A stretch of 64,000 nucleotides of DNA from Elusimicrobiota bacterium (GTDB lineage: Bacteria > Elusimicrobiota > Elusimicrobia > UBA1565 > JACRDR01), in assembly GCA_041694815.1 (NCBI GenBank), contig JBGFSC010000033.1, positions 64,001 through 128,000 on the forward strand. The letters run 5' to 3'. Positions 1 through 64,000 of the stretch are shown piece after piece. Position 1 is the stretch's first letter, and the number at the start of each line of letters is the position of its first letter. The notes beneath the pieces were generated by a model, which saw only the letters and a program-made list of their open reading frames with translations, was not told the origin of the DNA and made no database searches. The position numbers were made by a program, and so were the translations under genes.

Positions 1-3000
1 TCCACCGTCACGTATCTGGCCGGCTGCACGAACACGACCTATGTCGTCGGGCAGTCCACCTGCGGTTTCATCGGCGCCGACAATACGACATGGTCGGAAA
101 GCGTCAGCGCACTGCCTTGGCCCGCGGGAACCAACCGCATCCAATGCGAGGCGCGGGCGGCCACGGAAAGCCCGCTGGTCGTGCAGAACGAGCCCTTCCC
201 CTCGCGGCTCTTCGTTATCGACGGCGATAATCCCAACAATACCCTGACCGAACCTAACGCGGCCTATGAGAGATGGCTCTCGACGATCACCGGCATCGCT
301 ACGGACATCGGCTTGGGCGTCATCTCGAACGTGGAAATCGCCCTCTCGACCGCCAGCCAGTCCAGTTATTGGAACGGCTCCGGCTCCTGGGTGGTAGGGC
401 CGGCGATATGGCTGGGCGCGACGGCAAATTCTCCGCCCTTCGATTCCAATAACGAAGCCTGGTCGCGTTCCTCGGGCCTGCCGGCGTTCGAGAACAACAA
501 GACCTACGAGATCCAGGTCCGCCTGACGGAGAAATCAGGACGGACATTCCTGTTCCCGCAACCAGGGCCGACCTTCAATTTCACGATCGATACGGCCTCC
601 CCGACCGCGCGCATCCTCGCCCCGGTCGTCAACTCGGGCATCCGCAGCCTGCCGCAATTATGGGGCACCGCGGCCGATAACGGCCAGAACCAGAGCGTGC
701 AGATCGCGATCCAGAAGCTTTCGGCGACCCCGCTCTGGTACGACGGCGCGGACTTCCTGGTGCCCGGTTCCAATCCCAACTGGATCTTCATCCAAAACGG
801 TATCAACGGCTTTTTGTCCGCGGACGCGACGAGCTGGACCTACGCCCCGGCGGGTGTCGACGGGGATTTCACCGGGGGTTTCGAATATCTGGTGCTGACG
901 CGCTCGACGGATGTGGCCGGCAATATCCAGGATACCTTCGCCGCGGACGTTTCCTCGCGCGTGATCCGCATCGACAAGAGGGCGCCGGAGTCCTACGGAT
1001 CGTTTCCGGTCGACGATGGCGACGGCGCCAGCGGGCGTTATCGTTCATCGCTGGTCGGGCAGACGGGGAATTCGACCCATATTCGAGGTACGGCCCAGGA
1101 CCCGGCCGAGGGGAGCACCCCGTCCGCCGGCGTATTCGCGACACAGCTCCGTCTCTCGTATTTGAGCGGAGGGACCTCGTACTATTGGACCGGGACCACG
1201 TTCAGCTCCTGGACGGTGACGCAGAATTCCGCCTGGAACAGCGCCCTGGTGACCGGCAGCGCCCCCACTTGGAATTGGGATTACCTCGTCAATATCGACT
1301 TCAACGAGGTCGACGGGGCCGCGCAGCCCGCCGTCGACCGCGAGTACCGGCTCGAGATGCGCTCCGAGGACGCCTCCCGACTGGCCGACGGAAGCGGGGC
1401 CGGCAATGTCGAAACGCCATCCAATCCGCCGGCCGACACCCTCCATTTCATCGTCGACGATTCGACCCCGGCCGTGCTTATCACCACGCCTTCGGCCGCG
1501 GCGCTGGGCTCCTTGAGCGAGATCTCAGGCACGGCCGCCGCCGCCCTTTCGGGCCATCGAAGGACGGAACTCAAGATTTCGACGGGCACCGGGGCTAGCA
1601 CCCGCTACTGGACCGGTTCTACGTGGACCGCCAACGAGCATTGGATCACGACCGCGAGGCTTGGCCAGAGCTCCTGGACCTACACCGTGCCGGCCAACCT
1701 ATTCGACGGCGATCTTCCGCTGACCGAATACACGTTCATCGCGCGTACTCTCGATTACGCGGGCAACTATTCCTCGCTGTACTCGACCAAGACCCTGGTC
1801 CATGACGACGTCGCTCCCTATGCGGCCGTCGGATTTCCCATCTCGGGAGGCTTCTACAACGCCGCCGGGATCGTGACGAGCTCTGGCAGCGTCTCGGACA
1901 GCGCCGCCGGGAATACGGGAATCACCGATGTTCGGATCGTTTTAAAACGCGTCGACCCGCCGGTCGGATATTGGAAACAATCGGATAATACCTTTCCGCC
2001 CGGCATCCAGCGATCGACGGTCAATATTTTCACTAGCTCGTGGACCGTCGCGATGCCTGCGCTATTTAGCAACGTCAGCTACCGTATGTGGGTGGAGGCC
2101 ACCGACGGCGCGGGGAACATCTACTGGGCCAACGCGAACGCCTCGCAGGCCGCGGCCGACACGGACATCGGCAATAATGTCGGGGGGGTGCCCTTCCTCT
2201 ACGATAACGATGTCCCGCTATCGGTCACGACCTCTCCCGCCAACAACGCCTTAATCCGCTCGCAGCTCTCGGCAATCGCCGGAACGAGCATCGACGGCCT
2301 GGGCTCCTCGGGACTGTCGACCTCCGCCGGAGACCAGTTCCGCTTCCGCCTGCTGCGCAGCTCCGGCCCCCCGGGAAATTACCAATATTGGCAGGGAGGG
2401 GCTTCTTGGGGCAGCGTGGCCGATTTCTTCATCACCCCCGTTGAGATTGACGCCGCGAACAAGAAATTTTCGTGGATCCAGGCACTTCCCGCCGGGGCCT
2501 TCCTGGATGACGGGCGCGAATATAAAACCCGGATCCGCGCCCGGGACCAGGCCAACAATACGGAATCGGAGAAGGAATACCGCTTCATCTTCGACAGCTC
2601 CGTACCGGACAGCAAGATTACCTCCCCCGCGCACGATTCCTTTATCAATGCCACCGCCTTCACGATCTCCGGCACGGCCGATGATCGCATCAATTACGGC
2701 CAGGGGCAGGATTTCGAGGCCGGTTTGGCCGTCAACGGGGCCTCCGTGGCCGTGCAGCGATTGAGCGACAATCAATGGTGGAGCGGTACCGCTTTCAATC
2801 AAAGCTCCCCTTTCTGGAGTTCCGCTACCTTTGTCGGCGCTTCCTCGGGGACCTTCAGCTACGCGATCACCCTCACGGCCGATACCAGCTATTACGTGGT
2901 CGCCAGGGCATTGGACCTGGCGGGCAATCTCGAAACGGATCTAAGCACCAACACCTTCACCGTCGACCTCCAGAACCCCACCTCCCGGTCGACCTCTCCG

Positions 3001-6000
3001 ACCGGGACGCTCAACCAAATGACGGCCATCTACGGCACGGCGAGCGACCTGCTGCCGGGCCAGCTCGACGGGATTCTCCTTAACATCGTCCAGACGGCCG
3101 GGACTGGCTCGCCTCAGACCTGGACGGACACGGGCTGGACGGCGGGGGACTCGAGCATCTGGGTGGGCACCGGCACGATCGGCGCGCTCATCACCGGAAC
3201 CACCTACGCCTGGAGCTTCTCCGGCAGCACGATCGCCTGGCTCGCCGATTCCAGCTATAAGGTAAGCACCCGCGCCCGGGACAAGGCCGGCAATTACCGC
3301 CCGATTCCCGGCAGTCCGGATATCACCTTCTCGCTCGCCGGGCCCTTATCCGGCATCACCACTCCGAGCAACGGCGCCCCGCATTTCAAGTCGGCGGCCC
3401 TGACCTCGATACTGGGCACGGCGATCAATTCCTCGACCGCCGCCGTGCGCCTGACCCAGGCCGGCCCGGACCATGCCTTCGCGGTGGGCAACGACGATCT
3501 GGCCTGGCATAGCGGCTTGGGCTGGGTGTCGACCAACACCTTCAACGGCTACATCGGCGTGACCAGCTACAACGGCGCCCCCGACCCGGACACCTGGAGC
3601 TATTCCTTCTTGGCCGCCAACTGGCAGAACAATCGCAAGTACAAGGCCGAGTCCATAGGCCGCACCCTATCGCCCGCCGTGGACCAGAGCGTGTTCACGG
3701 GAGCGGAGACCCGCGAGTTCATCATCGACGATTCCGCGCCTTCGGCGGCCGTCACCCTGCCCAGCGCGCTCTATTACCGAGCCGGGCAATTGCCGAATTT
3801 CACCGGCACGATCACGGATACGGTCCCCGGAGCGGCCAATTCGGCCAGCGTGCGCTTTAGGCTCTTGCGCATGAAGGATAGCTACGAGTGGAACGGTTCG
3901 ACCTTCGCGGCCTCCGGCATCGACCTCGTCCCGACCGATCAGGGCGGGGGCAATTACAGCTTCGCCAACTCCACCGGCGACGCGGTGTTCGAGGACGGCC
4001 TTCTCTACAAGGTGCGCATCACCGCCCAGGACCTGGCGACGAACCAGACGGTGGTCGAGCAGCCCTCTCCCAACGGGTTCCGCTTCGACGTGTCCAAGCC
4101 CACGGCGACGATCAGCGTCCCCAAGGCAGGGTATGTCATCAATAGCCTGCCGCAGCTCAGCGGCACGGCGGCCGATTTCATGTCCGGTTCGGGCAATTAT
4201 CAGGGCTCCGGGGTGTCCGGCGTGAATGTCTACCTGCAGAACCTGGCCAACGGCAGCTATTTCAACGGCTCGGGCTTTTTGAGCGCGACGCCGGTGCCCT
4301 TGGCGGCCTCCTTCTACGCGCCGAGCGGCACCTGGACCTATACCTCGGGATCGCTGGAGTCCTCGCTGACCGACGGGCTCTACAGCCTCTACGTCGAGGC
4401 CGCCGATAACGCGGGCAATGTCCAGGTGAATTTCACCGCCAACAACTCCTCGAGGACCTTCGCCATCGACAAGACGGCGCCGAGTAGGGCCATCACGACT
4501 CCCGTGTCCCAGGCCTATACCCCCGCGGCGATATTTTCCGCCAATGTCACGGGCACGAACACCGATTCCGTGGTCAACAGCACGGCGGCCGGGGCGGATT
4601 TCGTCGAATTGCAATTGTGGTATGTCGTCGGGGTCAGCAGCTATTACTGGAGCGGCTCCTGGAGCACGACGATCAGCACGCTGCAGGCCTCCGGCGCCTC
4701 CTGGAGCCTTCTGGCCCAGCAGCCGCCTCAGACCGGAGCCAACAGTTGGGCCCGCGGCGCCGACGCGGTGGATACCGAGCGGCGCTATTACGTTCGAGTG
4801 CGGGCGCATGACAAATCCACCCTCGGAGACGGTTCGGTGAGTCCTTCTACGGGTAATGTAAGCAGCTGGAGCTCGCCGCTGGGATTCATCGTCGACCCGA
4901 TCCTGCCTGTCTCCTCGGTGACGACGCCTTCCAACGGCAGCTTCGCCAGCGCCCTGCCCTCGATCTCGGGCACGGCCGACGGGGGGCTTTCGGGTCTCGG
5001 TTCCCCCGGCGGGGTGGTGGTCCGCATCACGACCAACCCGAGCACCGGCCCGGACTGGAACGGAAGCGCGTATTCGTTCACGGGGGTGCCGATATTCCGT
5101 TCCGTGACGGTCACGGGCAACAGCTGGTCGTATCCGGGATCTACGGGAGACAATTTGACGGGGGCCTTCCAGGACCATAACGTCTACTACGTCTATTCGA
5201 AGGCCACCGACGGCGCCGGAAATCCCGAGTCAGGCATGTTCGTTTCCACCGTCACCATCGACGCCTCGGCGCCGAGCTTGTCGATCAGCCATCCGAGCAC
5301 TCCGCCGAACCCGCCCTTCTATTCGAACAACACCGAATCGACGCGCAAGAGCACCTATACCTGGGGCGCAATTTCGGACCCCGCTCCCGTGCCTTCCGGC
5401 GTCACGCAGGTCTGGGTGGCGATTGCCTCCGGCTCCTCGCTCAATGTTTGGTGGAGCACGACGACCAACAGCTTCAGCGTCAATCAAACCGCCGTCCACT
5501 GGTCGACGCAGGTATACGTGCCCGGCGCCGCGCGCTGGGAATATTATCCGCCCTGGACGCTTTCGGACCAGATCAGCTACAAGGTCTTCGTCCGGGCCAG
5601 CGATGGGGCAGGCAACTGGACGGGCAACATCGTCAATCCCGGCGATGCCGGAGAGCTCTCGCAGCAGTTCAAGTACGACATACTCCGCCCCACGGGCACG
5701 GTGAGCGGTCCGGCCAACGGGAGCAACGTCAAATCCTTGGCCGCCTTCTCGGGCAGCGCGGCCGACCCCGGCGGCAGCGCGGGCTCGGGCATCCAGATCG
5801 TCTATGCCGGCGTGAAGAAGACCTCGGTGATCCCGAACGAATGGTGGAACTGGGGCACGAAGCAATTCGATTCCGGGCTCAGCGATCCTCCGGCCCTCTC
5901 CCCTTTAAGCGCGGCCTGGACCCAGGTGGCGACCACCAGCGCCCAAGGCTTCAATTCCGTCGGCTGGTCGACGCCGGTGCCGGTGAATATGCTGGTGAGC

Positions 6001-9000
6001 TCCAACACCTACCAGGTGGTGGTGGCGGCCGTGGACTGGGCGACGAATCGCCCGCCGGACGCTGAGCCGACGCTCTCGGGAGCCGGCGCGAATTTCCGCT
6101 ACGACACCCAGGCCCCGGTGGTGGCGGCCACCTTTCCGGTCAGCGGGCTGGCCTATAACGCGGCGAGCCTGACTCCTCTCGCCGGCACGGCGGCGGACAA
6201 CACGACGGGCAATTCCGGAGTGCAGAGCGTCCAGATCTTGCTTAAGAACAGCGTGACCAACTCCTATTGGAGCGGCAGCGGCAATATCTTCGATGCCCCG
6301 CCTTCCGGCTATTCCAATTGGGTAACGATGAGCGGCAAGGAAACCTGGAGCCGCTCCTGGCCGTCGCTCGACAGCAACGTCAAATACATCCTGTGGGTGC
6401 GGGGCAGCGATAACGCTGTCAACATCTCGACCTACCCGGCCTACCCGGCCGATCAGGGCCGGCTCGACGCCAACCAGAACATCGACGGCAGCGTGGCGAT
6501 CAACTTCATCTACGACACCGACCCGCCGGTGTCCAAGATGACCTCGCCCCAGCCGGGGGCCTATATCCAGAACCCGGCCGTTTTGGCGACCGTCTCCGGC
6601 ACGGCCTATTCAGACGTCGCCAACGTTTCGGGAGCCTCCTATGTCGACCAGGTGCGGCTCAATCTGTATTGCTCGGGCTGCGCGGCGGGCGATGTGCCGG
6701 GCTGGTGGACGGGAGGCGGTTGGAGCACGACGCAGCCCGATCCGCCGCAATTCGCCGCCTCCGGACCGCCTGGCAGCCCCTCGGTCAACTGGAGCTTTAG
6801 CTTCTCGAACAGTTGGGCTGAGGGCTACCAGTACATCGTCTACTCCCGCGCCCGGGATTTCGCCACGAACCTGGAGTCGCCCCAGGCCCAGGGCGGCTTC
6901 ATCGTGGACCTGAGCACTCCTTCGGCGAGCCTCGTCTCTCCCGCCAATAATGTCTTCTACGTGAGCGTCAGCTCGGTCACGGGGTCGGCCGACGACCGCT
7001 TCTGCACCTTCAACCCGGCTTTGTGCGTCGTCAACAACCGCGACAAGCAGGCCGGCATCGCCGGCTCCAGCGTCACCGTGGTGATCCAGCGCCTGAGCGA
7101 CTACAAATACTGGAGCGGTACCGCCTTCGACTCCACCGTGCCCGTCTGGTCCTCGGCCAATTTCGTCGGGATGTCCAGCGGAACCTGGAGCTACTCGATC
7201 AACCCGAGCTTCCTGGTCGACGGATCGAGCTTCGCGGTGACGGCGCGGGCCAAGGACCAGGCGGGCAATCTGCAGCTTTCCTATAGCACGAATGTCTTCA
7301 CCATCGACTCGCAAGCCCCGACTTCGATGGCTACGGCGCCGGCTACGACGGTCGATGTGATGACTCCCATCTACGGCACGGCCAGCGACCCCGCCATCGG
7401 AGTGCTCGATGGCGTGCTGCTCAACATCGTGCAAACGGTGGGCAACGGCTCGCCTCAGACCTGGACGGACACGGGCTGGGTCGCCGGGAACTCGAGCATC
7501 TGGGTGGGCACCGGCACGATCGGCGCGCTCATCACCGGAACCACCTACGCCTGGAGCTTCTCCGGCAGCACGATTACCTGGCTGTCGAACTCCACCTATC
7601 AGATCAAGACCCGCGCCCGGGACAAGGCCGGAAATTACCGTCCCGTTCCCGGCAGCGCGGACCTGAGCTTCTCCATCTCCGGCCCGCTTTCGGGCATCAC
7701 CACTCCGAGCAACGGCGCCCCGCATTTCAAGTCGGCGGCCCTGACCTCGATACTGGGCACGGCGATCAATTCCTCGACCGCCGCCGTGCGCCTGACCCAG
7801 GCCGGCCCGGACCATGCCTTCGCGGTGGGCAACGACGATCTGGCCTGGCATAGCGGCTTGGGCTGGGTGTCGACCAACACCTTCAACGGCTACATCGGCG
7901 TGACCAGCTACAACGGCGCCCCCGACCCGGACACCTGGAGCTATTCCTTCTTGGCCGCCAACTGGCAGAACAATCGCAAGTACAAGGCCGAGTCCATAGG
8001 CCGCACCCTATCGCCCGCCGTGGACCAGAGCGTGTTCACGGGAGCGGAGACCCGCGAGTTCATCATCGACGATTCCGCGCCTTCGGCGGCCGTCACCCTG
8101 CCCAGCGCGCTCTATTACCGAGCCGGGCAATTGCCGAATTTCACCGGCACGATCACGGATACGGTCCCCGGAGCGGCCAATTCGGCCAGCGTGCGCTTTA
8201 GGCTCTTGCGCATGAAGGATAGCTACGAGTGGAACGGTTCGACCTTCGCGGCCTCCGGCATCGACCTCGTCCCGACCGATCAGGGCGGGGGCAATTACAG
8301 CTTCGCCAACTCCACCGGCGACGCGGTGTTCGAGGACGGCCTTCTCTACAAGGTGCGCATCACCGCCCAGGACCTGGCGACGAACCAGACGGTGGTCGAG
8401 CAGCCCTCTCCCAACGGGTTCCGCTTCGACGTGTCCAAGCCCACGGCGACGATCAGCGTCCCCAAGGCAGGGTATGTCATCAATAGCCTGCCGCAGCTCA
8501 GCGGCACGGCGGCCGATTTCATGTCCGGTTCGGGCAATTATCAGGGCTCCGGGGTGTCCGGCGTGAATGTCTACCTGCAGAACCTGGCCAACGGCAGCTA
8601 TTTCAACGGCTCGGGCTTTTTGAGCGCGACGCCGGTGCCCTTGGCGGCCTCCTTCTACGCGCCGAGCGGCACCTGGACCTATACCTCGGGATCGCTGGAG
8701 TCCTCGCTGACCGACGGGCTCTACAGCCTCTACGTCGAGGCCGCCGATAACGCGGGCAATGTCCAGGTGAATTTCACCGCCAACAACTCCTCGAGGACCT
8801 TCGCCATCGACAAGACGGCGCCGAGTAGGGCCATCACGACTCCCGTGTCCCAGGCCTATACCCCCGCGGCGATATTTTCCGCCAATGTCACGGGCACGAA
8901 CACCGATTCCGTGGTCAACAGCACGGCGGCCGGGGCGGATTTCGTCGAATTGCAATTGTGGTATGTCGTCGGGGTCAGCAGCTATTACTGGAGCGGCTCC

Positions 9001-12000
9001 TGGAGCACGACGATCAGCACGCTGCAGGCCTCCGGCGCCTCCTGGAGCCTTCTGGCCCAGCAGCCGCCTCAGACCGGAGCCAACAGTTGGGCCCGCGGCG
9101 CCGACGCGGTGGATACCGAGCGGCGCTATTACGTTCGAGTGCGGGCGCATGACAAATCCACCCTCGGAGACGGTTCGGTGAGTCCTTCTACGGGTAATGT
9201 AAGCAGCTGGAGCTCGCCGCTGGGATTCATCGTCGACCCGATCCTGCCTGTCTCCTCGGTGACGACGCCTTCCAACGGCAGCTTCGCCAGCGCCCTGCCC
9301 TCGATCTCGGGCACGGCCGACGGGGGGCTTTCGGGTCTCGGTTCCCCCGGCGGGGTGGTGGTCCGCATCACGACCAACCCGAGCACCGGCCCGGACTGGA
9401 ACGGAAGCGCGTATTCGTTCACGGGGGTGCCGATATTCCGTTCCGTGACGGTCACGGGCAACAGCTGGTCGTATCCGGGATCTACGGGAGACAATTTGAC
9501 GGGGACCTTCCAGGACAACAACATCTACTACGTCTATTCGAAGGCCACCGACGCCGCTGGCAACCCCGAGGCCGGGATGTTCGTTTCCACCGTCACCATC
9601 GACGCCTCCGCCCCGACGGCGGCCATCCATCGGCCGGCGGCTCCCGCAGGCTCCCCGTATTCCAACGTCTCCGTTTCCACGCGAAAAATACTGTTGAGCT
9701 CGGGCGCGGTGAGCGACAACGGAGCCGGGGCCTCCGGCGTTTCCGTGGTTTGGCTGGCCATCTCCTCGGGCTCGGGAGCCTCGGCGAAATGGTGGAGCGA
9801 CGGGACGCAGAGCTTCAGCGTGGGGCCGCAGCTCGCCGTCTCCTGGTCGACGCAGGTCTACCAGGGAGGGAGCTCCTGGAGCTACGGGCCCGCTTCCTTC
9901 GCTTCCGCCTTCCAGAACGGAAATTACTACACGGTGTTTCTCCGCGCCCAGGACAAGGTCGGCAATTGGACCGGCAATATCGTCAATCCAGGGGACGCCG
10001 GGCAGATATCGCAGCAGTTCCTCTATGACGACGTAGTCCCGGCCACCACCATCCAAGCCCCCTGGGGCGCCTTCATGAACAGCAGCACCACCACGCTGTG
10101 GGGTACGGCCGCGGATGTCGGGCTGGTGAACTCCGACGTGTTGGACGTCAAGTTGGCCGTGCGCCAGGGCGCGGCCTGGTGGAATTTCCAGACTAACGCG
10201 GGCTTCAACGTAGCCGACCCTTCCGACATCAATGGAGCCGCCTGGAGCACGACAACGGTGACGAGCTTGGGCGGCGGGCAGTGGAAATGGCAGCTTCCCT
10301 TCTCGACGGCCAATTACACCAGCGGCACGAGTTATCAGATCGTCGCGCGCGGCAAGGATAAGGCCACCAATATCACGATCGGCGCGCCGCCCACGAGCGA
10401 GGGTACGACCTTCCTCTACGATAACGGGGCGCCCCTAATCAATTCCACCTTCCCCGCCAACGCGCAGGCCTACAATGCCGCGCGGCTCGAGCCCCTGGCG
10501 GGCACCGCCAGCGACGCGAGCACGGGCAACTCGGGAGTGCAGACGGTGCGCATACTGCTCAAGAATAAGAACTTGAACAGCTATTGGAGCGGCTCCGGCA
10601 GCACCTTCGATTCCCCGCCGGGCGGCTACTCTAATTGGGTCACGATGACCGGGACTGGCACCTGGAGCCGGGCCTTGCCGACGTTGAGCGACAACCAGCA
10701 GTACGTTCTCTGGATGCGGGCCCATGATTTCGCGACGAACGTGTCCACCTATCCGGCCTATCCCGCTGATCAAGCGCGTCTCGACTCGAACCAAAGCATG
10801 GACGGCTCGGCCGCTCTGACCTTCACCTACGACAATTCGCTGCCGGTGTCCAAGCTCACCAGCCCCAAGCCGGGCTCGGCGGTGGCCAATACCGGGGCCG
10901 TCGCGACGATCTCCGGCACGGCGTATACCGACGCGCCGAACACGATCACCGGTTCCGTGGTGGACCAGGTGCTCATCAATCTGCATTGCTCGGGCTGCGC
11001 GACCGGCAATGTTCCCGGCTGGTGGAACGGCGCCTCCTGGGATAGCGGCGCAGAGCCCAACCCGCCTCTATTCGGCGCGGCCCTGGCCTTGCCGAACTGG
11101 TCCTACTCGGCCTTCCCGTCCGGCATCTGGCTCGACGGCTACCGTTACACGATCTATTCGCGCGCCAGGGACGCGGCGCAGAACCTCGAATCGCCGGAAG
11201 CCGCCGGGGCCTTCGTCGTCGACCGCAGCACGCCGCTGTCGAAACCGGATTTTCCCGCCGACAACGGATTCACCAACGCCTCGGCGGTCACGCTGACCGG
11301 GACGGCCAACGACCGCTTCTGCGAGATCAATCCCGGGCTCTGCATCAACGGGGTCCGGAGTTTCGAGGCGGGAGTCGCCACGGTCAGCGTGCTGGTGCAG
11401 CAGATGGACGGAATCAATAACTACTTCTGGGACGGCGGCTCCTTCGCCTCGGCGGCGCCGGTGTGGTCGACGGCGCCATTCGTCGGGATGTCGAGCGGGA
11501 CTTGGAGCTACGCCCTGCCCGCCGCGCAACTCTCCACCCCGATGCGCTACAAGGCCAGCGTGCGGGTCGAGGACAAGGCCGGCAATATCCAGACCTCGGC
11601 GGTCATCACCACCAACACCTGGGTGCGCGACCTGACGCCCCCCGTGTCCATCGCCACGGCTCCCGCGGGCCAGTTCAGCGGGGTCTCCTCGATACATGGG
11701 ACCGCGCGCGACGCCTCGCCCGGAGAACTGGATGTGGTTCTCCTGTCCATCCAAGAGACCGCCTGCAGCAATCCCAGCGGCAACTGCCACGTCAACCAAT
11801 ACTGGAACGGCAGCACCTGGACCGTGGGCCAGGTCTGGCTGGCCTCGGGCACCATCGGCAGCCTGATCTCCGGCACGACATATGCCTGGACGATGAACGC
11901 CTCGAGCATCTTGTGGGACAACAAATCCACGTTTACCGTGATCGCGGCCGCCCGGGACAAGGCGGGGGTGGTGGAGGCCACGCATAGCAGCCCCGACATC

Positions 12001-15000
12001 ACCTTCTATATCGAGACCCCGGAGGCGACCATCGCCTTGAACCAGCCCCCGAGCCCGGGCGGCGCCTCCTACCAATCGAACGCCGCCACCGTCATCCAGA
12101 TCAACGGCACCGGGACGAATATGAAGCTCAGCGGAGGCGTCCAGCTGCACCTCAAACGCCTGAGCGAACCGACCAGCTACTGGTACGACCTTAGCCAGCG
12201 ATGGGTCAACGACGCCTCCACCTACACCCCGGTCAACGTGATCGACGGCAGCCCGCAGACCTGGAATTACTCGCTTAACTTCCCCTATTCGGTGAACAAC
12301 TCTTCCTACATCCTGACGGTGACCCCCGTCAACAACGCCAATCAAGCGGGCAGCGGACCCAAGACGGCCCTCTTCTACATCGATAATAGCGCCCCTGTCA
12401 GCGCCGTCACCAGCCCCTCGGGACCGAGCTGCGGCGGGGCCAACGGCTGCCTCAATACCTTCGCGGTCTCCATCGCCGGCAATTCCAGCGACCCGGGCAA
12501 TATCAATCCATTGCCCACCATCGTTCAGAGCGGGGTGAAGCTCCGCGTCAAGAATAACGTCACTGGAGACTATTGGAACGGCGCCAATTTCGTGGGCAGC
12601 GTCAGCGAGATCGGCGTGGGGCCCTTGAGCGGCGGACCTCCGACCTTCTCCTGGAGCACGGGTCCTTATATCGGCGGATTGCGCGACGGGGTAGACTACA
12701 CGATCTACGCCCACGCGCAGGACACCGCCGGCAACGACACGGTGTCCGAAGGGCAGATGACCTCCTTCAGCTTCGTCTATGACACCAGCCCTCCGACCGG
12801 CTATTTGGTCCTGCCCTCCTCGGGCTTCGCCTACGGGAACCTGACGACGATCAGCGGCACCTCGGCCGACGCCGCGGGCGCCAATCCGAATAACCGCCGC
12901 TCGGACATGGACCGCGTCGAACTCCAGATCTTCGATCCCAAGAATAATTTCTGCTGGAGATCGGATAATTCCTGGGGCGGTTGTCCGAGCTGGGTGACGG
13001 CGGCCGGAACCGCGCCGTGGAGCTACTCGAACGCCAACCTGATCGCGCCGAACCTCGTCAGCGGAAATCAGTACATCATCACCGCCCGCGGCGTGGACAA
13101 GGTCGGCAATACCCAGGGCGTCTTCGCCGTGCCCGATTCGAGCCATACCGTGGCGATCGATACGGTGGCTCCCACGATCGGCCTCATCGTCCCCGCGGAC
13201 GGGCAGGCCTATGTCAGCGGGGCGTTGAACGGCGGCACGGCCTTAAGCGGCACCGCCGCCGACGCCCAGGCCGGGCTGCATCCGTCCGGAGACGCCCTGC
13301 AGAGCGTCGAGCTCGTGCTTTGGTATCTCCATGACTCGCCGACGCCGGGCACCAGCTATTACTTCACCGGGTCCATCGGCTCCAACGGCACCAAGTTCTC
13401 GTCCAACACGGTCGAGTCCTCCAACTGGAAGGTGGCCGCGAGCACCGCGAACTGGTCCTTGCAGTTCTTCGCCGCCGACTGGGTCTTGGATCGCCGCTAC
13501 TACATCAAGGCCCGCGCTACGGACAAGTCGCGCAATCCCAACGGGACGCTCAACGGCAATCAGACGAGCGTCTTCACCCAGGGCAAGAATCTCGTCAGCT
13601 TCGTCGTCGACGACATCGCGCCCGTCTCGCGCTCCACCTTCCCGGCTCCCAACAGCTACGTCCAGAACCTCAACTTCATCTCGGGCACCTCGAATGCGGA
13701 TCTGTCGGGCGCGAGCACCTATTATTTGCGCATTGTATACCTTGCCGCGGGCGACACGTATTATTGGAACGGCACGGGCTGGGGAGCGGCCAACGTGCAG
13801 ACCCAATTGCCGATCCAGATCCCGAACTCCACGGGCACGCTCCATTGGAGCTATCCGGTGAGCTGGCATACAAGTCCGGATATGACCGGCCGGCCGGATG
13901 GGACCATCTTCTTCGTCGCGATGCAGGCCAAGGACAAGGCCGGCAATCTGGAGACTCCGACCACGATCCAGGTCACCTTGCAGACGAACCCGCCGGCGGT
14001 CTCGATCTCGACGCCGATGGCGAGCATGCCGTATTACGGCGCCGCCCGGCCGCTCGATCCGCTGCGAGGCACCTCCGCGGACTCGATTTCCGGAGTCAAA
14101 GAGGTGCGCGTGCAGATCAGCAATCTCTCGGACGGCACCAAGTGGAACAATTCCTCATGGCAGGTGCTGGCCTCTTCCTTCAATATCGCCACCGGCACGA
14201 ATCCCTGGACATACGCGGCTCCGTCTTGGGTCAATAATAAGTCCTACCGCGTCGATGTGCAGGCCGACAATTTCGCCGGGGTCTCATCCAATCCCGCGGC
14301 CGGAGTGCTATTTACCTACGATGTCAACGCCCCCTCGAGCGCGATCCAGGTGCCTTCGCTGGCCTGGTATCCCCAAGGCCAGCCGAGCTCGTTGAGCGGC
14401 ACGGCGCAGGACTGGGTGCATTATCCTTCCACGCAGGCCAAATCGGGGCTGCAGCATGTCGAGATCGCCATCACGAACCAGGCCGGCGATTACTGGCAGG
14501 GAGGCTGCCCGGGAAGCTTCGCCGCCGGAGCGAGCTGGAGATGGGTGTCGACGACGACGGCCGATCCGGCGAGTTGGAGCTATCCGCCGTCGGTTCCGGC
14601 CGGAGATTGCATCCCGCCATGGCAGAACAATCAGCAATACACGGTGCAGGTGCGCGCCTACGATAACACGGGCAATCCGGAGAACACGCCGTATCAGACG
14701 CGAACCTTTCGCTACGACGCGTTCAAGCCGACGACGACGGTGACCGAGCCGGCCAACGCCTCCTACGTGCAGAGCATCTCGACCTTCAGCGGCTCCTACA
14801 CCGAAAACGAGTCGGGAGTGGCCAGCATCAAGATCGCGATCAAGAACCAGGCGAACAATTGTTGGGACGGCAGCGGCTTCGCCCTGGACTGCTCGGTGGC
14901 GCCGCCGGCCTCGGCCTGGTTCAACGCGGCGGTGCATACCTCGACCTGGTCGTACTACAGCCCCAATTTCGCCGCTTATTTCGCCGCCCTGAGCGTTCCC

Positions 15001-18000
15001 GTCCAGTTCTACGTCTACGCCGCGGGCCAGGACGTGGCCGGCAATCTCAACCGCTCGACGACGACGACGCTGACGAACGGCTCCGCCAACGTCAGCTTCT
15101 TCATCGACCATTTCCCGCCCGAGTCCAGGACCACGGCACCGGCCGCGGGCTACAGCCAGAATCTGGTCGCCTCCATCGCCGGGACAGCCAACGAACTCAA
15201 CCTCAGCAACGAGGCGGGATTATCGGGCACGACGGCGGTGGGCCTGCGCGTTTCGGCTACGGACGGCAACGGAACCATCCGCTATTGGGACGGCATAGAC
15301 TGGTCGCTGACGGATCAAGGCTTCAATGTCCCGATCGACGCGGGCTACAGCGGCGGCACCCCCGGGGGCACCCAGATGTCGTGGAGCCACAACGCGACGT
15401 ATCTGCCCGTATCCCAGTTCCGGGAAGGCCTGAGCTATAGGATCTCCTCGAGGGCCCGCGACCTGAGCCTGCCGCCCAACTATGAGGGGACGAGCATCAC
15501 CACGATCACATTCCTCATCGACCGCTCAACGCCGACGGCGGCCTTCCTCGTGCCGATTTCGACCAACATCGGGCAGCCGGTCTACATCAGCACCAGCAAT
15601 TTCAGCCTGTCCTCGGGTACGCTGGCCGACCCGAACTTCACGCTCGGCGCCCCCTTCAACGCCCCGAGCGTGCCCTCGGGCATCTCGGCTGTCGACTTCC
15701 AGATCGAGGATGTCTCGGCGTCGATCCCCGACTGCACCGGGGCCTGCAAATGGTGGAACCCGAATACGCCGGGCTGGCAATCTACCGAGTTCAGCTCTTC
15801 GGCGGCGCTATACCAGAGCTCCTGGACCTTCGCCTCCATGCCGGACTGGACCCGCGGTTTCAGCAACGCCGATGGGCGGCAATACGCGCTGCGCACCCGC
15901 GCGCGCGACCGCGCGGGCAACCAGGGGGCCTTCCCCAACACGCTGACTTCCGTGGTCAAGGTGGTATTCGATCCCACGCGGCCGGCCTCCGGCATTACGA
16001 GCCCGGCCGACGGCTCGATCGCCAATAGTCTCGATTCGATCAGCGGTACGAGCTCCGATCCGCTGGTCAACGGCAGTTCTTCCGGGGTCAAGGCGGCACA
16101 CCTCAGCATCCAGAGCGATCCGGCCAACACGCAGAATCCGGGCCTGTTCTGGAACTCCGCGGGCAATAATTGGGTCAGCGCTCGGGTATGGAACGCGACG
16201 ACGTTGAGCGGTACGAATTGGACTTATACTTCCGCCGCCCTGACCTCCAATCTCAAGGTTGACGATTTCTATATCCTCATCTCCAGCGTCGTCGATAACG
16301 CCGGCAACCAGCAGAATTCCTTGCCGGTCTCCGGGTCGCCGGGATATAGCCGCGTGCGCTACCAGCCCCCGCCCGCCGCGACCACCGTTTCCGTCCCGCA
16401 GAGCCTAGGCTATTACAACAAATTGAGCCTGTTTCAAGGCACGGCCAACGGGAATACGGTCAAAAATGAGCTGCAGCTTATCCGCAAGGACACCGGCCGC
16501 TGCTGGGGAGACAGCCTGGGCTGGGTCGACTGCGCGGTCGACGTGGCTACGGCCACCCGGGTCGTATTCCCGTCGGGCGGCAATTGGAGTTATCCGCCCG
16601 GCGTCGAGAGCATGCCCAACTGGGCCGCGCTCAATAACTCGAGCTTCACCTTCCGGGAGCGGGGGCTCAACAGCGCCGGGATTCCCGAGGCATGGCAGCA
16701 GGTGGAATTCTTCATCGATATGTCCTCGCCCGTGTCCTCGGTGGCTTTACCGGCCAACAATTCCTTCGTCAACGGCAACCCGGTATTGGGCGGCTCTGTC
16801 TCCGACCCCGTCCTCAACGGGGTCGCGGCAGGCATCCTCAACCCCAACGGCGTCAAGCTCCGCCTCAAGCGCACCGACAACAACTACTACTGGGACGCCG
16901 CGGTCAGCACCTGGGTGGCTCCCGTCACCGCCTCGACGGCCGCCTACTGGATCGCGGGGGCCTCATGGACCTTCGCCTCGAGCAGCCCGACGTTGACCTG
17001 GATGAACGGGTTGAGCTATACGCTCGACGTCTTCGGCGTCGACAAGGCGATCGGGGGCGCGCAGGGCAATACCGAGGTCCCGGCACCGGCCATCTCGTTT
17101 ACCTACGACGTCGTGCCGCCGCAGGTCGGCGTCGCGCGTCCGGGCGCTGTCAAGGAGCGCGACCTGGCGGTGCTGACCGGCACGGCCTCCGACGCCGCGC
17201 CGGGGCTCTTGCAGCGGGTGCAGGTGCGGGTGCAGCAGCAGAACGGCTCGGCCTACTGGCACCCGACGGACCATACCTTCACCGAGCCGAACGGGGAATT
17301 GGCGTGGTTTACCGCCACCTCCAGCAACAGCTGGGCGGATTGGCATGTTTCTTCGAGCAGCATTCTGACCTTCGTCGACGGGTCCACCTACACGATCATC
17401 GCGCGCTCGCAGGATCGCGCAGGCAATTACGCCGCCGTCTACGACAGCAACACCGTGGTCTACGACAGCCTGCCTCCGATTTCCGGCATACTGACCCCGG
17501 CCAACAACTCCTTCGTCAATACCCTGCCGAAGATCGAAGGCACCGTCTCGGATTATCCCGCCGTCAATCCGGGGCTTATTCAGGTGATGAAGGTACGGCT
17601 CCGGCGCCTTTCCGACGGCACCTATTGGAACGGCAGCGACTTCATCGTCGCCATCTCCACCCTGAGCTCAGCCTCGGCGCAGGTCTCGATCTGGCCCTCC
17701 AGCTGGTCGGTGGTGACATCTTGGATCCCGACCGCCGCGAAGCTGAACTCGGGAACCTCCTACTACATCAGCTCCGCCGGCACCGACGACTCCGGCGACG
17801 GTAATATCGAGGCCTGGGGCAACCCGCAGTCTTCCATCTTTACCTACGGCAACTCCCCCGCGACGACGACGATCTCGGTGCCGGTCTCCGGCAGAATCTA
17901 TGGCGCATTGACGAGCTTCTCGGGTGCTGGCTTCAGCGACGTGGGGCTTTCCACCGTCACCTTGATGCTCAAGGATAACACCAACGGCAAATGCTACTCG

Positions 18001-21000
18001 GAGATCACGAGCACCTTTACGGCGGTCTGCCCCAGCGTCTTCTCGGCCCAGGGCTCGACATCCGCGTGGACCTATCTCTTGAACTCGCCGCCGTGGAGCC
18101 ACGCGCACAGCTATGTACTGTCCTCCTCGGCCACCGATCGCGCCGGCAACACGCAATTGGCCCTGAGCTCCGCGCCGTTTACCTTCGACCTCAGGGCCGC
18201 AACCGCCGCGATCACCCAGCCCTCCGGGCAGTACCTCAACCTCGCGCAGTCGTCGATGCTGCAAGGCACGGCCACCGACTCGCCGGCCGGAGTCGCCGAG
18301 TTCAGGATCGCGCTGTCCTCCGCCAACGGCGCTCTGGGCTCCTGGTACAATGGGGTGAGCTTCAACGGGGACTCGGCGGCATCGACGTACCAATCCGCCA
18401 GCCTCTACACCCCGGGCTCACCCGACAATTGGCAGCGCACGCTCTCCGGAATGACCGACGGCGGAAGCTATCTCGTCAACGTCCGGCTGCGCGACGGAGC
18501 CACCCCGTACAACCAAAGCATCACCACCTTTACCTTCGTCTACGACGTCACGCCGCCCACGGCCACGATCACCAGTCCCCCGCACGATTCCTACCAGAAG
18601 CTGGGATTTACGACGATCGCCGGCGGCTCCGCCGATCCGGTCGGCCCCGGAGGCTCGGCCTCCAATGTCTCGACGATTTCCGTCTCGATACAGCAGATGG
18701 GTGGGAACTGCTACGTCATGGGCGGCGGATTTACGGCCGGCTGCCCGAACTGGATCGCCGCCTCCGGAAGCCCCGGGAGCTGGACCTTCACGCCGAACCC
18801 GACGCCCTTTTCCGACGGGGTCCGCTATATCGTGAACGCGCGGGCGACCGACAATGCCGGCAACCCGCAGACCGCCTTCGCGGTAGGGACTAGCTCCAAC
18901 ACCTTCACCTATGATCTGGCGATTCCCGTGGTCGGCTTCACCGTTCCTGGAACCTCCGGCCGGGAGAAGGATTTCAGCATATTCCGGGGAACGGCCTCGG
19001 TCGCCTCTCCGGCCGTGCTTGCGGCGGCCCAATTCCGGGTCCTCAGGCTCAGCGGGGTGCAGCAATACATGGACCCGGGCAACCCTCCGAGCTACGGCTT
19101 CAACTTGGACCCCGGCACCCAATCGGAAATTGCCTGGTTCAACGCGCAATCGACCTCGTCGGTGAAGTGGACCGAATGGTTCCTGTCGAGCGGCAGCTCC
19201 TTCGCCAGCGGGCAGACCTACCGCTTCGAAACCCGGGCGCAGACTTCCGCCGGCAATTACTCGAACAACTACTCGAGCGTCACGGTGGTTTATGACACCG
19301 ATCCGCCATTCACCAACGTGCAGACCCCGGTGCATCTGAGCACCGTCTCCTCGCTGGGCTTCATCTGGGGCACGGCCTACGACCAGCCGGTCAATCCGCT
19401 GAGCTCGGGCACGATCTCGACCATGCGTGTGTACCTGCGCCGCGCCTCCGATGGAGCCTATTGGGACGGAGGGGCCTGGAACGGCAATCCGTCCATCCTT
19501 TCCGCGGCGCATCAGGTCAAGATTTGGCGCTCGAGTTGGACGATGGGCGCGAACCTGCCGAACAATTCGCAGCTCGTCTCGGGTGCTTCGTACTACATTA
19601 CGACCTCGGGCATCGACAACGCCCTGCCCGGAGGCAACACCGAGAACTTCTTCCAGCCGCCGAAATCCTCGACCTTTACGGTAGACTTGGATGTTCCCGG
19701 CTCCAGCGTCACCTCGATCACCAACGGCCAGGTGTTGAGCTCGCTGTCTTCGATCTCCGGGACGGCCGAGGACCTGCTGGCCGGCATCTCGGGCGCGAGC
19801 CAGATCGCGGTCAAAATGGAGGAAATCTCTCCCAACAACGGCTGCTGGAACGGCGCCATTGTCGGCGGGACCTTTACCGCGGCCAGCTGTCCCGCGGCCT
19901 TCTACGCGATTACAAGCGGCGACATCGGCGGGACCTACTCGCCGGTCTCGAAGTTCTGGAGCATGAGCGCGCCGCCATTGGCCAACCAGATGACCTACCG
20001 CATCTCGGTGCGGGCCACCGACAACGCCACGCCCACGGGAAACACACCATCCGGAGCGGCTATCTCCTCGATCACCTTCACCTACAACACCAGCCTGCCG
20101 CAGACCGGCGTCTCCTTCCCGCCCACATTGCCGGCGGCCGGCGGGAACCTGAGCGCCGCCTTCACGATCACGGGCACGGCCTCCGATCCCTTCGGCGTGG
20201 TGGCCGCCTCCTTCAGTATCCAGGAGGTCGACACCTCGATGTATTATGACGCAGCCACCTCGACTTTCTCCTCCGTCGCCCAGAAATGGCTGGCGGTCGG
20301 CGCCTTGGGCGGCACGAACCCCAATCGGAGCTTCAGCGTCGCGGCCCCGGCGATCGCCGCTACTTCCGGGCGCAACTACAATATCCAGTCCAAGGCGATC
20401 AACACGGCGGGCACCGAGGGCACCGGCGCCATCGTCTCGATCAAGTACGACACCACCAAGCCGGCGGCCACGGCTGCGACCCCGCCCAACGGCGGCTATA
20501 TCAATTTCTTGAGCTCCGTCACCGGCTCTTCCTCCGACCCCGGCGCGCTCAACTCCGGCGTGGCCGGCAATCAGGTGCAGATCCAGCGCGACGACGGCAG
20601 CTGCTGGAGCGGCGCGGTCTGGGGGGCCTGTGGGACAACCTGGCTGACGGCCAACGCCGGAACGCCCGCCGCCTGGCGATTGACGACCCAATTGCCGCCT
20701 TCCAACAACCAGAACAGCGGCCTCGAGGACGGGCGTCAGTACACCGTGAGCGCGCGGGCCTTCGACGTGGCGGGCAACACCCAGACGGCCACGACGAGCA
20801 ACTCCTTCCGCTTCGATGTTTCCTCGCCCACCTTGAGCATCCAAGTCCCCGCCAATGGGCAATGGTATAACGGGCTCGCCCAGATCTCGGGCCAGTCCCA
20901 GGATAACTTCAATATCCGTTTCCCCGAGGTGCGCATTTACGACATCGCGCTGGGCAAATACTGGAAAGACGGGACCGGCTGGGTCGATTCGGGTTTCGGC

Positions 21001-24000
21001 TATCCGGAGATATGGAACCTCTCCATCGATTCGACGAGCACCAACGGCGTGCTCAATTGGCGCTACGACGCTTCGGCCATCGGCTGGTTCAACGGAGCCA
21101 ACCGCTTCCGCGTCGACGTGAAGTCCTTCGACGCGGCGGGCAATTTCACCCTGGCGCAGTCGACCTTCAGCTACAATGTCCTTCCGCCGTACGCCAGCAT
21201 CAGCTATCCGCAGCCGGGGCTGACCTTCTCGTCGATGACGGCCCTCTCGGGCATCTCCACGGGCACCGTAGCCGACATCCAGAGCGTCGGCATCAAGATA
21301 TCCTATTTCAGCGGCGGAACGACCTATTACTACACGGCCGGCGTGCCGCACTGGAACACGACCGATCCGGGGTATTTGGCCATCACCGGCTCGGGCGGGC
21401 CTCCGGCCACCAACAATCCCTGGAGTTACACGAACCCCCAGGCGGTGGACTTCAATAATCCCACCAGCGGCAATTACGCCTGGAGGCAGGGCACGCACAA
21501 CGGCTCCAACGGGCATCTCTTCACGATCTCGGTGCGTGCCACCGACGTCTCGGGGCTCTCGCAGGTCGGCGTGACGACGACGAGCTTCCGCTTCGACAAC
21601 GTGCCGCCCACGACGATGCCGATACAGCCGAGCACCAACTCGGCCTTCACGATCAATGCCCTAAACGTCATCAAGGGCACCACTTTCGACGATGTCGCGG
21701 GAGTGCAGTCGGCCGCGGTGTCGATCTTGGGGCAGGATGAGCCGGGCGGGGCCAAATACTTCGACGGCACGGGCTTCAACTCGGCGGGGCAGCTCTGGCT
21801 GGCGATCACTCCGGCCAACCTCTACCCCTCGTCCTTCAGCTACAGCAACGCCAGCCTCAATTGGATCGACGGGCGCCATTACGTCGTCAGCTCCACTGCC
21901 ACCGACAAGATCGGCAATATACAGTCGGCGGTGGCCTCCGCGCGCGTGCTCATCGACACGACGCCGGCCGTCTCCTCCGTGCTCAACCCCGGCAACGCGG
22001 TCACCAGGCCCAACACGCTAATTCTCTCGGGTAACTCGTCGGATCCCGGCTTCTCCTCGGGCCAGGCCACCGACATCGAGGGCACGGGCTCGGGCGTGGT
22101 GCCGCGCTTCCCTTGGGCGGCGGGAAAGGTCGAGCTGTTGGTGTTTCGAGACACCGGCACGGCGCTTTCGGGTCCCGGGCCGGTCAATTTTGGCGGCTGG
22201 GATTCCGACGGCTTCTTCTGGAACGGCTCCACCTGGGTGGCGGCCTCGGCGGGGCAGACCTGGGTGCAGGCCGCTTTCAACGGCGACACCGGGGCCTGGG
22301 AGTACAACGGCCTCGTCTGCGTCTCGACGAGCATCCCCTGCTGGGTCAACGGACAGCAATACGTAGCCTGGGTGCGGGCGAGCGACAACGCCGGCAATCT
22401 GCAGTCGGCCATCTCGGCCGGACCCCTGTTCTTCATCTCGGCCGACGCCAAGAGCTTTGACATGAGCGTTTCGGTCAATCCGATGAACGCCGGGGCGGAC
22501 GTGACGCTGACCGTTACGGCCAAGGACGACATCAACGGCGGCGGCGGGATCGCCCGCGGCTATCAGGGCACGGTCAATTTCTCGATCGACTCCGGCGCTG
22601 GGCCGGAGACGATGGACAACGACGACACCCCTGACGACAATTTCGGCCTGCCCAAGTCCTACGCCTTCACGATCGGGGCGGGAGCCGACAACGGCACCCA
22701 TAATTTCACGATCCGCCTGCGCAAGGCGGGCGCCAGGATCATCCGCGTCCAGGACTCGGTCAACTCCGGCATCTTCGGCGACGAGCCGGTCACCGTCAAT
22801 CCGATCGCCGCCGAACGGGTCCAGCTCATCGCCGACAATCCCACCGGCCAGCAGCACAGCCCCGGAAAGACCTCCTCGCCGCAGGGCCGCACGGGTAGCC
22901 CAGCGACCAAGACCGCCGGAAATAGCGTGTCCTATCTCGTGCAGGTAGTCGACCGTTACTGGAACCTGATCGTCTCCTCGGCGGCCTCGGTCACGATCTC
23001 CGACAGCGACCCTTACAACGACGCGCTCAGCCCAGACGCGACGCTGAACTTCGTAGGCTCTACGACCTTCAACCGCACCTTCGTGACCGCCTCGCCCTCG
23101 GGGCATGTAGTGCAGGCGACCGGGCAGGGGGCCTACCCCAACAACTCCAACCCGGCCACCGCGGTGCCCGTCCAAGGCAAGGTGCGCGACCGCCTGCTGG
23201 CCCTCTGGCCCGGCGAGACCCGCGAGCAGGGCAAGTACACGGCCGCGCCTTACGGCAAATCAGGGACGGTTGAGGATCTGTTGGCCGGCACCACTTTCGC
23301 CCTGCGCGTATACGCCGTCGACGAGTATTACAACACCGACCTAGGAGCCGGCGACTCGATCACCGCGAGCCTACCCACCGATCCCAACGCGGCCGCTCTC
23401 ACGCAGGCCTTCGTCTCCGGCACGACCACCTTCGCGCTCAAGCCCATCATGGCCGGCTCCGACACGGCCAAGGTCAACACCTTGGCGGCGCTCGCCAACG
23501 CGACCTATTACTTCACGCCGAATCAGGCGACGGTCTGGTGGAACCTTCCGGTGAAGCTGCAACTCATCGCCGAGGGCCAGGCCGCAGGCCCCGGCCTGGC
23601 GCCTTATGACGCCGATCCTACGACCGGCGGTCGTTCGGACCCGACCCCCGCGGTCCTGACGGCCGGCGTGACTACGCAGATTACAGTCAATCTGGTCGAT
23701 ACCTATTTCAACGTAGTCAAGGGAACGCATCCCTTCATCCCGCAGACTTCTAGCGTGACCATGCCCCTGGCACAGCTCGAATTCATCAACGACCCCTATA
23801 TCGTGCCGCGTTTCGCTCCGCTCACGCAAAAGAGCCTGGTCAAGGGCACGACCACCTTCTCCTTCATCCCGGCCAAGCGTAGCGGATCCCTCGGCTTACG
23901 CATCCGCGACACTCAGGCGACCGGCACCAGCTACAGCACCGATACGGTGAGCAATATTACCGTCAACCCCGGCGTGGCGGTGGGCTTGCAGGTATTGGTC

Positions 24001-27000
24001 TCGAGCAGTCCCGCGCCCAACACGCCCGGCGAGGTGGCCCAGGAGGGCAGCGTCGCGGGCAAGACCGGCTCGCCCGGCCCCCTGATCGCGGGAGACACCT
24101 ACTATATCGTCGTCAACGCCGTCGACGCGCTCAACAACCGCGTTAATGACGGCAGCGCGGACCGGCTCGTGAACCTGCTGTCCAATGACCCGTGGGCGAA
24201 CTGGACAGGGCCCTTGAACCTCGCGCTTGGCCAGGTGACCTTCACCGATTTCGTGCCCAGCGCCTCGACGGGGAACCTGACCGTCTCCGCCATCGACGCC
24301 TCGGCCTTCAATCCCAAGCTCTCGACCCAGACCAGCTCCAATATCACGGTCAATCCGGGCAGCCCCAAGCGCCTGCTCATCGTGATGCCGGGCGAGACGC
24401 TTCAGGGAGGAAAGACCACGCCGCCGGTGGGCGTCACCGGCAGCCCGGCCGATCAACTGGCCGGAGAGGCCTTTACCGCCAGCGTCTACGCTACGGATGA
24501 TCGCTACAACCGGGTCACCGGCGTGGCCAAGCCCTCGATCAACATCACCTCCAACGACTCGCATGCCGCGACCATCGGGAGCTATTCCATGTCCAACGGC
24601 AGCGCGGCCATCACCGGTATCACCTTGCGCACCGCCGGCGCCAGGACCTTGACGGCCACCGACGGGGGTGGCGGCGGCCCGGCTCTCAGCACCGTCGTCT
24701 CGAGCTCCTTCACCTTGACGCCGCGCCCGGCGACCCGCCTACGCGTGATCTTGCCCAGCGAGAGCCGCGACCCCGGTTCGACGACGAACGGGCGCACGGG
24801 CTCGAGCTACAGCCTGACGGCCGGTTCGACATTGACCGTTACCGTCGACTTGACCGATTCGCTCTGGAATCTGACTCCCGGTACCTCTCAAGAAATACGG
24901 CTCACCTGCGACGATCCCTTCGCCTCGATCACGCCCTCGACGGCGGTAGTGGTCAGCTCCAAGACCTTCCAGGTCAATGTCAAGCGTGCGGGGACCACCC
25001 ACGTGACGGCGCAGCTGCTCGTCGGCCCGCCGCCGGCCTGGGGACCGAATTTGGCCAGCGACACCTCGACCGACATCAACGTCTCCCCGGGAACGCCCTC
25101 GAGGCTGCTGGTGCTCTTGCCCGGAGAAAGCTTCGACCAAGGCTCACCCACCGGTAAGGTCAACACCCCGTCGGCGCAGACCGCCGGCACGCAGTTCAAC
25201 GTCGTGGTGGGCGTAATCGACGAATATAAGAACCTGGTGACTGGGCGCGCCGCGGACGTGCAGATCGTTCCAGGGCTCGACCCGTACGCTGCGGCAGTGG
25301 CCACCAAGGCCATCAATACCAGCGTGGGCTACACTCCCTCGATGCCGGTGACGCTCAAATACGCGACGACGGGCCAATACTTCACCGCCACGGACGTGAC
25401 GCCGCCCTCAGGTTCGGGACTGAGTTCCGACCCGCAGTCCTCTACGTTCACCGTCAACGCGGCGCTGCCCGTCGGCCTGCAGGTGCTCATGCCGGGACAG
25501 ACCGCCGTGCCCGGCAGCGGCAATTATCCCAACGGGGGCCGGACGGGCAGCGTCTCGACGCCGACGGCCGGCGTTTCCTTCAACGTGACGGTGAACCTCG
25601 TCGACCCCTACATGAACGTCTACAAGGGCGCGGGTACATTCCCCAACGTTTATCTTAATTCCGACGACGTCAACGCGGTCAACTCCTCGACGATGTCCTT
25701 GTCCAACGGCAGCGTGAACGTGCCGATGACGCTGGTGACCAAACGCAACAACACGACGATACGGGCCTACCCGCGCGACCAGGCGGCCGACAAGGTCTGC
25801 ACGGGCAACGCCAGCCCTTACATTTGTCGAAATGATTCGCCCGCGGCCGTAACGCCGGCCTTTAAGGTTTACGCCGCGACGGCTACCCAGTTCCAGGTCC
25901 TATTGCCCGGTGAGACCCCGGTGCCGGGACAATGCAACGTGCAGCCCAGCGTGGTCTGTCGAACACTCACGGGCTCGCAGCGGCCCGGAAAGAACGGCCT
26001 GCCCAACTCCCAGGTCGTTCCGACTGGATTCAACGTGACGGTCAACCTGGTTGACGATTACTTCAACTTGTGCACGAACCTGACGGGCAACGGACAGGAC
26101 ACCAATCCCCCAGTGGCGACTATGCCGATCGTCCAGGTGCGCTCGCCCTCCGACTCGGCGATGGTCTCGGTCCCCTCCGGCGGGCAGCAGCTGGAGTTCG
26201 GCACTTGGGACTTTAGCGTCACCCCCTTCGCCGCCCTTTCGACCTATACCATCGTCGCCTCGACGACGGCCTCCTCGGCCATGTCCATCTCCTCGGCGAG
26301 CTCCGCGGAGGTCTGGACGTTGCCGGGCGTCGCGCATCACTTGCACTGGGCCAATATGCCATCGGTCGTGACAGCGGGCTCGTTGTTCTCCGGAGACATC
26401 ATCGCGCATGACCAGTTCCATAACCGGCTCTCCACCGGCCCCAACGTCTATAAGGACACGGTTACGGTGACGGGGCCGAACAACCCAGCGCCGCAGAACA
26501 TTAACCCGATCACCGTCCTCTTCGGTACGGGGGACCAGGGCCTGCGCACGATCAATAATCTGACACTCAAGAAGGCGGGTACGAACCAATCCCTGGTCGG
26601 CACGCAGAACACCAACAACCTCATCCACACCGCGGTCGCGAGTTTCTCGGACCCGATCCCGGCGATCACGGTCAACGCCGGCCCCGCCTCGGCGATTACC
26701 GTCGATCCCCCGGCCAACCAGGTGGTCAACGTGCGCGCGGGCTCGTTTAGCTCGCCGGGATTTAAGACCTTCACGGCGCAGATCTCCGACAGTTTCGGCA
26801 ATGCCGTTCAGGCGGCCACCACGGCGTACCTGCAGCTTGTCAGCGTCGTGGGAACGCCGGGAACGATCAGGTATTCCAGCAATACCTGGATCAACATGGG
26901 AGTATCGACCACCGTCGTCTCCGACAACAAGGGGCGCATCGGTAAGAACACCGACTCCGACAATACGAATATGCCCTTGGCCCTGTTCGTTTCGCCGACG

Positions 27001-30000
27001 GTGCCCGACTCGACGAGGATCTGGATCGGAACCATGACATTCCCGGGCGGCGACCTGACCCCCTACATCAATACCCGTATCAATATCTCGGGGACCTTCG
27101 CGACCATCGGCGGCGACCCCAGGACCCTCGTGTTCGTTTCGAGCCCGACCTCACCGGTGCTCGTCGACGAGGTGCCCGCCTCCGGCGCCGACTTCATCAT
27201 CGAGCGCCGAGACGATTTCGGCAACGCCACCGACAGCGGGCAGACCGATGTTACCTTGAACCTGCCCGCGGCCCAGGTACAGGCACACACAGCGGCGGGA
27301 TTTACCGCGGGCGTCTCCTTCACGATCCAGGGCGATTACGGCTTCATGGATACCGGCAACAACTATATCCCGAGCCTTTCCTTCCTGGAGGGCATCAAGC
27401 AGGTGAGTTTCCGCTACCGCGACAAGATGTCCTCGTACGCGGGGCCGAGCGTCTCCTCGAACACCGGCTTCGGCGGACGTCCCGGCGCCTGGACGCTCGA
27501 GATCGTGCCGACCTCCATCGGCGTATCATCGATCAGCTTCAATCTGCAGATGGAGCCAAAGGATCCCTTCCAACTGGGCTTCGGCAATCCCAAGCGCACG
27601 CTGCAGGCTGGCAAACCGAGAGACGCCGGCAACAAGCTGCACTCCTTCCAGGCGCAGATCCATGACCGTTTCAGGAACCCGCGCGTGCCGGTCACCCCGA
27701 TCAACGTGTTCGTGTCCACCGTGACGCGCACGCCCTCGAAGTTCGCCGACTCCTTCTCCTTCTCCCTCTCGAGCACGCTGGCGGCCGGCTCTCCCCCGGC
27801 CTTCGCGGCCTCCACCGACACCTTGAGCTTCCCGTTGGACCGCTACGAGACCACGTTCTATTACCTCGACACGATGGCCAGCTCCTCCTACCCTCCGGGA
27901 CAGACGGCCCCCGTAATCGGGCTCTGGGACAAGGCCACGGTGCTATTTTCCACCTCCCAGGCCGTCAACATCACCCCCGAGGTAATCCAGGCGATCCGCG
28001 TGCGTCCCTCGACAAGCACGGCGTTGCTGGCCGGGACCACCTCGGAGATGATGGTCTTCGAATTGCAGGACCAGTTCGGCAACCCATCCGCGTTGCAATC
28101 GGGCCAGGAAGATCTCGGTCCCTCGCCGTGCCCGTTCCCGTGCGTGGAGTTCCAGCTGACCTCGGATTCCAACGGCAAGAAGCAGTTCTCGAGCCCGAAC
28201 GTCGGCGCCTTCAAGAACTCCACCGGTACGGCCTACATGGCCATCGGGCAGGCCGCGACGACCTTCTACCTCATCGACGACATGGTCTCGCCGACCACCT
28301 GGACCCTCACCGTAGAGACGGTGCGCAGCCACGGCTGGACGAAGGGCATCTCCACCTATACCGTCAAGCCCGGTCCTCCGGTCCTGGCGCTGTTTACGAC
28401 CCCGCAGCGCTACCTCATCGCGGGCACCACGGTCCAGTTGAGCACGGCGACGCAGCAGCCGATCCCGACCCCGATCACGCTGCGTCTCGTCGACGCCTTC
28501 GGCAATGTCACCTCCTCGAGCTGGGCCGCCCATACGGCGAACTTCTACTCGAACTTCACGGGCTCGACTCGCGGCGGCATCGACCCGACGCAGACGGTGG
28601 TCGACGGGGCCAACTGGCCCTTGATCGCGGCGAGCTCCTTGCCGGTGACGATTCCGGCCAACAGCAATTCGGCCACGGTGTATGTCTGGGACACCGTGGT
28701 CTCGACCCTGCCGCTGATGGCCTCGGTGATCCGTCAGGACGGCTACGCCCTGCCCCTCTCAAGCCAGAGCGTGTTCATCACGCCGGCGAAGGCCGACTAC
28801 ATCACCATCTACCATCCCTTCCCGGTGACGGCGCCCTTGAAGGTCAATACCCCCGGGATCCTGACCCGCAACGTGGGCGGCAAGAACCTGGGCGTCGTGA
28901 TGCGCGACCGCTACGGCAATATCGCCTCGGGGCATCCGATCAACAAGCAGCATTTCAGCGGTGCCGTGGTCTTCAGCACGAACCGCTCCACCAAGACGGT
29001 GAGCCTCGTCGACACGACGAACAGCACCACCACGCCGCGGATGTACGTGTTCAACGGCGAGTCCGACGCGACGCCCGGCATCTACAATGGACTGCAGATC
29101 CAAGACAGCATGGTCTCGGAACTTCAGGTTTTCGCGACCGCCTACGCCAACGCGGCGATCTGGGGCCGCACCAATGACGCCAGCCGCTCCTTCAACAACT
29201 CGCCCCCGCCGCCCTCCTCCGCCTTCTCGGACGGCAATGTCTTCACCGCCGGCCTCGTGGTCACGCCGACGGACATGGCCCCAGAACAGGACCCGGCCAC
29301 GGGCCTGGTGGTGGCGCATAAGCAGTCGTTCCAGAGCCGCGCGGTGTTGCGCCAGGGTGACGGCACGACCTCGAACTCGCCCGATCCGGTCCAGATGCTA
29401 CGGCTGTCCTTCAATATCCTGCCGTCGACGCCGACACTAAACGCCAAGCTTTCCGCCATCCGGGTGCTCAAGACGGGGTTCTTGGCCACCGATAAGGTCC
29501 CGGAGGTGGCGCTCTATTATGACGAGAACCATGACGGCCTCTTCCAGTCGGGCTCCGACGTGCGCATCGCCACGGCCGCCTTCGACGGTTCGGGCTGGCG
29601 CTTCGGCGATCCCAGCTACAATCTGACCCCGCTCAACGTGGCCGATCCGGGACGCACCTTCGTCGCCGGGGTCAATACCGAGGCGATGAATTTCTTCCTG
29701 ACCGTGCGCATTTCGTCCGCCGGTTACGGGGCGACGGAGCTGCCGAGCTCCTTGGGCATGAGCATCCCCTCGCCTTCCTACGTCACGCTGACGGGCGACA
29801 GCCTCACGGGAGTGGCGGAAAACAACTTCTCCATATTGACCGCGACGTCGGTGGTGCAGCGCGCCCCGGCGCAGATCTATGTCAAGGGCACCGATATCAA
29901 CGCCTGGTGGTCGCCTCCCTCCTTGAGCCTGTCGAGCTATAATTACGTCGACCAGGGCGCTTCGTTCGTGGGCGTGCTCAAGCTTCAGATGTGGACACCG

Positions 30001-33000
30001 AGCTTCACGGGCACGCTGGGCCGGGTCCACGTCATCCACACCGGTACGGGCTTGGACATCGATATCAAACGCCTGCATCTGTTCGTCGACTGCGATACCA
30101 ACGGGAATATCGCCAACGGCGACGGCAAGTTCCAGGCCTCCATCGACAAGGAGATCACCGACCCGGCCATCCTCGTGAAGTTCACCACCAACACCCCACG
30201 CGCCGCCGACCTCGTGCTCAAGGTCGACCCGAACGACAGCAACAATTACTCGTTCCGCACCATCACCCAGTCGACGATCACGTATTTCGTGGTCTATGAC
30301 TATGAACCCGCGGCCGTGGCGTACCTGGACCATGGAACGCAGGTCGGAACCGCCGACATCGTCCCGCTGGGTGGGGATGGCGACGTCGTGCCCTTCTCGA
30401 CCATCCTGACGACCAACGTATACGTGCGCCCGACGGCCGACCTAGCCGCCGTCGAGAAGGTCAACAACCCCGGCACCGGCAACGCCGCGGCGGTGCCCGC
30501 CTCCATCACCCAGGCCGATGCCAATCAACCGGTCATGAAGCTGACCCTGCGGACATTGAGCGGCGCGGCGAGCTGGTCGGGCCTGAAACTGGACCGTTGG
30601 GTGCCCTCGAGCTTGAGCGGCAGCGTCATCTTGAACAAGGCGGCCGACGTCAAGAATATCCAGATATGGGCGGATGTCAACGGGAACGGACTCCTGGATC
30701 CCACCACCGACCAAATCGTAAGTCCCTTGAGCGGCATCGTGCATAATTTCCCGCAAAGCACCCTGGGCGTGGCCATCAGTTCGACGCAGGCCGGGCCGCT
30801 CGACGTCGTCGTCACTAATCTCTCGGCCTTCTTCCCGGCCGACGACGTGTTCCCGTCCGTTCCCCAGCGCCTGGTGTTCGCCGACGACCAGACCGACCAG
30901 GCGAATAAGGAGGTCTTCGTCTGCACTGGCATCTCCTTCTCCTCGGGAGCCTTCACCAACTGCATGCCCGGCCAGGACCAGACCACGCGCAAAAACCACG
31001 CCGTCGGCACCGTGATTTCGGGCCCCGCGCGCGTACCCGTGCAAGGCACCGGAGGCGGACAGACGCTCACCGTCTTAAACAAGGACTTCTTCGTGGCTTA
31101 TGACTTGGATCCGTTGGCCACGGTCAACCCTTCGGCCAACCTTGGCGCTATCATCCCGACCACCCATTACTTCCTTATCCAATCCCCGAAGCGGATGCAC
31201 GACAAGGATTCTAATGGCACCGTATCGGTCGGCATCCCGCCGAACGGCAAGACGATGTCCTTGGTGTCCAACGTAGCCGAATACGCGGACAAGATCGTCG
31301 TCGTCGCCTCCAATACGGTCGACGACGTGAATCTGGGCCCCTTCCTGCAGCAGAAATCGACCGGGGCGGTGCTCAATTTCTCGCTTTACACCGACGTCGC
31401 CGACGCCTTATGGCGCTGGGTGATCGTGACGGCCACGGGCACCTCGGCTGCGGCCGGCAATGTCTCCAACGACGTGCAGCTGGTCTCCTTATGGCGTGAC
31501 GCCAACAATAACGGCAGCTTGGACGTTAACGACGTGCTGGTGGGCACGGGGACTTTCGGCAACACCGGCCAGCCGCTCACCTCTCGTGTGCAGCTGAGCA
31601 CGCCGTTTAGGCTGATGACGCAGGCCAAGGCGCCGACCCCGCAGCGCTTCTTCGTCGCTTATTATCTAAGCGCCAACGCGCAGTCCAATGACCCCATCAC
31701 CCAGGCGCCTCGTACCTTAGGGGCGGTGCTCACGGCGGGCTCCTTCCCGCAGAACAATCCCACCGTCGACGATTATTTCGCCAACGCCTTCACCCTGCCC
31801 AATATCTACAATCCCGCTTCCCCGCTTCCCTTCGAGGGCAAGTCGCGGGCCATCATCCCGGCGTCGCAGACGATGTACGTCAAGACGACGCCGATGTTCT
31901 CAAGCTCCAGCGGCACCTTCGTGGCCCCCACGGTGTCCTTCGCCGTGCCGGCCTCCACGCCCGCAGCGGTGGACGCCGCTTGGGTGATCACCTCATCGGC
32001 CGGCCTGCCCTCCGGCGGTCCCACCACCTACATGGTTGTCGACGGGGAGGTGATCAGCTATGAGGACCTGGGGCCGACATCGCTCATTCGGGTGCACCGC
32101 GGCCTCCTGGGGACTTCCGCTTCCGCCCACGGCGTCGGGGCGGTATTGGGCCCGCTGCTCGAGCAGGGTAGTCCGGCGAACGCCGTCATGAAGGTGGAGG
32201 CCTGGAGCAGCGGCTTCCAGGTGCAGTGGAACGCCTTGCGCCTACTCATCAATGCCCCCGGAGGGCTTTCGCATGTCGACGCCGACGTGGCCAAGGTCAA
32301 ATTGTGGAAATCGGTGCAGCCCTCCTCGGCCCCTATCTTCCATCGCGACCAGAATATACAGGGATCCGGGGACATACTCTTGGCGCAGGGCAACTTGGTG
32401 CAAGGAGTCGTCGACTTGAGCATCGTCGACCCCACCCTCAATTTCGCGCCCTATACCTTGGTGGGCACCTCCACGCAGACCTTCTACGTCTCGCTCGACA
32501 TCGACCCGGCGGCGCGCTACTGCTTCGTCTCGCTCAATCCACCCAACGAGGTCGTGGGCCTGCAATCCCTGAATGGATCCGACTGGGGGCTGAGCCCGCC
32601 CGGCGCCGACCACCAGATCGTGCTGCTCAATACTCCGGTGACGACGGTGCAGCCCATCGTGCCGACGCTCAACACGATGAACGCCTCGATCCTGTCGATC
32701 GCGCCGCTCTTCGCGCTTCAGAGTTCCTCCAACGTGCCCATCGCCCAGATCACGGCGACGGCCGACCGCAACACCGTGGTCTGGCAGAAGCTCAGGCTCG
32801 ACCGCATCGGCACGGGCGGAGGCCTGGACTCCGATATCTCGTTGATCAAGGTCTGGAGGGACGCCAACGGCAACAGCATACTCGACTCGACGGACACGGC
32901 GCGTAATCCCGACGGTAGCTACCCCAATCTCATAACCTTCGGCAACGAGACCTTCTCGAGCGCCACGGTGACCTTGACCTTCAAGAACCCGCCCGTCGTT

Positions 33001-36000
33001 TCGACGGCGCCGTCGAAGTACTTCGTGACCTACGACTTCTCCCAGTTCGCCATCATCGACTCCGGCGAGGGCCTGCGCATAGCCAATACGACGTACGCGA
33101 CGGTGCAGACGCCGCACCTGGTAACCTTCTCGACGGCGAATTTCCAATCGACGCTGGTCACGGTCCAAAAGGTTCCCTCCAACGTCACCTTGGGCGTCAA
33201 CGACCTTATCCTCAACAACAACGTGACCAAGCTCTCGCAGGCCCAGGCCGATGTTCCCTTCCTGAGGCTAAACCTCGCCACGGACATCTCGCTGGCCCAA
33301 TGGCAGGCCTTGCGCATCGCCCGTTCGGGAGGCAGCCAGGATTCGAGCAAGCCTTTCGGGCGCAACACCAACGTCGGCTTCATCCGCATCTGGAAGGATA
33401 TCAACCAGAACGACACGCTTGAAACGGACACCGATGTCAACGTCTCCGAGGCGAACACGGTGCTGCAGGTCGCCGTCTCCTCGGTCCAGGCGACTCCCTT
33501 CCTCATGGTTCTAGCCTCCACGGCCGGTTTCCCGGCCTCGGGCAACGGAAAAATTTACGTCAACAACGCGGAATTGATGACCTTCTCCGGCTACACGACG
33601 GTATTCGTCTCCGGCTCGAGCCGCCCGGCGGTCAATGTCTTGACCCGCGGAGACAATTTGGGCACGACCTCGACGCCGCGCCTCAATCACGCGGTGGGAT
33701 CTAGCGCGCGCAAGGTCGACCTGTTCGATCAGACCAACGACGCCAATCTTCAGACGGTGCTGGAGCTGGCGGTGCCGCAGACCATACTCCCGACGCCGCC
33801 TGTATTCTTCCTCACCTACGACATCGGGGCGACGGCCGTCAAGAACGACTCGGTGGGCGTAGACATCGCCGACCGCAATTGGGTGATCGTCAGTAACCCG
33901 AACGTCACCTCGGCCCGCGTCAACGTCAATATCAATAAGATCCTTACCCAAGGCACCACCAACCATGCCTATCCGTACACGGGCACCACGGTGTTCATCT
34001 CGCCGCTCAATCTGTCGATCGTCGGCCGCAACATCGCGCCGACCGCCGCGACGGTCAACCAGAACAATGTGCCCTTGGAGCAGTTCACGATCAAGACCTC
34101 CTCGGATTACGTGCGCATCGGCCAATTGCGGCTCAAGCAATTGGGCACGGTGCAGTCGCCTCCGACGCCCGGCGCCGGAAGGGGCGACGCCAAGCGGGTG
34201 ACGGTCTGGCTCGACAACGGCGACGGGGCCTTCACCCCGAACACGGACACCCTGATCGGCGCCCTAACCCACAACGGGTTGCCGGGCGGATCGCCTGCCT
34301 TCGACAACGGGGTGGCCTTCACCAGCCTGACGGTCAATGGGCTTCCGTACTTGACGGTCTCGACGGCTCCGGTCAACCTTTTCGTCGCCGTCGACATCTC
34401 GAGCGTGGATTTGGCGGGCAATATCACCATCGGCCATAACATCGGCTTCGCCCTGCCCAGCTTCAACGATATCTTCGGGCCCAACGCGACGACGCTCAAC
34501 GCGGCGCCCGACCCGAGCAATCAAAACCCGCTCAACGCGGCCTCCTCGCTGGTCCAGATCTCGCCGGCCATCATTCCGCTGTCGAATATCCTGCCCAAGA
34601 TCGCGATGGCCTCCAACGGATACCCGGCCTACGTGCTGCAGGATTCCTCGGGCAATGTGATCCTGGATTCCAACGGCATGCCCATCGCCGATGCGAGCAA
34701 ATGGATATACCTGCAGGGTTCTACGGAGCCGCTCGTCGATATCAACGGAGACGGCCAGCCCGACAACTTCGCCTACCCGCCGGACACGACCCCCCTGCCG
34801 CCAGGCGTCAAGCCCGGACCCCTGAAATTCATCAGCTTCGACGGCACGCGCAACCCCGCCTTCGACCTGGACGGCGACAAGCTCCTCGACATCGACATCA
34901 ATCGCGACGGCATACCCGACGCGGTCGTCAACGACGGCGCCGGCAAGCCCATCTACTTCCTGCGCGACATATTGGGCAATACTTACCCCGTTTCGGACCA
35001 GGCCCTGGCGGTGACGGCCTGGAGCAACAATACGACGAAGCTGGAAGCCGCCTGGTCAATCCCCACCTCTACCGTCACCGGTTTCCAGCTGGCGGCCGGG
35101 GTCAATTACTCGAGCCCCACATCTTTCTCCAACGGCTGGCGCACGATCGGCTCGAGTACCACCGGCATGATCGACGGGCTCGGCCTGCCCGTGCCAAAGG
35201 TCACGCGCCTGACGGCCAATATCTCGCAGACCGATACGATCATCTCGGTCGAGGCGGCGGGCAACCTCGTCTCGGTAGGCAAGATCGTCGTGGGCTCGGA
35301 GATCATCGGCGTCACAAGGATCAGCGCGACCCAGTTCCAGGTCACCGCCTTGGAGGGCTGCCCGAACAACAGCGGGCGCGGCTGCGACGGCTCCTTGCCG
35401 CAACCCCATCTCAAGAACGAGCTCGTCAGTGACCAGGCCGTGTTTGTCTCCGTGCGTGGTTTCAACGGGCCGGCCTCGGCCCCGAGTGGCTACGTGCCCG
35501 GTCCCACGGGAAGGCCGCTGCTGGTCTACCGCATCGACACCACGCCCCCCAATGCTCCGGCCAACGCCGCGCCGAACGTGGCGCCCGGAACCCCGGCCGG
35601 CGGCTCCTTTGAAATCAGCTGGGACGCCTCGGTCGACGCTGAGTCGAGCGTGATGGCCTACCAGATCCAGGAGCGCGTCGGCACCGATCCCGTCTGGCGC
35701 AGCATCGCGATGATCCCGGCCGTCAAATCCAACGGCGCGATCAACCGTTCCTATAACGTCGGCAACCCCGCGATCAACGCGGCCGAGAAACCGAGGGCCT
35801 CCGGCCAATTCTATTCCTACCGGGTGCGGGCCTTCAACTACGCCGGTATCCCGTCGGAATACTCGAGCGAATCGAGGCCCGTGGCGACCTCGCTCATCTC
35901 CTCGCCGATCTCGAATGTGTCGAACTTCCCGAACCCCTTCGACAGCCGCAAGGGCGGCCCGGAGGGTAAGACCGTCATTACCTACACCTTGGGGGCCGAC

Positions 36001-36225
36001 TCGGACGTCACGATCACGATCTACGACATGCTCGGCTACACCGTCAAGACCTTCACCTTTTCCCCCGGACAGCAGGGTGGACGTGCCGGCCCCAACTTCG
36101 TTACTTGGGATGGCCGCAACGGGGAGGGCCGGCTGGTCGCCAAGGGCGGCTACGTAGCCCGTATCAAGGCCGGCTCCTCGGCCGGCACCGGCACCGTCAT
36201 CCGAAAGATCGGCGTTATCCATTAA
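1..36225 (+). CDS. Giant repetitive surface/adhesin-like protein (>12,000 aa, 5'-truncated by the window edge) with Ig-like repeats, FN3-like domain and C-terminal T9SS-CTD/FlgD-Ig-like domain
   Basis: Frame +1 has no stop from base 1 (STVTYLAGCTN...) to TAA at 36223-36225, so the track start at 181 (GTG) is probably not the true start. Ser/Thr/Gly/Asn-rich, with a recurring module 'D..P.S.I..P...SGTA.D...YW.G..F...W.Y...RA.D.AGN'. C-terminus reads 'NFPNPF...ITYTL...VTITIYDMLG..VK...WDGRN..G..V..GGY...I......RKIGVIH'. Confidence 0.93.
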   Translation, partial: STVTYLAGCTNTTYVVGQSTCGFIGADNTTWSESVSALPWPAGTNRIQCEARAATESPLVVQNEPFPSRLFVIDGDNPNNTLTEPNAAYERWLSTITGIATDIGLGVISNVEIALSTASQSSYWNGSGSWVVGPAIWLGATANSPPFDSNNEAWSRSSGLPAFENNKTYEIQVRLTEKSGRTFLFPQPGPTFNFTIDTASPTARILAPVVNSGIRSLPQLWGTAADNGQNQSVQIAIQKLSATPLWYDGADFLVPGSNPNWIFIQNGINGFLSADATSWTYAPAGVDGDFTGGFEYLVLTRSTDVAGNIQDTFAADVSSRVIRIDKRAPESYGSFPVDDGDGASGRYRSSLVGQTGNSTHIRGTAQDPAEGSTPSAGVFATQLRLSYLSGGTSYYWTGTTFSSWTVTQNSAWNSALVTGSAPTWNWDYLVNIDFNEVDGAAQPAVDREYRLEMRSEDASRLADGSGAGNVETPSNPPADTLHFIVDDSTPAVLITTPSAAALGSLSEISGTAAAALSGHRRTELKISTGTGASTRYWTGSTWTANEHWITTARLGQSSWTYTVPANLFDGDLPLTEYTFIARTLDYAGNYSSLYSTKTLVHDDVAPYAAVGFPISGGFYNAAGIVTSSGSVSDSAAGNTGITDVRIVLKRVDPPVGYWKQSDNTFPPGIQRSTVNIFTSSWTVAMPALFSNVSYRMWVEATDGAGNIYWANANASQAAADTDIGNNVGGVPFLYDNDVPLSVTTSPANNALIRSQLSAIAGTSIDGLGSSGLSTSAGDQFRFRLLRSSGPPGNYQYWQGGASWGSVADFFITPVEIDAANKKFSWIQALPAGAFLDDGREYKTRIRARDQANNTESEKEYRFIFDSSVPDSKITSPAHDSFINATAFTISGTADDRINYGQGQDFEAGLAVNGASVAVQRLSDNQWWSGTAFNQSSPFWSSATFVGASSGTFSYAITLTADTSYYVVARALDLAGNLETDLSTNTFTVDLQNPTSRSTSPTGTLNQMTAIYGTASDLLPGQLDGILLNIVQTAGTGSPQTWTDTGWTAGDSSIWVGTGTIGALITGTTYAWSFSGSTIAWLADSSYKVSTRARDKAGNYRPIPGSPDITFSLAGPLSGITTPSNGAPHFKSAALTSILGTAINSSTAAVRLTQAGPDHAFAVGNDDLAWHSGLGWVSTNTFNGYIGVTSYNGAPDPDTWSYSFLAANWQNNRKYKAESIGRTLSPAVDQSVFTGAETREFIIDDSAPSAAVTLPSALYYRAGQLPNFTGTITDTVPGAANSASVRFRLLRMKDSYEWNGSTFAASGIDLVPTDQGGGNYSFANSTGDAVFEDGLLYKVRITAQDLATNQTVVEQPSPNGFRFDVSKPTATISVPKAGYVINSLPQLSGTAADFMSGSGNYQGSGVSGVNVYLQNLANGSYFNGSGFLSATPVPLAASFYAPSGTWTYTSGSLESSLTDGLYSLYVEAADNAGNVQVNFTANNSSRTFAIDKTAPSRAITTPVSQAYTPAAIFSANVTGTNTDSVVNSTAAGADFVELQLWYVVGVSSYYWSGSWSTTISTLQASGASWSLLAQQPPQTGANSWARGADAVDTERRYYVRVRAHDKSTLGDGSVSPSTGNVSSWSSPLGFIVDPILPVSSVTTPSNGSFASALPSISGTADGGLSGLGSPGGVVVRITTNPSTGPDWNGSAYSFTGVPIFRSVTVTGNSWSYPGSTGDNLTGAFQDHNVYYVYSKATDGAGNPESGMFVSTVTIDASAPSLSISHPSTPPNPPFYSNNTESTRKSTYTWGAISDPAPVPSGVTQVWVAIASGSSLNVWWSTTTNSFSVNQTAVHWSTQVYVPGAARWEYYPPWTLSDQISYKVFVRASDGAGNWTGNIVNPGDAGELSQQFKYDILRPTGTVSGPANGSNVKSLAAFSGSAADPGGSAGSGIQIVYAGVKKTSVIPNEWWNWGTKQFDSGLSDPPALSPLSAAWTQVATTSAQGFNSVGWSTPVPVNMLVSSNTYQVVVAAVDWATNRPPDAEPTLSGAGANFRYDTQAPVVAATFPVSGLAYNAASLTPLAGTAADNTTGNSGVQSVQILLKNSVTNSYWSGSGNIFDAPPSGYSNWVTMSGKETWSRSWPSLDSNVKYILWVRGSDNAVNISTYPAYPADQGRLDANQNIDGSVAINFIYDTDPPVSKMTSPQPGAYIQNPAVLATVSGTAYSDVANVSGASYVDQVRLNLYCSGCAAGDVPGWWTGGGWSTTQPDPPQFAASGPPGSPSVNWSFSFSNSWAEGYQYIVYSRARDFATNLESPQAQGGFIVDLSTPSASLVSPANNVFYVSVSSVTGSADDRFCTFNPALCVVNNRDKQAGIAGSSVTVVIQRLSDYKYWSGTAFDSTVPVWSSANFVGMSSGTWSYSINPSFLVDGSSFAVTARAKDQAGNLQLSYSTNVFTIDSQAPTSMATAPATTVDVMTPIYGTASDPAIGVLDGVLLNIVQTVGNGSPQTWTDTGWVAGNSSIWVGTGTIGALITGTTYAWSFSGSTITWLSNSTYQIKTRARDKAGNYRPVPGSADLSFSISGPLSGITTPSNGAPHFKSAALTSILGTAINSSTAAVRLTQAGPDHAFAVGNDDLAWHSGLGWVSTNTFNGYIGVTSYNGAPDPDTWSYSFLAANWQNNRKYKAESIGRTLSPAVDQSVFTGAETREFIIDDSAPSAAVTLPSALYYRAGQLPNFTGTITDTVPGAANSASVRFRLLRMKDSYEWNGSTFAASGIDLVPTDQGGGNYSFANSTGDAVFEDGLLYKVRITAQDLATNQTVVEQPSPNGFRFDVSKPTATISVPKAGYVINSLPQLSGTAADFMSGSGNYQGSGVSGVNVYLQNLANGSYFNGSGFLSATPVPLAASFYAPSGTWTYTSGSLESSLTDGLYSLYVEAADNAGNVQVNFTANNSSRTFAIDKTAPSRAITTPVSQAYTPAAIFSANVTGTNTDSVVNSTAAGADFVELQLWYVVGVSSYYWSGSWSTTISTLQASGASWSLLAQQPPQTGANSWARGADAVDTERRYYVRVRAHDKSTLGDGSVSPSTGNVSSWSSPLGFIVDPILPVSSVTTPSNGSFASALPSISGTADGGLSGLGSPGGVVVRITTNPSTGPDWNGSAYSFTGVPIFRSVTVTGNSWSYPGSTGDNLTGTFQDNNIYYVYSKATDAAGNPEAGMFVSTVTIDASAPTAAIHRPAAPAGSPYSNVSVSTRKILLSSGAVSDNGAGASGVSVVWLAISSGSGASAKWWSDGTQSFSVGPQLAVSWSTQVYQGGSSWSYGPASFASAFQNGNYYTVFLRAQDKVGNWTGNIVNPGDAGQISQQFLYDDVVPATTIQAPWGAFMNSSTTTLWGTAADVGLVNSDVLDVKLAVRQGAAWWNFQTNAGFNVADPSDINGAAWSTTTVTSLGGGQWKWQLPFSTANYTSGTSYQIVARGKDKATNITIGAPPTSEGTTFLYDNGAPLINSTFPANAQAYNAARLEPLAGTASDASTGNSGVQTVRILLKNKNLNSYWSGSGSTFDSPPGGYSNWVTMTGTGTWSRALPTLSDNQQYVLWMRAHDFATNVSTYPAYPADQARLDSNQSMDGSAALTFTYDNSLPVSKLTSPKPGSAVANTGAVATISGTAYTDAPNTITGSVVDQVLINLHCSGCATGNVPGWWNGASWDSGAEPNPPLFGAALALPNWSYSAFPSGIWLDGYRYTIYSRARDAAQNLESPEAAGAFVVDRSTPLSKPDFPADNGFTNASAVTLTGTANDRFCEINPGLCINGVRSFEAGVATVSVLVQQMDGINNYFWDGGSFASAAPVWSTAPFVGMSSGTWSYALPAAQLSTPMRYKASVRVEDKAGNIQTSAVITTNTWVRDLTPPVSIATAPAGQFSGVSSIHGTARDASPGELDVVLLSIQETACSNPSGNCHVNQYWNGSTWTVGQVWLASGTIGSLISGTTYAWTMNASSILWDNKSTFTVIAAARDKAGVVEATHSSPDITFYIETPEATIALNQPPSPGGASYQSNAATVIQINGTGTNMKLSGGVQLHLKRLSEPTSYWYDLSQRWVNDASTYTPVNVIDGSPQTWNYSLNFPYSVNNSSYILTVTPVNNANQAGSGPKTALFYIDNSAPVSAVTSPSGPSCGGANGCLNTFAVSIAGNSSDPGNINPLPTIVQSGVKLRVKNNVTGDYWNGANFVGSVSEIGVGPLSGGPPTFSWSTGPYIGGLRDGVDYTIYAHAQDTAGNDTVSEGQMTSFSFVYDTSPPTGYLVLPSSGFAYGNLTTISGTSADAAGANPNNRRSDMDRVELQIFDPKNNFCWRSDNSWGGCPSWVTAAGTAPWSYSNANLIAPNLVSGNQYIITARGVDKVGNTQGVFAVPDSSHTVAIDTVAPTIGLIVPADGQAYVSGALNGGTALSGTAADAQAGLHPSGDALQSVELVLWYLHDSPTPGTSYYFTGSIGSNGTKFSSNTVESSNWKVAASTANWSLQFFAADWVLDRRYYIKARATDKSRNPNGTLNGNQTSVFTQGKNLVSFVVDDIAPVSRSTFPAPNSYVQNLNFISGTSNADLSGASTYYLRIVYLAAGDTYYWNGTGWGAANVQTQLPIQIPNSTGTLHWSYPVSWHTSPDMTGRPDGTIFFVAMQAKDKAGNLETPTTIQVTLQTNPPAVSISTPMASMPYYGAARPLDPLRGTSADSISGVKEVRVQISNLSDGTKWNNSSWQVLASSFNIATGTNPWTYAAPSWVNNKSYRVDVQADNFAGVSSNPAAGVLFTYDVNAPSSAIQVPSLAWYPQGQPSSLSGTAQDWVHYPSTQAKSGLQHVEIAITNQAGDYWQGGCPGSFAAGASWRWVSTTTADPASWSYPPSVPAGDCIPPWQNNQQYTVQVRAYDNTGNPENTPYQTRTFRYDAFKPTTTVTEPANASYVQSISTFSGSYTENESGVASIKIAIKNQANNCWDGSGFALDCSVAPPASAWFNAAVHTSTWSYYSPNFAAYFAALSVPVQFYVYAAGQDVAGNLNRSTTTTLTNGSANVSFFIDHFPPESRTTAPAAGYSQNLVASIAGTANELNLSNEAGLSGTTAVGLRVSATDGNGTIRYWDGIDWSLTDQGFNVPIDAGYSGGTPGGTQMSWSHNATYLPVSQFREGLSYRISSRARDLSLPPNYEGTSITTITFLIDRSTPTAAFLVPISTNIGQPVYISTSNFSLSSGTLADPNFTLGAPFNAPSVPSGISAVDFQIEDVSASIPDCTGACKWWNPNTPGWQSTEFSSSAALYQSSWTFASMPDWTRGFSNADGRQYALRTRARDRAGNQGAFPNTLTSVVKVVFDPTRPASGITSPADGSIANSLDSISGTSSDPLVNGSSSGVKAAHLSIQSDPANTQNPGLFWNSAGNNWVSARVWNATTLSGTNWTYTSAALTSNLKVDDFYILISSVVDNAGNQQNSLPVSGSPGYSRVRYQPPPAATTVSVPQSLGYYNKLSLFQGTANGNTVKNELQLIRKDTGRCWGDSLGWVDCAVDVATATRVVFPSGGNWSYPPGVESMPNWAALNNSSFTFRERGLNSAGIPEAWQQVEFFIDMSSPVSSVALPANNSFVNGNPVLGGSVSDPVLNGVAAGILNPNGVKLRLKRTDNNYYWDAAVSTWVAPVTASTAAYWIAGASWTFASSSPTLTWMNGLSYTLDVFGVDKAIGGAQGNTEVPAPAISFTYDVVPPQVGVARPGAVKERDLAVLTGTASDAAPGLLQRVQVRVQQQNGSAYWHPTDHTFTEPNGELAWFTATSSNSWADWHVSSSSILTFVDGSTYTIIARSQDRAGNYAAVYDSNTVVYDSLPPISGILTPANNSFVNTLPKIEGTVSDYPAVNPGLIQVMKVRLRRLSDGTYWNGSDFIVAISTLSSASAQVSIWPSSWSVVTSWIPTAAKLNSGTSYYISSAGTDDSGDGNIEAWGNPQSSIFTYGNSPATTTISVPVSGRIYGALTSFSGAGFSDVGLSTVTLMLKDNTNGKCYSEITSTFTAVCPSVFSAQGSTSAWTYLLNSPPWSHAHSYVLSSSATDRAGNTQLALSSAPFTFDLRAATAAITQPSGQYLNLAQSSMLQGTATDSPAGVAEFRIALSSANGALGSWYNGVSFNGDSAASTYQSASLYTPGSPDNWQRTLSGMTDGGSYLVNVRLRDGATPYNQSITTFTFVYDVTPPTATITSPPHDSYQKLGFTTIAGGSADPVGPGGSASNVSTISVSIQQMGGNCYVMGGGFTAGCPNWIAASGSPGSWTFTPNPTPFSDGVRYIVNARATDNAGNPQTAFAVGTSSNTFTYDLAIPVVGFTVPGTSGREKDFSIFRGTASVASPAVLAAAQFRVLRLSGVQQYMDPGNPPSYGFNLDPGTQSEIAWFNAQSTSSVKWTEWFLSSGSSFASGQTYRFETRAQTSAGNYSNNYSSVTVVYDTDPPFTNVQTPVHLSTVSSLGFIWGTAYDQPVNPLSSGTISTMRVYLRRASDGAYWDGGAWNGNPSILSAAHQVKIWRSSWTMGANLPNNSQLVSGASYYITTSGIDNALPGGNTENFFQPPKSSTFTVDLDVPGSSVTSITNGQVLSSLSSISGTAEDLLAGISGASQIAVKMEEISPNNGCWNGAIVGGTFTAASCPAAFYAITSGDIGGTYSPVSKFWSMSAPPLANQMTYRISVRATDNATPTGNTPSGAAISSITFTYNTSLPQTGVSFPPTLPAAGGNLSAAFTITGTASDPFGVVAASFSIQEVDTSMYYDAATSTFSSVAQKWLAVGALGGTNPNRSFSVAAPAIAATSGRNYNIQSKAINTAGTEGTGAIVSIKYDTTKPAATAATPPNGGYINFLSSVTGSSSDPGALNSGVAGNQVQIQRDDGSCWSGAVWGACGTTWLTANAGTPAAWRLTTQLPPSNNQNSGLEDGRQYTVSARAFDVAGNTQTATTSNSFRFDVSSPTLSIQVPANGQWYNGLAQISGQSQDNFNIRFPEVRIYDIALGKYWKDGTGWVDSGFGYPEIWNLSIDSTSTNGVLNWRYDASAIGWFNGANRFRVDVKSFDAAGNFTLAQSTFSYNVLPPYASISYPQPGLTFSSMTALSGISTGTVADIQSVGIKISYFSGGTTYYYTAGVPHWNTTDPGYLAITGSGGPPATNNPWSYTNPQAVDFNNPTSGNYAWRQGTHNGSNGHLFTISVRATDVSGLSQVGVTTTSFRFDNVPPTTMPIQPSTNSAFTINALNVIKGTTFDDVAGVQSAAVSILGQDEPGGAKYFDGTGFNSAGQLWLAITPANLYPSSFSYSNASLNWIDGRHYVVSSTATDKIGNIQSAVASARVLIDTTPAVSSVLNPGNAVTRPNTLILSGNSSDPGFSSGQATDIEGTGSGVVPRFPWAAGKVELLVFRDTGTALSGPGPVNFGGWDSDGFFWNGSTWVAASAGQTWVQAAFNGDTGAWEYNGLVCVSTSIPCWVNGQQYVAWVRASDNAGNLQSAISAGPLFFISADAKSFDMSVSVNPMNAGADVTLTVTAKDDINGGGGIARGYQGTVNFSIDSGAGPETMDNDDTPDDNFGLPKSYAFTIGAGADNGTHNFTIRLRKAGARIIRVQDSVNSGIFGDEPVTVNPIAAERVQLIADNPTGQQHSPGKTSSPQGRTGSPATKTAGNSVSYLVQVVDRYWNLIVSSAASVTISDSDPYNDALSPDATLNFVGSTTFNRTFVTASPSGHVVQATGQGAYPNNSNPATAVPVQGKVRDRLLALWPGETREQGKYTAAPYGKSGTVEDLLAGTTFALRVYAVDEYYNTDLGAGDSITASLPTDPNAAALTQAFVSGTTTFALKPIMAGSDTAKVNTLAALANATYYFTPNQATVWWNLPVKLQLIAEGQAAGPGLAPYDADPTTGGRSDPTPAVLTAGVTTQITVNLVDTYFNVVKGTHPFIPQTSSVTMPLAQLEFINDPYIVPRFAPLTQKSLVKGTTTFSFIPAKRSGSLGLRIRDTQATGTSYSTDTVSNITVNPGVAVGLQVLVSSSPAPNTPGEVAQEGSVAGKTGSPGPLIAGDTYYIVVNAVDALNNRVNDGSADRLVNLLSNDPWANWTGPLNLALGQVTFTDFVPSASTGNLTVSAIDASAFNPKLSTQTSSNITVNPGSPKRLLIVMPGETLQGGKTTPPVGVTGSPADQLAGEAFTASVYATDDRYNRVTGVAKPSINITSNDSHAATIGSYSMSNGSAAITGITLRTAGARTLTATDGGGGGPALSTVVSSSFTLTPRPATRLRVILPSESRDPGSTTNGRTGSSYSLTAGSTLTVTVDLTDSLWNLTPGTSQEIRLTCDDPFASITPSTAVVVSSKTFQVNVKRAGTTHVTAQLLVGPPPAWGPNLASDTSTDINVSPGTPSRLLVLLPGESFDQGSPTGKVNTPSAQTAGTQFNVVVGVIDEYKNLVTGRAADVQIVPGLDPYAAAVATKAINTSVGYTPSMPVTLKYATTGQYFTATDVTPPSGSGLSSDPQSSTFTVNAALPVGLQVLMPGQTAVPGSGNYPNGGRTGSVSTPTAGVSFNVTVNLVDPYMNVYKGAGTFPNVYLNSDDVNAVNSSTMSLSNGSVNVPMTLVTKRNNTTIRAYPRDQAADKVCTGNASPYICRNDSPAAVTPAFKVYAATATQFQVLLPGETPVPGQCNVQPSVVCRTLTGSQRPGKNGLPNSQVVPTGFNVTVNLVDDYFNLCTNLTGNGQDTNPPVATMPIVQVRSPSDSAMVSVPSGGQQLEFGTWDFSVTPFAALSTYTIVASTTASSAMSISSASSAEVWTLPGVAHHLHWANMPSVVTAGSLFSGDIIAHDQFHNRLSTGPNVYKDTVTVTGPNNPAPQNINPITVLFGTGDQGLRTINNLTLKKAGTNQSLVGTQNTNNLIHTAVASFSDPIPAITVNAGPASAITVDPPANQVVNVRAGSFSSPGFKTFTAQISDSFGNAVQAATTAYLQLVSVVGTPGTIRYSSNTWINMGVSTTVVSDNKGRIGKNTDSDNTNMPLALFVSPTVPDSTRIWIGTMTFPGGDLTPYINTRINISGTFATIGGDPRTLVFVSSPTSPVLVDEVPASGADFIIERRDDFGNATDSGQTDVTLNLPAAQVQAHTAAGFTAGVSFTIQGDYGFMDTGNNYIPSLSFLEGIKQVSFRYRDKMSSYAGPSVSSNTGFGGRPGAWTLEIVPTSIGVSSISFNLQMEPKDPFQLGFGNPKRTLQAGKPRDAGNKLHSFQAQIHDRFRNPRVPVTPINVFVSTVTRTPSKFADSFSFSLSSTLAAGSPPAFAASTDTLSFPLDRYETTFYYLDTMASSSYPPGQTAPVIGLWDKATVLFSTSQAVNITPEVIQAIRVRPSTSTALLAGTTSEMMVFELQDQFGNPSALQSGQEDLGPSPCPFPCVEFQLTSDSNGKKQFSSPNVGAFKNSTGTAYMAIGQAATTFYLIDDMVSPTTWTLTVETVRSHGWTKGISTYTVKPGPPVLALFTTPQRYLIAGTTVQLSTATQQPIPTPITLRLVDAFGNVTSSSWAAHTANFYSNFTGSTRGGIDPTQTVVDGANWPLIAASSLPVTIPANSNSATVYVWDTVVSTLPLMASVIRQDGYALPLSSQSVFITPAKADYITIYHPFPVTAPLKVNTPGILTRNVGGKNLGVVMRDRYGNIASGHPINKQHFSGAVVFSTNRSTKTVSLVDTTNSTTTPRMYVFNGESDATPGIYNGLQIQDSMVSELQVFATAYANAAIWGRTNDASRSFNNSPPPPSSAFSDGNVFTAGLVVTPTDMAPEQDPATGLVVAHKQSFQSRAVLRQGDGTTSNSPDPVQMLRLSFNILPSTPTLNAKLSAIRVLKTGFLATDKVPEVALYYDENHDGLFQSGSDVRIATAAFDGSGWRFGDPSYNLTPLNVADPGRTFVAGVNTEAMNFFLTVRISSAGYGATELPSSLGMSIPSPSYVTLTGDSLTGVAENNFSILTATSVVQRAPAQIYVKGTDINAWWSPPSLSLSSYNYVDQGASFVGVLKLQMWTPSFTGTLGRVHVIHTGTGLDIDIKRLHLFVDCDTNGNIANGDGKFQASIDKEITDPAILVKFTTNTPRAADLVLKVDPNDSNNYSFRTITQSTITYFVVYDYEPAAVAYLDHGTQVGTADIVPLGGDGDVVPFSTILTTNVYVRPTADLAAVEKVNNPGTGNAAAVPASITQADANQPVMKLTLRTLSGAASWSGLKLDRWVPSSLSGSVILNKAADVKNIQIWADVNGNGLLDPTTDQIVSPLSGIVHNFPQSTLGVAISSTQAGPLDVVVTNLSAFFPADDVFPSVPQRLVFADDQTDQANKEVFVCTGISFSSGAFTNCMPGQDQTTRKNHAVGTVISGPARVPVQGTGGGQTLTVLNKDFFVAYDLDPLATVNPSANLGAIIPTTHYFLIQSPKRMHDKDSNGTVSVGIPPNGKTMSLVSNVAEYADKIVVVASNTVDDVNLGPFLQQKSTGAVLNFSLYTDVADALWRWVIVTATGTSAAAGNVSNDVQLVSLWRDANNNGSLDVNDVLVGTGTFGNTGQPLTSRVQLSTPFRLMTQAKAPTPQRFFVAYYLSANAQSNDPITQAPRTLGAVLTAGSFPQNNPTVDDYFANAFTLPNIYNPASPLPFEGKSRAIIPASQTMYVKTTPMFSSSSGTFVAPTVSFAVPASTPAAVDAAWVITSSAGLPSGGPTTYMVVDGEVISYEDLGPTSLIRVHRGLLGTSASAHGVGAVLGPLLEQGSPANAVMKVEAWSSGFQVQWNALRLLINAPGGLSHVDADVAKVKLWKSVQPSSAPIFHRDQNIQGSGDILLAQGNLVQGVVDLSIVDPTLNFAPYTLVGTSTQTFYVSLDIDPAARYCFVSLNPPNEVVGLQSLNGSDWGLSPPGADHQIVLLNTPVTTVQPIVPTLNTMNASILSIAPLFALQSSSNVPIAQITATADRNTVVWQKLRLDRIGTGGGLDSDISLIKVWRDANGNSILDSTDTARNPDGSYPNLITFGNETFSSATVTLTFKNPPVVSTAPSKYFVTYDFSQFAIIDSGEGLRIANTTYATVQTPHLVTFSTANFQSTLVTVQKVPSNVTLGVNDLILNNNVTKLSQAQADVPFLRLNLATDISLAQWQALRIARSGGSQDSSKPFGRNTNVGFIRIWKDINQNDTLETDTDVNVSEANTVLQVAVSSVQATPFLMVLASTAGFPASGNGKIYVNNAELMTFSGYTTVFVSGSSRPAVNVLTRGDNLGTTSTPRLNHAVGSSARKVDLFDQTNDANLQTVLELAVPQTILPTPPVFFLTYDIGATAVKNDSVGVDIADRNWVIVSNPNVTSARVNVNINKILTQGTTNHAYPYTGTTVFISPLNLSIVGRNIAPTAATVNQNNVPLEQFTIKTSSDYVRIGQLRLKQLGTVQSPPTPGAGRGDAKRVTVWLDNGDGAFTPNTDTLIGALTHNGLPGGSPAFDNGVAFTSLTVNGLPYLTVSTAPVNLFVAVDISSVDLAGNITIGHNIGFALPSFNDIFGPNATTLNAAPDPSNQNPLNAASSLVQISPAIIPLSNILPKIAMASNGYPAYVLQDSSGNVILDSNGMPIADASKWIYLQGSTEPLVDINGDGQPDNFAYPPDTTPLPPGVKPGPLKFISFDGTRNPAFDLDGDKLLDIDINRDGIPDAVVNDGAGKPIYFLRDILGNTYPVSDQALAVTAWSNNTTKLEAAWSIPTSTVTGFQLAAGVNYSSPTSFSNGWRTIGSSTTGMIDGLGLPVPKVTRLTANISQTDTIISVEAAGNLVSVGKIVVGSEIIGVTRISATQFQVTALEGCPNNSGRGCDGSLPQPHLKNELVSDQAVFVSVRGFNGPASAPSGYVPGPTGRPLLVYRIDTTPPNAPANAAPNVAPGTPAGGSFEISWDASVDAESSVMAYQIQERVGTDPVWRSIAMIPAVKSNGAINRSYNVGNPAINAAEKPRASGQFYSYRVRAFNYAGIPSEYSSESRPVATSLISSPISNVSNFPNPFDSRKGGPEGKTVITYTLGADSDVTITIYDMLGYTVKTFTFSPGQQGGRAGPNFVTWDGRNGEGRLVAKGGYVARIKAGSSAGTGTVIRKIGVIH
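3352..5163 (+). repeat. Copy 1 of a ~1.8-kb direct repeat inside the giant gene
   Basis: Matches 7693-9504 at offset 4341 nt. The ends were compared base by base; alternative-frame ORFs translate identically (3888/8229, 4005/8346, 4544/8885, 4617/8958). Confidence 0.93.
7693..9504 (+). repeat. Copy 2 of the ~1.8-kb direct repeat inside the giant gene
   Basis: Starts 'ggcatcaccactccgagcaac' and ends 'caatttgacgggg', as in copy 1; the flanks are similar but diverged. Confidence 0.93.
35908..36222 (+). other. C-terminal sorting domain, T9SS type-A CTD / FlgD-Ig-like
   Basis: FPNPF, IYDMLG, WDGRN, GGY and terminal K-I-x-V motifs follow the (Y/F)PNP...IYD..G...G.Y...K pattern. Confidence 0.8.
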
Positions 36226-36228
36226 TTC

Positions 36229-36310
36229 AGGTGCCAGGCATCCACTTTCTACACTTTGTTGAAATTCTCGAGAAAGTAGAGAAAGTGTAGAAAGTGAATG
36301 TCTGGCACCT
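36229..36310. repeat. Long imperfect inverted repeat (29-bp arms) after the giant gene; terminator or REP-like element
   Basis: aggtgccaggcatccactttctacacttt (36229-36257) pairs with aaagtgtagaaagtgaatgtctggcacct (36282-36310), with one G-U pair and one mismatch. Confidence 0.8.
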
Positions 36311-36345
36311 AAATATTCTTCCTTAATAGGGTATTGACAAAGCCC

Positions 36346-36373
36346 TTGACAAAGCAAGTGGACCTGTTATACT
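36346..36373 (+). promoter_or_regulatory. sigma70-type promoter with extended -10
   Basis: TTGACA (36346-36351), 16-nt spacer, TATACT (36368-36373) preceded by TGn; a second TTGACAAAGC copy starts at 36334. Confidence 0.75.
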
Positions 36374-36449
36374 AGGGGGGTAAGCACTCCTGCAGCCGGT
36401 CAAGACAGCGTGTTACGGGGCTCATAGGCGCTGTCATTCGCTTTCCGGC

Positions 36450-36533
36450 TGCGGGCGATAATAGCAAACCCGCCGCAAGACGGGGGCGCAAAGCCGTGGT
36501 CCCGGTTTCCGGGATGCCAGGCTGCCGAATGCG
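36450..36533 (+). ncRNA. GEMM-I cyclic dinucleotide riboswitch, c-AMP-GMP (3',3'-cGAMP)-type variant
   Basis: cgataatagcAAAcccgcc-GCAA-gacgggggcgcAAAgcc-gtggtcccgg-ttt-ccgggatgccaggc-tgccga: P2 with AAA bulge and GNRA loop, CGCAAAGCC junction, P3 stem and 3' GCCGA. A at 36463 occupies the Vc2 G20 position. Confidence 0.88.
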
Positions 36534-38144
36534 ATGGCCCGAAGAGAACGATTAGGGGCTTGTCCCCTGCTTCAGAACTGCCTCAAGAGCGCGGCCTTGG
36601 CCGGCTTTTGGGGCGTCGTCGTTTTAGGGGCCATCCCGGCGTTCGCCGGGGAAGGAGGCGGGCAGGCGGGCACCTTCCTTTCCTATGGGGTCGGCGCCCG
36701 CGCCCTGGCGATGGGCGGTGCCTTCTACGCCATCTCAGACGACGCTACCGCGGGGTACTGGAACCCGGCCGGCTTGGCCCAGGTTCAACGCAAGGAGCTC
36801 ACTACGATGCAGGCCACGCTCTTCGCCCAGACCAAGCTCACCTATATGGGCTTCGCCTATCCCCGCGCCGCCGGCGGCACCTGGGCCTTCAGCCTGACGC
36901 AGTTGGTCTCCTCCGGTTTCGAGAAGGTCAGCGCCACCTTCGACCCCGCCACCAGCGAGCCCACCGGGGTGCAGACCGCGGGCAGCTTCTCCGACCAACA
37001 GACGGCCTACGGCCTGTCCTGGGGAAAGCAGGTCACCGACACCATGTCCTTCGGAACGACGCTCAAGCAGGTCAAGCGCCAGCTCGACAATTCCGTCGAC
37101 AGCCATATGGCCATGGACATCGGCATGATGCGGCAGATGTCGAGTCTCCACAGGCTCGGCATCGGCGTGCAGAACGTCTTTAGCCGCAGCTCCGGGGACA
37201 CCGACGATAAACTGCCCGTCACGGCGAAGCTAGGCAACAGCCTGACCCTCTTTAAGGGTCGCCTTCTCTTCGGCCTCGACCTCGCCAAGCCACAGACCAG
37301 CGGCTTGGGCTGGCGCTTCGGCGGCGAGTTCTGGGCCACCCGCTGGTTTCCGCTCCGCTTCGGCCTGATGGGTTCGCCGGGCATCCAGGAGACCGATTTC
37401 GGCTTCGGCCTCGCCTTCCGCTACTTCAACCTCGACATCGCCAACGGCATCCACGATCTCGGCGCCAGCACCCGCATCTCGCTGACGGCCAAGTTCGGCA
37501 AGTCCAAGAACGAGGTTTCGGGAGAGAAGATCAGCGCGCTCATCCAGGCGGGCTTCGAGGCCTTCAAGGAGGGCAATTTCCGCCTCGCCACGGTGCGCTT
37601 CACGCAGGCGGCCGACGCCGACCCGGAGAACCGCGACGTGCGCGCGATGCTCACCCGCCTGCAGACGGCGGTGACCTACGTGCCCGAGGCCCAGGGCGGC
37701 GAGGAGATACAGACCTACATCCGCAAGGGCGTGATCGCCTACGTCGACGGCCGCGACCTGCGGGGCGCGGTCAATTCCCTGCGCTACGCCTTCAACAAGA
37801 ACCCGCGCGACGAGAAGCTGCTCTCCTTGCTCAACTTAGTCGAGCGCGAGACGGGGGCCTCGGAGATGACCCGCAAGCCGGAGGGGCCCGAGCAGTTCAC
37901 CTTCGTCGATCAGAAGATCTTCGACGCGCGCCAGGCCGTCTACGACGGCAAGTACGACCTGGCCATCCGCCGCACGCAGGACGTGCTCGACCTGGAGCCC
38001 AACAACGTCACGGCGCTCGAGATCATGGGCAGCGCCTTCTTCCTGATGGAGGAGCGGGCCAAGGCGAAGGCGGTCTGGAAGAAGGTGCTCCAGATCGACC
38101 CGAAGAACCGGGTGGTGCGCGAATTCCTCCAGCAGATTCAGTAA
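36534..38144 (+). CDS. PorV/PorQ (UPF0164)-family outer-membrane beta-barrel fused to C-terminal TPR repeats
   Basis: Signal peptide ending AFA; hallmark 'FL..GVGARALAMGGAF.A..DDATA.YWNPAGLA'; amphipathic beta strands to about 37500, then helical TPRs (AFKEGNF...DPEN; LDLEPNN...LQIDPKN). The exact start is uncertain. Confidence 0.85.
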   Translation: MARRERLGACPLLQNCLKSAALAGFWGVVVLGAIPAFAGEGGGQAGTFLSYGVGARALAMGGAFYAISDDATAGYWNPAGLAQVQRKELTTMQATLFAQTKLTYMGFAYPRAAGGTWAFSLTQLVSSGFEKVSATFDPATSEPTGVQTAGSFSDQQTAYGLSWGKQVTDTMSFGTTLKQVKRQLDNSVDSHMAMDIGMMRQMSSLHRLGIGVQNVFSRSSGDTDDKLPVTAKLGNSLTLFKGRLLFGLDLAKPQTSGLGWRFGGEFWATRWFPLRFGLMGSPGIQETDFGFGLAFRYFNLDIANGIHDLGASTRISLTAKFGKSKNEVSGEKISALIQAGFEAFKEGNFRLATVRFTQAADADPENRDVRAMLTRLQTAVTYVPEAQGGEEIQTYIRKGVIAYVDGRDLRGAVNSLRYAFNKNPRDEKLLSLLNLVERETGASEMTRKPEGPEQFTFVDQKIFDARQAVYDGKYDLAIRRTQDVLDLEPNNVTALEIMGSAFFLMEERAKAKAVWKKVLQIDPKNRVVREFLQQIQ

Positions 38145-38145
38145 A

Positions 38146-38208
38146 CGGCGACGAGCCAGGCATTGCCGCCTGCGGAGACCTCCTACGGCAATGCCTGGCT
38201 CGTCGCCG
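38146..38208. repeat. Perfect 23-bp inverted repeat (intergenic hairpin)
   Basis: cggcgacgagccaggcattgccg (38146-38168) and its exact reverse complement (38186-38208), 17-nt loop; no immediate U-tract. Confidence 0.9.
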
Positions 38209-38251
38209 GGCGACTTGAAAATTTAATATGGGGCCCCTACACTTATCGAGT

Positions 38252-40180
38252 ATGCTCCGCTTAAGGATCGTGGCGGCCTTATTGGCCGTTCACGCGGCGA
38301 TGCCCGTCGGCGCCCGGGCGGTCGTCGACGCTCCCGACCTGTCGCTGCTCGAGAGAGAGACCGCCCTCAAGCGCGAGATCGAGAACAAGATCCAAAGCGA
38401 TATTCTCGACCCGATACTGGGCAAGGACCGGGCGAAGGTATTCATGGACATCCAGTTGGAGGTCATGGCCCAGCAGCGCGAGAATCAGCGCACCGGCGCC
38501 GGCATGGCGGAACGCTACAAAGAGAAGCTCGGTCCCAATCCGGGCGCCAGCTTTCCCATGCAATTCATCCTGCCCGGGGTGCCCAAGCCGAAGAACGTCA
38601 ACAACGCCCCGACCCCCAAGCCGGAGGCCTCGCAGGGCCAGGTCGCCTCGCAGGAGAAGGCCGACAAGGAGGAGATATTCTCCCTGCAGACCACGGTCAA
38701 GCGCCTGCTCGTGACCGTGATCCACGACGATAGCCTGCCGCAGCCCAAACTCGAGATGGTGCGCCAGCGCATCATTGATGCCCTCACGCAGTTTAAGCTC
38801 GGCAAGGACCAGATCGTTTTCCGACCCACGAATTTCAAGACGGCCGTATGGCTCGACGATTTGAAGAACCCGAGCGTCTACATCCCGCTGCTCTACGCGC
38901 TCCTCCTGCTGCTGCTGCTGCTGTTCCTCTTCGGACCGCTGGCGGGTTTCATGCGCCGCTATGTCGAGGCCATCCGGGAGAAACCCGCCGCGGAGGTGAA
39001 CGTCGAATCCCAGATCGAACAGCCGGAGGAGGAGGGGCGGGGCCTCGGGGGCCCCGAAAAGAGCGAGCTCGACATCATGCTCGGGCGCAAGCCGACCGAG
39101 CCGCCGCCGCCGTCGGAGGAGGACGAGGCCATGAAGAAATTTGAGCCGTTCGCCTACATCAACGAGGAGAACCTCAAGCGCCTGGCCAATCTGTTCATGC
39201 TGCGCCGCGAGGAGCCCTGGCTGATCGCCGTCGTCTTAAGCTACTTGAAGCCCGAGTTCGCGCGGCAGGTGCTAACGCAGTTGCCCGTGGAGCTGCAGGC
39301 CAAGGTCGCCCTGGAGGCCCTGAAGGTGCGGCAGGTGACCCGCGAGCAGGTGGTCGCCATCGACGCAGATGTCAAGGAGTCGATCGACTTCGTCGTCGGC
39401 GGTATGGAGCGCCTTACCCAGATGCTCGAGGAGTCCGACACGCAGACCCGCAAGAACATCCTGGAGTACCTAAAGAACGAGAAGCCCATGGTCTACGAGC
39501 GGGTGCGCAAGTTCATCCTCACCTTCGAGGACGTGGTGGGTTTCCCGGACCGCGAGATGCAGGCCATCGTCCGCGAGCTCAAGACCGACGCGATGGCGCG
39601 CGCCCTGCAGGGAGCCTCGCCGGAGGTGGTCAACAAATTCCTTTCCAACATGTCGGGGGGCGCGGCCTCCCTGCTCAAGGAGTCCATGGAGTACAGCAAG
39701 GGCTTGACCGAGGCCCAGGTGGAGGAGGAGCGGAGCAAGATTATCGATACGATCAAGACGATGGAGAAGGAAGGCAAGATCGCCATACGCGAGGGGCGTG
39801 GCCAGCTCGAGGGCTTCCAGGAGGAGCTAGCTATCGAGCGCGTCGAGCGCCTCGGCGCGCGGGCGCAGGCGAAGGCGGCGCTGCCCGCTCCCGCCCCGGC
39901 CGCCGCTTCAGACCCTGCCGCCGCGCAGCAATTCCTACAGGCAGGAGCGCAGGCGCACGACGCAGGCCGTTTTGAGGAGGCCATGGCCCAGCTGCGCCAA
40001 GCCCTGGATTTGGACCCGAATCTCTGGCAAGCTTATCAGTACCTTGGCAACGCCCTGCTGCAAACAGGTCGTGCGACGGAGGCGCTGGGCTGCTACGAGA
40101 AGCTGCTTGAGATCAATCCTGATCCCCAACTGCGGTCGTGGGTCGAGAGCTTCAAGGCCCAGTTGAAAACGGCATCATGA
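38252..40180 (+). CDS. Fusion protein: signal peptide + FliF C-terminal ring-building (RBM3)-like domain + TM helix + FliG middle/C-terminal domains + TPR
   Basis: MLRLRIVAALLAVHAAMPVGARA signal (alternative ATG at 38228). 'EIENKIQSDILDPILGKDRAKV...PGVP...VKRLLVTVIHD...KDQIVFRPTNF' is FliF_C-like; poly-Leu TM; 'PFAYI...EEPWLIAVVLSYL...GGMERL...LTFEDV...DREMQAIVRE...ALQGAS...NMS..AASLLKE...EKEGKI' is FliG-like; terminal TPR pair. Confidence 0.8.
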   Translation: MLRLRIVAALLAVHAAMPVGARAVVDAPDLSLLERETALKREIENKIQSDILDPILGKDRAKVFMDIQLEVMAQQRENQRTGAGMAERYKEKLGPNPGASFPMQFILPGVPKPKNVNNAPTPKPEASQGQVASQEKADKEEIFSLQTTVKRLLVTVIHDDSLPQPKLEMVRQRIIDALTQFKLGKDQIVFRPTNFKTAVWLDDLKNPSVYIPLLYALLLLLLLLFLFGPLAGFMRRYVEAIREKPAAEVNVESQIEQPEEEGRGLGGPEKSELDIMLGRKPTEPPPPSEEDEAMKKFEPFAYINEENLKRLANLFMLRREEPWLIAVVLSYLKPEFARQVLTQLPVELQAKVALEALKVRQVTREQVVAIDADVKESIDFVVGGMERLTQMLEESDTQTRKNILEYLKNEKPMVYERVRKFILTFEDVVGFPDREMQAIVRELKTDAMARALQGASPEVVNKFLSNMSGGAASLLKESMEYSKGLTEAQVEEERSKIIDTIKTMEKEGKIAIREGRGQLEGFQEELAIERVERLGARAQAKAALPAPAPAAASDPAAAQQFLQAGAQAHDAGRFEEAMAQLRQALDLDPNLWQAYQYLGNALLQTGRATEALGCYEKLLEINPDPQLRSWVESFKAQLKTAS

Positions 40181-40192
40181 TAGGAGCGTCCC

Positions 40193-41566
40193 GTGTCCGA
40201 AGAAAAGAAAGACGATAAGAAGCCCTTTTCCTTGCCTCCTCTTCCCGGAGGCCTGAGGCTGCCGCCCATGCCGGGGATGGGGGCCGGCTCCCTGCGTCCC
40301 GGCCTGCCACTGGGCCCGGGGCCCGCGGCGGCGGTGGCGCCCTCCGCCGTTCCGGAGCCGCCGAAGCCGCCGGAACCACCGGGGGCCGAGCTGGAACGCA
40401 AGCTGGCCGAGACCGAAAAGCGCCTGCAGGAGGAGAGGGAGAAGGTGCTCTTAGCCAATCTCAAGGCGCAGGAAGAGAAGGTCTACGCGGCGAAGGTAGA
40501 GACGGCGATCAAGGAGGTGCAGGAGAAGCTGCGCCGTGACCGCCGGGACGCCGACGCCGAGGAGGCCAGGATACGCTTGGAGGCCCGCATCCAGGAGCTC
40601 GAACAGAAACTCATCGCCGAGCGCGAGACATGGGTCACTACGCTCAAGGGGCAGATGCAGAGCCGCCAGGCGCAGGATCGCGAGATCGAGACGCAGTTCA
40701 CCTCGCGGATGCAGGAGATGGAGCGGCGCTGGCTGGAGGAGAAGGCGCATTGGCAGAAATCCCTCATGGGCAAGGAGGAGGAGAACCGCGCCCTCAGGAA
40801 CATCGTCGAGAAGCTCAAGGGGGCGGACCTCGAGCTGCAAAAGGTGTCGCAGGAGAAGAAGCTCCTGGAGGTCCGGATCGCCGAACTGGGTCAGGAGGCC
40901 GCCGCCGCCCAATCGCAGGCGCGCGCCATGGCCGAGCATGAGAAGGAGTATTTCGCACTCAAGGCGGAGCTGACGTTGGCCCGCGAGCAGGCGCGGCTCA
41001 AGCAGGAGGCCCTCGAGGGGGAGCTCAAGAGGCTCAAGGACGAGAACGAGCCCCTGCGCCGCGACGCCCAGGGCGCCTACGCACGAGCCCGGGCCGAGGC
41101 CGACCTCGAGATCCATACCCACCGCGAGCGCTTCGAGCGGCAGGCCCAGGCGGCGCGGGAGGAGGCCGCCTCGGAAATCCAAAGGCTCAAGGGGCAATTG
41201 GAGGCCGCCAGCGCCTCGCTGCAGCGCATGCGGGCCGTCGGCGCGGCGTTGGAGAGGCAGGCCGCCGCCCTGCGGGTGCAGGCCGAGGAGGCGGGCAAGG
41301 CCAAAAAGGAGCTCGAGCAGATGAACGAGCGCTACAAGGCGGAGTTTCTCGTCCTGCAGCGCCGCTGGCTCGAGCGCGAAAAGGAGATACGCCAGGAGTC
41401 GCAGCGGGCCGTCGAGCAGATGCGGCGGGAGGCCGAGGCGGCCGTCGCCCAGGCGAGGAAGGATTTGGAGGAGGAGCGCCGCAGGACGGCGCTGCTTGAG
41501 GGCGAGATCCGCCACCGCCAGGTCGCGGGGCTGCTCAAGCCCGAGCCTCCGGCGGCGCCGGCATGA
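40193..41566 (+). CDS. Long coiled-coil protein with Pro-rich N-terminus, probably cytoplasmic
   Basis: AGGAG then GTG start; about 65 aa Pro/Gly-rich followed by about 380 aa E/K/R/Q/A/L heptads; no signal or TM; ATGA overlap with flbD. Confidence 0.8.
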   Translation: MSEEKKDDKKPFSLPPLPGGLRLPPMPGMGAGSLRPGLPLGPGPAAAVAPSAVPEPPKPPEPPGAELERKLAETEKRLQEEREKVLLANLKAQEEKVYAAKVETAIKEVQEKLRRDRRDADAEEARIRLEARIQELEQKLIAERETWVTTLKGQMQSRQAQDREIETQFTSRMQEMERRWLEEKAHWQKSLMGKEEENRALRNIVEKLKGADLELQKVSQEKKLLEVRIAELGQEAAAAQSQARAMAEHEKEYFALKAELTLAREQARLKQEALEGELKRLKDENEPLRRDAQGAYARARAEADLEIHTHRERFERQAQAAREEAASEIQRLKGQLEAASASLQRMRAVGAALERQAAALRVQAEEAGKAKKELEQMNERYKAEFLVLQRRWLEREKEIRQESQRAVEQMRREAEAAVAQARKDLEEERRRTALLEGEIRHRQVAGLLKPEPPAAPA

Positions 41567-41787
41567 TCCGCTTGACGCGACTCAACGGCTCGCCGATCAC
41601 GGTGAACGCCGAGCTCATCGAGTCGATCGAGGGGGAGGCGGACACCGTCCTGTCCTTGGCGACGGGCAACCGCTACGTCGTCAAGGAGTCCGTCGAGGAG
41701 GTCGTCTCCAAGGTGGTCGAATACCGCAAGAAGGTCAACGCGGAGCGTCCCGTGACGAATCCCATTCAGGGGTTCGAGCGGAAGTAG
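41563..41787 (+). CDS. flbD: Flagellar FlbD/SwrD family protein
   Basis: MIRLTRLNG....VNAELIESIE...DTVLSL.TG.RYVVKES.EEV...V.EYR pattern; flbD-motA-motB order. Confidence 0.9.
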   Translation: MIRLTRLNGSPITVNAELIESIEGEADTVLSLATGNRYVVKESVEEVVSKVVEYRKKVNAERPVTNPIQGFERK

Positions 41788-41800
41788 GGAAGGGGCCAAC

Positions 41801-42616
41801 ATGGATATCGCAACAGTGATGGGCATCATCGTCTTCTTCGGACTGACCGTATCGTCGATATGGATCGCCGAAGGCGCGGCGGGATTTAAGCCTTTCGCCA
41901 ACCTGGAGGCCTTGCTCATGGTGATGGGGGGCACTTTCTGCGCCACCCTGGTCAATTACCCGCTCAACCAGGTGGTCGGCCTGGGTGGGATCCTGCGCAA
42001 GGTGATGCGCTCCTCCGGCGAGGACACCTCCAAGATCGTCGGCACCTTCGTCGCCTTGTCACAGAAGGCCAAGCGGGAAGGCTTCCTCGCGCTGCAAGGC
42101 GACGTGCGCGGGCTCGACAACGATTTCCTGAGGCGGGGGGTGCAGCTCGTCATCGACGGGGCCGACCAGGAATTCATCCGGAACATGCTCGAGACCGAGA
42201 TTGGCTTCCTCCGCGAACGGCATAAGGTCGGCCAGGAGATATTCAACGCCATGGGCACCTACGCCCCCGCCTTCGGCATCATCGGTACCGTGCTGGGCAT
42301 GATACTCATGCTCTCCTCGATCGATGACGTCGCTCAGGTCCCGCGCCGTATGGCCCTGGCCCTGGCGGCCGCCTTCTACGGGCTCGGCTCCGGTTACATG
42401 ATATTCCTGCCCATGGGCGGCAAGCTTCGGCGGCGTTCCGAGGAGGAGATGCTCGTCAAGGAGATCGTCATCCGCGGGGTGCTGCTCCTGCAAAGCGGCG
42501 CGACCCCGAGCGTGGTGGAGGCCAATCTCAAGGCTTACTTGGAACCGGCCAAGCGCGTATTGATCAAGACGGCCGAGGAAGCGACGCCCGCCGCCCCGGC
42601 GCCCGGAGCAAGATAA
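41801..42616 (+). CDS. motA: MotA/PomA-family stator subunit
   Basis: MDIAT..G start, 'GGT..ATL', 'KAKREGFLAL', 'FL.RG.QLVIDG', 'APAFGIIGTVLGMI', 'FYG.....IFLP..GKL'. Confidence 0.92.
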   Translation: MDIATVMGIIVFFGLTVSSIWIAEGAAGFKPFANLEALLMVMGGTFCATLVNYPLNQVVGLGGILRKVMRSSGEDTSKIVGTFVALSQKAKREGFLALQGDVRGLDNDFLRRGVQLVIDGADQEFIRNMLETEIGFLRERHKVGQEIFNAMGTYAPAFGIIGTVLGMILMLSSIDDVAQVPRRMALALAAAFYGLGSGYMIFLPMGGKLRRRSEEEMLVKEIVIRGVLLLQSGATPSVVEANLKAYLEPAKRVLIKTAEEATPAAPAPGAR

Positions 42617-43359
42617 TGCCCCTACGGGCGCCCAAGGGCTTCATCGACGAGACGGACCCCAAGGTCTGCCAGATTGGGCACCCCGCGCCCCCCTGGCTCG
42701 TCAACTACGCCGATCTCATGACCGAACTGGTCTGCTTCTTCGTCATTCTCTACGCCTTGTCGGCGGCACTCAACAAGAACGTGCAGCAGGCCGCCAAGCA
42801 GGTCAAGGAGATGATCGAGAACAAGGAAGTCTCGGGTGAGGTGAAGGTCGACCGCGAAGGGCTCAAGATATCGCTGGAGGAGCAGGGAGAGAACGTCTTT
42901 TTCGAGAGCGGTTCGGCGGAGCTTACCCCGCGTATGCGCGTGCTCATGAACAAGCTCGCCCCGGTGCTGACTAAGCTCGTGCAGCAGCACGAGATCATCA
43001 TCGAGGGGCATACCGACAATATCCCGATCAAGAACGACCTCTACCTCTCCAATTGGGAGCTCTCCTCCGAGCGCGCCACCAATGTCGTCGAATACCTGAT
43101 CATGGCGCACGGCTTCCCGCCATCCAAGATGGGGGCCATGGGGTACGGTGAGAACCGTCCGGTCGTTGCCAACGACACGCCGGCCAATCGCGCGCGCAAC
43201 CGCCGGGTGGTTTTCTTCGTCAAGAACGCACCGATCGCGCCGCCGGCGGCCGCCAAGGCGCCCGCGGCCGTGCCCGCGCAGGCACAGGCTCCGCTTCCCG
43301 CCTCTAAGGGGGCGCTCGAGACGCTTCGAGGCGTCTTGTCCCGATTTACTCCAAAATGA
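42616..43359 (+). CDS. motB: MotB-family stator subunit with OmpA-like peptidoglycan-binding domain
   Basis: 'WLVNYADLMTELVCFFVILYA' TM with the conserved Asp; 'FESGSA.L', 'IEGHTDN.PI', 'SNWELSS.RA', 'GYGE.RP', 'RA.NRRV'. Confidence 0.92.
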   Translation: MPLRAPKGFIDETDPKVCQIGHPAPPWLVNYADLMTELVCFFVILYALSAALNKNVQQAAKQVKEMIENKEVSGEVKVDREGLKISLEEQGENVFFESGSAELTPRMRVLMNKLAPVLTKLVQQHEIIIEGHTDNIPIKNDLYLSNWELSSERATNVVEYLIMAHGFPPSKMGAMGYGENRPVVANDTPANRARNRRVVFFVKNAPIAPPAAAKAPAAVPAQAQAPLPASKGALETLRGVLSRFTPK

Positions 43360-43372
43360 TTCAATAAGACGA

Positions 43373-44071
43373 ATGCCCCGCCTCGTTCTATTCCTTTCCT
43401 TAATAATGACCTTGAGCGCCTGCTCAGGCCTGCAATTGGGCAAGGGCAGGAAGAAGGTTGTCTTGTTCGATTACGCGGAAGGGCGCGTCGTCGACGTCGC
43501 GATTACGGACCGGCGCACGGGGGCCACGGAATTGCTGTTCGTATCGATGCCGAAGCGCTCCCTGTTCTTGGAAGGCTATATTCAGGGAATCGTCACCGAT
43601 TACAACGACAACCCGATCCAGGGGGTGATCGTGCGTGCCTTGGCCGAGGGCGAGCAGAAAATGATCGAAAGCGGAAAGGCGGCCTTCCAGAGCTCATCCT
43701 TCGACGCGGGCGTCAGCGACACCAACGGCATCTACCGCATCCGCTTTTCTTTGCCCGTGATCAATCGCAAGATCGACGTGCGCGGGAAATTCCTGTACAA
43801 TCCGGGCTGGGAGCAGGAGAAGGTCAATCTCGGCAAGGCGTACGAGCCCCAGACCAAGGAATCCCCCTTCCGGCTCATCTTCGATGAGGCGCAGGGAATG
43901 CTCGTATTCGCCGAGGGGATCCGCAAGGCCATCGTGATGCCCGTGCTCAGCAACGCCCCTCCCAAGACGCAGCTGCCCGGCGTCAAGCCCGTCGAGGCCC
44001 CGAAGGAAGAGAAGAAGCCGGAAAAGCCTGCGGAAGACGACCTGTTCAAGAGCTTCGGCTTCGGCCCCTAG
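43373..44071 (+). CDS. Lipoprotein with carboxypeptidase-regulatory-like beta-sandwich domain
   Basis: Start reassigned to ATG 43373: MPRLVLFLSLIMTLSA-C lipobox; 'IQGIVTDYNDNPIQGVIV...SDTNGIYRI'. Confidence 0.7.
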   Translation: MPRLVLFLSLIMTLSACSGLQLGKGRKKVVLFDYAEGRVVDVAITDRRTGATELLFVSMPKRSLFLEGYIQGIVTDYNDNPIQGVIVRALAEGEQKMIESGKAAFQSSSFDAGVSDTNGIYRIRFSLPVINRKIDVRGKFLYNPGWEQEKVNLGKAYEPQTKESPFRLIFDEAQGMLVFAEGIRKAIVMPVLSNAPPKTQLPGVKPVEAPKEEKKPEKPAEDDLFKSFGFGP

Positions 44072-44086
44072 CCTGCCTTTCCCGCG

Positions 44087-45250
44087 ATGAAACGCCGAGT
44101 CTACCTCGACCACAACGCGACCACGCCCATACGTCCCGAGGTGCTGGAGGCGATGTTGCCCTACCTGCGGGAGCGCTACGGCAATCCCAACAGCCCCTAT
44201 TGGCTGGGCCAGGAGAGCCGGGCGGCGGTGGAGAAGGCCCGGGCCCAGGTCGCGCGGCTCGTCAACGCCAAGCCCTCGGAGATCGTATTCACCTCCTGCG
44301 GCTCGGAATCGGACGTGCTGGCCATCGCCGGCGCGGCCCAAAGCGCCTTCGAGCGCAGCAGGGGCGCCAAGAGGCATATCATCGCCTCCAGTATCGAACA
44401 CGACGCCGTGCGCGGCATCCTCGAGACCCTCCGCCGCAGGGGCTTTTCGATCTCCATCTTGCCGGTAGACGAGCATGGGCGCGTGGACCCGCAGAGCCTC
44501 CGGAAAGCGATTCAAGACGACACCGCCCTGGTCTCGGTGATGCACGCCAACAACGAGGTCGGCACGGTGCAGCCGATCCGCGAGCTGGCCGCGGTCTGCC
44601 GTCAGGAAGGGGTGCCGTTCCACACCGACGCGGTGCAGTCCGCCGGCAAGATACCCATCGATTTTCGCGATATCGGGGCGGATTTCTTGGCGATCTCGGG
44701 CCATAAGATCAACGCCCCGAAGGGGGTCGGGGCCTTGGTCGTGCGGGAGGGCGCCGCACTTTCTCCGGTGATCACCGGCCATCAGGAAAAAAACCGGCGC
44801 GGCGGTACGGAGAACGTGGCCTCGATCGTCGCGCTGGGCAAGGCCTGCGAGCTCGCGCAGTCCGAGCTCGCCGCCCACGCGAAGCAGCTTTCCGTCCTGA
44901 GAAAGCGATTGGAGGAGGGCTGCCTCAAGATACCGCGCTCGAGGCTCAACGGGCATCCGACCGAGCGCCTGCCGGGCACCTGCCATGTCTCCTTCGAGGG
45001 CGTCGACGGATTCCAGCTCGTCGTGGCCTTGGATCTGGAGGGCGTTTGCGCCTCCAGCGGTCCGGCCTGCTCCAGCGGCGTGTCGGAGCCGTCCCATGTG
45101 CTCGAGGCGATGGGGGTGGAGCGCCGCTGGTCGACCGGAAGCCTGCGCCTGTCGCTGGGTTGGGGATCCACCGCGGAGGATGTCGAGTGCCTGCTCGAGG
45201 TTCTGCAAGGTGCGGTGGATCGACTGCGGAAAGTAGGAGTGTCCATATGA
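44087..45250 (+). CDS. iscS: Cysteine desulfurase (IscS/NifS class I)
   Basis: YLDHNATTP, NNEVG, HTDAVQ, SGHK (PLP Lys), GGTEN, SSGPACSS catalytic Cys. Confidence 0.93.
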   Translation: MKRRVYLDHNATTPIRPEVLEAMLPYLRERYGNPNSPYWLGQESRAAVEKARAQVARLVNAKPSEIVFTSCGSESDVLAIAGAAQSAFERSRGAKRHIIASSIEHDAVRGILETLRRRGFSISILPVDEHGRVDPQSLRKAIQDDTALVSVMHANNEVGTVQPIRELAAVCRQEGVPFHTDAVQSAGKIPIDFRDIGADFLAISGHKINAPKGVGALVVREGAALSPVITGHQEKNRRGGTENVASIVALGKACELAQSELAAHAKQLSVLRKRLEEGCLKIPRSRLNGHPTERLPGTCHVSFEGVDGFQLVVALDLEGVCASSGPACSSGVSEPSHVLEAMGVERRWSTGSLRLSLGWGSTAEDVECLLEVLQGAVDRLRKVGVSI

Positions 45251-46314
45251 TACGGATCGTGGTCGCCATGAGTGGAGGGGTCGATAGCTCGGTGGCGGCC
45301 GCTCTGGTGGCCCGCGCCGGTTACGAGACGATTGGCGTCACACTGCGCCTGATGCCGAAGCTTGAGACCGGGTTCGGCTGCTGCGGCTCCCCGAAGGACA
45401 TCGACGACGCCAAGCGGGTTTGCGAGACGCTCGGGGTCCCGCATTATACGCTCGATTTGGCCGAGCTGTTTGAATCCAAGGTGATACGCCCGTTCGTAGA
45501 CGAGTACCTGCGGCAAAGGACCCCGAATCCCTGCGTGGAGTGCAACCGGAGCGTCAAGTTCGGCTATCTGCTCGCTCTGGCGCGGGCGTGGGGGGCCGAC
45601 GCCGTCGCCACCGGGCATTACGCTCGGCTTAAGAAGGGCCGCCTATACCGCGCGGCGGACGAGGAAAAGGACCAGAGCTATTTCCTCTACAGCCTGACTC
45701 CCGCGGAATTGTCGAAGCTGCTGCTGCCGCTCGGGAAGCTTTCCAAGGCCGAGGTGCGGCGGATCGCCCATCGCCTGGGCCTGGCGACGGCCGACAAGGA
45801 GGAAAGTCAGGAGATCTGCTTCGTCCCGCGGCGCGACTACCGGGCCTTCCTGCGTTCGCGCGCCTCTAACGCCGCGGCTTACGAGCCCGGCGAGGTGCGC
45901 GACGGCTCCGGGGCTCCCTTGGGCCGGCACGAGGGTTTGGCCAATTACACCATCGGCCAGCGCCGCGGGTTGCGCCTGGGCTCCTTCCCCCAGCCGATGT
46001 ACGTGACGGGGATGGACTCGGGCTCGAACGTGTTGACCGTCGGCCCGAGGGAGCAGACCTTCCGAGGCGGGCTGGAGGCTTGCGGCGTGTCGTGGACGGT
46101 TTCCGATCCTCCGGTGGCCGCGTTCCGGGCGCGGGTGCGCATCCGCCACCGCCATGCCCCGGCCCAGGCCCGCATTACGCCGCTCGCCGACGCGCGGGCG
46201 CGCGTGGATTTCGACGAGCCCCAACGTTCGATCACCCCGGGGCAGGCCGCCGTGTTCTACGCCGACGATGGCGAGCTGCTAGGCGGAGGCACGATCGACA
46301 AGGTGATTGGGTGA
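45247..46314 (+). CDS. mnmA: tRNA-specific 2-thiouridylase
   Basis: Start ATG 45247; AMSGGVDSS, TPNPC.ECN..VKF, ATGHYA, KDQSYFL, ESQEICF, YTIGQRRGL, TPGQAAVFY. Confidence 0.95.
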   Translation: MIRIVVAMSGGVDSSVAAALVARAGYETIGVTLRLMPKLETGFGCCGSPKDIDDAKRVCETLGVPHYTLDLAELFESKVIRPFVDEYLRQRTPNPCVECNRSVKFGYLLALARAWGADAVATGHYARLKKGRLYRAADEEKDQSYFLYSLTPAELSKLLLPLGKLSKAEVRRIAHRLGLATADKEESQEICFVPRRDYRAFLRSRASNAAAYEPGEVRDGSGAPLGRHEGLANYTIGQRRGLRLGSFPQPMYVTGMDSGSNVLTVGPREQTFRGGLEACGVSWTVSDPPVAAFRARVRIRHRHAPAQARITPLADARARVDFDEPQRSITPGQAAVFYADDGELLGGGTIDKVIG

Positions 46315-47375
46315 AAAAAAAGCTCAGGGTGCTGGTGCTCTGCGGAGGCAAGTCCGCGGAGCGGCACGTTTCTTTATCATCGGCCAAAACCATCTTATCG
46401 CATCTCGACCGCCGCAAATTCGACCCTGAGTTGGTCTTCATCGACCCCGGCGGTCGCTGGCTCAAGGCCGACGCCAAGCGTTTAAGCTTCAAGGTCGAAG
46501 ACGGAAAGAAACAGATCACCTCGCGCGGGGCGCAGACGCCTGGGCGGCTCTGGGCCCAGGACCGCCTTCCCGATGTCGTGTTTCCGGCTCTTCATGGCCC
46601 CATGGGCGAGGACGGGACGGTGCAGGGGCTATTCGAGACCGCCGGCATCCCCTATGTCGGCTGCGGCGTGCTGGGATCGGCCGTCGGCATGGACAAGGAG
46701 ATCACCAAGCGCCTGGCCCTGGAGGCGGGCCTGCCCGTGCTGCCCTACGTGGCGGCGCGCCGCCTGCAAGAGGCCGAGAAAGCGCTCGCCTTCGGCTTTC
46801 CGCTCTTCGTCAAGCCGGCGCGGTTGGGGTCCTCCGTCGGGGTCTCCAAGGTGAAGAAGGCCGAGGAGCTTGAGGCGGCGCTTAAACGCGCCCTGGAGTT
46901 CGACGACAAGGCGATCATTGAGAAGGGAATCGAGGCCCGCGAGATCGAATGCGCCGTGCTGGGAGACCCCTGGGCCGAGCCCTCCGATCCCTTGAGCCTA
47001 AAGGCCTCGGTCTGCGGGGAGATCGTTCCCCACGCCGAGTTCTATACCTACGAGGCGAAGTACATTGACGAGAACGGCGCCGAGCTCCTGATCCCCGCGC
47101 CGATCGGCGCCGAGACCGCGGCCAAGATACAGGACCTTTCGATGCGCGCCTTCCGAGCCCTCGATGGCTATTCCATGGGTCGCGTGGATTTCCTGCTCGA
47201 CAAAGGGACGGGTGCCGTTTATTTCCTCGAGGTCAACACCATTCCCGGCTTCACCCCCGCCAGCATGTACCCCCTGCTGTGGAAAAAATCGGGTCTCGGC
47301 ACCCCCGAGCTGCTCACGCGCCTGGTGGAGCTCGCCCTGAGGCGCTCTAAGGCCAGAAGCCTGCTGAAAAATTAA
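46311..47375 (+). CDS. ddl: D-alanine--D-alanine ligase
   Basis: Start GTG 46311; GGKSAE..VS, LHGPMGEDG.VQG, GMDK, VKP...GSSVG, FYTYEAKY, EVNTIPGFT..SMYP. Confidence 0.95.
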   Translation: MKKKLRVLVLCGGKSAERHVSLSSAKTILSHLDRRKFDPELVFIDPGGRWLKADAKRLSFKVEDGKKQITSRGAQTPGRLWAQDRLPDVVFPALHGPMGEDGTVQGLFETAGIPYVGCGVLGSAVGMDKEITKRLALEAGLPVLPYVAARRLQEAEKALAFGFPLFVKPARLGSSVGVSKVKKAEELEAALKRALEFDDKAIIEKGIEAREIECAVLGDPWAEPSDPLSLKASVCGEIVPHAEFYTYEAKYIDENGAELLIPAPIGAETAAKIQDLSMRAFRALDGYSMGRVDFLLDKGTGAVYFLEVNTIPGFTPASMYPLLWKKSGLGTPELLTRLVELALRRSKARSLLKN

Positions 47376-47394
47376 TGGTGCTTGACTGGCTTCG

Positions 47395-49341
47395 GTGAAA
47401 TTTACGCGACACGCGGCGGCACTGGCCGGCTACGTGGCGTTGACCTTAGTATTCACGTTCCCGCTCGTCCTCCATTTCTCGGACCGGGTTATCTTCGGCC
47501 CGTCGGGCGACTACTCCTGGTGGATCTGGGATCTCTGGTATTTCCGCTACGCCGTCGACGTGGCCCGCGTCGATCCGTTATGGTGCGACCTGATTTATTG
47601 GCCCTACGGCGTGAACATGATCCTCCAGCACGGCTGGTTTTACAAACTGGCTGGCTACTTCCTGCAACGTTTCTTCGGCCTTATCGCCGTATACAACATG
47701 CTCCTGCTTACGCCCTACGTCCTATGCGGTTATGCGGTGTTCTTGGGAGCCTCGCTCTTGGGGGCAAGCTGGGCTTCGGCCTTCGTCGCGGGGACCATCT
47801 TCGCGTTCTCCCCGGGCGCGTATTCCCAGCTTTGGGACGGGGCCGGCTTTGATCTCTTAAGCCGGCATACGATCGCGTTCTTCGTGATCGCCCTGATGTT
47901 GGCCGTGCGCCAGAGGCAGCTGCGCTACTGCCTTTTGGCGGCGCTGATGCTAACGTGGGCATGGGGCGGGGATTATTATTACTTCCTCGTCAGCACGCTG
48001 TTTATCCCCGTATTCTTTCTGTTGGTCGAAAAGCCCATCGGCGTGCGGGTATCGAAGCGATTCGCGCCGCCTGGCATGGCGGCGAGGGTATTGGATGCGG
48101 CGCTCGCGGCGAATCTCTGTTGGATATTCTGGCGGCTCCGCCAAGGGCAGATTGAATTTCACGGCCGCGGCTCCGCCGCGACGCTCGTGGCCTACGTGTT
48201 CCCTTACATCCTTTTCTGGGGGCTCTTGGCGCTTCGGCTCTTCTTATCCTATTCGCTGTCGACGACCCTCGATCGGAAAGCCTTCAGCTGGGAGCGCGTC
48301 GCCCCCTACGTGGGCACGATCGCCTGCTACGCCGTACTCAACCTGCCGCTCATCCTCGCGGTTCTGGAGCTGATGAAGGACGGCAATACCCCTTCTCCCC
48401 CCAGGGCTTGGCGCGGGGGCGGCAACCCCACCGAATTGCTATGGTTGCTCCATCCCGGCATCCACCATCCCTTATGGGGTCACTGGAGCGACGTGATGGG
48501 TGGGGAATCCCGCCACGTTCCCTCTGGTTACCTTCCCATGATCGCCGCGATCTGGCTCTGGATCCGCCGTCCCACCGACCGATGGGTGAAACTATGGTTC
48601 GGTTGCCTCGCCTTCGCCCTTCTTCTCACGATGGGGCCGTGGCTTAAGATCGGCGGCATCCATACCTACCTCCCGATGCCGTTCTATTTCGTCCACCTGC
48701 TGCCGATCTACAACAACATGCAAAACGGCCATCGCTTTGCTTCCGCACTCGTTACCCTATTCTTGGCGCTGCTCTTCGCCCCTGTCCTAGAGCAATTTAA
48801 GTCCGGCGCGCCTCGCCGTTGGGCGGCCTGGATCCCATGGCTCGCGTTCCTCTGGCTTGCCGTGGAGTTCGCGCACGACCGCCTTCGCCTGATCGCCGTT
48901 GAAACCCCCGCGATTTTCGAGCGGCTAGGACAAAGGCCGACAGCCGCGATGCTCACGGTGCCGACGGGAGCCCTCTTCGACGGCATCACCAGCTCGAGCT
49001 TCGGTCACGTCCCCATCAAACCGCATTACCAGATCGCCCACCGTAAGCCTATCGTAGGCGGCCTCATGGGTCGTGTGCCAGGCTACGTTCATCGGGCGAT
49101 GGTCTCCGATCCGCTCCTCTCCGCCATGGTATCGGCACAATCCGGGGCTCCGGTCCCCGACCGCCTTCGGGACCGGAGCTTCCTCCGCCGCCACCTGGCC
49201 GCGATGAAGATCGGCTACGTGATGGTCTTCGAGGACAAGATCCCAGAGGGATTCCGACGGGTTTTAAAGGACTGGCCCCTGCGCAAGATAGACGAGGACA
49301 AGCAACGGCGCATCGTCTTATTCCAGGTCGAGCGTCGATAG
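47395..49341 (+). CDS. Multi-pass membrane protein, GT-C/YfhO-like putative glycosyltransferase
   Basis: Many TM segments; 'GD....W..W', 'IYWP.G', 'VYN', 'A.VAG.IFAFSP', C-terminal soluble domain 'YQIAHRKPIVGG'. Confidence 0.6.
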   Translation: MKFTRHAAALAGYVALTLVFTFPLVLHFSDRVIFGPSGDYSWWIWDLWYFRYAVDVARVDPLWCDLIYWPYGVNMILQHGWFYKLAGYFLQRFFGLIAVYNMLLLTPYVLCGYAVFLGASLLGASWASAFVAGTIFAFSPGAYSQLWDGAGFDLLSRHTIAFFVIALMLAVRQRQLRYCLLAALMLTWAWGGDYYYFLVSTLFIPVFFLLVEKPIGVRVSKRFAPPGMAARVLDAALAANLCWIFWRLRQGQIEFHGRGSAATLVAYVFPYILFWGLLALRLFLSYSLSTTLDRKAFSWERVAPYVGTIACYAVLNLPLILAVLELMKDGNTPSPPRAWRGGGNPTELLWLLHPGIHHPLWGHWSDVMGGESRHVPSGYLPMIAAIWLWIRRPTDRWVKLWFGCLAFALLLTMGPWLKIGGIHTYLPMPFYFVHLLPIYNNMQNGHRFASALVTLFLALLFAPVLEQFKSGAPRRWAAWIPWLAFLWLAVEFAHDRLRLIAVETPAIFERLGQRPTAAMLTVPTGALFDGITSSSFGHVPIKPHYQIAHRKPIVGGLMGRVPGYVHRAMVSDPLLSAMVSAQSGAPVPDRLRDRSFLRRHLAAMKIGYVMVFEDKIPEGFRRVLKDWPLRKIDEDKQRRIVLFQVERR

Positions 49342-49357
49342 TCTCCCAGGCTGAGCC

Positions 49358-51163
49358 TTACTTGCGGAGCTCGTAGAGCGTTACGGCTTCGTTGCGGTAG
49401 ACCGGCTTAAGGCGACCGCGGTTGCGCCGTTCGAAGTCCGTGGAGGCGTAGGTTCTTTCGAAATCGCCGAACCACACGTAGTCGACGGAGGGCGGCGGCG
49501 GCCTGTTTCGCATCGCTTTCTCGATGAAGGAGCGCACGCTCCGGAGCGGCAGGAAATAGTAAAAATAGATCATCCGCACGTACTCGCGTTCGGCTTCTCC
49601 CCGACGGTAGTCGTTGCGGCCGATGGAAAAGTATTCCTTGCTAAAGCAATCCTTAAGAAATCGGGCCTTGTCCGTTCGGAAGAAGTCCAGTGCGTAGACC
49701 AACCGCTCGGCGATGCGGGGCGTGGGTAGATCCGAAGTCGTGGGCAAGGCGGCGGGAAGCACCACCCTCTGCCCCGTAAACACCGGGATCAATAGATTGA
49801 CCTCTGGATTGAGCGAGAGCACGACGCTGTCAACGGGAGCATGCCGATCCAGGAAACGGAGCGCTTCGTCGTAGTGCCGGGGAAGCCCCTGCATGGGGTA
49901 ATGGATCGCCGCGTACGAAAGGGTCTGACCGAAGGCGATAAGCAAGACGGCGCAGGAGGCCGCCAGCCAGGCGCCGGCGCGGCGTTTCCAAGATTCCGGC
50001 ACGAAGGATGCCAAGAGGAAAAACGCGAAGAGATTCGCTTGATACGACCAGCAATAGTCACCGAGGTATATGCCGGTGAGCAGCTGGAGGTTGAGCAAGA
50101 GGAAGGTGCCTCCCAGCAGCGAGGCCACGTAGAGGCCGGCAGGCTCCCGAAGGCGCCAGACGCCGACCGCAAAAAGCAGCAAATAGGGCAGCGAGCGTGG
50201 GTTGAAAAATCGATCGAAGACCAAGCCCATGCGCAGCGCCAGTTCCGGGTCGAGCGAGCGGTTGACCCACAAGAATGGAATGCTTAAGAACGCCGAGAGC
50301 GCAAGCGCCGCGGCGACCGGCCTCCAGGGGCGCCCTCGGGCAGCCAAGACGGCGGCAAAAACCCCTCCGGCCGCCATGGCCGTTCCCCACGAATCGAGCC
50401 GGCAATAGGCCGAGATTCCTCCGGCAAGCCCGGCGAGGAGGGGCCAACGCCAGCCGGGGCGTTCCGAGCTTCGGATCGTCAAGAGGCTTACGAGAAACAG
50501 TATCGCATAGTTGATTCCGGGCCTCGGGAGGCGCGCGACGCTTTCGGTACGCCCATAGGATAACAGCGTCCAGAGATTGTGCCCGATCAGTCGCCAGGGG
50601 TTCGGGTCGAATTTTAGATTGGATAGAAACAACAACGTCGTCAGGTAGCTCATGCAAACGGCGAAGACGGCGCAAAAAAAGGCGATCGGCGCCGAACGAG
50701 TGGTCGATTCCACGATAGCAAAGACAAGGTAAAACCAGGCCGCGCAGCAGGCTAGGCGCAGGAGCACCCAGGCCCAAGAGGCGTCGCGGGTCAGGTGAAA
50801 GAATAGCGCCATGCCTTTGTACATCACCAGTTGCGAGACGGCCGGGCGCAGGCTGCGGTTCTCCAAGATATAAGGATCGTATTGGACTCCGGGCTTGGCC
50901 GCTCCCCTGAGAAGCGCCGCGTAGGTCAACTCATCGTGTTGCAGTTCCGTTCCGAATAGGCCTAATACCGTAAAGCGCCCGTCATTCGGCCATCGGGCGA
51001 CCAGTTCCGGGAAATGCCTTTGCCAGGCGGCGCGGCAGGCCGCCGAGAGGAAATAACCGGAGCACATGGCCATGGAGACGGCCAGCGCCCCGAAGGCCAG
51101 CGCGAAGCGGCGCCGCGGTCCGGTGAAAAGGAATCCGCCCGACGGGTCCTCGCGCTGGGCCAC
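49358..51163 (-). CDS. Multi-pass membrane protein, putative GT-C-fold glycosyltransferase
   Basis: First-loop 'HDE..Y' acidic motif, multiple TM helices, C-terminal soluble domain ending 'VYRN..V.LY'. Confidence 0.55.
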   Translation of the reverse strand: MAQREDPSGGFLFTGPRRRFALAFGALAVSMAMCSGYFLSAACRAAWQRHFPELVARWPNDGRFTVLGLFGTELQHDELTYAALLRGAAKPGVQYDPYILENRSLRPAVSQLVMYKGMALFFHLTRDASWAWVLLRLACCAAWFYLVFAIVESTTRSAPIAFFCAVFAVCMSYLTTLLFLSNLKFDPNPWRLIGHNLWTLLSYGRTESVARLPRPGINYAILFLVSLLTIRSSERPGWRWPLLAGLAGGISAYCRLDSWGTAMAAGGVFAAVLAARGRPWRPVAAALALSAFLSIPFLWVNRSLDPELALRMGLVFDRFFNPRSLPYLLLFAVGVWRLREPAGLYVASLLGGTFLLLNLQLLTGIYLGDYCWSYQANLFAFFLLASFVPESWKRRAGAWLAASCAVLLIAFGQTLSYAAIHYPMQGLPRHYDEALRFLDRHAPVDSVVLSLNPEVNLLIPVFTGQRVVLPAALPTTSDLPTPRIAERLVYALDFFRTDKARFLKDCFSKEYFSIGRNDYRRGEAEREYVRMIYFYYFLPLRSVRSFIEKAMRNRPPPPSVDYVWFGDFERTYASTDFERRNRGRLKPVYRNEAVTLYELRK

Positions 51164-51262
51164 GCCCTATACTGAATCATTTTGAGTTGGGTCGCGACAA
51201 GACGGCCCGCGCGGCGGCCTCGGGACGTAGCTGATGGGGCTGATATTTAATAAGATTTTCAT

Positions 51263-52267
51263 ATGGCCGACGCGGTTGTCACCGGGGGTGCCGGCTTCAT
51301 CGGCAGCCACCTGGTTGAACGCCTGCTTGTAGACGGGCACCGGGTGCGTGTCATTGACGACCTTTCGACCGGCCGCATCGAGAACCTTTCCTCCTGCCAA
51401 GGCCATCCCGCTTTTTCTCTGCATCGCGCCGACATTTCCCAGGGCAAGGGGCTCGCGGGGCTTTTTGCGGAGGCCGACTGGGTGTTCCATCTGGCCGGGC
51501 TAGCCGACATCGTCCCTTCGATCGCGCGCCCTCTCGACTACCATCGGGTCAACGTCGACGGCACCGTGGAGGTGCTCGAGGCCGCGCGCGCCGCGGGCGC
51601 CAAACGCTTCCTATACGCCGCGTCTTCGTCCTGCTACGGCATCCCCGACTCCTACCCGACGCCGGAGACGGCTCCGGCCAGGCCCATGTACCCATACGCG
51701 CTGACGAAGTATATCGCGGAGCAGTACGTGCTGCATTGGGGAAAAGTCTACGGGCTTTCCTGCGTCTCCTTGCGCCTGTTTAACGTATACGGTCCTCGCG
51801 TTCGGACTCGCGGGACCTATGGCGCGGTCTTCGGCGTTTTCCTTGCCCAAAAATTAAACCGGAGGCCTTTGACCGTCGTTGGCGACGGTCAACAGACCCG
51901 GGACTTCACCTATGTCACGGACGTGGCCGAGGCGTTCCTCCGGGCGGCCCGCTCGGATATCTCCGGCGAGGCGCTCAACGTCGGCTCGGGCGCAAGCCAT
52001 AGCATCCTGGAGCTCGCGGGGCTCTTGGGAGGCGAAATCCGCCATTTGCCGCGACGTCCCGGGGAACCGGAGCGCACCTTCGCCGACACTTCGAAGATCC
52101 GGCGCCTGCTCGACTGGCGGCCTCTGGTGAGCTTCCAAGAGGGCGTCGGGCGGATGCTCGAGCGCATCGAGGAATGGCGCGACGCCCCCGTTTGGGACGA
52201 GGCGTCGATTGAGAAAGCAACCCAGGAGTGGTTCGCCTGCCTCGGGGGGGACGATGGGCAGCGCTAA
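51263..52267 (+). CDS. NAD-dependent epimerase/dehydratase (extended SDR)
   Basis: TGGAGFIGSH, HLAG, ASSSCYG, YALTK, RLFNVYGP, GDG.QTRDF. Confidence 0.9.
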   Translation: MADAVVTGGAGFIGSHLVERLLVDGHRVRVIDDLSTGRIENLSSCQGHPAFSLHRADISQGKGLAGLFAEADWVFHLAGLADIVPSIARPLDYHRVNVDGTVEVLEAARAAGAKRFLYAASSSCYGIPDSYPTPETAPARPMYPYALTKYIAEQYVLHWGKVYGLSCVSLRLFNVYGPRVRTRGTYGAVFGVFLAQKLNRRPLTVVGDGQQTRDFTYVTDVAEAFLRAARSDISGEALNVGSGASHSILELAGLLGGEIRHLPRRPGEPERTFADTSKIRRLLDWRPLVSFQEGVGRMLERIEEWRDAPVWDEASIEKATQEWFACLGGDDGQR

Positions 52268-53786
52268 TCTCAACGGCAAAATCAAGGATTTGCGCGAACT
52301 CGCGGGTCTGCTGCGCCGGGACCGTTCGCGCAGGCGCATCGTCCATTGCCACGGAGTTTTCGACTTGCTACACATCGGGCATATCCGCCATTTCGAGGAG
52401 GCCAGGCGCCTGGGGGACCTGCTGGTCGTGACGCTGACGCGGGACGCGCATGTCAACAAGGGGCCGGGCCGGCCCGTATTCCCTCAAGAGCTGCGCGCGG
52501 AGGCGGTCGCGGCCCTTCGCTGCGTCGACTATGTCGCGCTCAACGAGTGGCCGAACGCGGTCCCGACGATCCGCCTCCTGCGCCCGCATTTTTACGTGAA
52601 GGGCCCCGACTATGCCGAGGCGCGGCGCGACGTGACGGGTGGTATCGACCTCGAGCGCCGGGCTGTCGAGGCGCTCGGCGGCCGCTTCGTCGTGACCGAC
52701 GGCATTACCTACAGCTCCTCCCACCTCCTCAATCAATATTTCCCGTCCCTGCCCAAGGAGACCATCGAATACCTCCGCGATTTCTCCCGGAGGCATCCCG
52801 CCGAGCGCGTGCTCGGCGTCCTTAAGGGGGCGGCCTCCCTTAAGGTGCTGCTGGTGGGCGAGTCGATCGTCGACGAGTATCGGTATTGCCAGGCGATCGG
52901 GAAATCGTCGAAGGAGCCAATGCTCGCCACCTTGCACGTCTCGACCGAGCGTTTCGCCGGGGGCATCCTCGCGGTGGCCAACCACGTCGCCGATTTCTGC
53001 GGGAAAACATCCGTGGTGTCGTATCTCGGGGATATCGACTCGCAGGAGCGCTTCCTACGCTCCAGGCTCAAGCCGAACGTGAGGCCCCAATTCTTCTACA
53101 AGTCGGGCTCGCCCACCATCGTCAAGCGGCGCTTCATCGACGAATATTTCTTCACGAAGTTGCTCGCCGTCTATGAGATGAACGACGCGCCCCTCGTGCC
53201 CTCGGACAACCGACGCTTCTGCGATCTTTTGCGCCGCGGCCTCAAGGAATGCGACTTGGCCGTGGTCGTTGATTTCGGGCACGGGCTCCTTGGTCCCGAG
53301 GCCGTCGAACTGCTCTGCCGCAAGGCTCCCTTCCTGGCGGTAAATACCCAGTCCAACGCCGGCAACCAGGGCTACCATACGATCTCGCGCTACCCGCGGG
53401 CGGACTACGTCTGCATGGCGGACAACGAATTCCGCCTGGAGGCCCGCAGCCGGCACGGGGACATGCGCGAGATCGTCCGGGAGGTCTCGCGCAAGCTCCA
53501 TTGCCCCAGCGTGGTGGTGACGGGCGGCAAGAATGGCTGCCTTGCCTTCAACCGCCGGGAAGGGTTCTTCCGCGTCCCCGCCGTGGCCGGGAAGGTTGTC
53601 GACCGGATGGGGGCCGGCGACGCCTTCTTCGCGGTGACGGCGCCCTGCGTCTTCCAGGGTGCGCCCATGGAGGTGACGGGATTTATCGGCAACGTGGTCG
53701 GAGCGGAGGCGGTCGCCACGGTGGGGCACCGCGCCTCGATCGACCGGGTGGCGCTGCTCAAGCATATCGAGACCTTGCTCAAATAA
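52254..53786 (+). CDS. Nucleotidyltransferase + PfkB-family kinase fusion (HldE/RfaE-like, reversed domain order)
   Basis: Start ATG 52254; HGVFDLLHIGH and NKGPGRP at the N-terminus; GE.IVDEY, DFGHG, VDRMGAGDAF at the C-terminus. Confidence 0.85.
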   Translation: MGSANLNGKIKDLRELAGLLRRDRSRRRIVHCHGVFDLLHIGHIRHFEEARRLGDLLVVTLTRDAHVNKGPGRPVFPQELRAEAVAALRCVDYVALNEWPNAVPTIRLLRPHFYVKGPDYAEARRDVTGGIDLERRAVEALGGRFVVTDGITYSSSHLLNQYFPSLPKETIEYLRDFSRRHPAERVLGVLKGAASLKVLLVGESIVDEYRYCQAIGKSSKEPMLATLHVSTERFAGGILAVANHVADFCGKTSVVSYLGDIDSQERFLRSRLKPNVRPQFFYKSGSPTIVKRRFIDEYFFTKLLAVYEMNDAPLVPSDNRRFCDLLRRGLKECDLAVVVDFGHGLLGPEAVELLCRKAPFLAVNTQSNAGNQGYHTISRYPRADYVCMADNEFRLEARSRHGDMREIVREVSRKLHCPSVVVTGGKNGCLAFNRREGFFRVPAVAGKVVDRMGAGDAFFAVTAPCVFQGAPMEVTGFIGNVVGAEAVATVGHRASIDRVALLKHIETLLK

Positions 53787-53789
53787 CGG

Positions 53790-54803
53790 ATGCCTGACAT
53801 CGACAGGGTGCTGGTCATCGGGGGGGCGGGGTATGTGGGAGCCGTGCTCGTGCCCAAGCTGCTGGGACGCGGCTACGCGGTGCGCGTCTTTGACCTCTTC
53901 CTCTACGGGCGCGAGGTGTTCGGCGCCCATCAAGGCGACGCCCGCCTCGAGCTACTTCCGGGGGACGTGCGCGACCGCGCTGCCATCGAGGCGGCCCTCG
54001 AGGGCTGCGGCGCCGTCATCCACTTGGCTTGCATCTCCAACGATCCGAGCTTCGAGCTAGACCCGGCGCTGGGCAAGGCGATCAATTACGATGCCTTCGC
54101 GCCCTGCGTGGACGCTGCCAAGCGCGCGGGCGTGCGCCGCTTCATCTACGCCTCCACCTCGAGCGTCTACGGCGTCAGCGAGCGCCCGGACGTCGACGAG
54201 GAGCACCCGCTCAATCCCCTCACCGATTACAGCCGCTACAAGGCGCTCTGCGAGAAGGTGCTGCTGGAGCGCCAGGCCCCGGGGTTCACCTGCACGGTCA
54301 TCCGTCCGGCGACCGTCTGCGGCTATTCCCCGCGCCAGAGGCTGGATTTGACCGTCAATATCCTCACCGAGCACGCCGTCAACCGCGGCCGTATCACGGT
54401 GTTCGGCGGCAAGCAGAAGCGCCCGAACATCCATATCGCGGATATCACCGACCTCTACGTCGATCTGCTCGGGATGGAGGAGGCGCGACTCCGCGGCAAG
54501 ATATTCAACGCCGGCTACCAGAACCGCACGGTTTCCGATATCGCCGAGATCGTGCGCCGCGTGGTCGAACGCGAGATCCCGGGCCGCGGGCCTATCGAGG
54601 TGCGCAGCTCGCCAACGGACGACGAGCGCTCCTACCACATCTCCTCCGAGAAGATCGCCCGGGAGCTGGGGTTTGCGCCCAAGCGCACGATCGAGGACGC
54701 CGTGCGCGAGCTGGCGGCGGCTCTGCGCGACGGTAGGATTCCGGACAGCTCCGATATCCGCTATTACAACATCAAGACGATGCAGGCGGTCGGACTCAAA
54801 TGA
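53790..54803 (+). CDS. NAD-dependent epimerase/dehydratase (extended SDR)
   Basis: GGAGYVG, HLACISNDP, STSSVYG, YSRYK, RPATVCG.SPR.RLDL.VN. Confidence 0.9.
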   Translation: MPDIDRVLVIGGAGYVGAVLVPKLLGRGYAVRVFDLFLYGREVFGAHQGDARLELLPGDVRDRAAIEAALEGCGAVIHLACISNDPSFELDPALGKAINYDAFAPCVDAAKRAGVRRFIYASTSSVYGVSERPDVDEEHPLNPLTDYSRYKALCEKVLLERQAPGFTCTVIRPATVCGYSPRQRLDLTVNILTEHAVNRGRITVFGGKQKRPNIHIADITDLYVDLLGMEEARLRGKIFNAGYQNRTVSDIAEIVRRVVEREIPGRGPIEVRSSPTDDERSYHISSEKIARELGFAPKRTIEDAVRELAAALRDGRIPDSSDIRYYNIKTMQAVGLK

Positions 54804-55609
54804 CGGAGCTGGGCCGCATCGCGCGCGAACTGCGCGGCAAAATCGTCGAGCTCTCCCATAAGGCGCAGACGCCGCATCTCGCCTCGGCCCTCTCTTGCGT
54901 CGACATACTCGTCGCCGCGTATTGGGGCGGGTCCCTCGACCTGCGCCCCGAGAAGGCCGAAGACCCCTCGCGCGACCGCCTGGTGTTTAGCAAGGGGCAC
55001 GCCGCGACGGCGCTCTACAGCTGCCTCGCCGCCCGGGATTTCTTTCCCCGGGCCCTCCTCGACACCTTCGCCAAGCCCGGCAGCCGCCTGGCCGAGCAGC
55101 CCAGCCCGGGCTGCGTTCCCGGGATGGAGGTGGCCACGGGTTCGTTGGGACACGGCCTTCCAATCGGCGTCGGCATGGCGCTAGGGGCCAGGATCCAGGG
55201 GATATCCAACCGCGTTTGCGTGGTCATGAGCGACGGGGAATGCGAGGAGGGTTCCAGCTGGGAGGCGGCGATGTTCGCGGCCGCGCAAGGCCTTAAGGCC
55301 GTGACCGCGATCATCGACTACAACAAATGGCAGGCGACGGGGCGCAGCCCCGAGATCATGGCGCTCGACCCGCTGGCCGCCAAATGGTCCGCTTTCGGCT
55401 GGAACGCCGTGGAAGTCGACGGGCACGACATCGTGGCCTTGGCCAGCGCGCTGGGCCATGCCGCCGCGGCCGACAGGCCCACAGCCATCGTGGCGCACAC
55501 CGTCAAGGGCAAGGGCGTCTCCTTCATGGAGGACGACAACAACTGGCATTACCGCTCGCCCACGGCCGAGGAGCTGGCCCGGGCCAGGAAGGAGCTGGGC
55601 CTGGTCTGA
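54800..55609 (+). CDS. Transketolase-like, N-terminal TPP-binding subunit
   Basis: HL.SALS, DR...SKGHA, TGSLGHGL, SDGECEEG..WEA, HTVKGKGVSFME. Confidence 0.9.
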   Translation: MTELGRIARELRGKIVELSHKAQTPHLASALSCVDILVAAYWGGSLDLRPEKAEDPSRDRLVFSKGHAATALYSCLAARDFFPRALLDTFAKPGSRLAEQPSPGCVPGMEVATGSLGHGLPIGVGMALGARIQGISNRVCVVMSDGECEEGSSWEAAMFAAAQGLKAVTAIIDYNKWQATGRSPEIMALDPLAAKWSAFGWNAVEVDGHDIVALASALGHAAAADRPTAIVAHTVKGKGVSFMEDDNNWHYRSPTAEELARARKELGLV

Positions 55610-55610
55610 C

Positions 55611-56525
55611 ATGCGAAACGCCTTCGCCGAAGAATTGACCCGGCTGGCCTCCGAGGAACCGCGCCTAGTCCTGCTCTCGGGAGACATCGGCAACAAGCTC
55701 TTCGACAAATTCAAGGCGGCGCATCCCTCCAAGTTCTACAATTGCGGCGTCGCCGAGCAGGGCATGACGGGCGTTGCCGCGGGCCTGGCCTTGTCGGGCC
55801 TCAAGCCCATCACCTATACGATCACGCCTTTCGTGACGACTCGCTGTCTCGAGCAAATCCGGGTCGACATCTGCTACCACCACCTTCCCGTCGTCATCGT
55901 AGGCGTCGGCGCCGGGCTTTCCTACGCGAGTCTGGGAGGCACCCACCACGCCTGCGAGGACATCGCATTCCTACGCGCTTTGCCCGGCATGGCCGTTGTC
56001 TGCCCCGCGGACCCCGTGGAGGTTCGGCTGGCGCTGCGGGCCGCGCTGCGCTGGAATGGCCCCGTATACCTACGCATGGGCAAGAAGGGCGAGCCGGTGG
56101 TACACGCGCGCGAGCCGCGCTTTACGATCGGCAAGGCCATCAGGGTCAAGGCGGGTCGAGGCGTCTGCCTCCTGGCGGCCGGTACGGTGCTGCCGCTCGC
56201 CCTGGAAGTAGCGCGCAAGCTCGCCGCCAAGAAGATGGAGGCGGAGGTCGTAAGCTTCCATACCGTCAAGCCGCTCGACGAGGTGTTCCTGAGGCGGGCC
56301 TTCAAGGAATTCAAGCGCGTGGCGACGATCGAGGAGCACAGCGTGATCGGAGGCTTGGGCGGGGCGGTCGCCGAATGGTTGGCCGACCATCCCGGCTCCC
56401 GCGCCCATCTCCTGCGTTTCGGCACGGCGGACCGTTTCCTGCACGAGGCCGGCGAGCAGGAGCACGCTCGCCGGCGCTACGGCTTGACGGCGGAGCACAT
56501 CGCCGCGCGCATACTGAAGGTGTGA
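55611..56525 (+). CDS. Transketolase-like, C-terminal subunit
   Basis: Start ATG 55611; N.GVAEQ.M...AAGLA, R.LEQIR.D, GGTHH..EDI, P.YLR, EEHS..GGLG. Confidence 0.9.
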   Translation: MRNAFAEELTRLASEEPRLVLLSGDIGNKLFDKFKAAHPSKFYNCGVAEQGMTGVAAGLALSGLKPITYTITPFVTTRCLEQIRVDICYHHLPVVIVGVGAGLSYASLGGTHHACEDIAFLRALPGMAVVCPADPVEVRLALRAALRWNGPVYLRMGKKGEPVVHAREPRFTIGKAIRVKAGRGVCLLAAGTVLPLALEVARKLAAKKMEAEVVSFHTVKPLDEVFLRRAFKEFKRVATIEEHSVIGGLGGAVAEWLADHPGSRAHLLRFGTADRFLHEAGEQEHARRRYGLTAEHIAARILKV

Positions 56526-57160
56526 TTAGAGTCGGGGTCGATTTCGACAACACGATCGTCTGCTACGACGGGCTCTTCCGCGAGCTCGCCGCTCGCAGGG
56601 GCATCCCCGGCTCTCGCGCGCGCAGCAAGGGCGAGCTGCGCGACTACCTGCGCGGCGCCGGACGCGAGGAGGAATGGACCGCGCTGCAGGGCGAGGCCTA
56701 CGGCGAGGCGATGGGCCGGGCCGAGGCGTACCCGGGCGCGCTCGATTTCCTGCGGCGCTGCGTCCGTGAGGGAGTCGAGGCGCGCATCATCAGTCACAAG
56801 ACCCGCTTCCCCTTCCGCGGTCCCCGCTGCGACCTCCATGAGGCTGCCCGGCGCTGGCTTGAGTCCAAGGGGGTATTCGAGCCCGGCTTCGGCCTTTCTC
56901 CCTGGCAGGTCCATTTCGAGCCGAGCAAGGAGGAGAAGCTGCGCCGGATCGCCTCGGAGGGCTGCACCCATTTCATCGACGACCTCCCCGAGTTCCTGCT
57001 GGAGCCGGCCTTCCCCGCCGGGGTCGACCGGATCCTTTTCGACCCCTCGGACCGTCAGGCGGAGTCCGCGTGCTACCTCCGGGCCGCCTCCTGGGGTGAG
57101 ATCGAGCGTCGGATATTTAATTATGGTATTTTACCCGGTGACGGGGCCGCGACGAGATGA
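56522..57160 (+). CDS. HAD-superfamily hydrolase/phosphatase
   Basis: Start GTG 56522; VGVDFDNTI motif I, ISHKT, HFIDDL motif IV. Confidence 0.8.
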   Translation: MIRVGVDFDNTIVCYDGLFRELAARRGIPGSRARSKGELRDYLRGAGREEEWTALQGEAYGEAMGRAEAYPGALDFLRRCVREGVEARIISHKTRFPFRGPRCDLHEAARRWLESKGVFEPGFGLSPWQVHFEPSKEEKLRRIASEGCTHFIDDLPEFLLEPAFPAGVDRILFDPSDRQAESACYLRAASWGEIERRIFNYGILPGDGAATR

Positions 57161-57849
57161 AAATCAAGGACGGCAAGACACGGGAGCCGCAATACCAGTG
57201 CTGCCTCGACCTGCAGGAGCGCGAGGGCCTGGCCACCTTCGGGCTCATGAGCAATTTCACCTGGCACGACGATCCCAAGCGCCTGGCCTTCGTCCTCTCC
57301 CGCTACAAGTTCGTTGCCAAGATGCTTTCCGGGCGCCCGCGCGTCCTGGAGGTGGGCTGCGCGGACGCTTTCGGCACGCGCATCGTCGCCCAGGAGGTCG
57401 GTTCGGTGACGGCCATCGATTTCGACCGCGTGCTCATCGACGACGCCCGGCGCCGCATGGACCCGCATTGGCCCTTCGACTGCGTGGTCCACGACATACT
57501 CGCGCGGCCGATGGCGGCTCGCTTCGACGGCGCCTACGCCCTCGACGTGCTCGAGCATATCCCGGCGCGCGAGGAGCGGCGTTTCATCCGCCACATCGCC
57601 GCCTCCCTGACGGACTCCGGGGCTCTCATCATCGGGACCCCCTCGCTGCAGTCGCAGGCCTACGCGTCGCCGGCGAGCAAGGAAGGGCATGTCAATTGCA
57701 AGGACCATCGGGCCCTGCGCGCCTTGATGGGCCGCTTCTTCGACAACGTCTTCATCTTCTCGATGAACGACGAAGTGGTGCATACCGGCTTCTACCCGAT
57801 GGCCAACTATCTCTTCGCCCTGTGCTGCGGGAAAAAAAGGCGCCTTTAG
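57157..57849 (+). CDS. Class I SAM-dependent methyltransferase
   Basis: VLEVGCADAFG, IDFD, LDVLEHI. Confidence 0.85.
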   Translation: MKIKDGKTREPQYQCCLDLQEREGLATFGLMSNFTWHDDPKRLAFVLSRYKFVAKMLSGRPRVLEVGCADAFGTRIVAQEVGSVTAIDFDRVLIDDARRRMDPHWPFDCVVHDILARPMAARFDGAYALDVLEHIPAREERRFIRHIAASLTDSGALIIGTPSLQSQAYASPASKEGHVNCKDHRALRALMGRFFDNVFIFSMNDEVVHTGFYPMANYLFALCCGKKRRL

Positions 57850-58817
57850 TGCTGCGGGAGGCCGCCTCGCGCCTCCTCTCCCGAGCTGGTTTGGGCCCGC
57901 TGCTCCGTTTGAGCCCGCTGCCGCCGGGCGGCAATAACCGGGTCTGCCTCCTGGAGCATCCCGCAGGCAAGGCGGTGCTGAAATCGTATTTCCGTCACGC
58001 CTCGGACCCGCGCGACCGCCTGGCGGCGGAATTCTCCTTCTGCGCCTTCGCCTGGGACCGCGGCTTGAGGCAGCCTCCGCGCCCCTTGGCCAAGGACGAA
58101 TCCCTCGGGCTCGCCCTCTATGAATTCATCGACGGCGAGGCGCTGGCGAGCGCGGACGCGGAAGCCGTCGGGCAGGCGGCGGCGTTCTTTGGCGAACTCA
58201 ACCGGCACCGCGGCCATCCCGAGGCCCGCGCGCTGCCCAGGGCCTCCGACGGGTGCTTTTCCGAGGCCGACCATCTCTCCTTGGTCGAGCGTAGGGTTGC
58301 GGCCTTACGAAGGGTCCGGGGTCACGGTGGGGCCTTCGTGCGGGAGCGGCTGCTGCCGGCCTGGAGGCGCTTCCTGGCGGATTTCGGCGCGGCCTCCCCG
58401 CGGCCCCTGCCGGCCGAGCAGCTCTGCCTATCGCCTTCGGATTTCGGCTTCCACAACGCGCTGCGCTGCGGCTCGATGTACCGTTTCCTCGACTTTGAAT
58501 ACGCAGGCTGGGACGACCCGGCGAAGATGGCGGCGGATTTTTTCAGCCAGGTCTCGGTGCCGGTCGCACAGAGGCATTGGGAGCCGTTCCTAAGCGAGGC
58601 CTTTTCCGGCTTGGCCGCACCCCAGGCGGCCGCGGCCCGCGCCCTGCGAGTACTGCCCGTCCATCGCTTCAAGTGGATATGCCTGATGCTGGGCGGCTTG
58701 CTGCCCGAGGTGCGGCTGCGTCGGGGGTTCGCCGGCGCCCGGCCGGCGCCAAGCGTGGCCCTGGGAAGGGCCGAGAGGGCCTTGGCCCTTCTGGAGAAAG
58801 GGAAATGGCTTACATAG
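57849..58817 (+). CDS. Aminoglycoside-phosphotransferase/choline-kinase-like protein
   Basis: Start GTG 57849; GGNNRV, VLKSY, SPSDFGFHN, FLDFEYAGWDDP. Confidence 0.8.
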   Translation: MLREAASRLLSRAGLGPLLRLSPLPPGGNNRVCLLEHPAGKAVLKSYFRHASDPRDRLAAEFSFCAFAWDRGLRQPPRPLAKDESLGLALYEFIDGEALASADAEAVGQAAAFFGELNRHRGHPEARALPRASDGCFSEADHLSLVERRVAALRRVRGHGGAFVRERLLPAWRRFLADFGAASPRPLPAEQLCLSPSDFGFHNALRCGSMYRFLDFEYAGWDDPAKMAADFFSQVSVPVAQRHWEPFLSEAFSGLAAPQAAAARALRVLPVHRFKWICLMLGGLLPEVRLRRGFAGARPAPSVALGRAERALALLEKGKWLT

Positions 58818-59467
58818 ACTTTATCGCCCCGCTGCACCGCGGCACCCGGCGGGATTATCTCGCGCGGGTCAACGAGGTCCCCAAGGCCGAGGCCGCCGCG
58901 GTGGCCAAGCGTTTCGGCAAGGAGTATTGGGACGGCGACAGGCGCTTCGGCTACGGCGGCTACCGCTACGACGGGCGCTGGCTGCCGGTGGCCTCCGCGA
59001 TGGCGAAGCATTACGGTCTCAAGGCGGGCAGTAGCGTCCTCGACGTCGGCTGCGGGAAGGGATTTCTCCTCTACGAGTTCGGCCGGGCCGTCCCGGGCTT
59101 GCAGCTGCGCGGCATCGACATCTCCTCCTACGCCGTCGAGAACGCCAAGCCCGAGATGCGCCCTTTCCTGCAGGTCGGCGACGCCGCCGCGCTGCCTTTC
59201 GAGGATAAGAGCTTCGACCTCGTCGTCTCGCTGACGACGCTTCACAACCTTAAATGCTACAACCTCGAAAAGGCCCTGCGCGAGATCGAGCGGGTCGGTC
59301 GCCGGCACAAGTACATCGTCGTCGAGTCCTTCCGCAACGAGCAGGAGAAGGCCAACCTCCTCTATTGGCAGCTGACCTGCGAGAGCTTCTATTGGCCCGA
59401 CGAATGGGAATGGTGGTTCAAGCACGCCGGCTACACCGGCGACCATTCCTTCATCTATTTCGAATGA
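58805..59467 (+). CDS. Class I SAM-dependent methyltransferase
   Basis: Start ATG 58805; YWDGDR..GYGGY.YDGRW, VLDVGCGKGF, LPF.D.SFDLV. Confidence 0.85.
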   Translation: MAYIDFIAPLHRGTRRDYLARVNEVPKAEAAAVAKRFGKEYWDGDRRFGYGGYRYDGRWLPVASAMAKHYGLKAGSSVLDVGCGKGFLLYEFGRAVPGLQLRGIDISSYAVENAKPEMRPFLQVGDAAALPFEDKSFDLVVSLTTLHNLKCYNLEKALREIERVGRRHKYIVVESFRNEQEKANLLYWQLTCESFYWPDEWEWWFKHAGYTGDHSFIYFE

Positions 59468-60492
59468 AAGCGGCCATACTCGTCCGCCTCCGGAGGCCCC
59501 TGGTGATCGGCGAGGTCGAGCTGCCGCGGCTCGGGCGGGGGCAGGTCCTGGTGCGCGTGCGCTACAGCGGCATTTGCGGCTCGCAGCTGGGGGAGATCGA
59601 CGGGGTCAAGGGCCCCGACCGGCACCTGCCCCATCTTTTGGGCCATGAGGGCTCCGGTAACGTGGTCGAGCTCGGACCGGGCGTCTCGAGGGTGACCCGC
59701 GGCGATAGCGTTGTCCTCCATTGGAGGAAAGGCCCCGGCATCGAATCGGAGACCCCCCGCTACCGATGGCGTGGGCGGAGGCTCAATGCGGGCTGGGTCA
59801 CCACCTTCAACGAGTTCGCCGTCGTCTCGGAAAACCGCCTCACCAAGATACCTGAGGATTTCGATCCGCTCCTAGCGCCGCTGTTGGGCTGCGCCGTCAC
59901 GACGGCCTTGGGCGTGGCCGACAACGAGGCGCGCATCGCCAAGGGCGAGTCGGTGCTGATCTTCGGCGCGGGCGGCCTGGGCCTAAGCCTCGTGCAGGCG
60001 GCCAGGCTGGCGGGCGCTTCGCCGATCGTGGCGGTCGACCGCTTCGAGCGCAAGCTGCGGCTGGCCAGGCGCCTGGGCGCGACACACGCCCTGGCGGCGC
60101 GCGGCCGCGCGCTCGAGCGCTCGATCCGGAGGATCGTGGGGCCGGAGGGTGCCGACGTGGCCATCGACAACACCGGCAGCATCCCCGTCATCGAGGCGGC
60201 CTACGAGCTGACGGGGCCGCGGGGCCGGACCGTCCTAGTCGGCGTCCCCCCGGCGGGAGCGCGCGCCAGCATCGACACCATGCCGCTTCATTTCGGCAAG
60301 GCGATCACGGGCTCCTACGGCGGCCTCTCGCGCCCCGAGGTCGATATCCCTCGCGCCATCCGCCTTTTCCGCCAAGGGAGGCTCAAGCTGCGGGAGCTCG
60401 TCACCGACCGCTTCCGTCTCGAGCGCGTCAACGAGGCCATCGCCTACCTGCGCCGCGGAGCGGCTGCCGGGCGCATCGTGCTCGAATGCTGA
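59464..60492 (+). CDS. Zinc-dependent alcohol/polyol dehydrogenase (MDR)
   Basis: Start ATG 59464; GICGSQ, LGHEG.G, LGCAV.T, FGAGGLG; lacks the structural Zn Cys loop. Confidence 0.85.
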   Translation: MKAAILVRLRRPLVIGEVELPRLGRGQVLVRVRYSGICGSQLGEIDGVKGPDRHLPHLLGHEGSGNVVELGPGVSRVTRGDSVVLHWRKGPGIESETPRYRWRGRRLNAGWVTTFNEFAVVSENRLTKIPEDFDPLLAPLLGCAVTTALGVADNEARIAKGESVLIFGAGGLGLSLVQAARLAGASPIVAVDRFERKLRLARRLGATHALAARGRALERSIRRIVGPEGADVAIDNTGSIPVIEAAYELTGPRGRTVLVGVPPAGARASIDTMPLHFGKAITGSYGGLSRPEVDIPRAIRLFRQGRLKLRELVTDRFRLERVNEAIAYLRRGAAAGRIVLEC

Positions 60493-61475
60493 CCGTCGTC
60501 CTGGGGGCCAACTCCTTCTCGGGCCAGGACTTCGTCGACCTGCTCCTAGACAACGGCCAGCGCCGTGTTCTCGGGATCAGCCGTTCTCCGGAACGCTCGG
60601 CCCTGTTCCTGCGCTACCGCGAGCGTCGGGATCTCTCGCGTTACCGCTATGAGCGCCTCGACATGAACGGCGATTTCCCTGCCCTCGCGGCCCTGCTAGA
60701 CCGCGAGCGCCCCGAGGAAATCGTCAATTTCGCCGCCCAGAGCGAGGTCGGGCCGAGCTGGGAGCATCCCGAGCATTGGTTCCAGACGAACACCGTCGCC
60801 TTGGCGAGGCTGGTCAACCACCTGCGCCGCGCCCCCTACCTCAAGCGCTACGTCCATATCTCCTCGCCGGAGGTCTACGGCAATTGCGAAGGGCGCGTGC
60901 GCGAGGACGCGGGACTCAAGCCCAGCACCCCTTACGCGGCCTCCAAGGCCGCGGCGGACATGCTCTTGGGCGTCTACCACCGGCAATGGGGCTTCCCCTT
61001 GCTGACCGTCCGGGCCACCAACGTCTACGGCGCGCGCCAGCAGCTTTTCAAAATCATCCCGCGCACCGCGATCGCCATCAAGTCCGGCCGTCGGATCCAA
61101 TTGCACGGCGGCGGGCAGGCGGTCAAGTCCTACATCCACGTGCGCGACGTCTCGCGGGGGGAGCTGGCGGTGCTCGAGCGCGGGAAGATCGGCCAGACCT
61201 ACCATCTCTCTCCCGACGCTGGCATCGCCGTGCGCGATGTGGTCGCGCGTGTCTGCGCGCTCATGGGGGTTTCCTTCGAGGAGGCTGTCGAGACCGCCCC
61301 CGAGCGACCGGGCCAGGACGCCGCCTACGTCATCGATTCCACCCGCGCGCGGTCAGAATTGGATTGGAAGCCCACGATATCCCTTGAGCAGGGCCTTTCC
61401 GAGGTAGTCGACTGGGTCGGCGGGAACTGGGAAGAGATATCAAAGCTGCCGACTGAATACGAGCACAAACCCTGA
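60486..61475 (+). CDS. NDP-sugar 4,6-dehydratase-like SDR
   Basis: GANSFSG, NFAAQSEV..SW, SSPEVYG, PYAASK, NVYG..Q...KIIP. Confidence 0.82.
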   Translation: MLTVVLGANSFSGQDFVDLLLDNGQRRVLGISRSPERSALFLRYRERRDLSRYRYERLDMNGDFPALAALLDRERPEEIVNFAAQSEVGPSWEHPEHWFQTNTVALARLVNHLRRAPYLKRYVHISSPEVYGNCEGRVREDAGLKPSTPYAASKAAADMLLGVYHRQWGFPLLTVRATNVYGARQQLFKIIPRTAIAIKSGRRIQLHGGGQAVKSYIHVRDVSRGELAVLERGKIGQTYHLSPDAGIAVRDVVARVCALMGVSFEEAVETAPERPGQDAAYVIDSTRARSELDWKPTISLEQGLSEVVDWVGGNWEEISKLPTEYEHKP

Positions 61476-61478
61476 ACT

Positions 61479-62615
61479 CTAAAACTTCGGCGGGGCCAGG
61501 TATTCGGCCCCGCGCCCGGATAGGCGCCGGCGGATCCGCGCGGCGATCCTAGGGGGAAGGGCGACGAAGATGCGGCGGTCCTCTCCTACCTCCTCGGGAT
61601 GCAGGATCGGCAAGCCCTCGTGGCGGCGCCCGCGTCGGTAGGGATCCTCGTCGACGAAGAAGCCGGCCCGCCCGCGCAGCTCGCCCGCCAGCCAGGTCCC
61701 CGCGATGGAGGTGCCGAATATCCCGAAGCGCCGGGGCGCCGCCGCGGCGGCCGCCCGCGCCGCCGCGGCCTTGAGCTTAAAAAGCCATCGGACCGTCCGC
61801 TCGGCGCGGCTCCATTCGGAGGCGCCGCGCGCGCTCGGCTTGGACGCCGAGGGGCGCGCCAAGAGCGTCCTTTCCTTGGGCACCCATTCGCCGCCCGCGA
61901 CGGCCTTAAACCCCGCGCGCGCCATACAGAGGCGCAGGCTGGCTCGGGAAAAATGAGTCGCGTGATCGGCGATGAGCAGCTCGAAGGGATTGCGCTCGTA
62001 GCAGGGCACATGGACGAGCAATAGGCCTCCGGGCGAGAGCTTCTCGCGGATGCCTTCCAAGAACCGCGTCGGCTCGGCCATGTGCTCGAGCACGTGGACG
62101 AGGCTGATGAGCTCGAAGCTCCCGCGGACCGAGAGGGGATCGCCCGAGTAAAATGAGCCCGGGCCGGCGATCTTCTCCACGGCCCCGCGATGGCCCGAGT
62201 GGAGATCCGACCCGAATAGGGACCAGCGCGGCCGGAGTTTCTTGAAGGCGCGGAGCAGCGCGCCGTTGCCGCAGCCCACGTCGAGAAGCCGGCCGGCCGC
62301 AGCGAGGGGGGCGGCGGAGAGCACGCGCTCGAGCAGGGCCTCCGAACGGGGCGTGGCGCCGCCGTCCTCGCCGGTATAGACGACCTGCTCGGCTCCGGCG
62401 CTTTGATGGTAAATCGAGTAGCTTCGGTAGATCCGGGCGCACTCGCGCCGCCAGAGCCCGGTTTTCGGAGCTTGGAGGCAGCCGCAGCGCGCGCAGGCCG
62501 CCAGCCGCCCTCCAGGCGACCAGGGCCTGCAGTCCGAAGAGACCCGGCGCAGCCTCCCGTATAAAGGTATCGCGCGCAGGGCGCAGGCGCCGCAAAGGCG
62601 GCAGGCCGCGCTCAT
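61479..62615 (-). CDS. SAM-dependent methyltransferase with N-terminal Zn-finger (sugar C-methyltransferase-like layout)
   Basis: Start ATG 62615; CRLC...CARC, LLDVGCGNG, HVLEH, C-terminal Rossmann-like 'IFGT....FFVDED'. Confidence 0.78.
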   Translation of the reverse strand: MSAACRLCGACALRAIPLYGRLRRVSSDCRPWSPGGRLAACARCGCLQAPKTGLWRRECARIYRSYSIYHQSAGAEQVVYTGEDGGATPRSEALLERVLSAAPLAAAGRLLDVGCGNGALLRAFKKLRPRWSLFGSDLHSGHRGAVEKIAGPGSFYSGDPLSVRGSFELISLVHVLEHMAEPTRFLEGIREKLSPGGLLLVHVPCYERNPFELLIADHATHFSRASLRLCMARAGFKAVAGGEWVPKERTLLARPSASKPSARGASEWSRAERTVRWLFKLKAAAARAAAAAAPRRFGIFGTSIAGTWLAGELRGRAGFFVDEDPYRRGRRHEGLPILHPEEVGEDRRIFVALPPRIAARIRRRLSGRGAEYLAPPKF

Positions 62616-63454
62616 CGCAGCGACCACTCCACGGCCTGCCAAGGGTCCGGGGCCGCGAGCCCCAGCTCGGCGAGCCTCGCCGTGTCGAGCGTGGTGTTGG
62701 CCGGAGCGAGCGCGCAGTCCTGCGCGGCTTTCGGGCGCACCAGGCCCGCGTCCGCGCTCAGGCGCGAGGCGAGGAACCGGCCTATCTCGGCGTAGCTGAT
62801 ATCCGAGCTCGCCGACAACTGCGTGACCCCCGCCAGGCGCCGCCTGCCCACCCGCAACAGGGTCTCCGCCGCCAGAGGCAGCGGAACCGGCGCCATCACC
62901 TTGTCCTCGAACGGTTCGATGGGAGCTCCCTTGCCGAGCTTCTCCATCCACTCGGTTAAGAGCGGCGGCCGCGGCCCGAGCACCTTGGCGAAGCGAACAA
63001 TGGCGTGCGGCTTGCTCAACGCCGACAGGCCTTCTTCGACCTCCAGTTTTTGCTTGCCGTATTCCGTTAGGGGGTGAGGGGGGGCGGAGGCCGCCGGCGC
63101 CGGGAGCGAGCCGTCGAAAACCATGTTGCTCGAGAGAAAGACGATGAAGGCGTCGCGCGCGGAAAGCTCGCGCGCGAGCAGGAGCGTATGGGTCACGTGG
63201 GCGAGGCGGTTGGATTCGGGATCTTCCGCGCAGGCCTGTATGGAGGCGGGACCGGCGCAGAGGTAGGCGACGGCAATCGAATCGGGAAGCCGCCATTCTT
63301 GCGGGCGCTCCAAATCCAGGGGCAGCCAGTTCGCGGCCCCCGCGCGCCGGCTAGTCCCAAGCGACGGGATTCCTGCCTTTAGCAAGGCGTCGACTAACGC
63401 CCCGCCGATCATCCCATCGGCCCCGACGACAAGCGCGGGCGCCGAAGCGTTCAC
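62612..63454 (-). CDS. RmlD-like NDP-4-keto-sugar reductase
   Basis: Start GTG 63454 overlapping the upstream TGA; VVGADGMIG, FLSS..VFDG, P...YGKQK. Confidence 0.8.
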   Translation of the reverse strand: MNASAPALVVGADGMIGGALVDALLKAGIPSLGTSRRAGAANWLPLDLERPQEWRLPDSIAVAYLCAGPASIQACAEDPESNRLAHVTHTLLLARELSARDAFIVFLSSNMVFDGSLPAPAASAPPHPLTEYGKQKLEVEEGLSALSKPHAIVRFAKVLGPRPPLLTEWMEKLGKGAPIEPFEDKVMAPVPLPLAAETLLRVGRRRLAGVTQLSASSDISYAEIGRFLASRLSADAGLVRPKAAQDCALAPANTTLDTARLAELGLAAPDPWQAVEWSLR

Positions 63455-64000
63455 CGTATGGATCGGTGGAGCCGGATAAGGGATTTCAAGGTGGGCAGGG
63501 CCTTTGCCCAAAAGTGGAGGGTATCGGAATTTCCCTCCGCCTGGCGGTGGCGGGTGGGCACCTCCACGTAGCTGTGGCCGGTGCGGAGCATGCGGAGCAG
63601 CAGCTCGGCGGGGAATACGTAGTCGTCGGTGATGAAGGTATTGGCCCGTATGAAATCGCGCACGAGCGCCGATCGGTAAACGGTGGCCCCGTGATAGTAA
63701 CGGAGGCTGAGATCGAAAAGGCGATTCATCAATACGACGTAGGCGCGCGAGACCGCGCGGCGGTAGAGGCCGCGGTAGCTTGGATTGGCGATATAGGTCA
63801 GGACGATGTCGGCCCTCTCGGTGGCCGCCAACATGTCCCGGAGCGTGCCCTCGAGCATCTCGTATCCGGCGCTCCAGAAGGTCAAATACTCCTTCGAGGC
63901 GTTCTCCATGCCGCGGCGGAGGCTGTAGCCGATGCCCTTGTTGCCCTGATTGTGGAGGACTCGGATGTTCGGGTTCTTCGCGGCCAGGCCATCCGCCACG
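63451..64000 (-). CDS. Family 2 glycosyltransferase (polyprenol-phosphate glycosyltransferase-like), 5'-truncated
   Basis: HN.GN.G.G.S...G...A..EY, EVP..H; the ORF runs off the window end. Confidence 0.75.
   Translation of the reverse strand, partial: VADGLAAKNPNIRVLHNQGNKGIGYSLRRGMENASKEYLTFWSAGYEMLEGTLRDMLAATERADIVLTYIANPSYRGLYRRAVSRAYVVLMNRLFDLSLRYYHGATVYRSALVRDFIRANTFITDDYVFPAELLLRMLRTGHSYVEVPTRHRQAEGNSDTLHFWAKALPTLKSLIRLHRSIR

Follow-up and report, generated by a model that had tools for sequence, protein, structure and literature searches.

In an uncultured Elusimicrobiota bacterium, seven genes in one operon suggest a so far undescribed motor of the cell envelope, which would act on a giant adhesin. 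On balance, and judging from sequence, we favor the view that the operon encodes a flagellum-independent, ion-driven rotor-stator module which moves, tensions or senses load on this adhesin, and that it is not a general export engine for CTD proteins. To our knowledge, FliG and flagellar-type MotAB are known solely as parts of the flagellum. No publication describing the operon was found.

Operon layout, upstream control and the barrel-adhesin pair

The operon lies in a stretch of 64,000 nt, here called the window, from a genome (G000) that is 97.8% complete. The following features were assigned:

1..36225, + strand: 3' part of the gene for a giant exported protein (ORF calls, predicted signal peptide)
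35893..36222, + strand: CTD-like beta-sandwich forming the C-terminus of the giant protein; last residues ...RKIGVIH (FlgD_ig, PF13860)
36227..36311, no strand: terminator-like long inverted repeat just past the stop codon of the giant gene
36346..36373, + strand: sigma-70-type promoter-like site (TTGACA-16-TATACT, TG extension, 11/12 matches)
36454..36530, + strand: c-di-GMP-I class riboswitch aptamer (c-di-GMP-I-GGC, RF03167)
36534..38144, + strand: PorV/PorQ-family outer-membrane barrel with C-terminal TPR domain (NF033709, TPR families)
38228..40180, + strand: membrane fusion FliF(RBM3)-FliG(middle+C)-TPR (Pfam, PDB, profile, fold)
40193..41566, + strand: proline-rich coiled-coil protein (no family found; PPLPG-type N-terminus, then a long coiled coil)
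41563..41787, + strand: FlbD/SwrD-family small protein (PF06289)
41801..42616, + strand: MotA flagellar-type stator subunit (PF01618, PDB, NCBIfam)
42616..43359, + strand: MotB stator subunit (PF13677, PF00691; plug, channel Asp, OmpA-like peptidoglycan-binding domain)
43373..44071, + strand: conserved lipoprotein (lipobox, alignment)

A promoter-like site close to consensus and a c-di-GMP riboswitch precede seven genes, from the barrel-TPR gene to the lipoprotein gene. Covariance, profile and ORF evidence placed the promoter, the riboswitch and all named genes where the first-pass annotation had put them, and the gaps from the fusion gene onward (12, -4, 13, -1 and 13 nt by coordinates) match its figure of 13 nt or less. 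Three promoter-like sites were observed in the region, against a mean of 0.3 in shuffles. The aptamer scored 60.7 bits with its covariance model (gathering score 59; Rfam clan CL00126), and its 3' end lies 3 nt ahead of the start codon of the barrel gene. A riboswitch of the c-di-GMP-I class was kept at the head of the operon in 17 of 18 related loci. A second one, c-di-GMP-I, precedes the operon of the giant gene outside the window (RF01051 at L016:13294-13371, 56.9 bits vs 35). The inverted repeat gave sub-threshold matches to hairpin-type Rfam models only, on both strands, and is probably a terminator hairpin. Together the data show a conserved operon under a predicted c-di-GMP riboswitch.

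The product of the first gene consists of a predicted barrel (approximately residues 45-321) and a TPR domain (approximately 325-536). It passed the PorV family model NF033709 (98.4 bits, cut-off 90) and fell below the strict PorV equivalog NF033710 (23.1 bits, cut-off 250). This gene stands directly upstream of the fusion gene in 18/20 loci, and in 58 to 61 of the 62 loci of a larger set; an exception is genome G064, whose fusion gene has no barrel gene upstream.

The giant gene as a whole (G000:C38:58886-100225) encodes 13,779 aa. The first-pass annotation had called the end of this protein T9SS-CTD-like. This holds with respect to FlgD_ig (30.4 bits, cut-off 27), whereas the T9SS type-A model TIGR04183 stayed below its cut-off (16.9 bits vs 23). 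The same end matched the C-terminal region of the PorU model with 21.5 bits. In relatives, the ORFs that precede the barrel gene finish with the same end motif (...RKIGVIH), and in 34 of 57 loci a CTD-like ORF ends no more than 1.5 kb before the barrel gene. The linked CTD-like gene is a giant gene at some loci and a small CTD-only gene at others. Thus the linkage of the porV gene to the motor genes seen in the window is conserved in relatives, and the association of CTD-like protein, barrel-TPR protein, fusion and MotAB is kept across many Elusimicrobiota families. This shows a genetic tie of the operon to the giant surface protein with a CTD-like end encoded upstream and to one predicted PorV-family barrel, whose TPR arm would lie in the periplasm.

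The genome contains 22 PorV/PorP-like barrels and 21 CTD-like ORFs. A CTD gene accompanies 13 of the 22 barrels, and a fusion gene adjoins such a pair in just two cases, on C38 (the contig that contains the window) and on C41. In the paralogous module on C41 a CHU_C type-B CTD protein is followed by a PorP/SprF-TPR barrel and then by the fusion. Both this module and another one on C7 have histidine kinases and HATPase_c proteins beside the fusion. In addition, three cassettes without a motor carry a CTD gene and a barrel-TPR gene beside a histidine kinase. As these motor-less barrel-TPR genes are followed by a histidine kinase, a role in signaling fits them as well as a mechanical one.

The rotor fusion, the stator and their accessory proteins

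The predicted order within the fusion is a signal/TM helix, a periplasmic domain resembling FliF RBM3/collar, a TM helix, a linker, the FliG middle and C-terminal domains, and TPRs. Both FliG domains were above the Pfam cut-off (FliG_M 42.9 bits, FliG_C 91.9 bits), TPRs were matched as well, and the FliG structure 3ajc was matched with an E-value of 6.4e-34. The fliG model was matched at positions 111-333 of 338 only, hence FliG-N is missing. The FliF part corresponds to the RBM3/collar region only and is detectable only by profile or fold: hhalign aligned residues 221-432 of E.coli FliF and nothing else (probability 87%), and Salmonella FliF (6scn) was matched with an E-value of 4.8e-5. In a Foldseek search with the predicted model, itself of moderate quality (pLDDT 71, pTM 0.43), the top 16 rows were FliF, albeit with low TM-scores of 0.16-0.46. 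In the profile alignment the fusion carries a counterpart of the GVPGALSNQP stretch of FliF. The FliF/FliG-TPR fusion of the first-pass annotation was therefore borne out for FliG middle/C and the TPRs, while its FliF portion has to be narrowed to RBM3/collar. These assignments show a single predicted protein that joins the ring-building RBM3/collar of FliF directly to the torque-receiving middle and C domains of FliG, a join which replaces the usual contact between the FliF tail and FliG-N.

The 20 fusion orthologues examined differ from flagellar FliG in the torque helix. The equivalent of R281 is G, N or S in all 20 and that of R297 is T, S or N, so that both torque-helix arginines are lost; the equivalent of D288 is E in 20/20. 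The flagellar FliG proteins of the same phylum kept R and K at the R281 and R297 sites (3/3). Because the equivalents of R281 and R297 are replaced in the fusion, torque generation could be altered or lost. The EHPQR motif, with which FliG binds FliM, is not kept either and reads E-E-P-W...E in the fusion of the window and its close orthologues. The cytoplasmic face of the predicted fusion is unlike a C-ring.

FlbD matched PF06289 over positions 1-58 of 59 (89.6 bits, cut-off 24.7), and MotA matched MotA_ExbB (PF01618) with 96.4 bits (cut-off 22.9). The best NCBIfam models for MotA were MotP (216.5 bits vs 394), MotA (207.9 vs 340) and PomA, none of which reached its equivalog cut-off. The nearest solved structures are flagellar MotA and PomA (E 6.6e-53 to 7.7e-24), with MotA 6ysf at 6.6e-53. 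Stator residues were numbered after E.coli K-12 (loci L043 and L044). P173 and P222 of MotA are both kept in 15/15 sequences, and the channel Asp of MotB (D32 in E.coli) in 13/14. In flagella, R90 and E98 of MotA form charge pairs with R281, D288 and D289 of FliG (PMC12505986). The R90 equivalent is K or R in 13/15 sequences; that of E98 is Q in 6/10 orthologues, a change which is not specific to the module since all three flagellar MotA proteins of the phylum share it. As far as sequence can tell, MotA and MotB have kept the residues of the ion path, and the data show that MotA and MotB, with FlbD, make up a predicted flagellar-type stator. MotA was present downstream of the fusion in 32 of 48 loci, and was not found within the flank in 16/48 loci having at least 8.5 kb of downstream sequence.

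The coiled-coil gene is found downstream of the fusion in 46/48 loci. Neither a signal peptide nor a TM helix is predicted for its product, profile searches gave no family and no output domain, and its N-terminal motif was present in 67/83. The lipoprotein is predicted to have a beta-sandwich core and a disordered tail, and its C-terminus carries the motif ...DLFKxFGFG; the structural matches of its model (pLDDT 69) were generic beta-sandwiches only (best Z 6.8).

Relation to the flagellum and to other envelope machines

The first-pass annotation had noted that the window lacks further flagellar genes. This extends to the whole 97.8%-complete genome, in which no match was found for the export gate proteins FlhA (FHIPEP, PF00771) and FliP (PF00813), the N-terminal part of FliF (YscJ_FliF, PF01514; RBM1/RBM2), rod and hook proteins (Flg_bb_rod, PF00460), flagellin (Flagellin_N, PF00669) or the C-ring proteins FliM/FliN (FliMN_C, PF01052). 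As controls, each family was matched in 4/14 genomes. Hence a complete flagellar set elsewhere in the genome, which would make these genes ordinary flagellar parts, was looked for and none was found. In a sample of 151 Elusimicrobiota genomes from 63 genera, FliG_C was present in 57 genomes (45 genera) and FlhA (FHIPEP) in four, so that 53 genomes have FliG_C without FlhA. In genome G064 a canonical fliF-fliG-fliI cluster, with a MotA gene of its own close by, coexists with a fusion-FlbD-MotAB set on a separate contig, and two other genomes (G062 and G102) have the flagellum only. From this distribution, the predicted module is independent of the flagellum.

With the flagellar motor core (MotA5B2, FliG, the FliF MS-ring and FlbD/SwrD) the module shares a MotA closest to flagellar MotA and PomA structures, a MotB with plug, channel Asp and OmpA-like domain, the FliG middle and C domains, FliF RBM3/collar and the order flbD-motA-motB. 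Unlike the flagellar motor it comes without export gate, rod, hook, filament and FliM/N; its fusion lacks FliF RBM1/RBM2, FliG-N and equivalents of R281, R297 and EHPQR, and carries TPRs after FliG-C; and it is encoded together with a PorV-family barrel, a coiled-coil protein and a lipoprotein, under control of a predicted c-di-GMP riboswitch. Engineered and deletion-type FliF-FliG fusions of Salmonella and Vibrio are reported to form rings (PMC11481574, 10.1101/2023.02.06.527414). Like these, the protein described here has MS-ring and FliG functions on one polypeptide. Yet those fusions contain full-length FliF and belong to flagellated cells, whereas the present one is natural, has RBM3 and FliG middle/C only, and occurs without a flagellum.

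In Bacteroidota, the T9SS and gliding machinery comprises the GldLM/PorLM motor, the PorV shuttle, PorP/SprF anchors, PorE and the SprB adhesin. As in that system, a giant putative adhesin with a CTD-like end adjoins a PorV/PorP-family barrel of its own: on C38 a type-A-like end goes with a PorV-family barrel, and on C41 a CHU_C type-B end goes with a barrel of the PorP/SprF-like kind. PorP-like proteins are reported to be bound by CTD proteins of type B, for example SprF by SprB (PMC9143113). The lipoprotein PorE is reported to combine the domains TPR, CRD and OmpA_C (PMC5053529), a set that is divided here among the barrel-TPR protein, MotB and the lipoprotein. In contrast to the T9SS of Bacteroidota, the predicted motor is MotAB of the flagellar type with a putative FliG ring rather than GldLM, the search for the peptidase part of PorU gave no match, the barrel has a TPR arm of its own, and the matches to SprA and CTD models lie below curated cut-offs.

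In Agl-Glt gliding of Myxococcus, an ion-driven motor of the inner membrane is connected via TPR and periplasmic proteins with outer-membrane barrels and a surface adhesin. The layout from ion-driven motor to barrel and adhesin thus resembles that of the proposed module, but the type of motor differs: AglRQS is of the TolQR/ExbBD type and has no FliG or FliF domain. AglRS has been placed in a non-flagellar clade (PMC12505986).

Possible functions of the module

A possible interpretation is that the fusion proteins form a membrane ring which is turned by the stators. Force or motion would then cross the periplasm via the RBM3 ring, the TPR arm and the lipoprotein to the barrel-adhesin pair; at the cell surface the machine could then move the adhesin, put it under tension or sense its load. 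More tentatively, the module may represent, besides GldLM and AglRQS, a third and independent type of surface-adhesin motor, built from flagellar rotor and stator parts. In it the MotAB-turned fusion ring would move or wind the 13,779-residue adhesin via the TPR arm of the barrel, under c-di-GMP control, and so let cells without a flagellum glide or actively hold on to surfaces or prey.

The first-pass annotation had proposed that MotAB and a FliF-FliG ring replace GldLM and GldKN as an export engine. In this case the module would take the place of GldLM/PorLM and energize T9SS-like export of the giant CTD protein via a SprA-like translocon. The operon lies directly behind the gene of the 13,779-aa cargo, the genome is rich in PorV/PorP-like barrels and CTD-like ORFs (22 and 21), and the search for sprA/sov that had been suggested did yield a SprA-like gene (C19:8829-14318, 1,829 aa; TIGR04189 E 9.4e-42), albeit below the family cut-off (142.5 bits vs 200). 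SprA-like genes were present in 141 of the 151 Elusimicrobiota genomes, in none above this cut-off, and PorV-family barrels in 144. GldL and GldM (TIGR03513, TIGR03517) had no match in the genome, as would be expected if they were replaced, but no control genome was matched either, so that these searches lack a positive control. For the PorU sortase peptidase part there was no match; NF033707 matched large ORFs only at their ends, over model positions 955-1094. The proposal is weakened by one family (f4), which has SprA-like genes in 44/45 genomes, PorV-family barrels in 45/45 and CTD-like large ORFs in 12/13, yet FliG_C in 0/45. Moreover, most CTD-barrel pairs of the genome have no motor nearby. 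We therefore regard a role in export as rather unlikely.

Still somewhat less probable is a trans-envelope load or contact sensor, in which binding of the adhesin changes the load on an idling, stator-driven ring and kinases read this out into c-di-GMP signaling. The histidine kinases and HATPase_c proteins beside the fusion on C41 and C7, the three motor-less cassettes and the riboswitch over the operon would suit it. Yet the operon of the window has no kinase of its own, the coiled-coil protein has no output domain in profile searches, and a full stator with FlbD would be costly for mere sensing; FlbD is reported to be linked to torque in B.subtilis (PMC13740483). A Tol-Pal-type function in envelope maintenance, with a stator that energizes outer-membrane tethering or lipoprotein handling and an adhesin gene that is nearby by chance, seems very improbable. 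It would agree with the peptidoglycan-binding OmpA-like domain of MotB and with the lipoprotein and the TPR-bearing outer-membrane protein in the operon, but four other ExbB/TolQ-type genes are already present in the genome, and linkage of a CTD-like gene with the barrel gene was seen in 34/57 loci. Furthermore, we know of no role for a FliG torque domain in Tol or Ton systems. Scarcely credible, finally, is that these are ordinary or decaying flagellar genes, either belonging to a flagellum whose other genes lie elsewhere or remnants of one that is being lost. MotA, MotB, FlbD and the FliG domains are of the flagellar type and a few Elusimicrobiota are flagellated (4/151), but this explanation is contradicted by the lack of a match to any other flagellar family in the 97.8%-complete genome, by ORFs that are intact and keep their order, together with a riboswitch and partners foreign to the flagellum, in many families, and by the separate flagellar fliF, fliG and motA of G064.

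If the preferred reading of a flagellum-independent module acting on the adhesin is true, the rotor-stator unit can serve on its own as an engine, here tied to outer-membrane and adhesin genes. A minimal ring and stator without export apparatus would bear on the evolution of the flagellar motor, and on the way in which outer-membrane processes draw power from ion-driven motors. For structural studies of how rings assemble and torque is transferred, the natural RBM3-FliG fusion would offer a compact target. Some Elusimicrobiota lineages are reported to be magnetotactic although they have no flagella (10.1101/2022.07.08.499144). The module may explain movement or attachment of free-living Elusimicrobiota, including such magnetotactic lineages.

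The giant gene and the seven-gene operon

The window corresponds to G000:C38:64001-128000, i. e. to contig C38 of a source genome (G000) of 2.77 Mb in 54 contigs with a completeness of 97.8%. It begins within a giant gene whose protein ends in a domain like the C-terminal domain (CTD) of T9SS cargo and opens with a computed signal peptide. This gene is preceded by two small genes and a riboswitch of the c-di-GMP-I class.

Features of the giant gene and the operon (window positions unless a contig is named)
C38:58886-100225: giant gene, 13,779 codons (ORF call); window 1-36225 is its 3' part
36227-36311: long near-perfect inverted repeat directly 3' of the stop codon of the giant gene
36346-36373: promoter-like site TTGACA-16-TATACT, 11/12 consensus matches
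36454-36530: c-di-GMP-I-GGC aptamer, 60.7 bits vs a gathering score of 59, 3 nt short of the first start codon
Gene 1: PorV/PorQ-family barrel (NF033709, 98.4 bits vs 90) with TPRs at the C-terminus (TPR domain, residues 325-536)
Gene 2: membrane protein of 650 residues bearing TPRs besides the middle and C domains of FliG (the fusion)
Gene 3: coiled-coil protein of 457 residues, without any family
Genes 4-7: FlbD; MotA; MotB with plug and OmpA domain; lipoprotein

The promoter-like site, the aptamer, the seven genes in this order and the gaps from the fusion onward (12, -4, 13, -1 and 13 nt) were all found, and thus the description of this gene run in the first-pass annotation is confirmed. 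The inverted repeat behind the giant gene is probably a terminator; it also gave sub-threshold matches to microRNA hairpins on both strands. In the minimum-energy fold (z-score about 0, i. e. weak) the closing helix of the aptamer covers the 16 nt ahead of the start codon, which weakly suggests that the riboswitch may act as a translational off switch. A look-up of RNA or DNA sequencing runs for the operon yielded none.

The gap between the barrel and fusion genes measures 83 nt. The region 38146-38243 contains a hairpin-like stretch with a weak Rfam hairpin match (38146-38208) and a weak promoter-like site with 9/12 matches (38215-38243); the motor genes may have a separate transcription start. 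The gene behind that of the lipoprotein encodes a class-V aminotransferase (cysteine desulfurase-like, 44087-45250); many close relatives share this arrangement, which is probably only a conserved neighbourhood. Two long ORFs further on, 47395-49341 (+, 648 aa) and 49358-51163 (-, 601 aa), had no Pfam match at E <=0.01.

The fusion protein and the motor residues

The fusion opens with a signal/TM helix. A periplasmic domain (33-215, about 180 residues) comes next, then a TM helix, a linker rich in glycine and acidic residues, FliG_M, FliG_C and finally TPRs. A profile built from the N-terminal 300 residues in 20 orthologues aligned to residues 221-432 of E. coli FliF (hhalign, E 3.9e-6, probability 87%) and, when compared with the PDB, to Salmonella FliF 222-466 (E 4.8e-5), followed by SpoIIIAG. 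With the AlphaFold model (pLDDT 71, pTM 0.43) as the Foldseek query, the top 16 rows were FliF MS-ring chains (E 1.1e-7 to 6.4e-3, TM 0.16-0.46). The FliF part of the fusion is thus limited to the RBM3/collar region; PF01514, the N-terminal part of FliF, had no match in the genome. The fliG model was covered only at positions 111-333 of 338, and thus FliG-N is missing. In flagella FliG-N binds the tail of FliF; here the covalent join of FliF and FliG stands in for this contact. The invariant LPGVPxP of the fusion was considered as a new TPR docking peptide and set aside, as it aligns with the FliF collar stretch GVPGALSNQP.

Motor residues were compared in the numbering of the E. coli K-12 genes. 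Of 14 Elusimicrobiota MotB proteins, 13 have Asp at the position equivalent to D32; in the one exception a second copy of MotB carries it. In MotA, P173 and P222 are conserved in 15/15, and K or R stands at position 90 in 13/15. In all 20 fusion orthologues the position of FliG D288 is occupied by Glu and that of R281 by G, N or S; R297 is replaced by T, S or N. R281 is retained, and position 297 is K, in 3/3 flagellar FliG proteins of the phylum. In place of EHPQR, FliG_M of the window's fusion and of its close orthologues shows E-E-P-W...E, a change which fits the lack of FliM. Judged from these residues, the ion path of the stator looks intact, and the rotor-stator interface seems partly kept and altered in a module-specific way. 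MotA E98 is Q in 6/10 orthologues, and together with the change of FliG R281 to G this could have been a co-varying lost salt bridge. However, Q is also present in 3/3 flagellar MotA proteins of the phylum, whose FliG keeps R; the idea of a compensating pair was therefore withdrawn.

Conservation in relatives and independence from the flagellum

Two sets of related loci were used: 20 loci around FliG_C matches from many families, and 77 loci from named MAG records, partly of the same genomes. The latter were gathered with an alignment of the full-length fusion, as the N-terminal alignment had no stretch conserved enough. The search pattern was family-specific and hence does not bound the range outside Elusimicrobiota; the 77 loci were titled Elusimicrobia or Endomicrobia, except for a few 'bacterium' or 'uncultured bacterium' records and one Clostridia with a short FliG-type match. 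The fusion had at least 550 residues in 71/77. In Atlas, TPR proteins of Myxococcota that carry YscJ_FliF_C were the only lead, a weak one (0.84).

The synteny which the first-pass annotation proposed as a test is largely conserved in the relatives. In 18/20 loci of the first set the fusion is immediately preceded by a barrel-TPR gene, the exceptions being one divergent paralogue and the locus of G064, another sampled genome. Among the 62 loci of the second set with at least 1.8 kb upstream it was adjacent in 58 by a strict rule and in 3 more with overlapping ORF calls; a single locus (L068) was without it. Where at least 8.5 kb downstream were available (48 loci), the coiled coil was present in 46, FlbD in 31, MotA in 32, MotB in 31 and the lipoprotein in 25. 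Most of the misses were Endomicrobia-type loci, in which genes of about 1,600 and 1,000 codons occupy the flank. A c-di-GMP-I class riboswitch heads the operon in 17/18 loci, twice as a tandem pair.

The expected co-occurrence with giant CTD proteins was seen in part. In 34/57 loci the barrel gene has, within 1.5 kb on its upstream side, the end of a CTD-like ORF, and these ORFs terminate in R-K-[IV]-G-[VI]-I-H. Twenty of them belong to large proteins and mostly extend past the edge of the locus at >2,000 codons; 14 are small exported proteins (129-262 residues) with little besides the CTD.

Genes of Endomicrobia-type loci (L, fetched related loci)
L036:9870-14813, L040:9711-14519, L041:9682-14322, L042:1845-6650(-): protein of some 1,600 aa, TPRs at its C-terminus, encoded between the fusion and coiled-coil genes
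L035:1343-1777, L036:5793-6191, L040:5691-6152, L041:5654-6130, L042:10138-10527(-): small exported CTD (FlgD_ig) protein of 129-158 aa ending RKIGVIH

The tail of the larger protein resembles those of the fusion and the barrel, and the gene of the smaller one comes after the riboswitch and before the barrel-TPR gene.

The first-pass annotation had found no flagellum in the window, and the same holds for the genome: FHIPEP, FliP, YscJ_FliF, Flg_bb_rod, Flagellin_N and FliMN_C had no match in the 97.8%-complete assembly, while each search gave matches in 4/14 control genomes. Thus the operon does not belong to a flagellum. Among 151 Elusimicrobiota genomes drawn evenly across the phylum, FliG_C was present in 57 (45/63 genera), mostly within open frames of 480-700 codons, and near-absent from two heavily sampled families (f4, 0/45; f12, 1/44). 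FHIPEP was found in 4/151, all of them within the 57, and therefore 53 genomes have FliG_C without FlhA. The sampled genomes G062 and G102 show the flagellar side only, a canonical fliF-fliG-fliI cluster with a single MotA close by, and lack a fusion. In G064 both are present: a canonical cluster with its own MotA adjoining and, on other contigs, a fusion-FlbD-MotA-MotB set (MotA 74% identical to that of the window) plus one further paralogue. The fusion-motor module and the flagellum are independent systems.

Full-text literature searches did not turn up a description of the operon. A passage of a 2022 preprint (10.1101/2022.07.08.499144) notes motAB, flbD and fliG homologues of unclear role in non-flagellated Elusimicrobiota, and Elusimicrobiota go unmentioned in a portion of the 2025 MotAB survey (PMC12505986).

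Possible roles of the motor and its place among barrel-cargo pairs

According to the first-pass annotation, MotAB and a FliF-FliG ring could replace GldLM/GldKN in powering the export, display or movement of giant adhesins. The search for sprA, which it had proposed, gave a SprA-like gene (about 1,800 codons) in 141/151 genomes, with none above the curated cut-off; this hints at a T9SS-like translocon across the whole phylum. The source genome encodes it outside the window (G000:C19:8829-14318, 1,829 aa, TIGR04189 E 9.4e-42, below cut-off). PorV-family barrels occur in 144/151 genomes. The FliG_C-free family f4 has SprA-like genes in 44/45, PorV-family barrels in 45/45 and, in 12/13 genomes, large ORFs (up to 6,015 codons) that bear FlgD_ig-type domains. 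The parts of such a system (CTD-type cargo, barrels, a putative translocon) thus occur there without the motor, and this distribution argues against the motor as a general energiser of export. The largest cargo might still have a special need for the motor. GldL and GldM searches gave no match in the source genome, and none in any control genome either.

The operon encodes a flagellar-type stator with apparently intact ion-path residues and a fusion that, by its domains, would be ring-builder and torque receiver in one protein; its linkage to a barrel-TPR gene and a CTD-tagged surface protein is conserved, and it is under predicted c-di-GMP control. The most likely working is that the fusion assembles an inner-membrane ring which is turned by MotAB. 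The periplasmic collar of the ring could contact the TPR arm of the barrel, the lipoprotein, or both, and motion or force would be passed on to the adhesin held in the barrel. The cytoplasmic face would be formed by the TPRs of the fusion itself together with the proline-rich coiled-coil protein, instead of by FliM/N.

PorE of Bacteroidota is described as a lipoprotein carrying TPR, CRD and OmpA_C domains (PMC5053529); here these kinds of domain are divided among three proteins, the barrel-TPR protein, MotB and the lipoprotein. The operon lipoprotein has a weak CarboxypepD_reg match and was modelled as a generic beta-sandwich. Foldseek found no match to this fold at E <=0.001, and VIA-align found only generic beta-sandwiches (best Z 6.8), including carboxypeptidase-D transthyretin-like domains (Z 5.9, rmsd 2.5, 75 aligned); the lipoprotein was assigned to no family.

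The source genome contains four FliG_C and eight MotA_ExbB copies. On contig C15, MotA and two MotB genes come after a fusion of 514 residues, the set being convergent with the operon of a 3,522-residue CTD protein. C41 carries, in this order, a CHU_C protein (type-B CTD, 31.8 bits vs 27), a PorP/SprF-TPR barrel (33.5 vs 22.3), a histidine kinase, a fusion (YscJ_FliF_C, 37 vs 23.8), a HATPase_c protein and a second kinase. C7 starts inside a fusion gene, followed by a HATPase_c protein, MotA and MotB. On C38 a type-A-like CTD thus goes with a PorV-family barrel, on C41 the type-B CTD with the PorP/SprF-TPR barrel; for Bacteroidota, one report (PMC9143113) describes PorP-like barrels bound by type-B CTD proteins, e. 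g. SprF by SprB. A jackhmmer search over all six-frame ORFs yielded 22 PorV/PorP-like barrels and 21 CTD-like ORFs; directly upstream of 13 of the 22 barrels a CTD ORF ends, often with a 4-nt overlap.

Barrels, cassettes and a neighbouring gene elsewhere in G000
C40:8719-9654, C19:36167-37075, C44:90748-91683: examples of the 22 barrels
C50:7666-13990, C2:333-5244, C19:26354-32246: three further cassettes of CTD gene, barrel-TPR and histidine kinase, no FliG/MotAB
C7:6341-8125: PilB-type ATPase with N-terminal response-regulator receiver domain, adjoining one of the paralogous FliG-MotAB modules

The kinase-linked cassettes may signal across the envelope. Since 13/22 barrels follow a CTD ORF and three kinase cassettes are without a motor, cargo plus its own barrel is a recurrent theme of general kind, to which the motor has been added in a few pairs.

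Follow-up and report, generated by a model that had tools for sequence, protein, structure and literature searches.

To our knowledge, neither FliG nor flagellar-type MotAB has been described outside the flagellum. Within the flagellar motor, the RBM1/RBM2 region of FliF houses the export gate, and FliG position 288, MotA position 90, MotB D32 and MotA P173 and P222 matter for torque and ion flow. The charged residues of the torque helix in E. coli FliG are K264, R281, D288, D289 and R297. In the E. coli literature, the rotor-stator pairs are MotA R90 with FliG D288-D289 and MotA E98 with FliG R281 (PMC12505986; also PMC7564593).

The only natural FliF-FliG fusion found in print is that of the Chlamydiaceae (Bergeron 2016, PeerJ, PMC4768692). 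That paper describes a protein of approximately 330 aa in which two TM helices and an RBM2-like domain are kept beside another RBM, with no SpoIIIAG-like RBM3 and a FliG-M-like region only, encoded in a genome with FlhA and an injectisome, and with SctQ as the proposed partner. Like the chlamydial protein, the one reported here is a natural fusion of a truncated FliF with a FliG-like part in a host without flagella. Judged by the published description rather than by sequence, it differs in having RBM3 only, one TM helix, FliG M+C, a TPR tail and an operon with MotAB and FlbD. The SpoIIIAG ring of the sporulation channel, a large homo-oligomer, has an RBM fold of the same kind, in which a beta insertion builds the collar; it has, however, no associated FliG or stator. 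Type IX secretion (T9SS) and gliding in Bacteroidota offer a further parallel, since there too a PorV/PorQ-family barrel occurs beside very large surface proteins with CTD-like tails and an ion-driven motor of the MotAB/ExbBD superfamily is the likely energy source. The T9SS motor drives SprB in gliding Bacteroidota, and the machine proposed below would follow the same logic with flagellar parts. It would differ in using flagellar-type MotAB on a FliG ring rather than GldLM, in its TPR-extended barrel and in its occurrence in Elusimicrobiota. No description of the fusion architecture or of its operon was found in the literature, flagellated organisms included, subscription papers and supplements aside. 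Neither Elusimicrobiota nor a FliG fusion comes up in the passages found of a paper on MotAB evolution (PMC12505986), and PMC12204202 mentions Elusimicrobia for Tol-Pal only.

The analysis concerned a stretch of 64,000 nucleotides from an Elusimicrobiota contig (JBGFSC010000033.1, positions 64,001 to 128,000; hereafter the window), the relevant features of which are collected in Table 1.

Table 1. Features of the giant surface protein gene, the motor operon and the fusion protein, in window coordinates
Feature	DNA position	Residues	Strand	Basis or remark
Giant Ig-like repeat surface protein gene, 3' 36 kb	1..36225		+	Open frame of 13,791 codons, start about 5.1 kb before the window
Long hairpin, terminator-like, just 3' of the giant gene's stop	36229..36310		+	MFE -49.3 kcal/mol, z -9.9 against 200 shuffles
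Sigma-70-like promoter, TTGACA-16-TATACT with TG	36346..36373		+	11/12 consensus matches; pattern match only
c-di-GMP-I-type riboswitch aptamer, GGC variant model	36454..36530		+	RF03167, 60.7 bits (gathering score 59), E 7.6e-12
PorV/PorQ-family outer-membrane barrel with periplasmic TPR	36534..38144	barrel about 45-321; TPR about 325-536, DNA 37506-38141	+	NF033709 PorV_fam, 98.4 bits (cut-off 90); TPR matches
RBM3-FliG-TPR fusion gene	38252..40180	642 aa	+	Stop-free translation
Fusion: signal-like N-terminus		1-23	+	ARA/V cleavage site judged by eye
Fusion: FliF RBM3/collar-like domain	38339-38830	30-193	+	Profile and fold searches
Fusion: TM helix	38870-38980	207-243	+	AlphaFold model
Fusion: Pro/Glu linker, disordered		about 244-288	+	AlphaFold model
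Fusion: FliG M+C	39137-39790	296-513	+	Pfam
Fusion: long helix between FliG-C and TPR tail			+	AlphaFold model
Fusion: C-terminal TPR tail	39914-40174	555-641	+	Pfam and AlphaFold model
Coiled-coil protein, cytoplasmic, Pro-rich N-terminus	40193..41566	457 aa	+	Sequence
FlbD/SwrD-family small protein	41563..41787	74 aa	+	PF06289, 89.6 bits (cut-off 24.7)
MotA, flagellar-type	41801..42616		+	PF01618, 96.4 bits
MotB, plug and OmpA-like peptidoglycan-binding domain	42616..43359		+	MotB_plug 46.9 bits, OmpA 76.8 bits
Lipoprotein, lipobox LSAC	43373..44071		+	Sequence

A sequence-only reading of the window had proposed that a single chain combines a signal peptide, the RBM3 domain of FliF with a long insertion containing PGVP, one TM helix, the M and C domains of FliG and a terminal TPR segment, with RBM1/2 and FliG-N absent and with no export gate. 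It also suggested that the TPR tail may dock an output partner; the likely output is to be sought in the operon context, with its PorV-TPR barrel, FlbD, MotAB and giant neighbour. Sequence profiles and fold searches agree on this layout, and the AlphaFold model places a single TM helix after the periplasmic part. A called protein with exactly these 642 aa exists in the records, which favours the start at 38252 over an ATG at 38228. In Pfam searches of the 650-aa form, from which 8 is subtracted to give the 642-aa numbering, FliG_M (PF14841, 42.9 bits) matched at 324-385 with E 5.7e-11, FliG_C (PF01706, 91.9 bits) at 414-520 with E 3.8e-26, both above their cut-offs, and TPR families at 577-636 with E down to 1.8e-11. 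The PGVP insertion proved to be the best-conserved spot of the periplasmic domain: across 50 sequences P108 does not vary, and conservation of G109 and P111 reaches 90% or more. The absence of RBM1/2 is borne out by the failure of PF01514 to match either the fusion or the whole genome and by a periplasmic part modelled as one domain; where FliF has TM1, the N-terminus looks by eye like a cleavable signal. FliG-N is missing too, since the modelled path between TM helix and FliG_M, made up of roughly 45 disordered residues plus a single short helix, leaves no space for it. This covalent linker into FliG-M replaces the FliG-N-binding tail of FliF. The sole FliG_N match (PF14842) was weak (27.1 bits, residues 333-416) and overlapped the FliG_M/C repeats.

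Assignment of the periplasmic domain drew on orthologues and on predicted structure. By itself the target's segment matched YscJ_FliF_C (PF08345) weakly (E 0.0073-0.031, 15-17 bits), and an N-domain profile gave non-significant matches to solved structures (E 0.07-0.44), the three best of which were FliF. Of 46 orthologous N-domains, 24 had PF08345 matches at E<=0.1, the strongest with 3.8e-10, and any other family drew two matches at most, while a paralog in the same genome (locus C41) exceeded the curated PF08345 cut-off with 37 bits against 23.8. The AlphaFold topology is alpha-beta-[insertion]-beta-alpha-beta, and a Foldseek comparison of the kind the sequence-only reading had suggested returned FliF MS-ring or RBM3-collar structures at all of ranks 1-18 in the PDB. 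The top VIA-align match was likewise FliF RBM3 (Z 10.8, rmsd 2.5, 99 aligned residues), with Z 10.8 and 10.6 over Salmonella FliF 228-438. SpoIIIAG was a weaker match than FliF, at Foldseek rank 19 (E 2.4e-3) with a VIA Z of 8.3. The periplasmic domain is, as modelled, of the FliF RBM3/collar-type fold.

The FliG part of the fusion aligned to Thermotoga FliG-MC with E 8.3e-35 and 36-37% identity, retaining the Gly-Gly linker (G383 and G384, each at least 90% conserved) and carrying EEPW where Thermotoga FliG has EHPQ. It is not a FliG equivalog, as its TIGR00207 score was 116.5 bits against a cut-off of 226.7. The MotA of the window is similarly flagellar-type without being an equivalog of a named stator, since its 201-216 bits with the NCBIfam MotP/MotA/PomA models stay below their equivalog cut-offs (216 bits against 394); its closest PDB relative is Clostridium sporogenes MotA (6ysf, E 6.6e-53). 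Compared with the flagellar motor core, the locus thus shares the RBM3/collar fold, FliG M+C with its Gly-Gly linker, flagellar-type MotA/MotB with channel residues, FlbD, and an acidic torque-helix residue opposite a basic MotA residue. It differs in being one polypeptide without RBM1/2 or FliG-N, in the EEPW motif, in the added TPR tail, in the loss of R281 and R297, and in a genome without FliM/N, FlhA or flagellin. The flagellum also has a rod, hook and filament, whereas the partners here are a PorV-like outer-membrane barrel, a coiled-coil protein and a lipoprotein.

The rotor-stator interface was compared, in E. coli position numbering, across 40 operon pairs consisting of 39 loci and the window. 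FliG position 288 was E and MotA position 90 was K or R in all 40, indicating that one charge pair is retained. FliG position 281 was never basic, being G in 38 and N in 2, and MotA position 98 was Q in 31, with E in seven and D and A in one operon each. In most operons, then, neither FliG nor MotA keeps its half of the second charge pair (E98/R281). A contact test by covariation between these two positions, MotA-98 and FliG-281, was considered and set aside, since a position 281 that is never basic leaves nothing varying to correlate. A wider alignment of the torque helix (52 rows, E. coli FliG among them) gave R, K or Q at position 264 in 46 rows (R 22, K 13, Q 11), G at 281 in 45, E at 288 in 47, E or S at 289 in 31 and 12, respectively, and T or S at 297 in 40 (T 32, S 8). 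With Q, G, E, S and T at positions 264, 281, 288, 289 and 297, the target has lost R281 and R297 and has S at 289, so its torque interface is unlike the canonical one.

The window MotA has K at position 90, Q at 98 and both P173 and P222, the two prolines are retained in 40 of 40 orthologues, and an Asp equivalent to E. coli D32 is present in all four MotBs of this genome that were examined, that of the window included. A static, Tol-Pal-like envelope scaffold, in which a non-rotating ring, MotAB and the TPR barrel would tie both membranes and the peptidoglycan together around an adhesin anchor, would account for the lost R281/E98 pair and for the absence of a FliM/FliN switch complex. It is nevertheless very unlikely, because the FliG-288 Glu, the basic MotA-90, MotB D32 and MotA P173/P222 are kept in all operons examined.

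The fusion is the second gene of a tight operon with its own promoter and riboswitch, located directly behind the giant gene. The predicted hairpin, promoter and riboswitch between them mark the giant gene and the operon as two distinct units of transcription. The 3' end of the aptamer lies 3 nt ahead of the first operon gene, and a c-di-GMP-I aptamer occupies the equivalent position at four of six related loci scanned. A search with one peptide pattern from the closer alignment found 66 related loci with the gene order PorV-TPR, fusion, coiled coil, MotA, MotB, lipoprotein. The PorV-TPR gene is immediately upstream of the fusion wherever related loci include upstream DNA, and a coiled-coil homologue of very variable length lies 3' of it. 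The coiled-coil protein of the window matched no family in Pfam or NCBIfam and has no HATPase_c domain. The lipoprotein, kept after MotB in the closer loci, gave a weak CarboxypepD_reg-like beta-sandwich signal (PF13620, 17.7 bits, below cut-off) and is specific to Elusimicrobiota, its neighbours in the Atlas being unnamed Elusimicrobiota clusters.

The giant protein carries Big_13 repeats, with a C-terminal FlgD_ig match (28.8 bits, cut-off 27) and a T9SS-CTD-like stretch in its last approximately 85 residues that scored 16.9 bits against the type A model TIGR04183, below the cut-off of 23. Comparable cargo candidates occur elsewhere in the same genome. Ahead of the C41 rotor lie an fn3 protein whose tail is of T9SS type B (TIGR04131, 38.9 bits against a cut-off of 35) and then a PorV/PorP-like TPR barrel; the cargo at C50 scored 22.3 bits with TIGR04131, below that cut-off; and the C15 rotor operon is convergent to a protein with a 3,533-aa frame and a FlgD_ig/Por_Secre_tail end. 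According to PMC9143113, type B CTD proteins are reportedly anchored by PorP-like proteins. Of the 47 loci whose upstream DNA reaches 1.5 kb or more, 15 have a giant open frame ending in the same C-terminal region directly ahead of PorV-TPR, which speaks for a link to surface cargo. That a giant neighbour occurs at only about a third of the judgeable loci was counted against it.

These associations could also mean that the module is an energiser of secretion or assembly, feeding proton-motive energy to the export or outer-membrane insertion of CTD-bearing giants. The PorV/PorQ-family barrel is a regular operon member, the adjacent cargo has T9SS-like tails, and no convincing SprA, GldL or GldM was recognised in the genome, which would call for another source of energy. 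The last point is blunted by searches that were silent in the control genomes as well: GldL and GldM profiles gave no match in either, and the best SprA_N match in the genome, at 19.2 bits, fell below the cut-off, the candidate being a protein of 1,584 aa with no Pfam family. The genome moreover holds about 21-22 PorV-family genes (NF033709 matches) against four rotors, and most of them are short, without the periplasmic TPR domain and without a nearby rotor, so that a rotor is not generally required for PorV cargo and export seems able to proceed without one. FadL/PorV-type barrels are also not known to us as translocons for folded giants. The energiser explanation is considered unlikely.

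The genome, which is 97.8% complete, contains four such rotors and four MotA-type genes. A profile of the PorV TPR domain gave exactly four strong matches in it (337, 113, 107 and 79.5 bits; next 47), three fused to PorV-like barrels and one stand-alone, signal-peptide-bearing protein inside the C15 rotor operon, so that the count of periplasmic TPR domains equals those of rotors and MotA-type genes. Searches for FHIPEP/FlhA, YscJ_FliF (PF01514), Flagellin_N and FliMN_C found none of them in this genome and were positive in all four flagellated control genomes. By predicted gene content the host is without a flagellum, in agreement with the earlier expectation of a ring with no export gate.

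The partners of the rotors are not uniform. At C41 and C34/C7 a coiled-coil-HATPase_c protein follows the rotor in place of the coiled-coil protein, and C34/C7 has no adjacent PorV gene. Kinase-like partners at two of the four rotor loci of this genome count against a working-motor reading and point to a signalling role. Such a role could be that of a surface or load sensor, in which tension on the outer-membrane-anchored adhesin would reach the ring with its stators. The TPR tail and the coiled-coil or kinase partners would then sense the motor's state, so that the device signals surface contact without performing work. The HATPase_c genes at C41 and C34/C7, the histidine kinases that flank cargo-PorV-TPR genes, the orphan motAB at C29 behind two response-regulator genes and the placement of the operon under a cyclic-dinucleotide riboswitch would all suit a sensor. 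Since a kinase is missing from the window operon, HATPase_c is absent from its coiled-coil protein, and the full ion-channel residues and FlbD are retained where a passive sensor would not obviously need them, a purely sensory function is rather improbable.

In a survey of the phylum, which the sequence-only reading had called for, the family profile found matches in 178 of the 401 Elusimicrobiota genomes sampled, spread over 93 of 123 genera. With up to three matches scored per genome, more than 140 of those listed are full-length with stop-free frames. All 66 related loci and all named matches belong to Elusimicrobiota, in which FlhA was found in only 9 of the 401 sampled genomes, and synteny is strict across lineages of only 35-70% identity. 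In a quick FliG tree (IQ-TREE, LG+G4, SH-aLRT only, midpoint root, 130 rows, canonical FliG shorter than 300 aa excluded beforehand and all aligned rows retained) the fused FliG domains formed one clade (SH-aLRT 100, stem 0.40) with the canonical FliGs of the phylum outside it; the tree gives one bipartition and no root, so ancestral and derived states of the fused FliG are indistinguishable in it. Two genomes (G064 and G240) carry both the fusion and a canonical FliG.

These distributions bear on the idea that the locus is a decaying, functionless remnant of a lost flagellum, which could appeal to the few Elusimicrobiota that retain FlhA and canonical FliG, flagella evidently occurring in the phylum. 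The full-length, stop-free frames in so many genera, the strict synteny at low identity, and a fused clade that excludes the canonical FliGs of the phylum while coexisting with them in two genomes all argue the other way. The conservation data already contradict the remnant explanation, which is regarded as extremely improbable.

The fusion looks like flagellar motor parts reused for another job, given FliF, FliG and MotAB parts in an operon with an outer-membrane barrel in a bacterium without a flagellum; rotation and the output of the putative rotor we infer. The preferred reading, which we consider to stand at about an even chance, is that a flagellum-independent, MotAB-driven ring works on an outer-membrane barrel holding a giant adhesin. 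RBM3 domains would, as in FliF, form a large ring in the inner membrane, and since FliG is fused 1:1 this ring would come with a torque ring built in and need no FliG-N, FliM or FliN. MotA5B2 units anchored in the peptidoglycan would push on the torque helix of FliG-C and turn the ring. The work may pass outward to the periplasmic TPR of the PorV/PorQ-like barrel, starting either at the stators or at the collar tip, where the LPGVPxPK loop is invariant. The barrel would hold a surface protein with a secretion tail, here presumably the adjacent Ig-repeat protein, and the machine would move, turn or tension this giant adhesin at the cell surface. Expression is tied to the cyclic-dinucleotide riboswitch, and the TPR tail and coiled-coil protein probably stand in for the missing C-ring as scaffold or regulator. 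The separate transcription units, the giant's tail below the type A cut-off, the C34/C7 rotor without PorV and the altered interface were also counted against this reading.

A bolder and doubtful extension of the preferred reading is a third kind of ion-driven rotary surface machine, in which a self-contained RBM3/FliG ring turned by MotAB would spin or drag a PorV-TPR barrel and, with it, one giant Ig-repeat protein whose length is roughly estimated at a few hundred nanometres. Such a machine would be a motorised adhesin or protein propeller for motility or surface scanning. The position of the fused FliG clade outside all sampled canonical FliGs would allow it to be perhaps an old sister lineage of the flagellar rotor, one that never had, or early lost, type III export. 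If true, this would bear directly on the origin of the flagellar motor.

If the preferred reading is right, the conserved operon would encode a motor of a new, envelope-spanning class, in a phylum most of whose members lack flagella. A minimal rotor of one polypeptide, without switch complex or export gate, would be useful for the study of torque generation and would serve as a natural test of which rotor-stator charge pairs are required, and it would add evidence on the question of whether a rotor with its stator could have existed independently of the type III secretion core or have preceded it. For the uncultured Elusimicrobiota themselves, it may explain how adhesins of more than 10,000 residues are handled, with the riboswitch tying that handling to cyclic-dinucleotide signalling.

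The 642-codon open frame of the fusion is matched by a called protein of identical 642-aa sequence in a public collection, so the start at 38252 is favoured over the ATG at 38228. A sequence-only reading had interpreted the product as a signal peptide, FliF RBM3 domain, single transmembrane segment, FliG middle and C domains and TPR tail, and profiles, fold searches and the absence of PF01514 confirmed this as a whole. In Pfam, FliG_M (42.9 bits), FliG_C (91.9 bits) and several C-terminal TPR families were all above their cut-offs. The NCBIfam FliG equivalog model aligned over its positions 111-333 of 338 but reached 116.5 bits, short of its 226.7-bit cut-off, and the fusion therefore has FliG domains without being a FliG orthologue. 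The predicted layout (AlphaFold, 50-sequence alignment, mean pLDDT 81.5) is included in the table below.

The N-terminal domain is homologous to the RBM3/collar region of FliF. Scanned alone, it matched YscJ_FliF_C weakly (E 0.0073-0.031), but the paralogue on contig C41 of the same genome was above the curated cut-off (37 bits vs 23.8); among 46 orthologous or paralogous N-domains scanned singly, 24 matched YscJ_FliF_C at E<=0.1 (best 3.8e-10) and at most two matched any other family. A sequence profile of the domain against PDB sequences reached only E 0.07-0.44, with FliF as the top three. A second model, covering this domain alone (pLDDT 76), gave FliF MS-ring structures at Foldseek ranks 1-18 (best E 1.5e-7), with the RBM3/collar entry 6sd1 at E 4.2e-4 and SpoIIIAG, the weaker likeness, at rank 19. 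An independent VIA search of 48,161 chains also placed FliF at the top (Z 10.8, 10.6 and 9.8), aligning the domain to Salmonella FliF 228-438, followed by the other ring-building-motif proteins PrgK, EscJ, SpoIIIAH and SpoIIIAG (Z 8.3-9.2). The long PGVP-containing insertion noticed in the periplasmic segment proved real: it takes the place of the collar in FliF and holds LPGVPxPK, a motif conserved more strongly than any other in the domain; across 50 sequences P108 never varies, and conservation of G109 and P111 is at least 90%. PF01514 (RBM1/2) was found in neither the fusion nor the genome, in agreement with the earlier suggestion that these domains are absent.

An export gate had likewise been supposed absent, and FHIPEP/FlhA, together with YscJ_FliF, Flagellin_N and FliMN_C, had no match in the source genome (2.77 Mb, 54 contigs, 97.8% complete), each search being positive in four flagellated control genomes. 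Among 401 sampled Elusimicrobiota genomes, 178 matched the profile of the family at E<=1e-20, including 147 of the 293 of high quality and representing 93 of 123 genera; two small-genome families almost lack a match (2/118 and 1/89). FlhA was present in nine of the 401, eight of them among the 178; three FlhA-bearing genomes matched the profile only at about 1e-30, which we take to be canonical FliG. Genomes G064 and G240 contain both canonical FliG and fusions. The fusion is therefore independent of the flagellum and able to coexist with one. Some shorter paralogue matches in other genomes (G003, G009 and G137) are interrupted by one or two in-frame stop codons (TAA or TAG), which could reflect pseudogenes, errors of frame or a pair of neighbouring genes.

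A quick maximum-likelihood tree was built from 225 FliG-MC columns and 130 rows, comprising 56 fused forms and 74 canonical FliGs, the latter including four from Elusimicrobiota and that of E. coli. All fused forms fell on one side of one branch (SH-aLRT 100, length 0.40), with the canonical FliGs of Elusimicrobiota among the other canonical FliGs; the tree is unrooted, so the age order of fused and canonical forms is not given.

The fusion lies within a compact operon with intergenic gaps of 0-107 bp, whose gene order recurs in 66 related loci as far as the DNA of each extends, the more distant Endomicrobia-type loci having a several-kb insertion that separates the fusion from the coiled-coil gene. 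Of six related loci scanned, four have a c-di-GMP-I aptamer directly 5' of the barrel gene; these four match the standard model, and the best-scoring model for the window aptamer is the GGC variant. One related Elusimicrobia MAG has a group II intron domain (RF00029, 51.9 bits) 3' of its motor operon, at L065:18588-18668. Elsewhere in the window, two long open frames without a Pfam family (648 aa at 47395-49341, forward strand; 601 aa at 49358-51163, reverse strand) follow housekeeping genes (iscS-like, mnmA and ddl).

Features of the motor operon (window coordinates) and predicted layout of the fusion (residues, AlphaFold model)
Feature	Position	Strand	Detail
End of giant surface-protein gene	36225		
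Strong hairpin directly 3' of giant gene	36229-36310		82 nt, -49.3 kcal/mol, z -9.9
Near-consensus promoter	36346-36373		11/12 matches
c-di-GMP-I-type aptamer	36454-36530		RF03167, 60.7 bits vs 59
PorV/PorQ-family barrel with C-terminal TPR domain	36534-38144		NF033709, 98.4 bits vs 90
Fusion	38252-40180	+	FliF RBM3/collar and FliG domains
Pro-rich coiled-coil protein	40193-41566		no family match
FlbD	41563-41787		89.6 bits
MotA	41801-42616		
MotB	42616-43359		plug and OmpA domain
Lipoprotein	43373-44071		
N-terminal helix	residues 2-16		
Periplasmic domain			helix 30-56, long strand 61-78, low-confidence insertion 79-138, long strand 140-159, helix 164-177, strand 188-193
37-residue helix containing hydrophobic stretch	residues 207-243		
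Disordered segment	residues 245-288		
FliG helices	residues 305-506		
Long helix	residues 516-542		
TPR helices	residues 555-641		

The operon MotA matched Clostridium sporogenes MotA at E 6.6e-53 and is clearly of the flagellar kind. With E. coli numbering transferred from MG1655 FliG, MotA and MotB, MotB D32 was kept in all four own MotBs examined and MotA P173 and P222 in 40/40 orthologues. E. coli is described as pairing MotA R90 with FliG D288/D289 and MotA E98 with FliG R281 (PMC12505986; PMC7564593). Over 40 operon pairs, FliG 288 was always E and MotA 90 always K or R, and one of the two charge pairs is thus kept throughout; FliG 281 was G in 38 and N in two, never R, so the E98/R281 pair is lost on the rotor side everywhere and, with MotA 98 being Q in 31, E in seven, D in one and A in one, on the stator side in most operons. 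The fusion retains the FliG Gly-Gly linker, and the FliM-binding EHPQ is replaced by EEPW, in line with the absence of FliM. A module serving as a static tether is considered improbable, and a decaying relic scarcely credible.

FliG_C had four matches in the source genome: one each on contigs C38, C41 and C15, and one where C7 begins. This last rotor gene is interrupted by a contig break, with its C-terminal half opening C7 (L007) and its N-terminal half, recognised by the RBM3-domain profile, running off the very end of C34 (L144), so that C34 and C7 are probably neighbours. There were four MotA-type genes (C38, C15, C7 and C29) and four ExbB/TolQ-type genes. The C29 copy belongs to an orphan motA-motB pair (L131, G000:C29:9000-23000; 5852-8905, minus strand) preceded by two response-regulator genes, of which one is OmpR-type; no rotor gene was found nearby, and the pair may work with the C41 rotor, which lacks motAB genes of its own. 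A profile of the PorV-TPR TPR domain gave four strong matches (337, 113, 107 and 79.5 bits; next 47), three being C-terminal extensions of PorV/PorP-like barrels (C38, C50 and C41) and the fourth a stand-alone protein with a signal peptide, whose gene closes the C15 rotor operon after two motB genes. The domain thus travels with rotor-stator modules, barrel-fused or not, which we read as evidence that it is their working partner.

Large surface proteins recur beside these modules. Before the window operon lies a 13,791-codon open frame that encodes Ig-like repeats and ends in a FlgD_ig/T9SS-tail-like domain. Upstream DNA was sufficient in 47 related loci; in 15 of them the barrel gene is directly preceded by a giant frame whose C-terminal region is homologous, the other 32 having short frames only. 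The C15 rotor operon is convergent to a 3,533-aa frame with a FlgD_ig/T9SS-tail-like end, with a PorV gene beyond. The C41 locus opens with an fn3 protein bearing a type B sorting domain (38.9 bits vs 35), a PorV/PorP-TPR barrel and a kinase, three genes that recur on C50; the rotor comes next, then a coiled-coil-HATPase_c protein and another kinase. That the module is a load sensor feeding kinases is regarded as unlikely. The PorV/PorQ family had 22 matches (about 21 genes) in the source genome, mostly short forms without the TPR domain, on C40, C54, C19, C34, C15, C12, C44, C53 and others, and several adjoin large proteins with T9SS-tail-like ends. This set of PorV genes suggests a PorV-based surface-protein system outside Bacteroidota, and an energiser of secretion is an unlikely but conceivable role for the module.

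Beyond its architecture, folds, operon, residues and distribution, which are directly supported, the fusion is given an even chance of being a rotor in which the RBM3 domains would build a ring, MotAB would turn this ring through the fused FliG, and work would pass via the periplasmic TPR domain to the outer-membrane barrel and its cargo. No description of the operon was found in a full-text literature search, and the sole natural FliF-FliG fusion found in print, that of Chlamydiaceae, is described there as built from other domains, and it has no MotAB (PMC4768692). The machine is not filed under the type IX system because the translocon and GldLM motor were not recognised in the source genome (SprA, GldL and GldM; these searches had no positive in any control genome), and it differs from the flagellum in missing the defining export gate, FliM/N and filament. 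We therefore class the fusion operon as a new kind of machine made from known parts.
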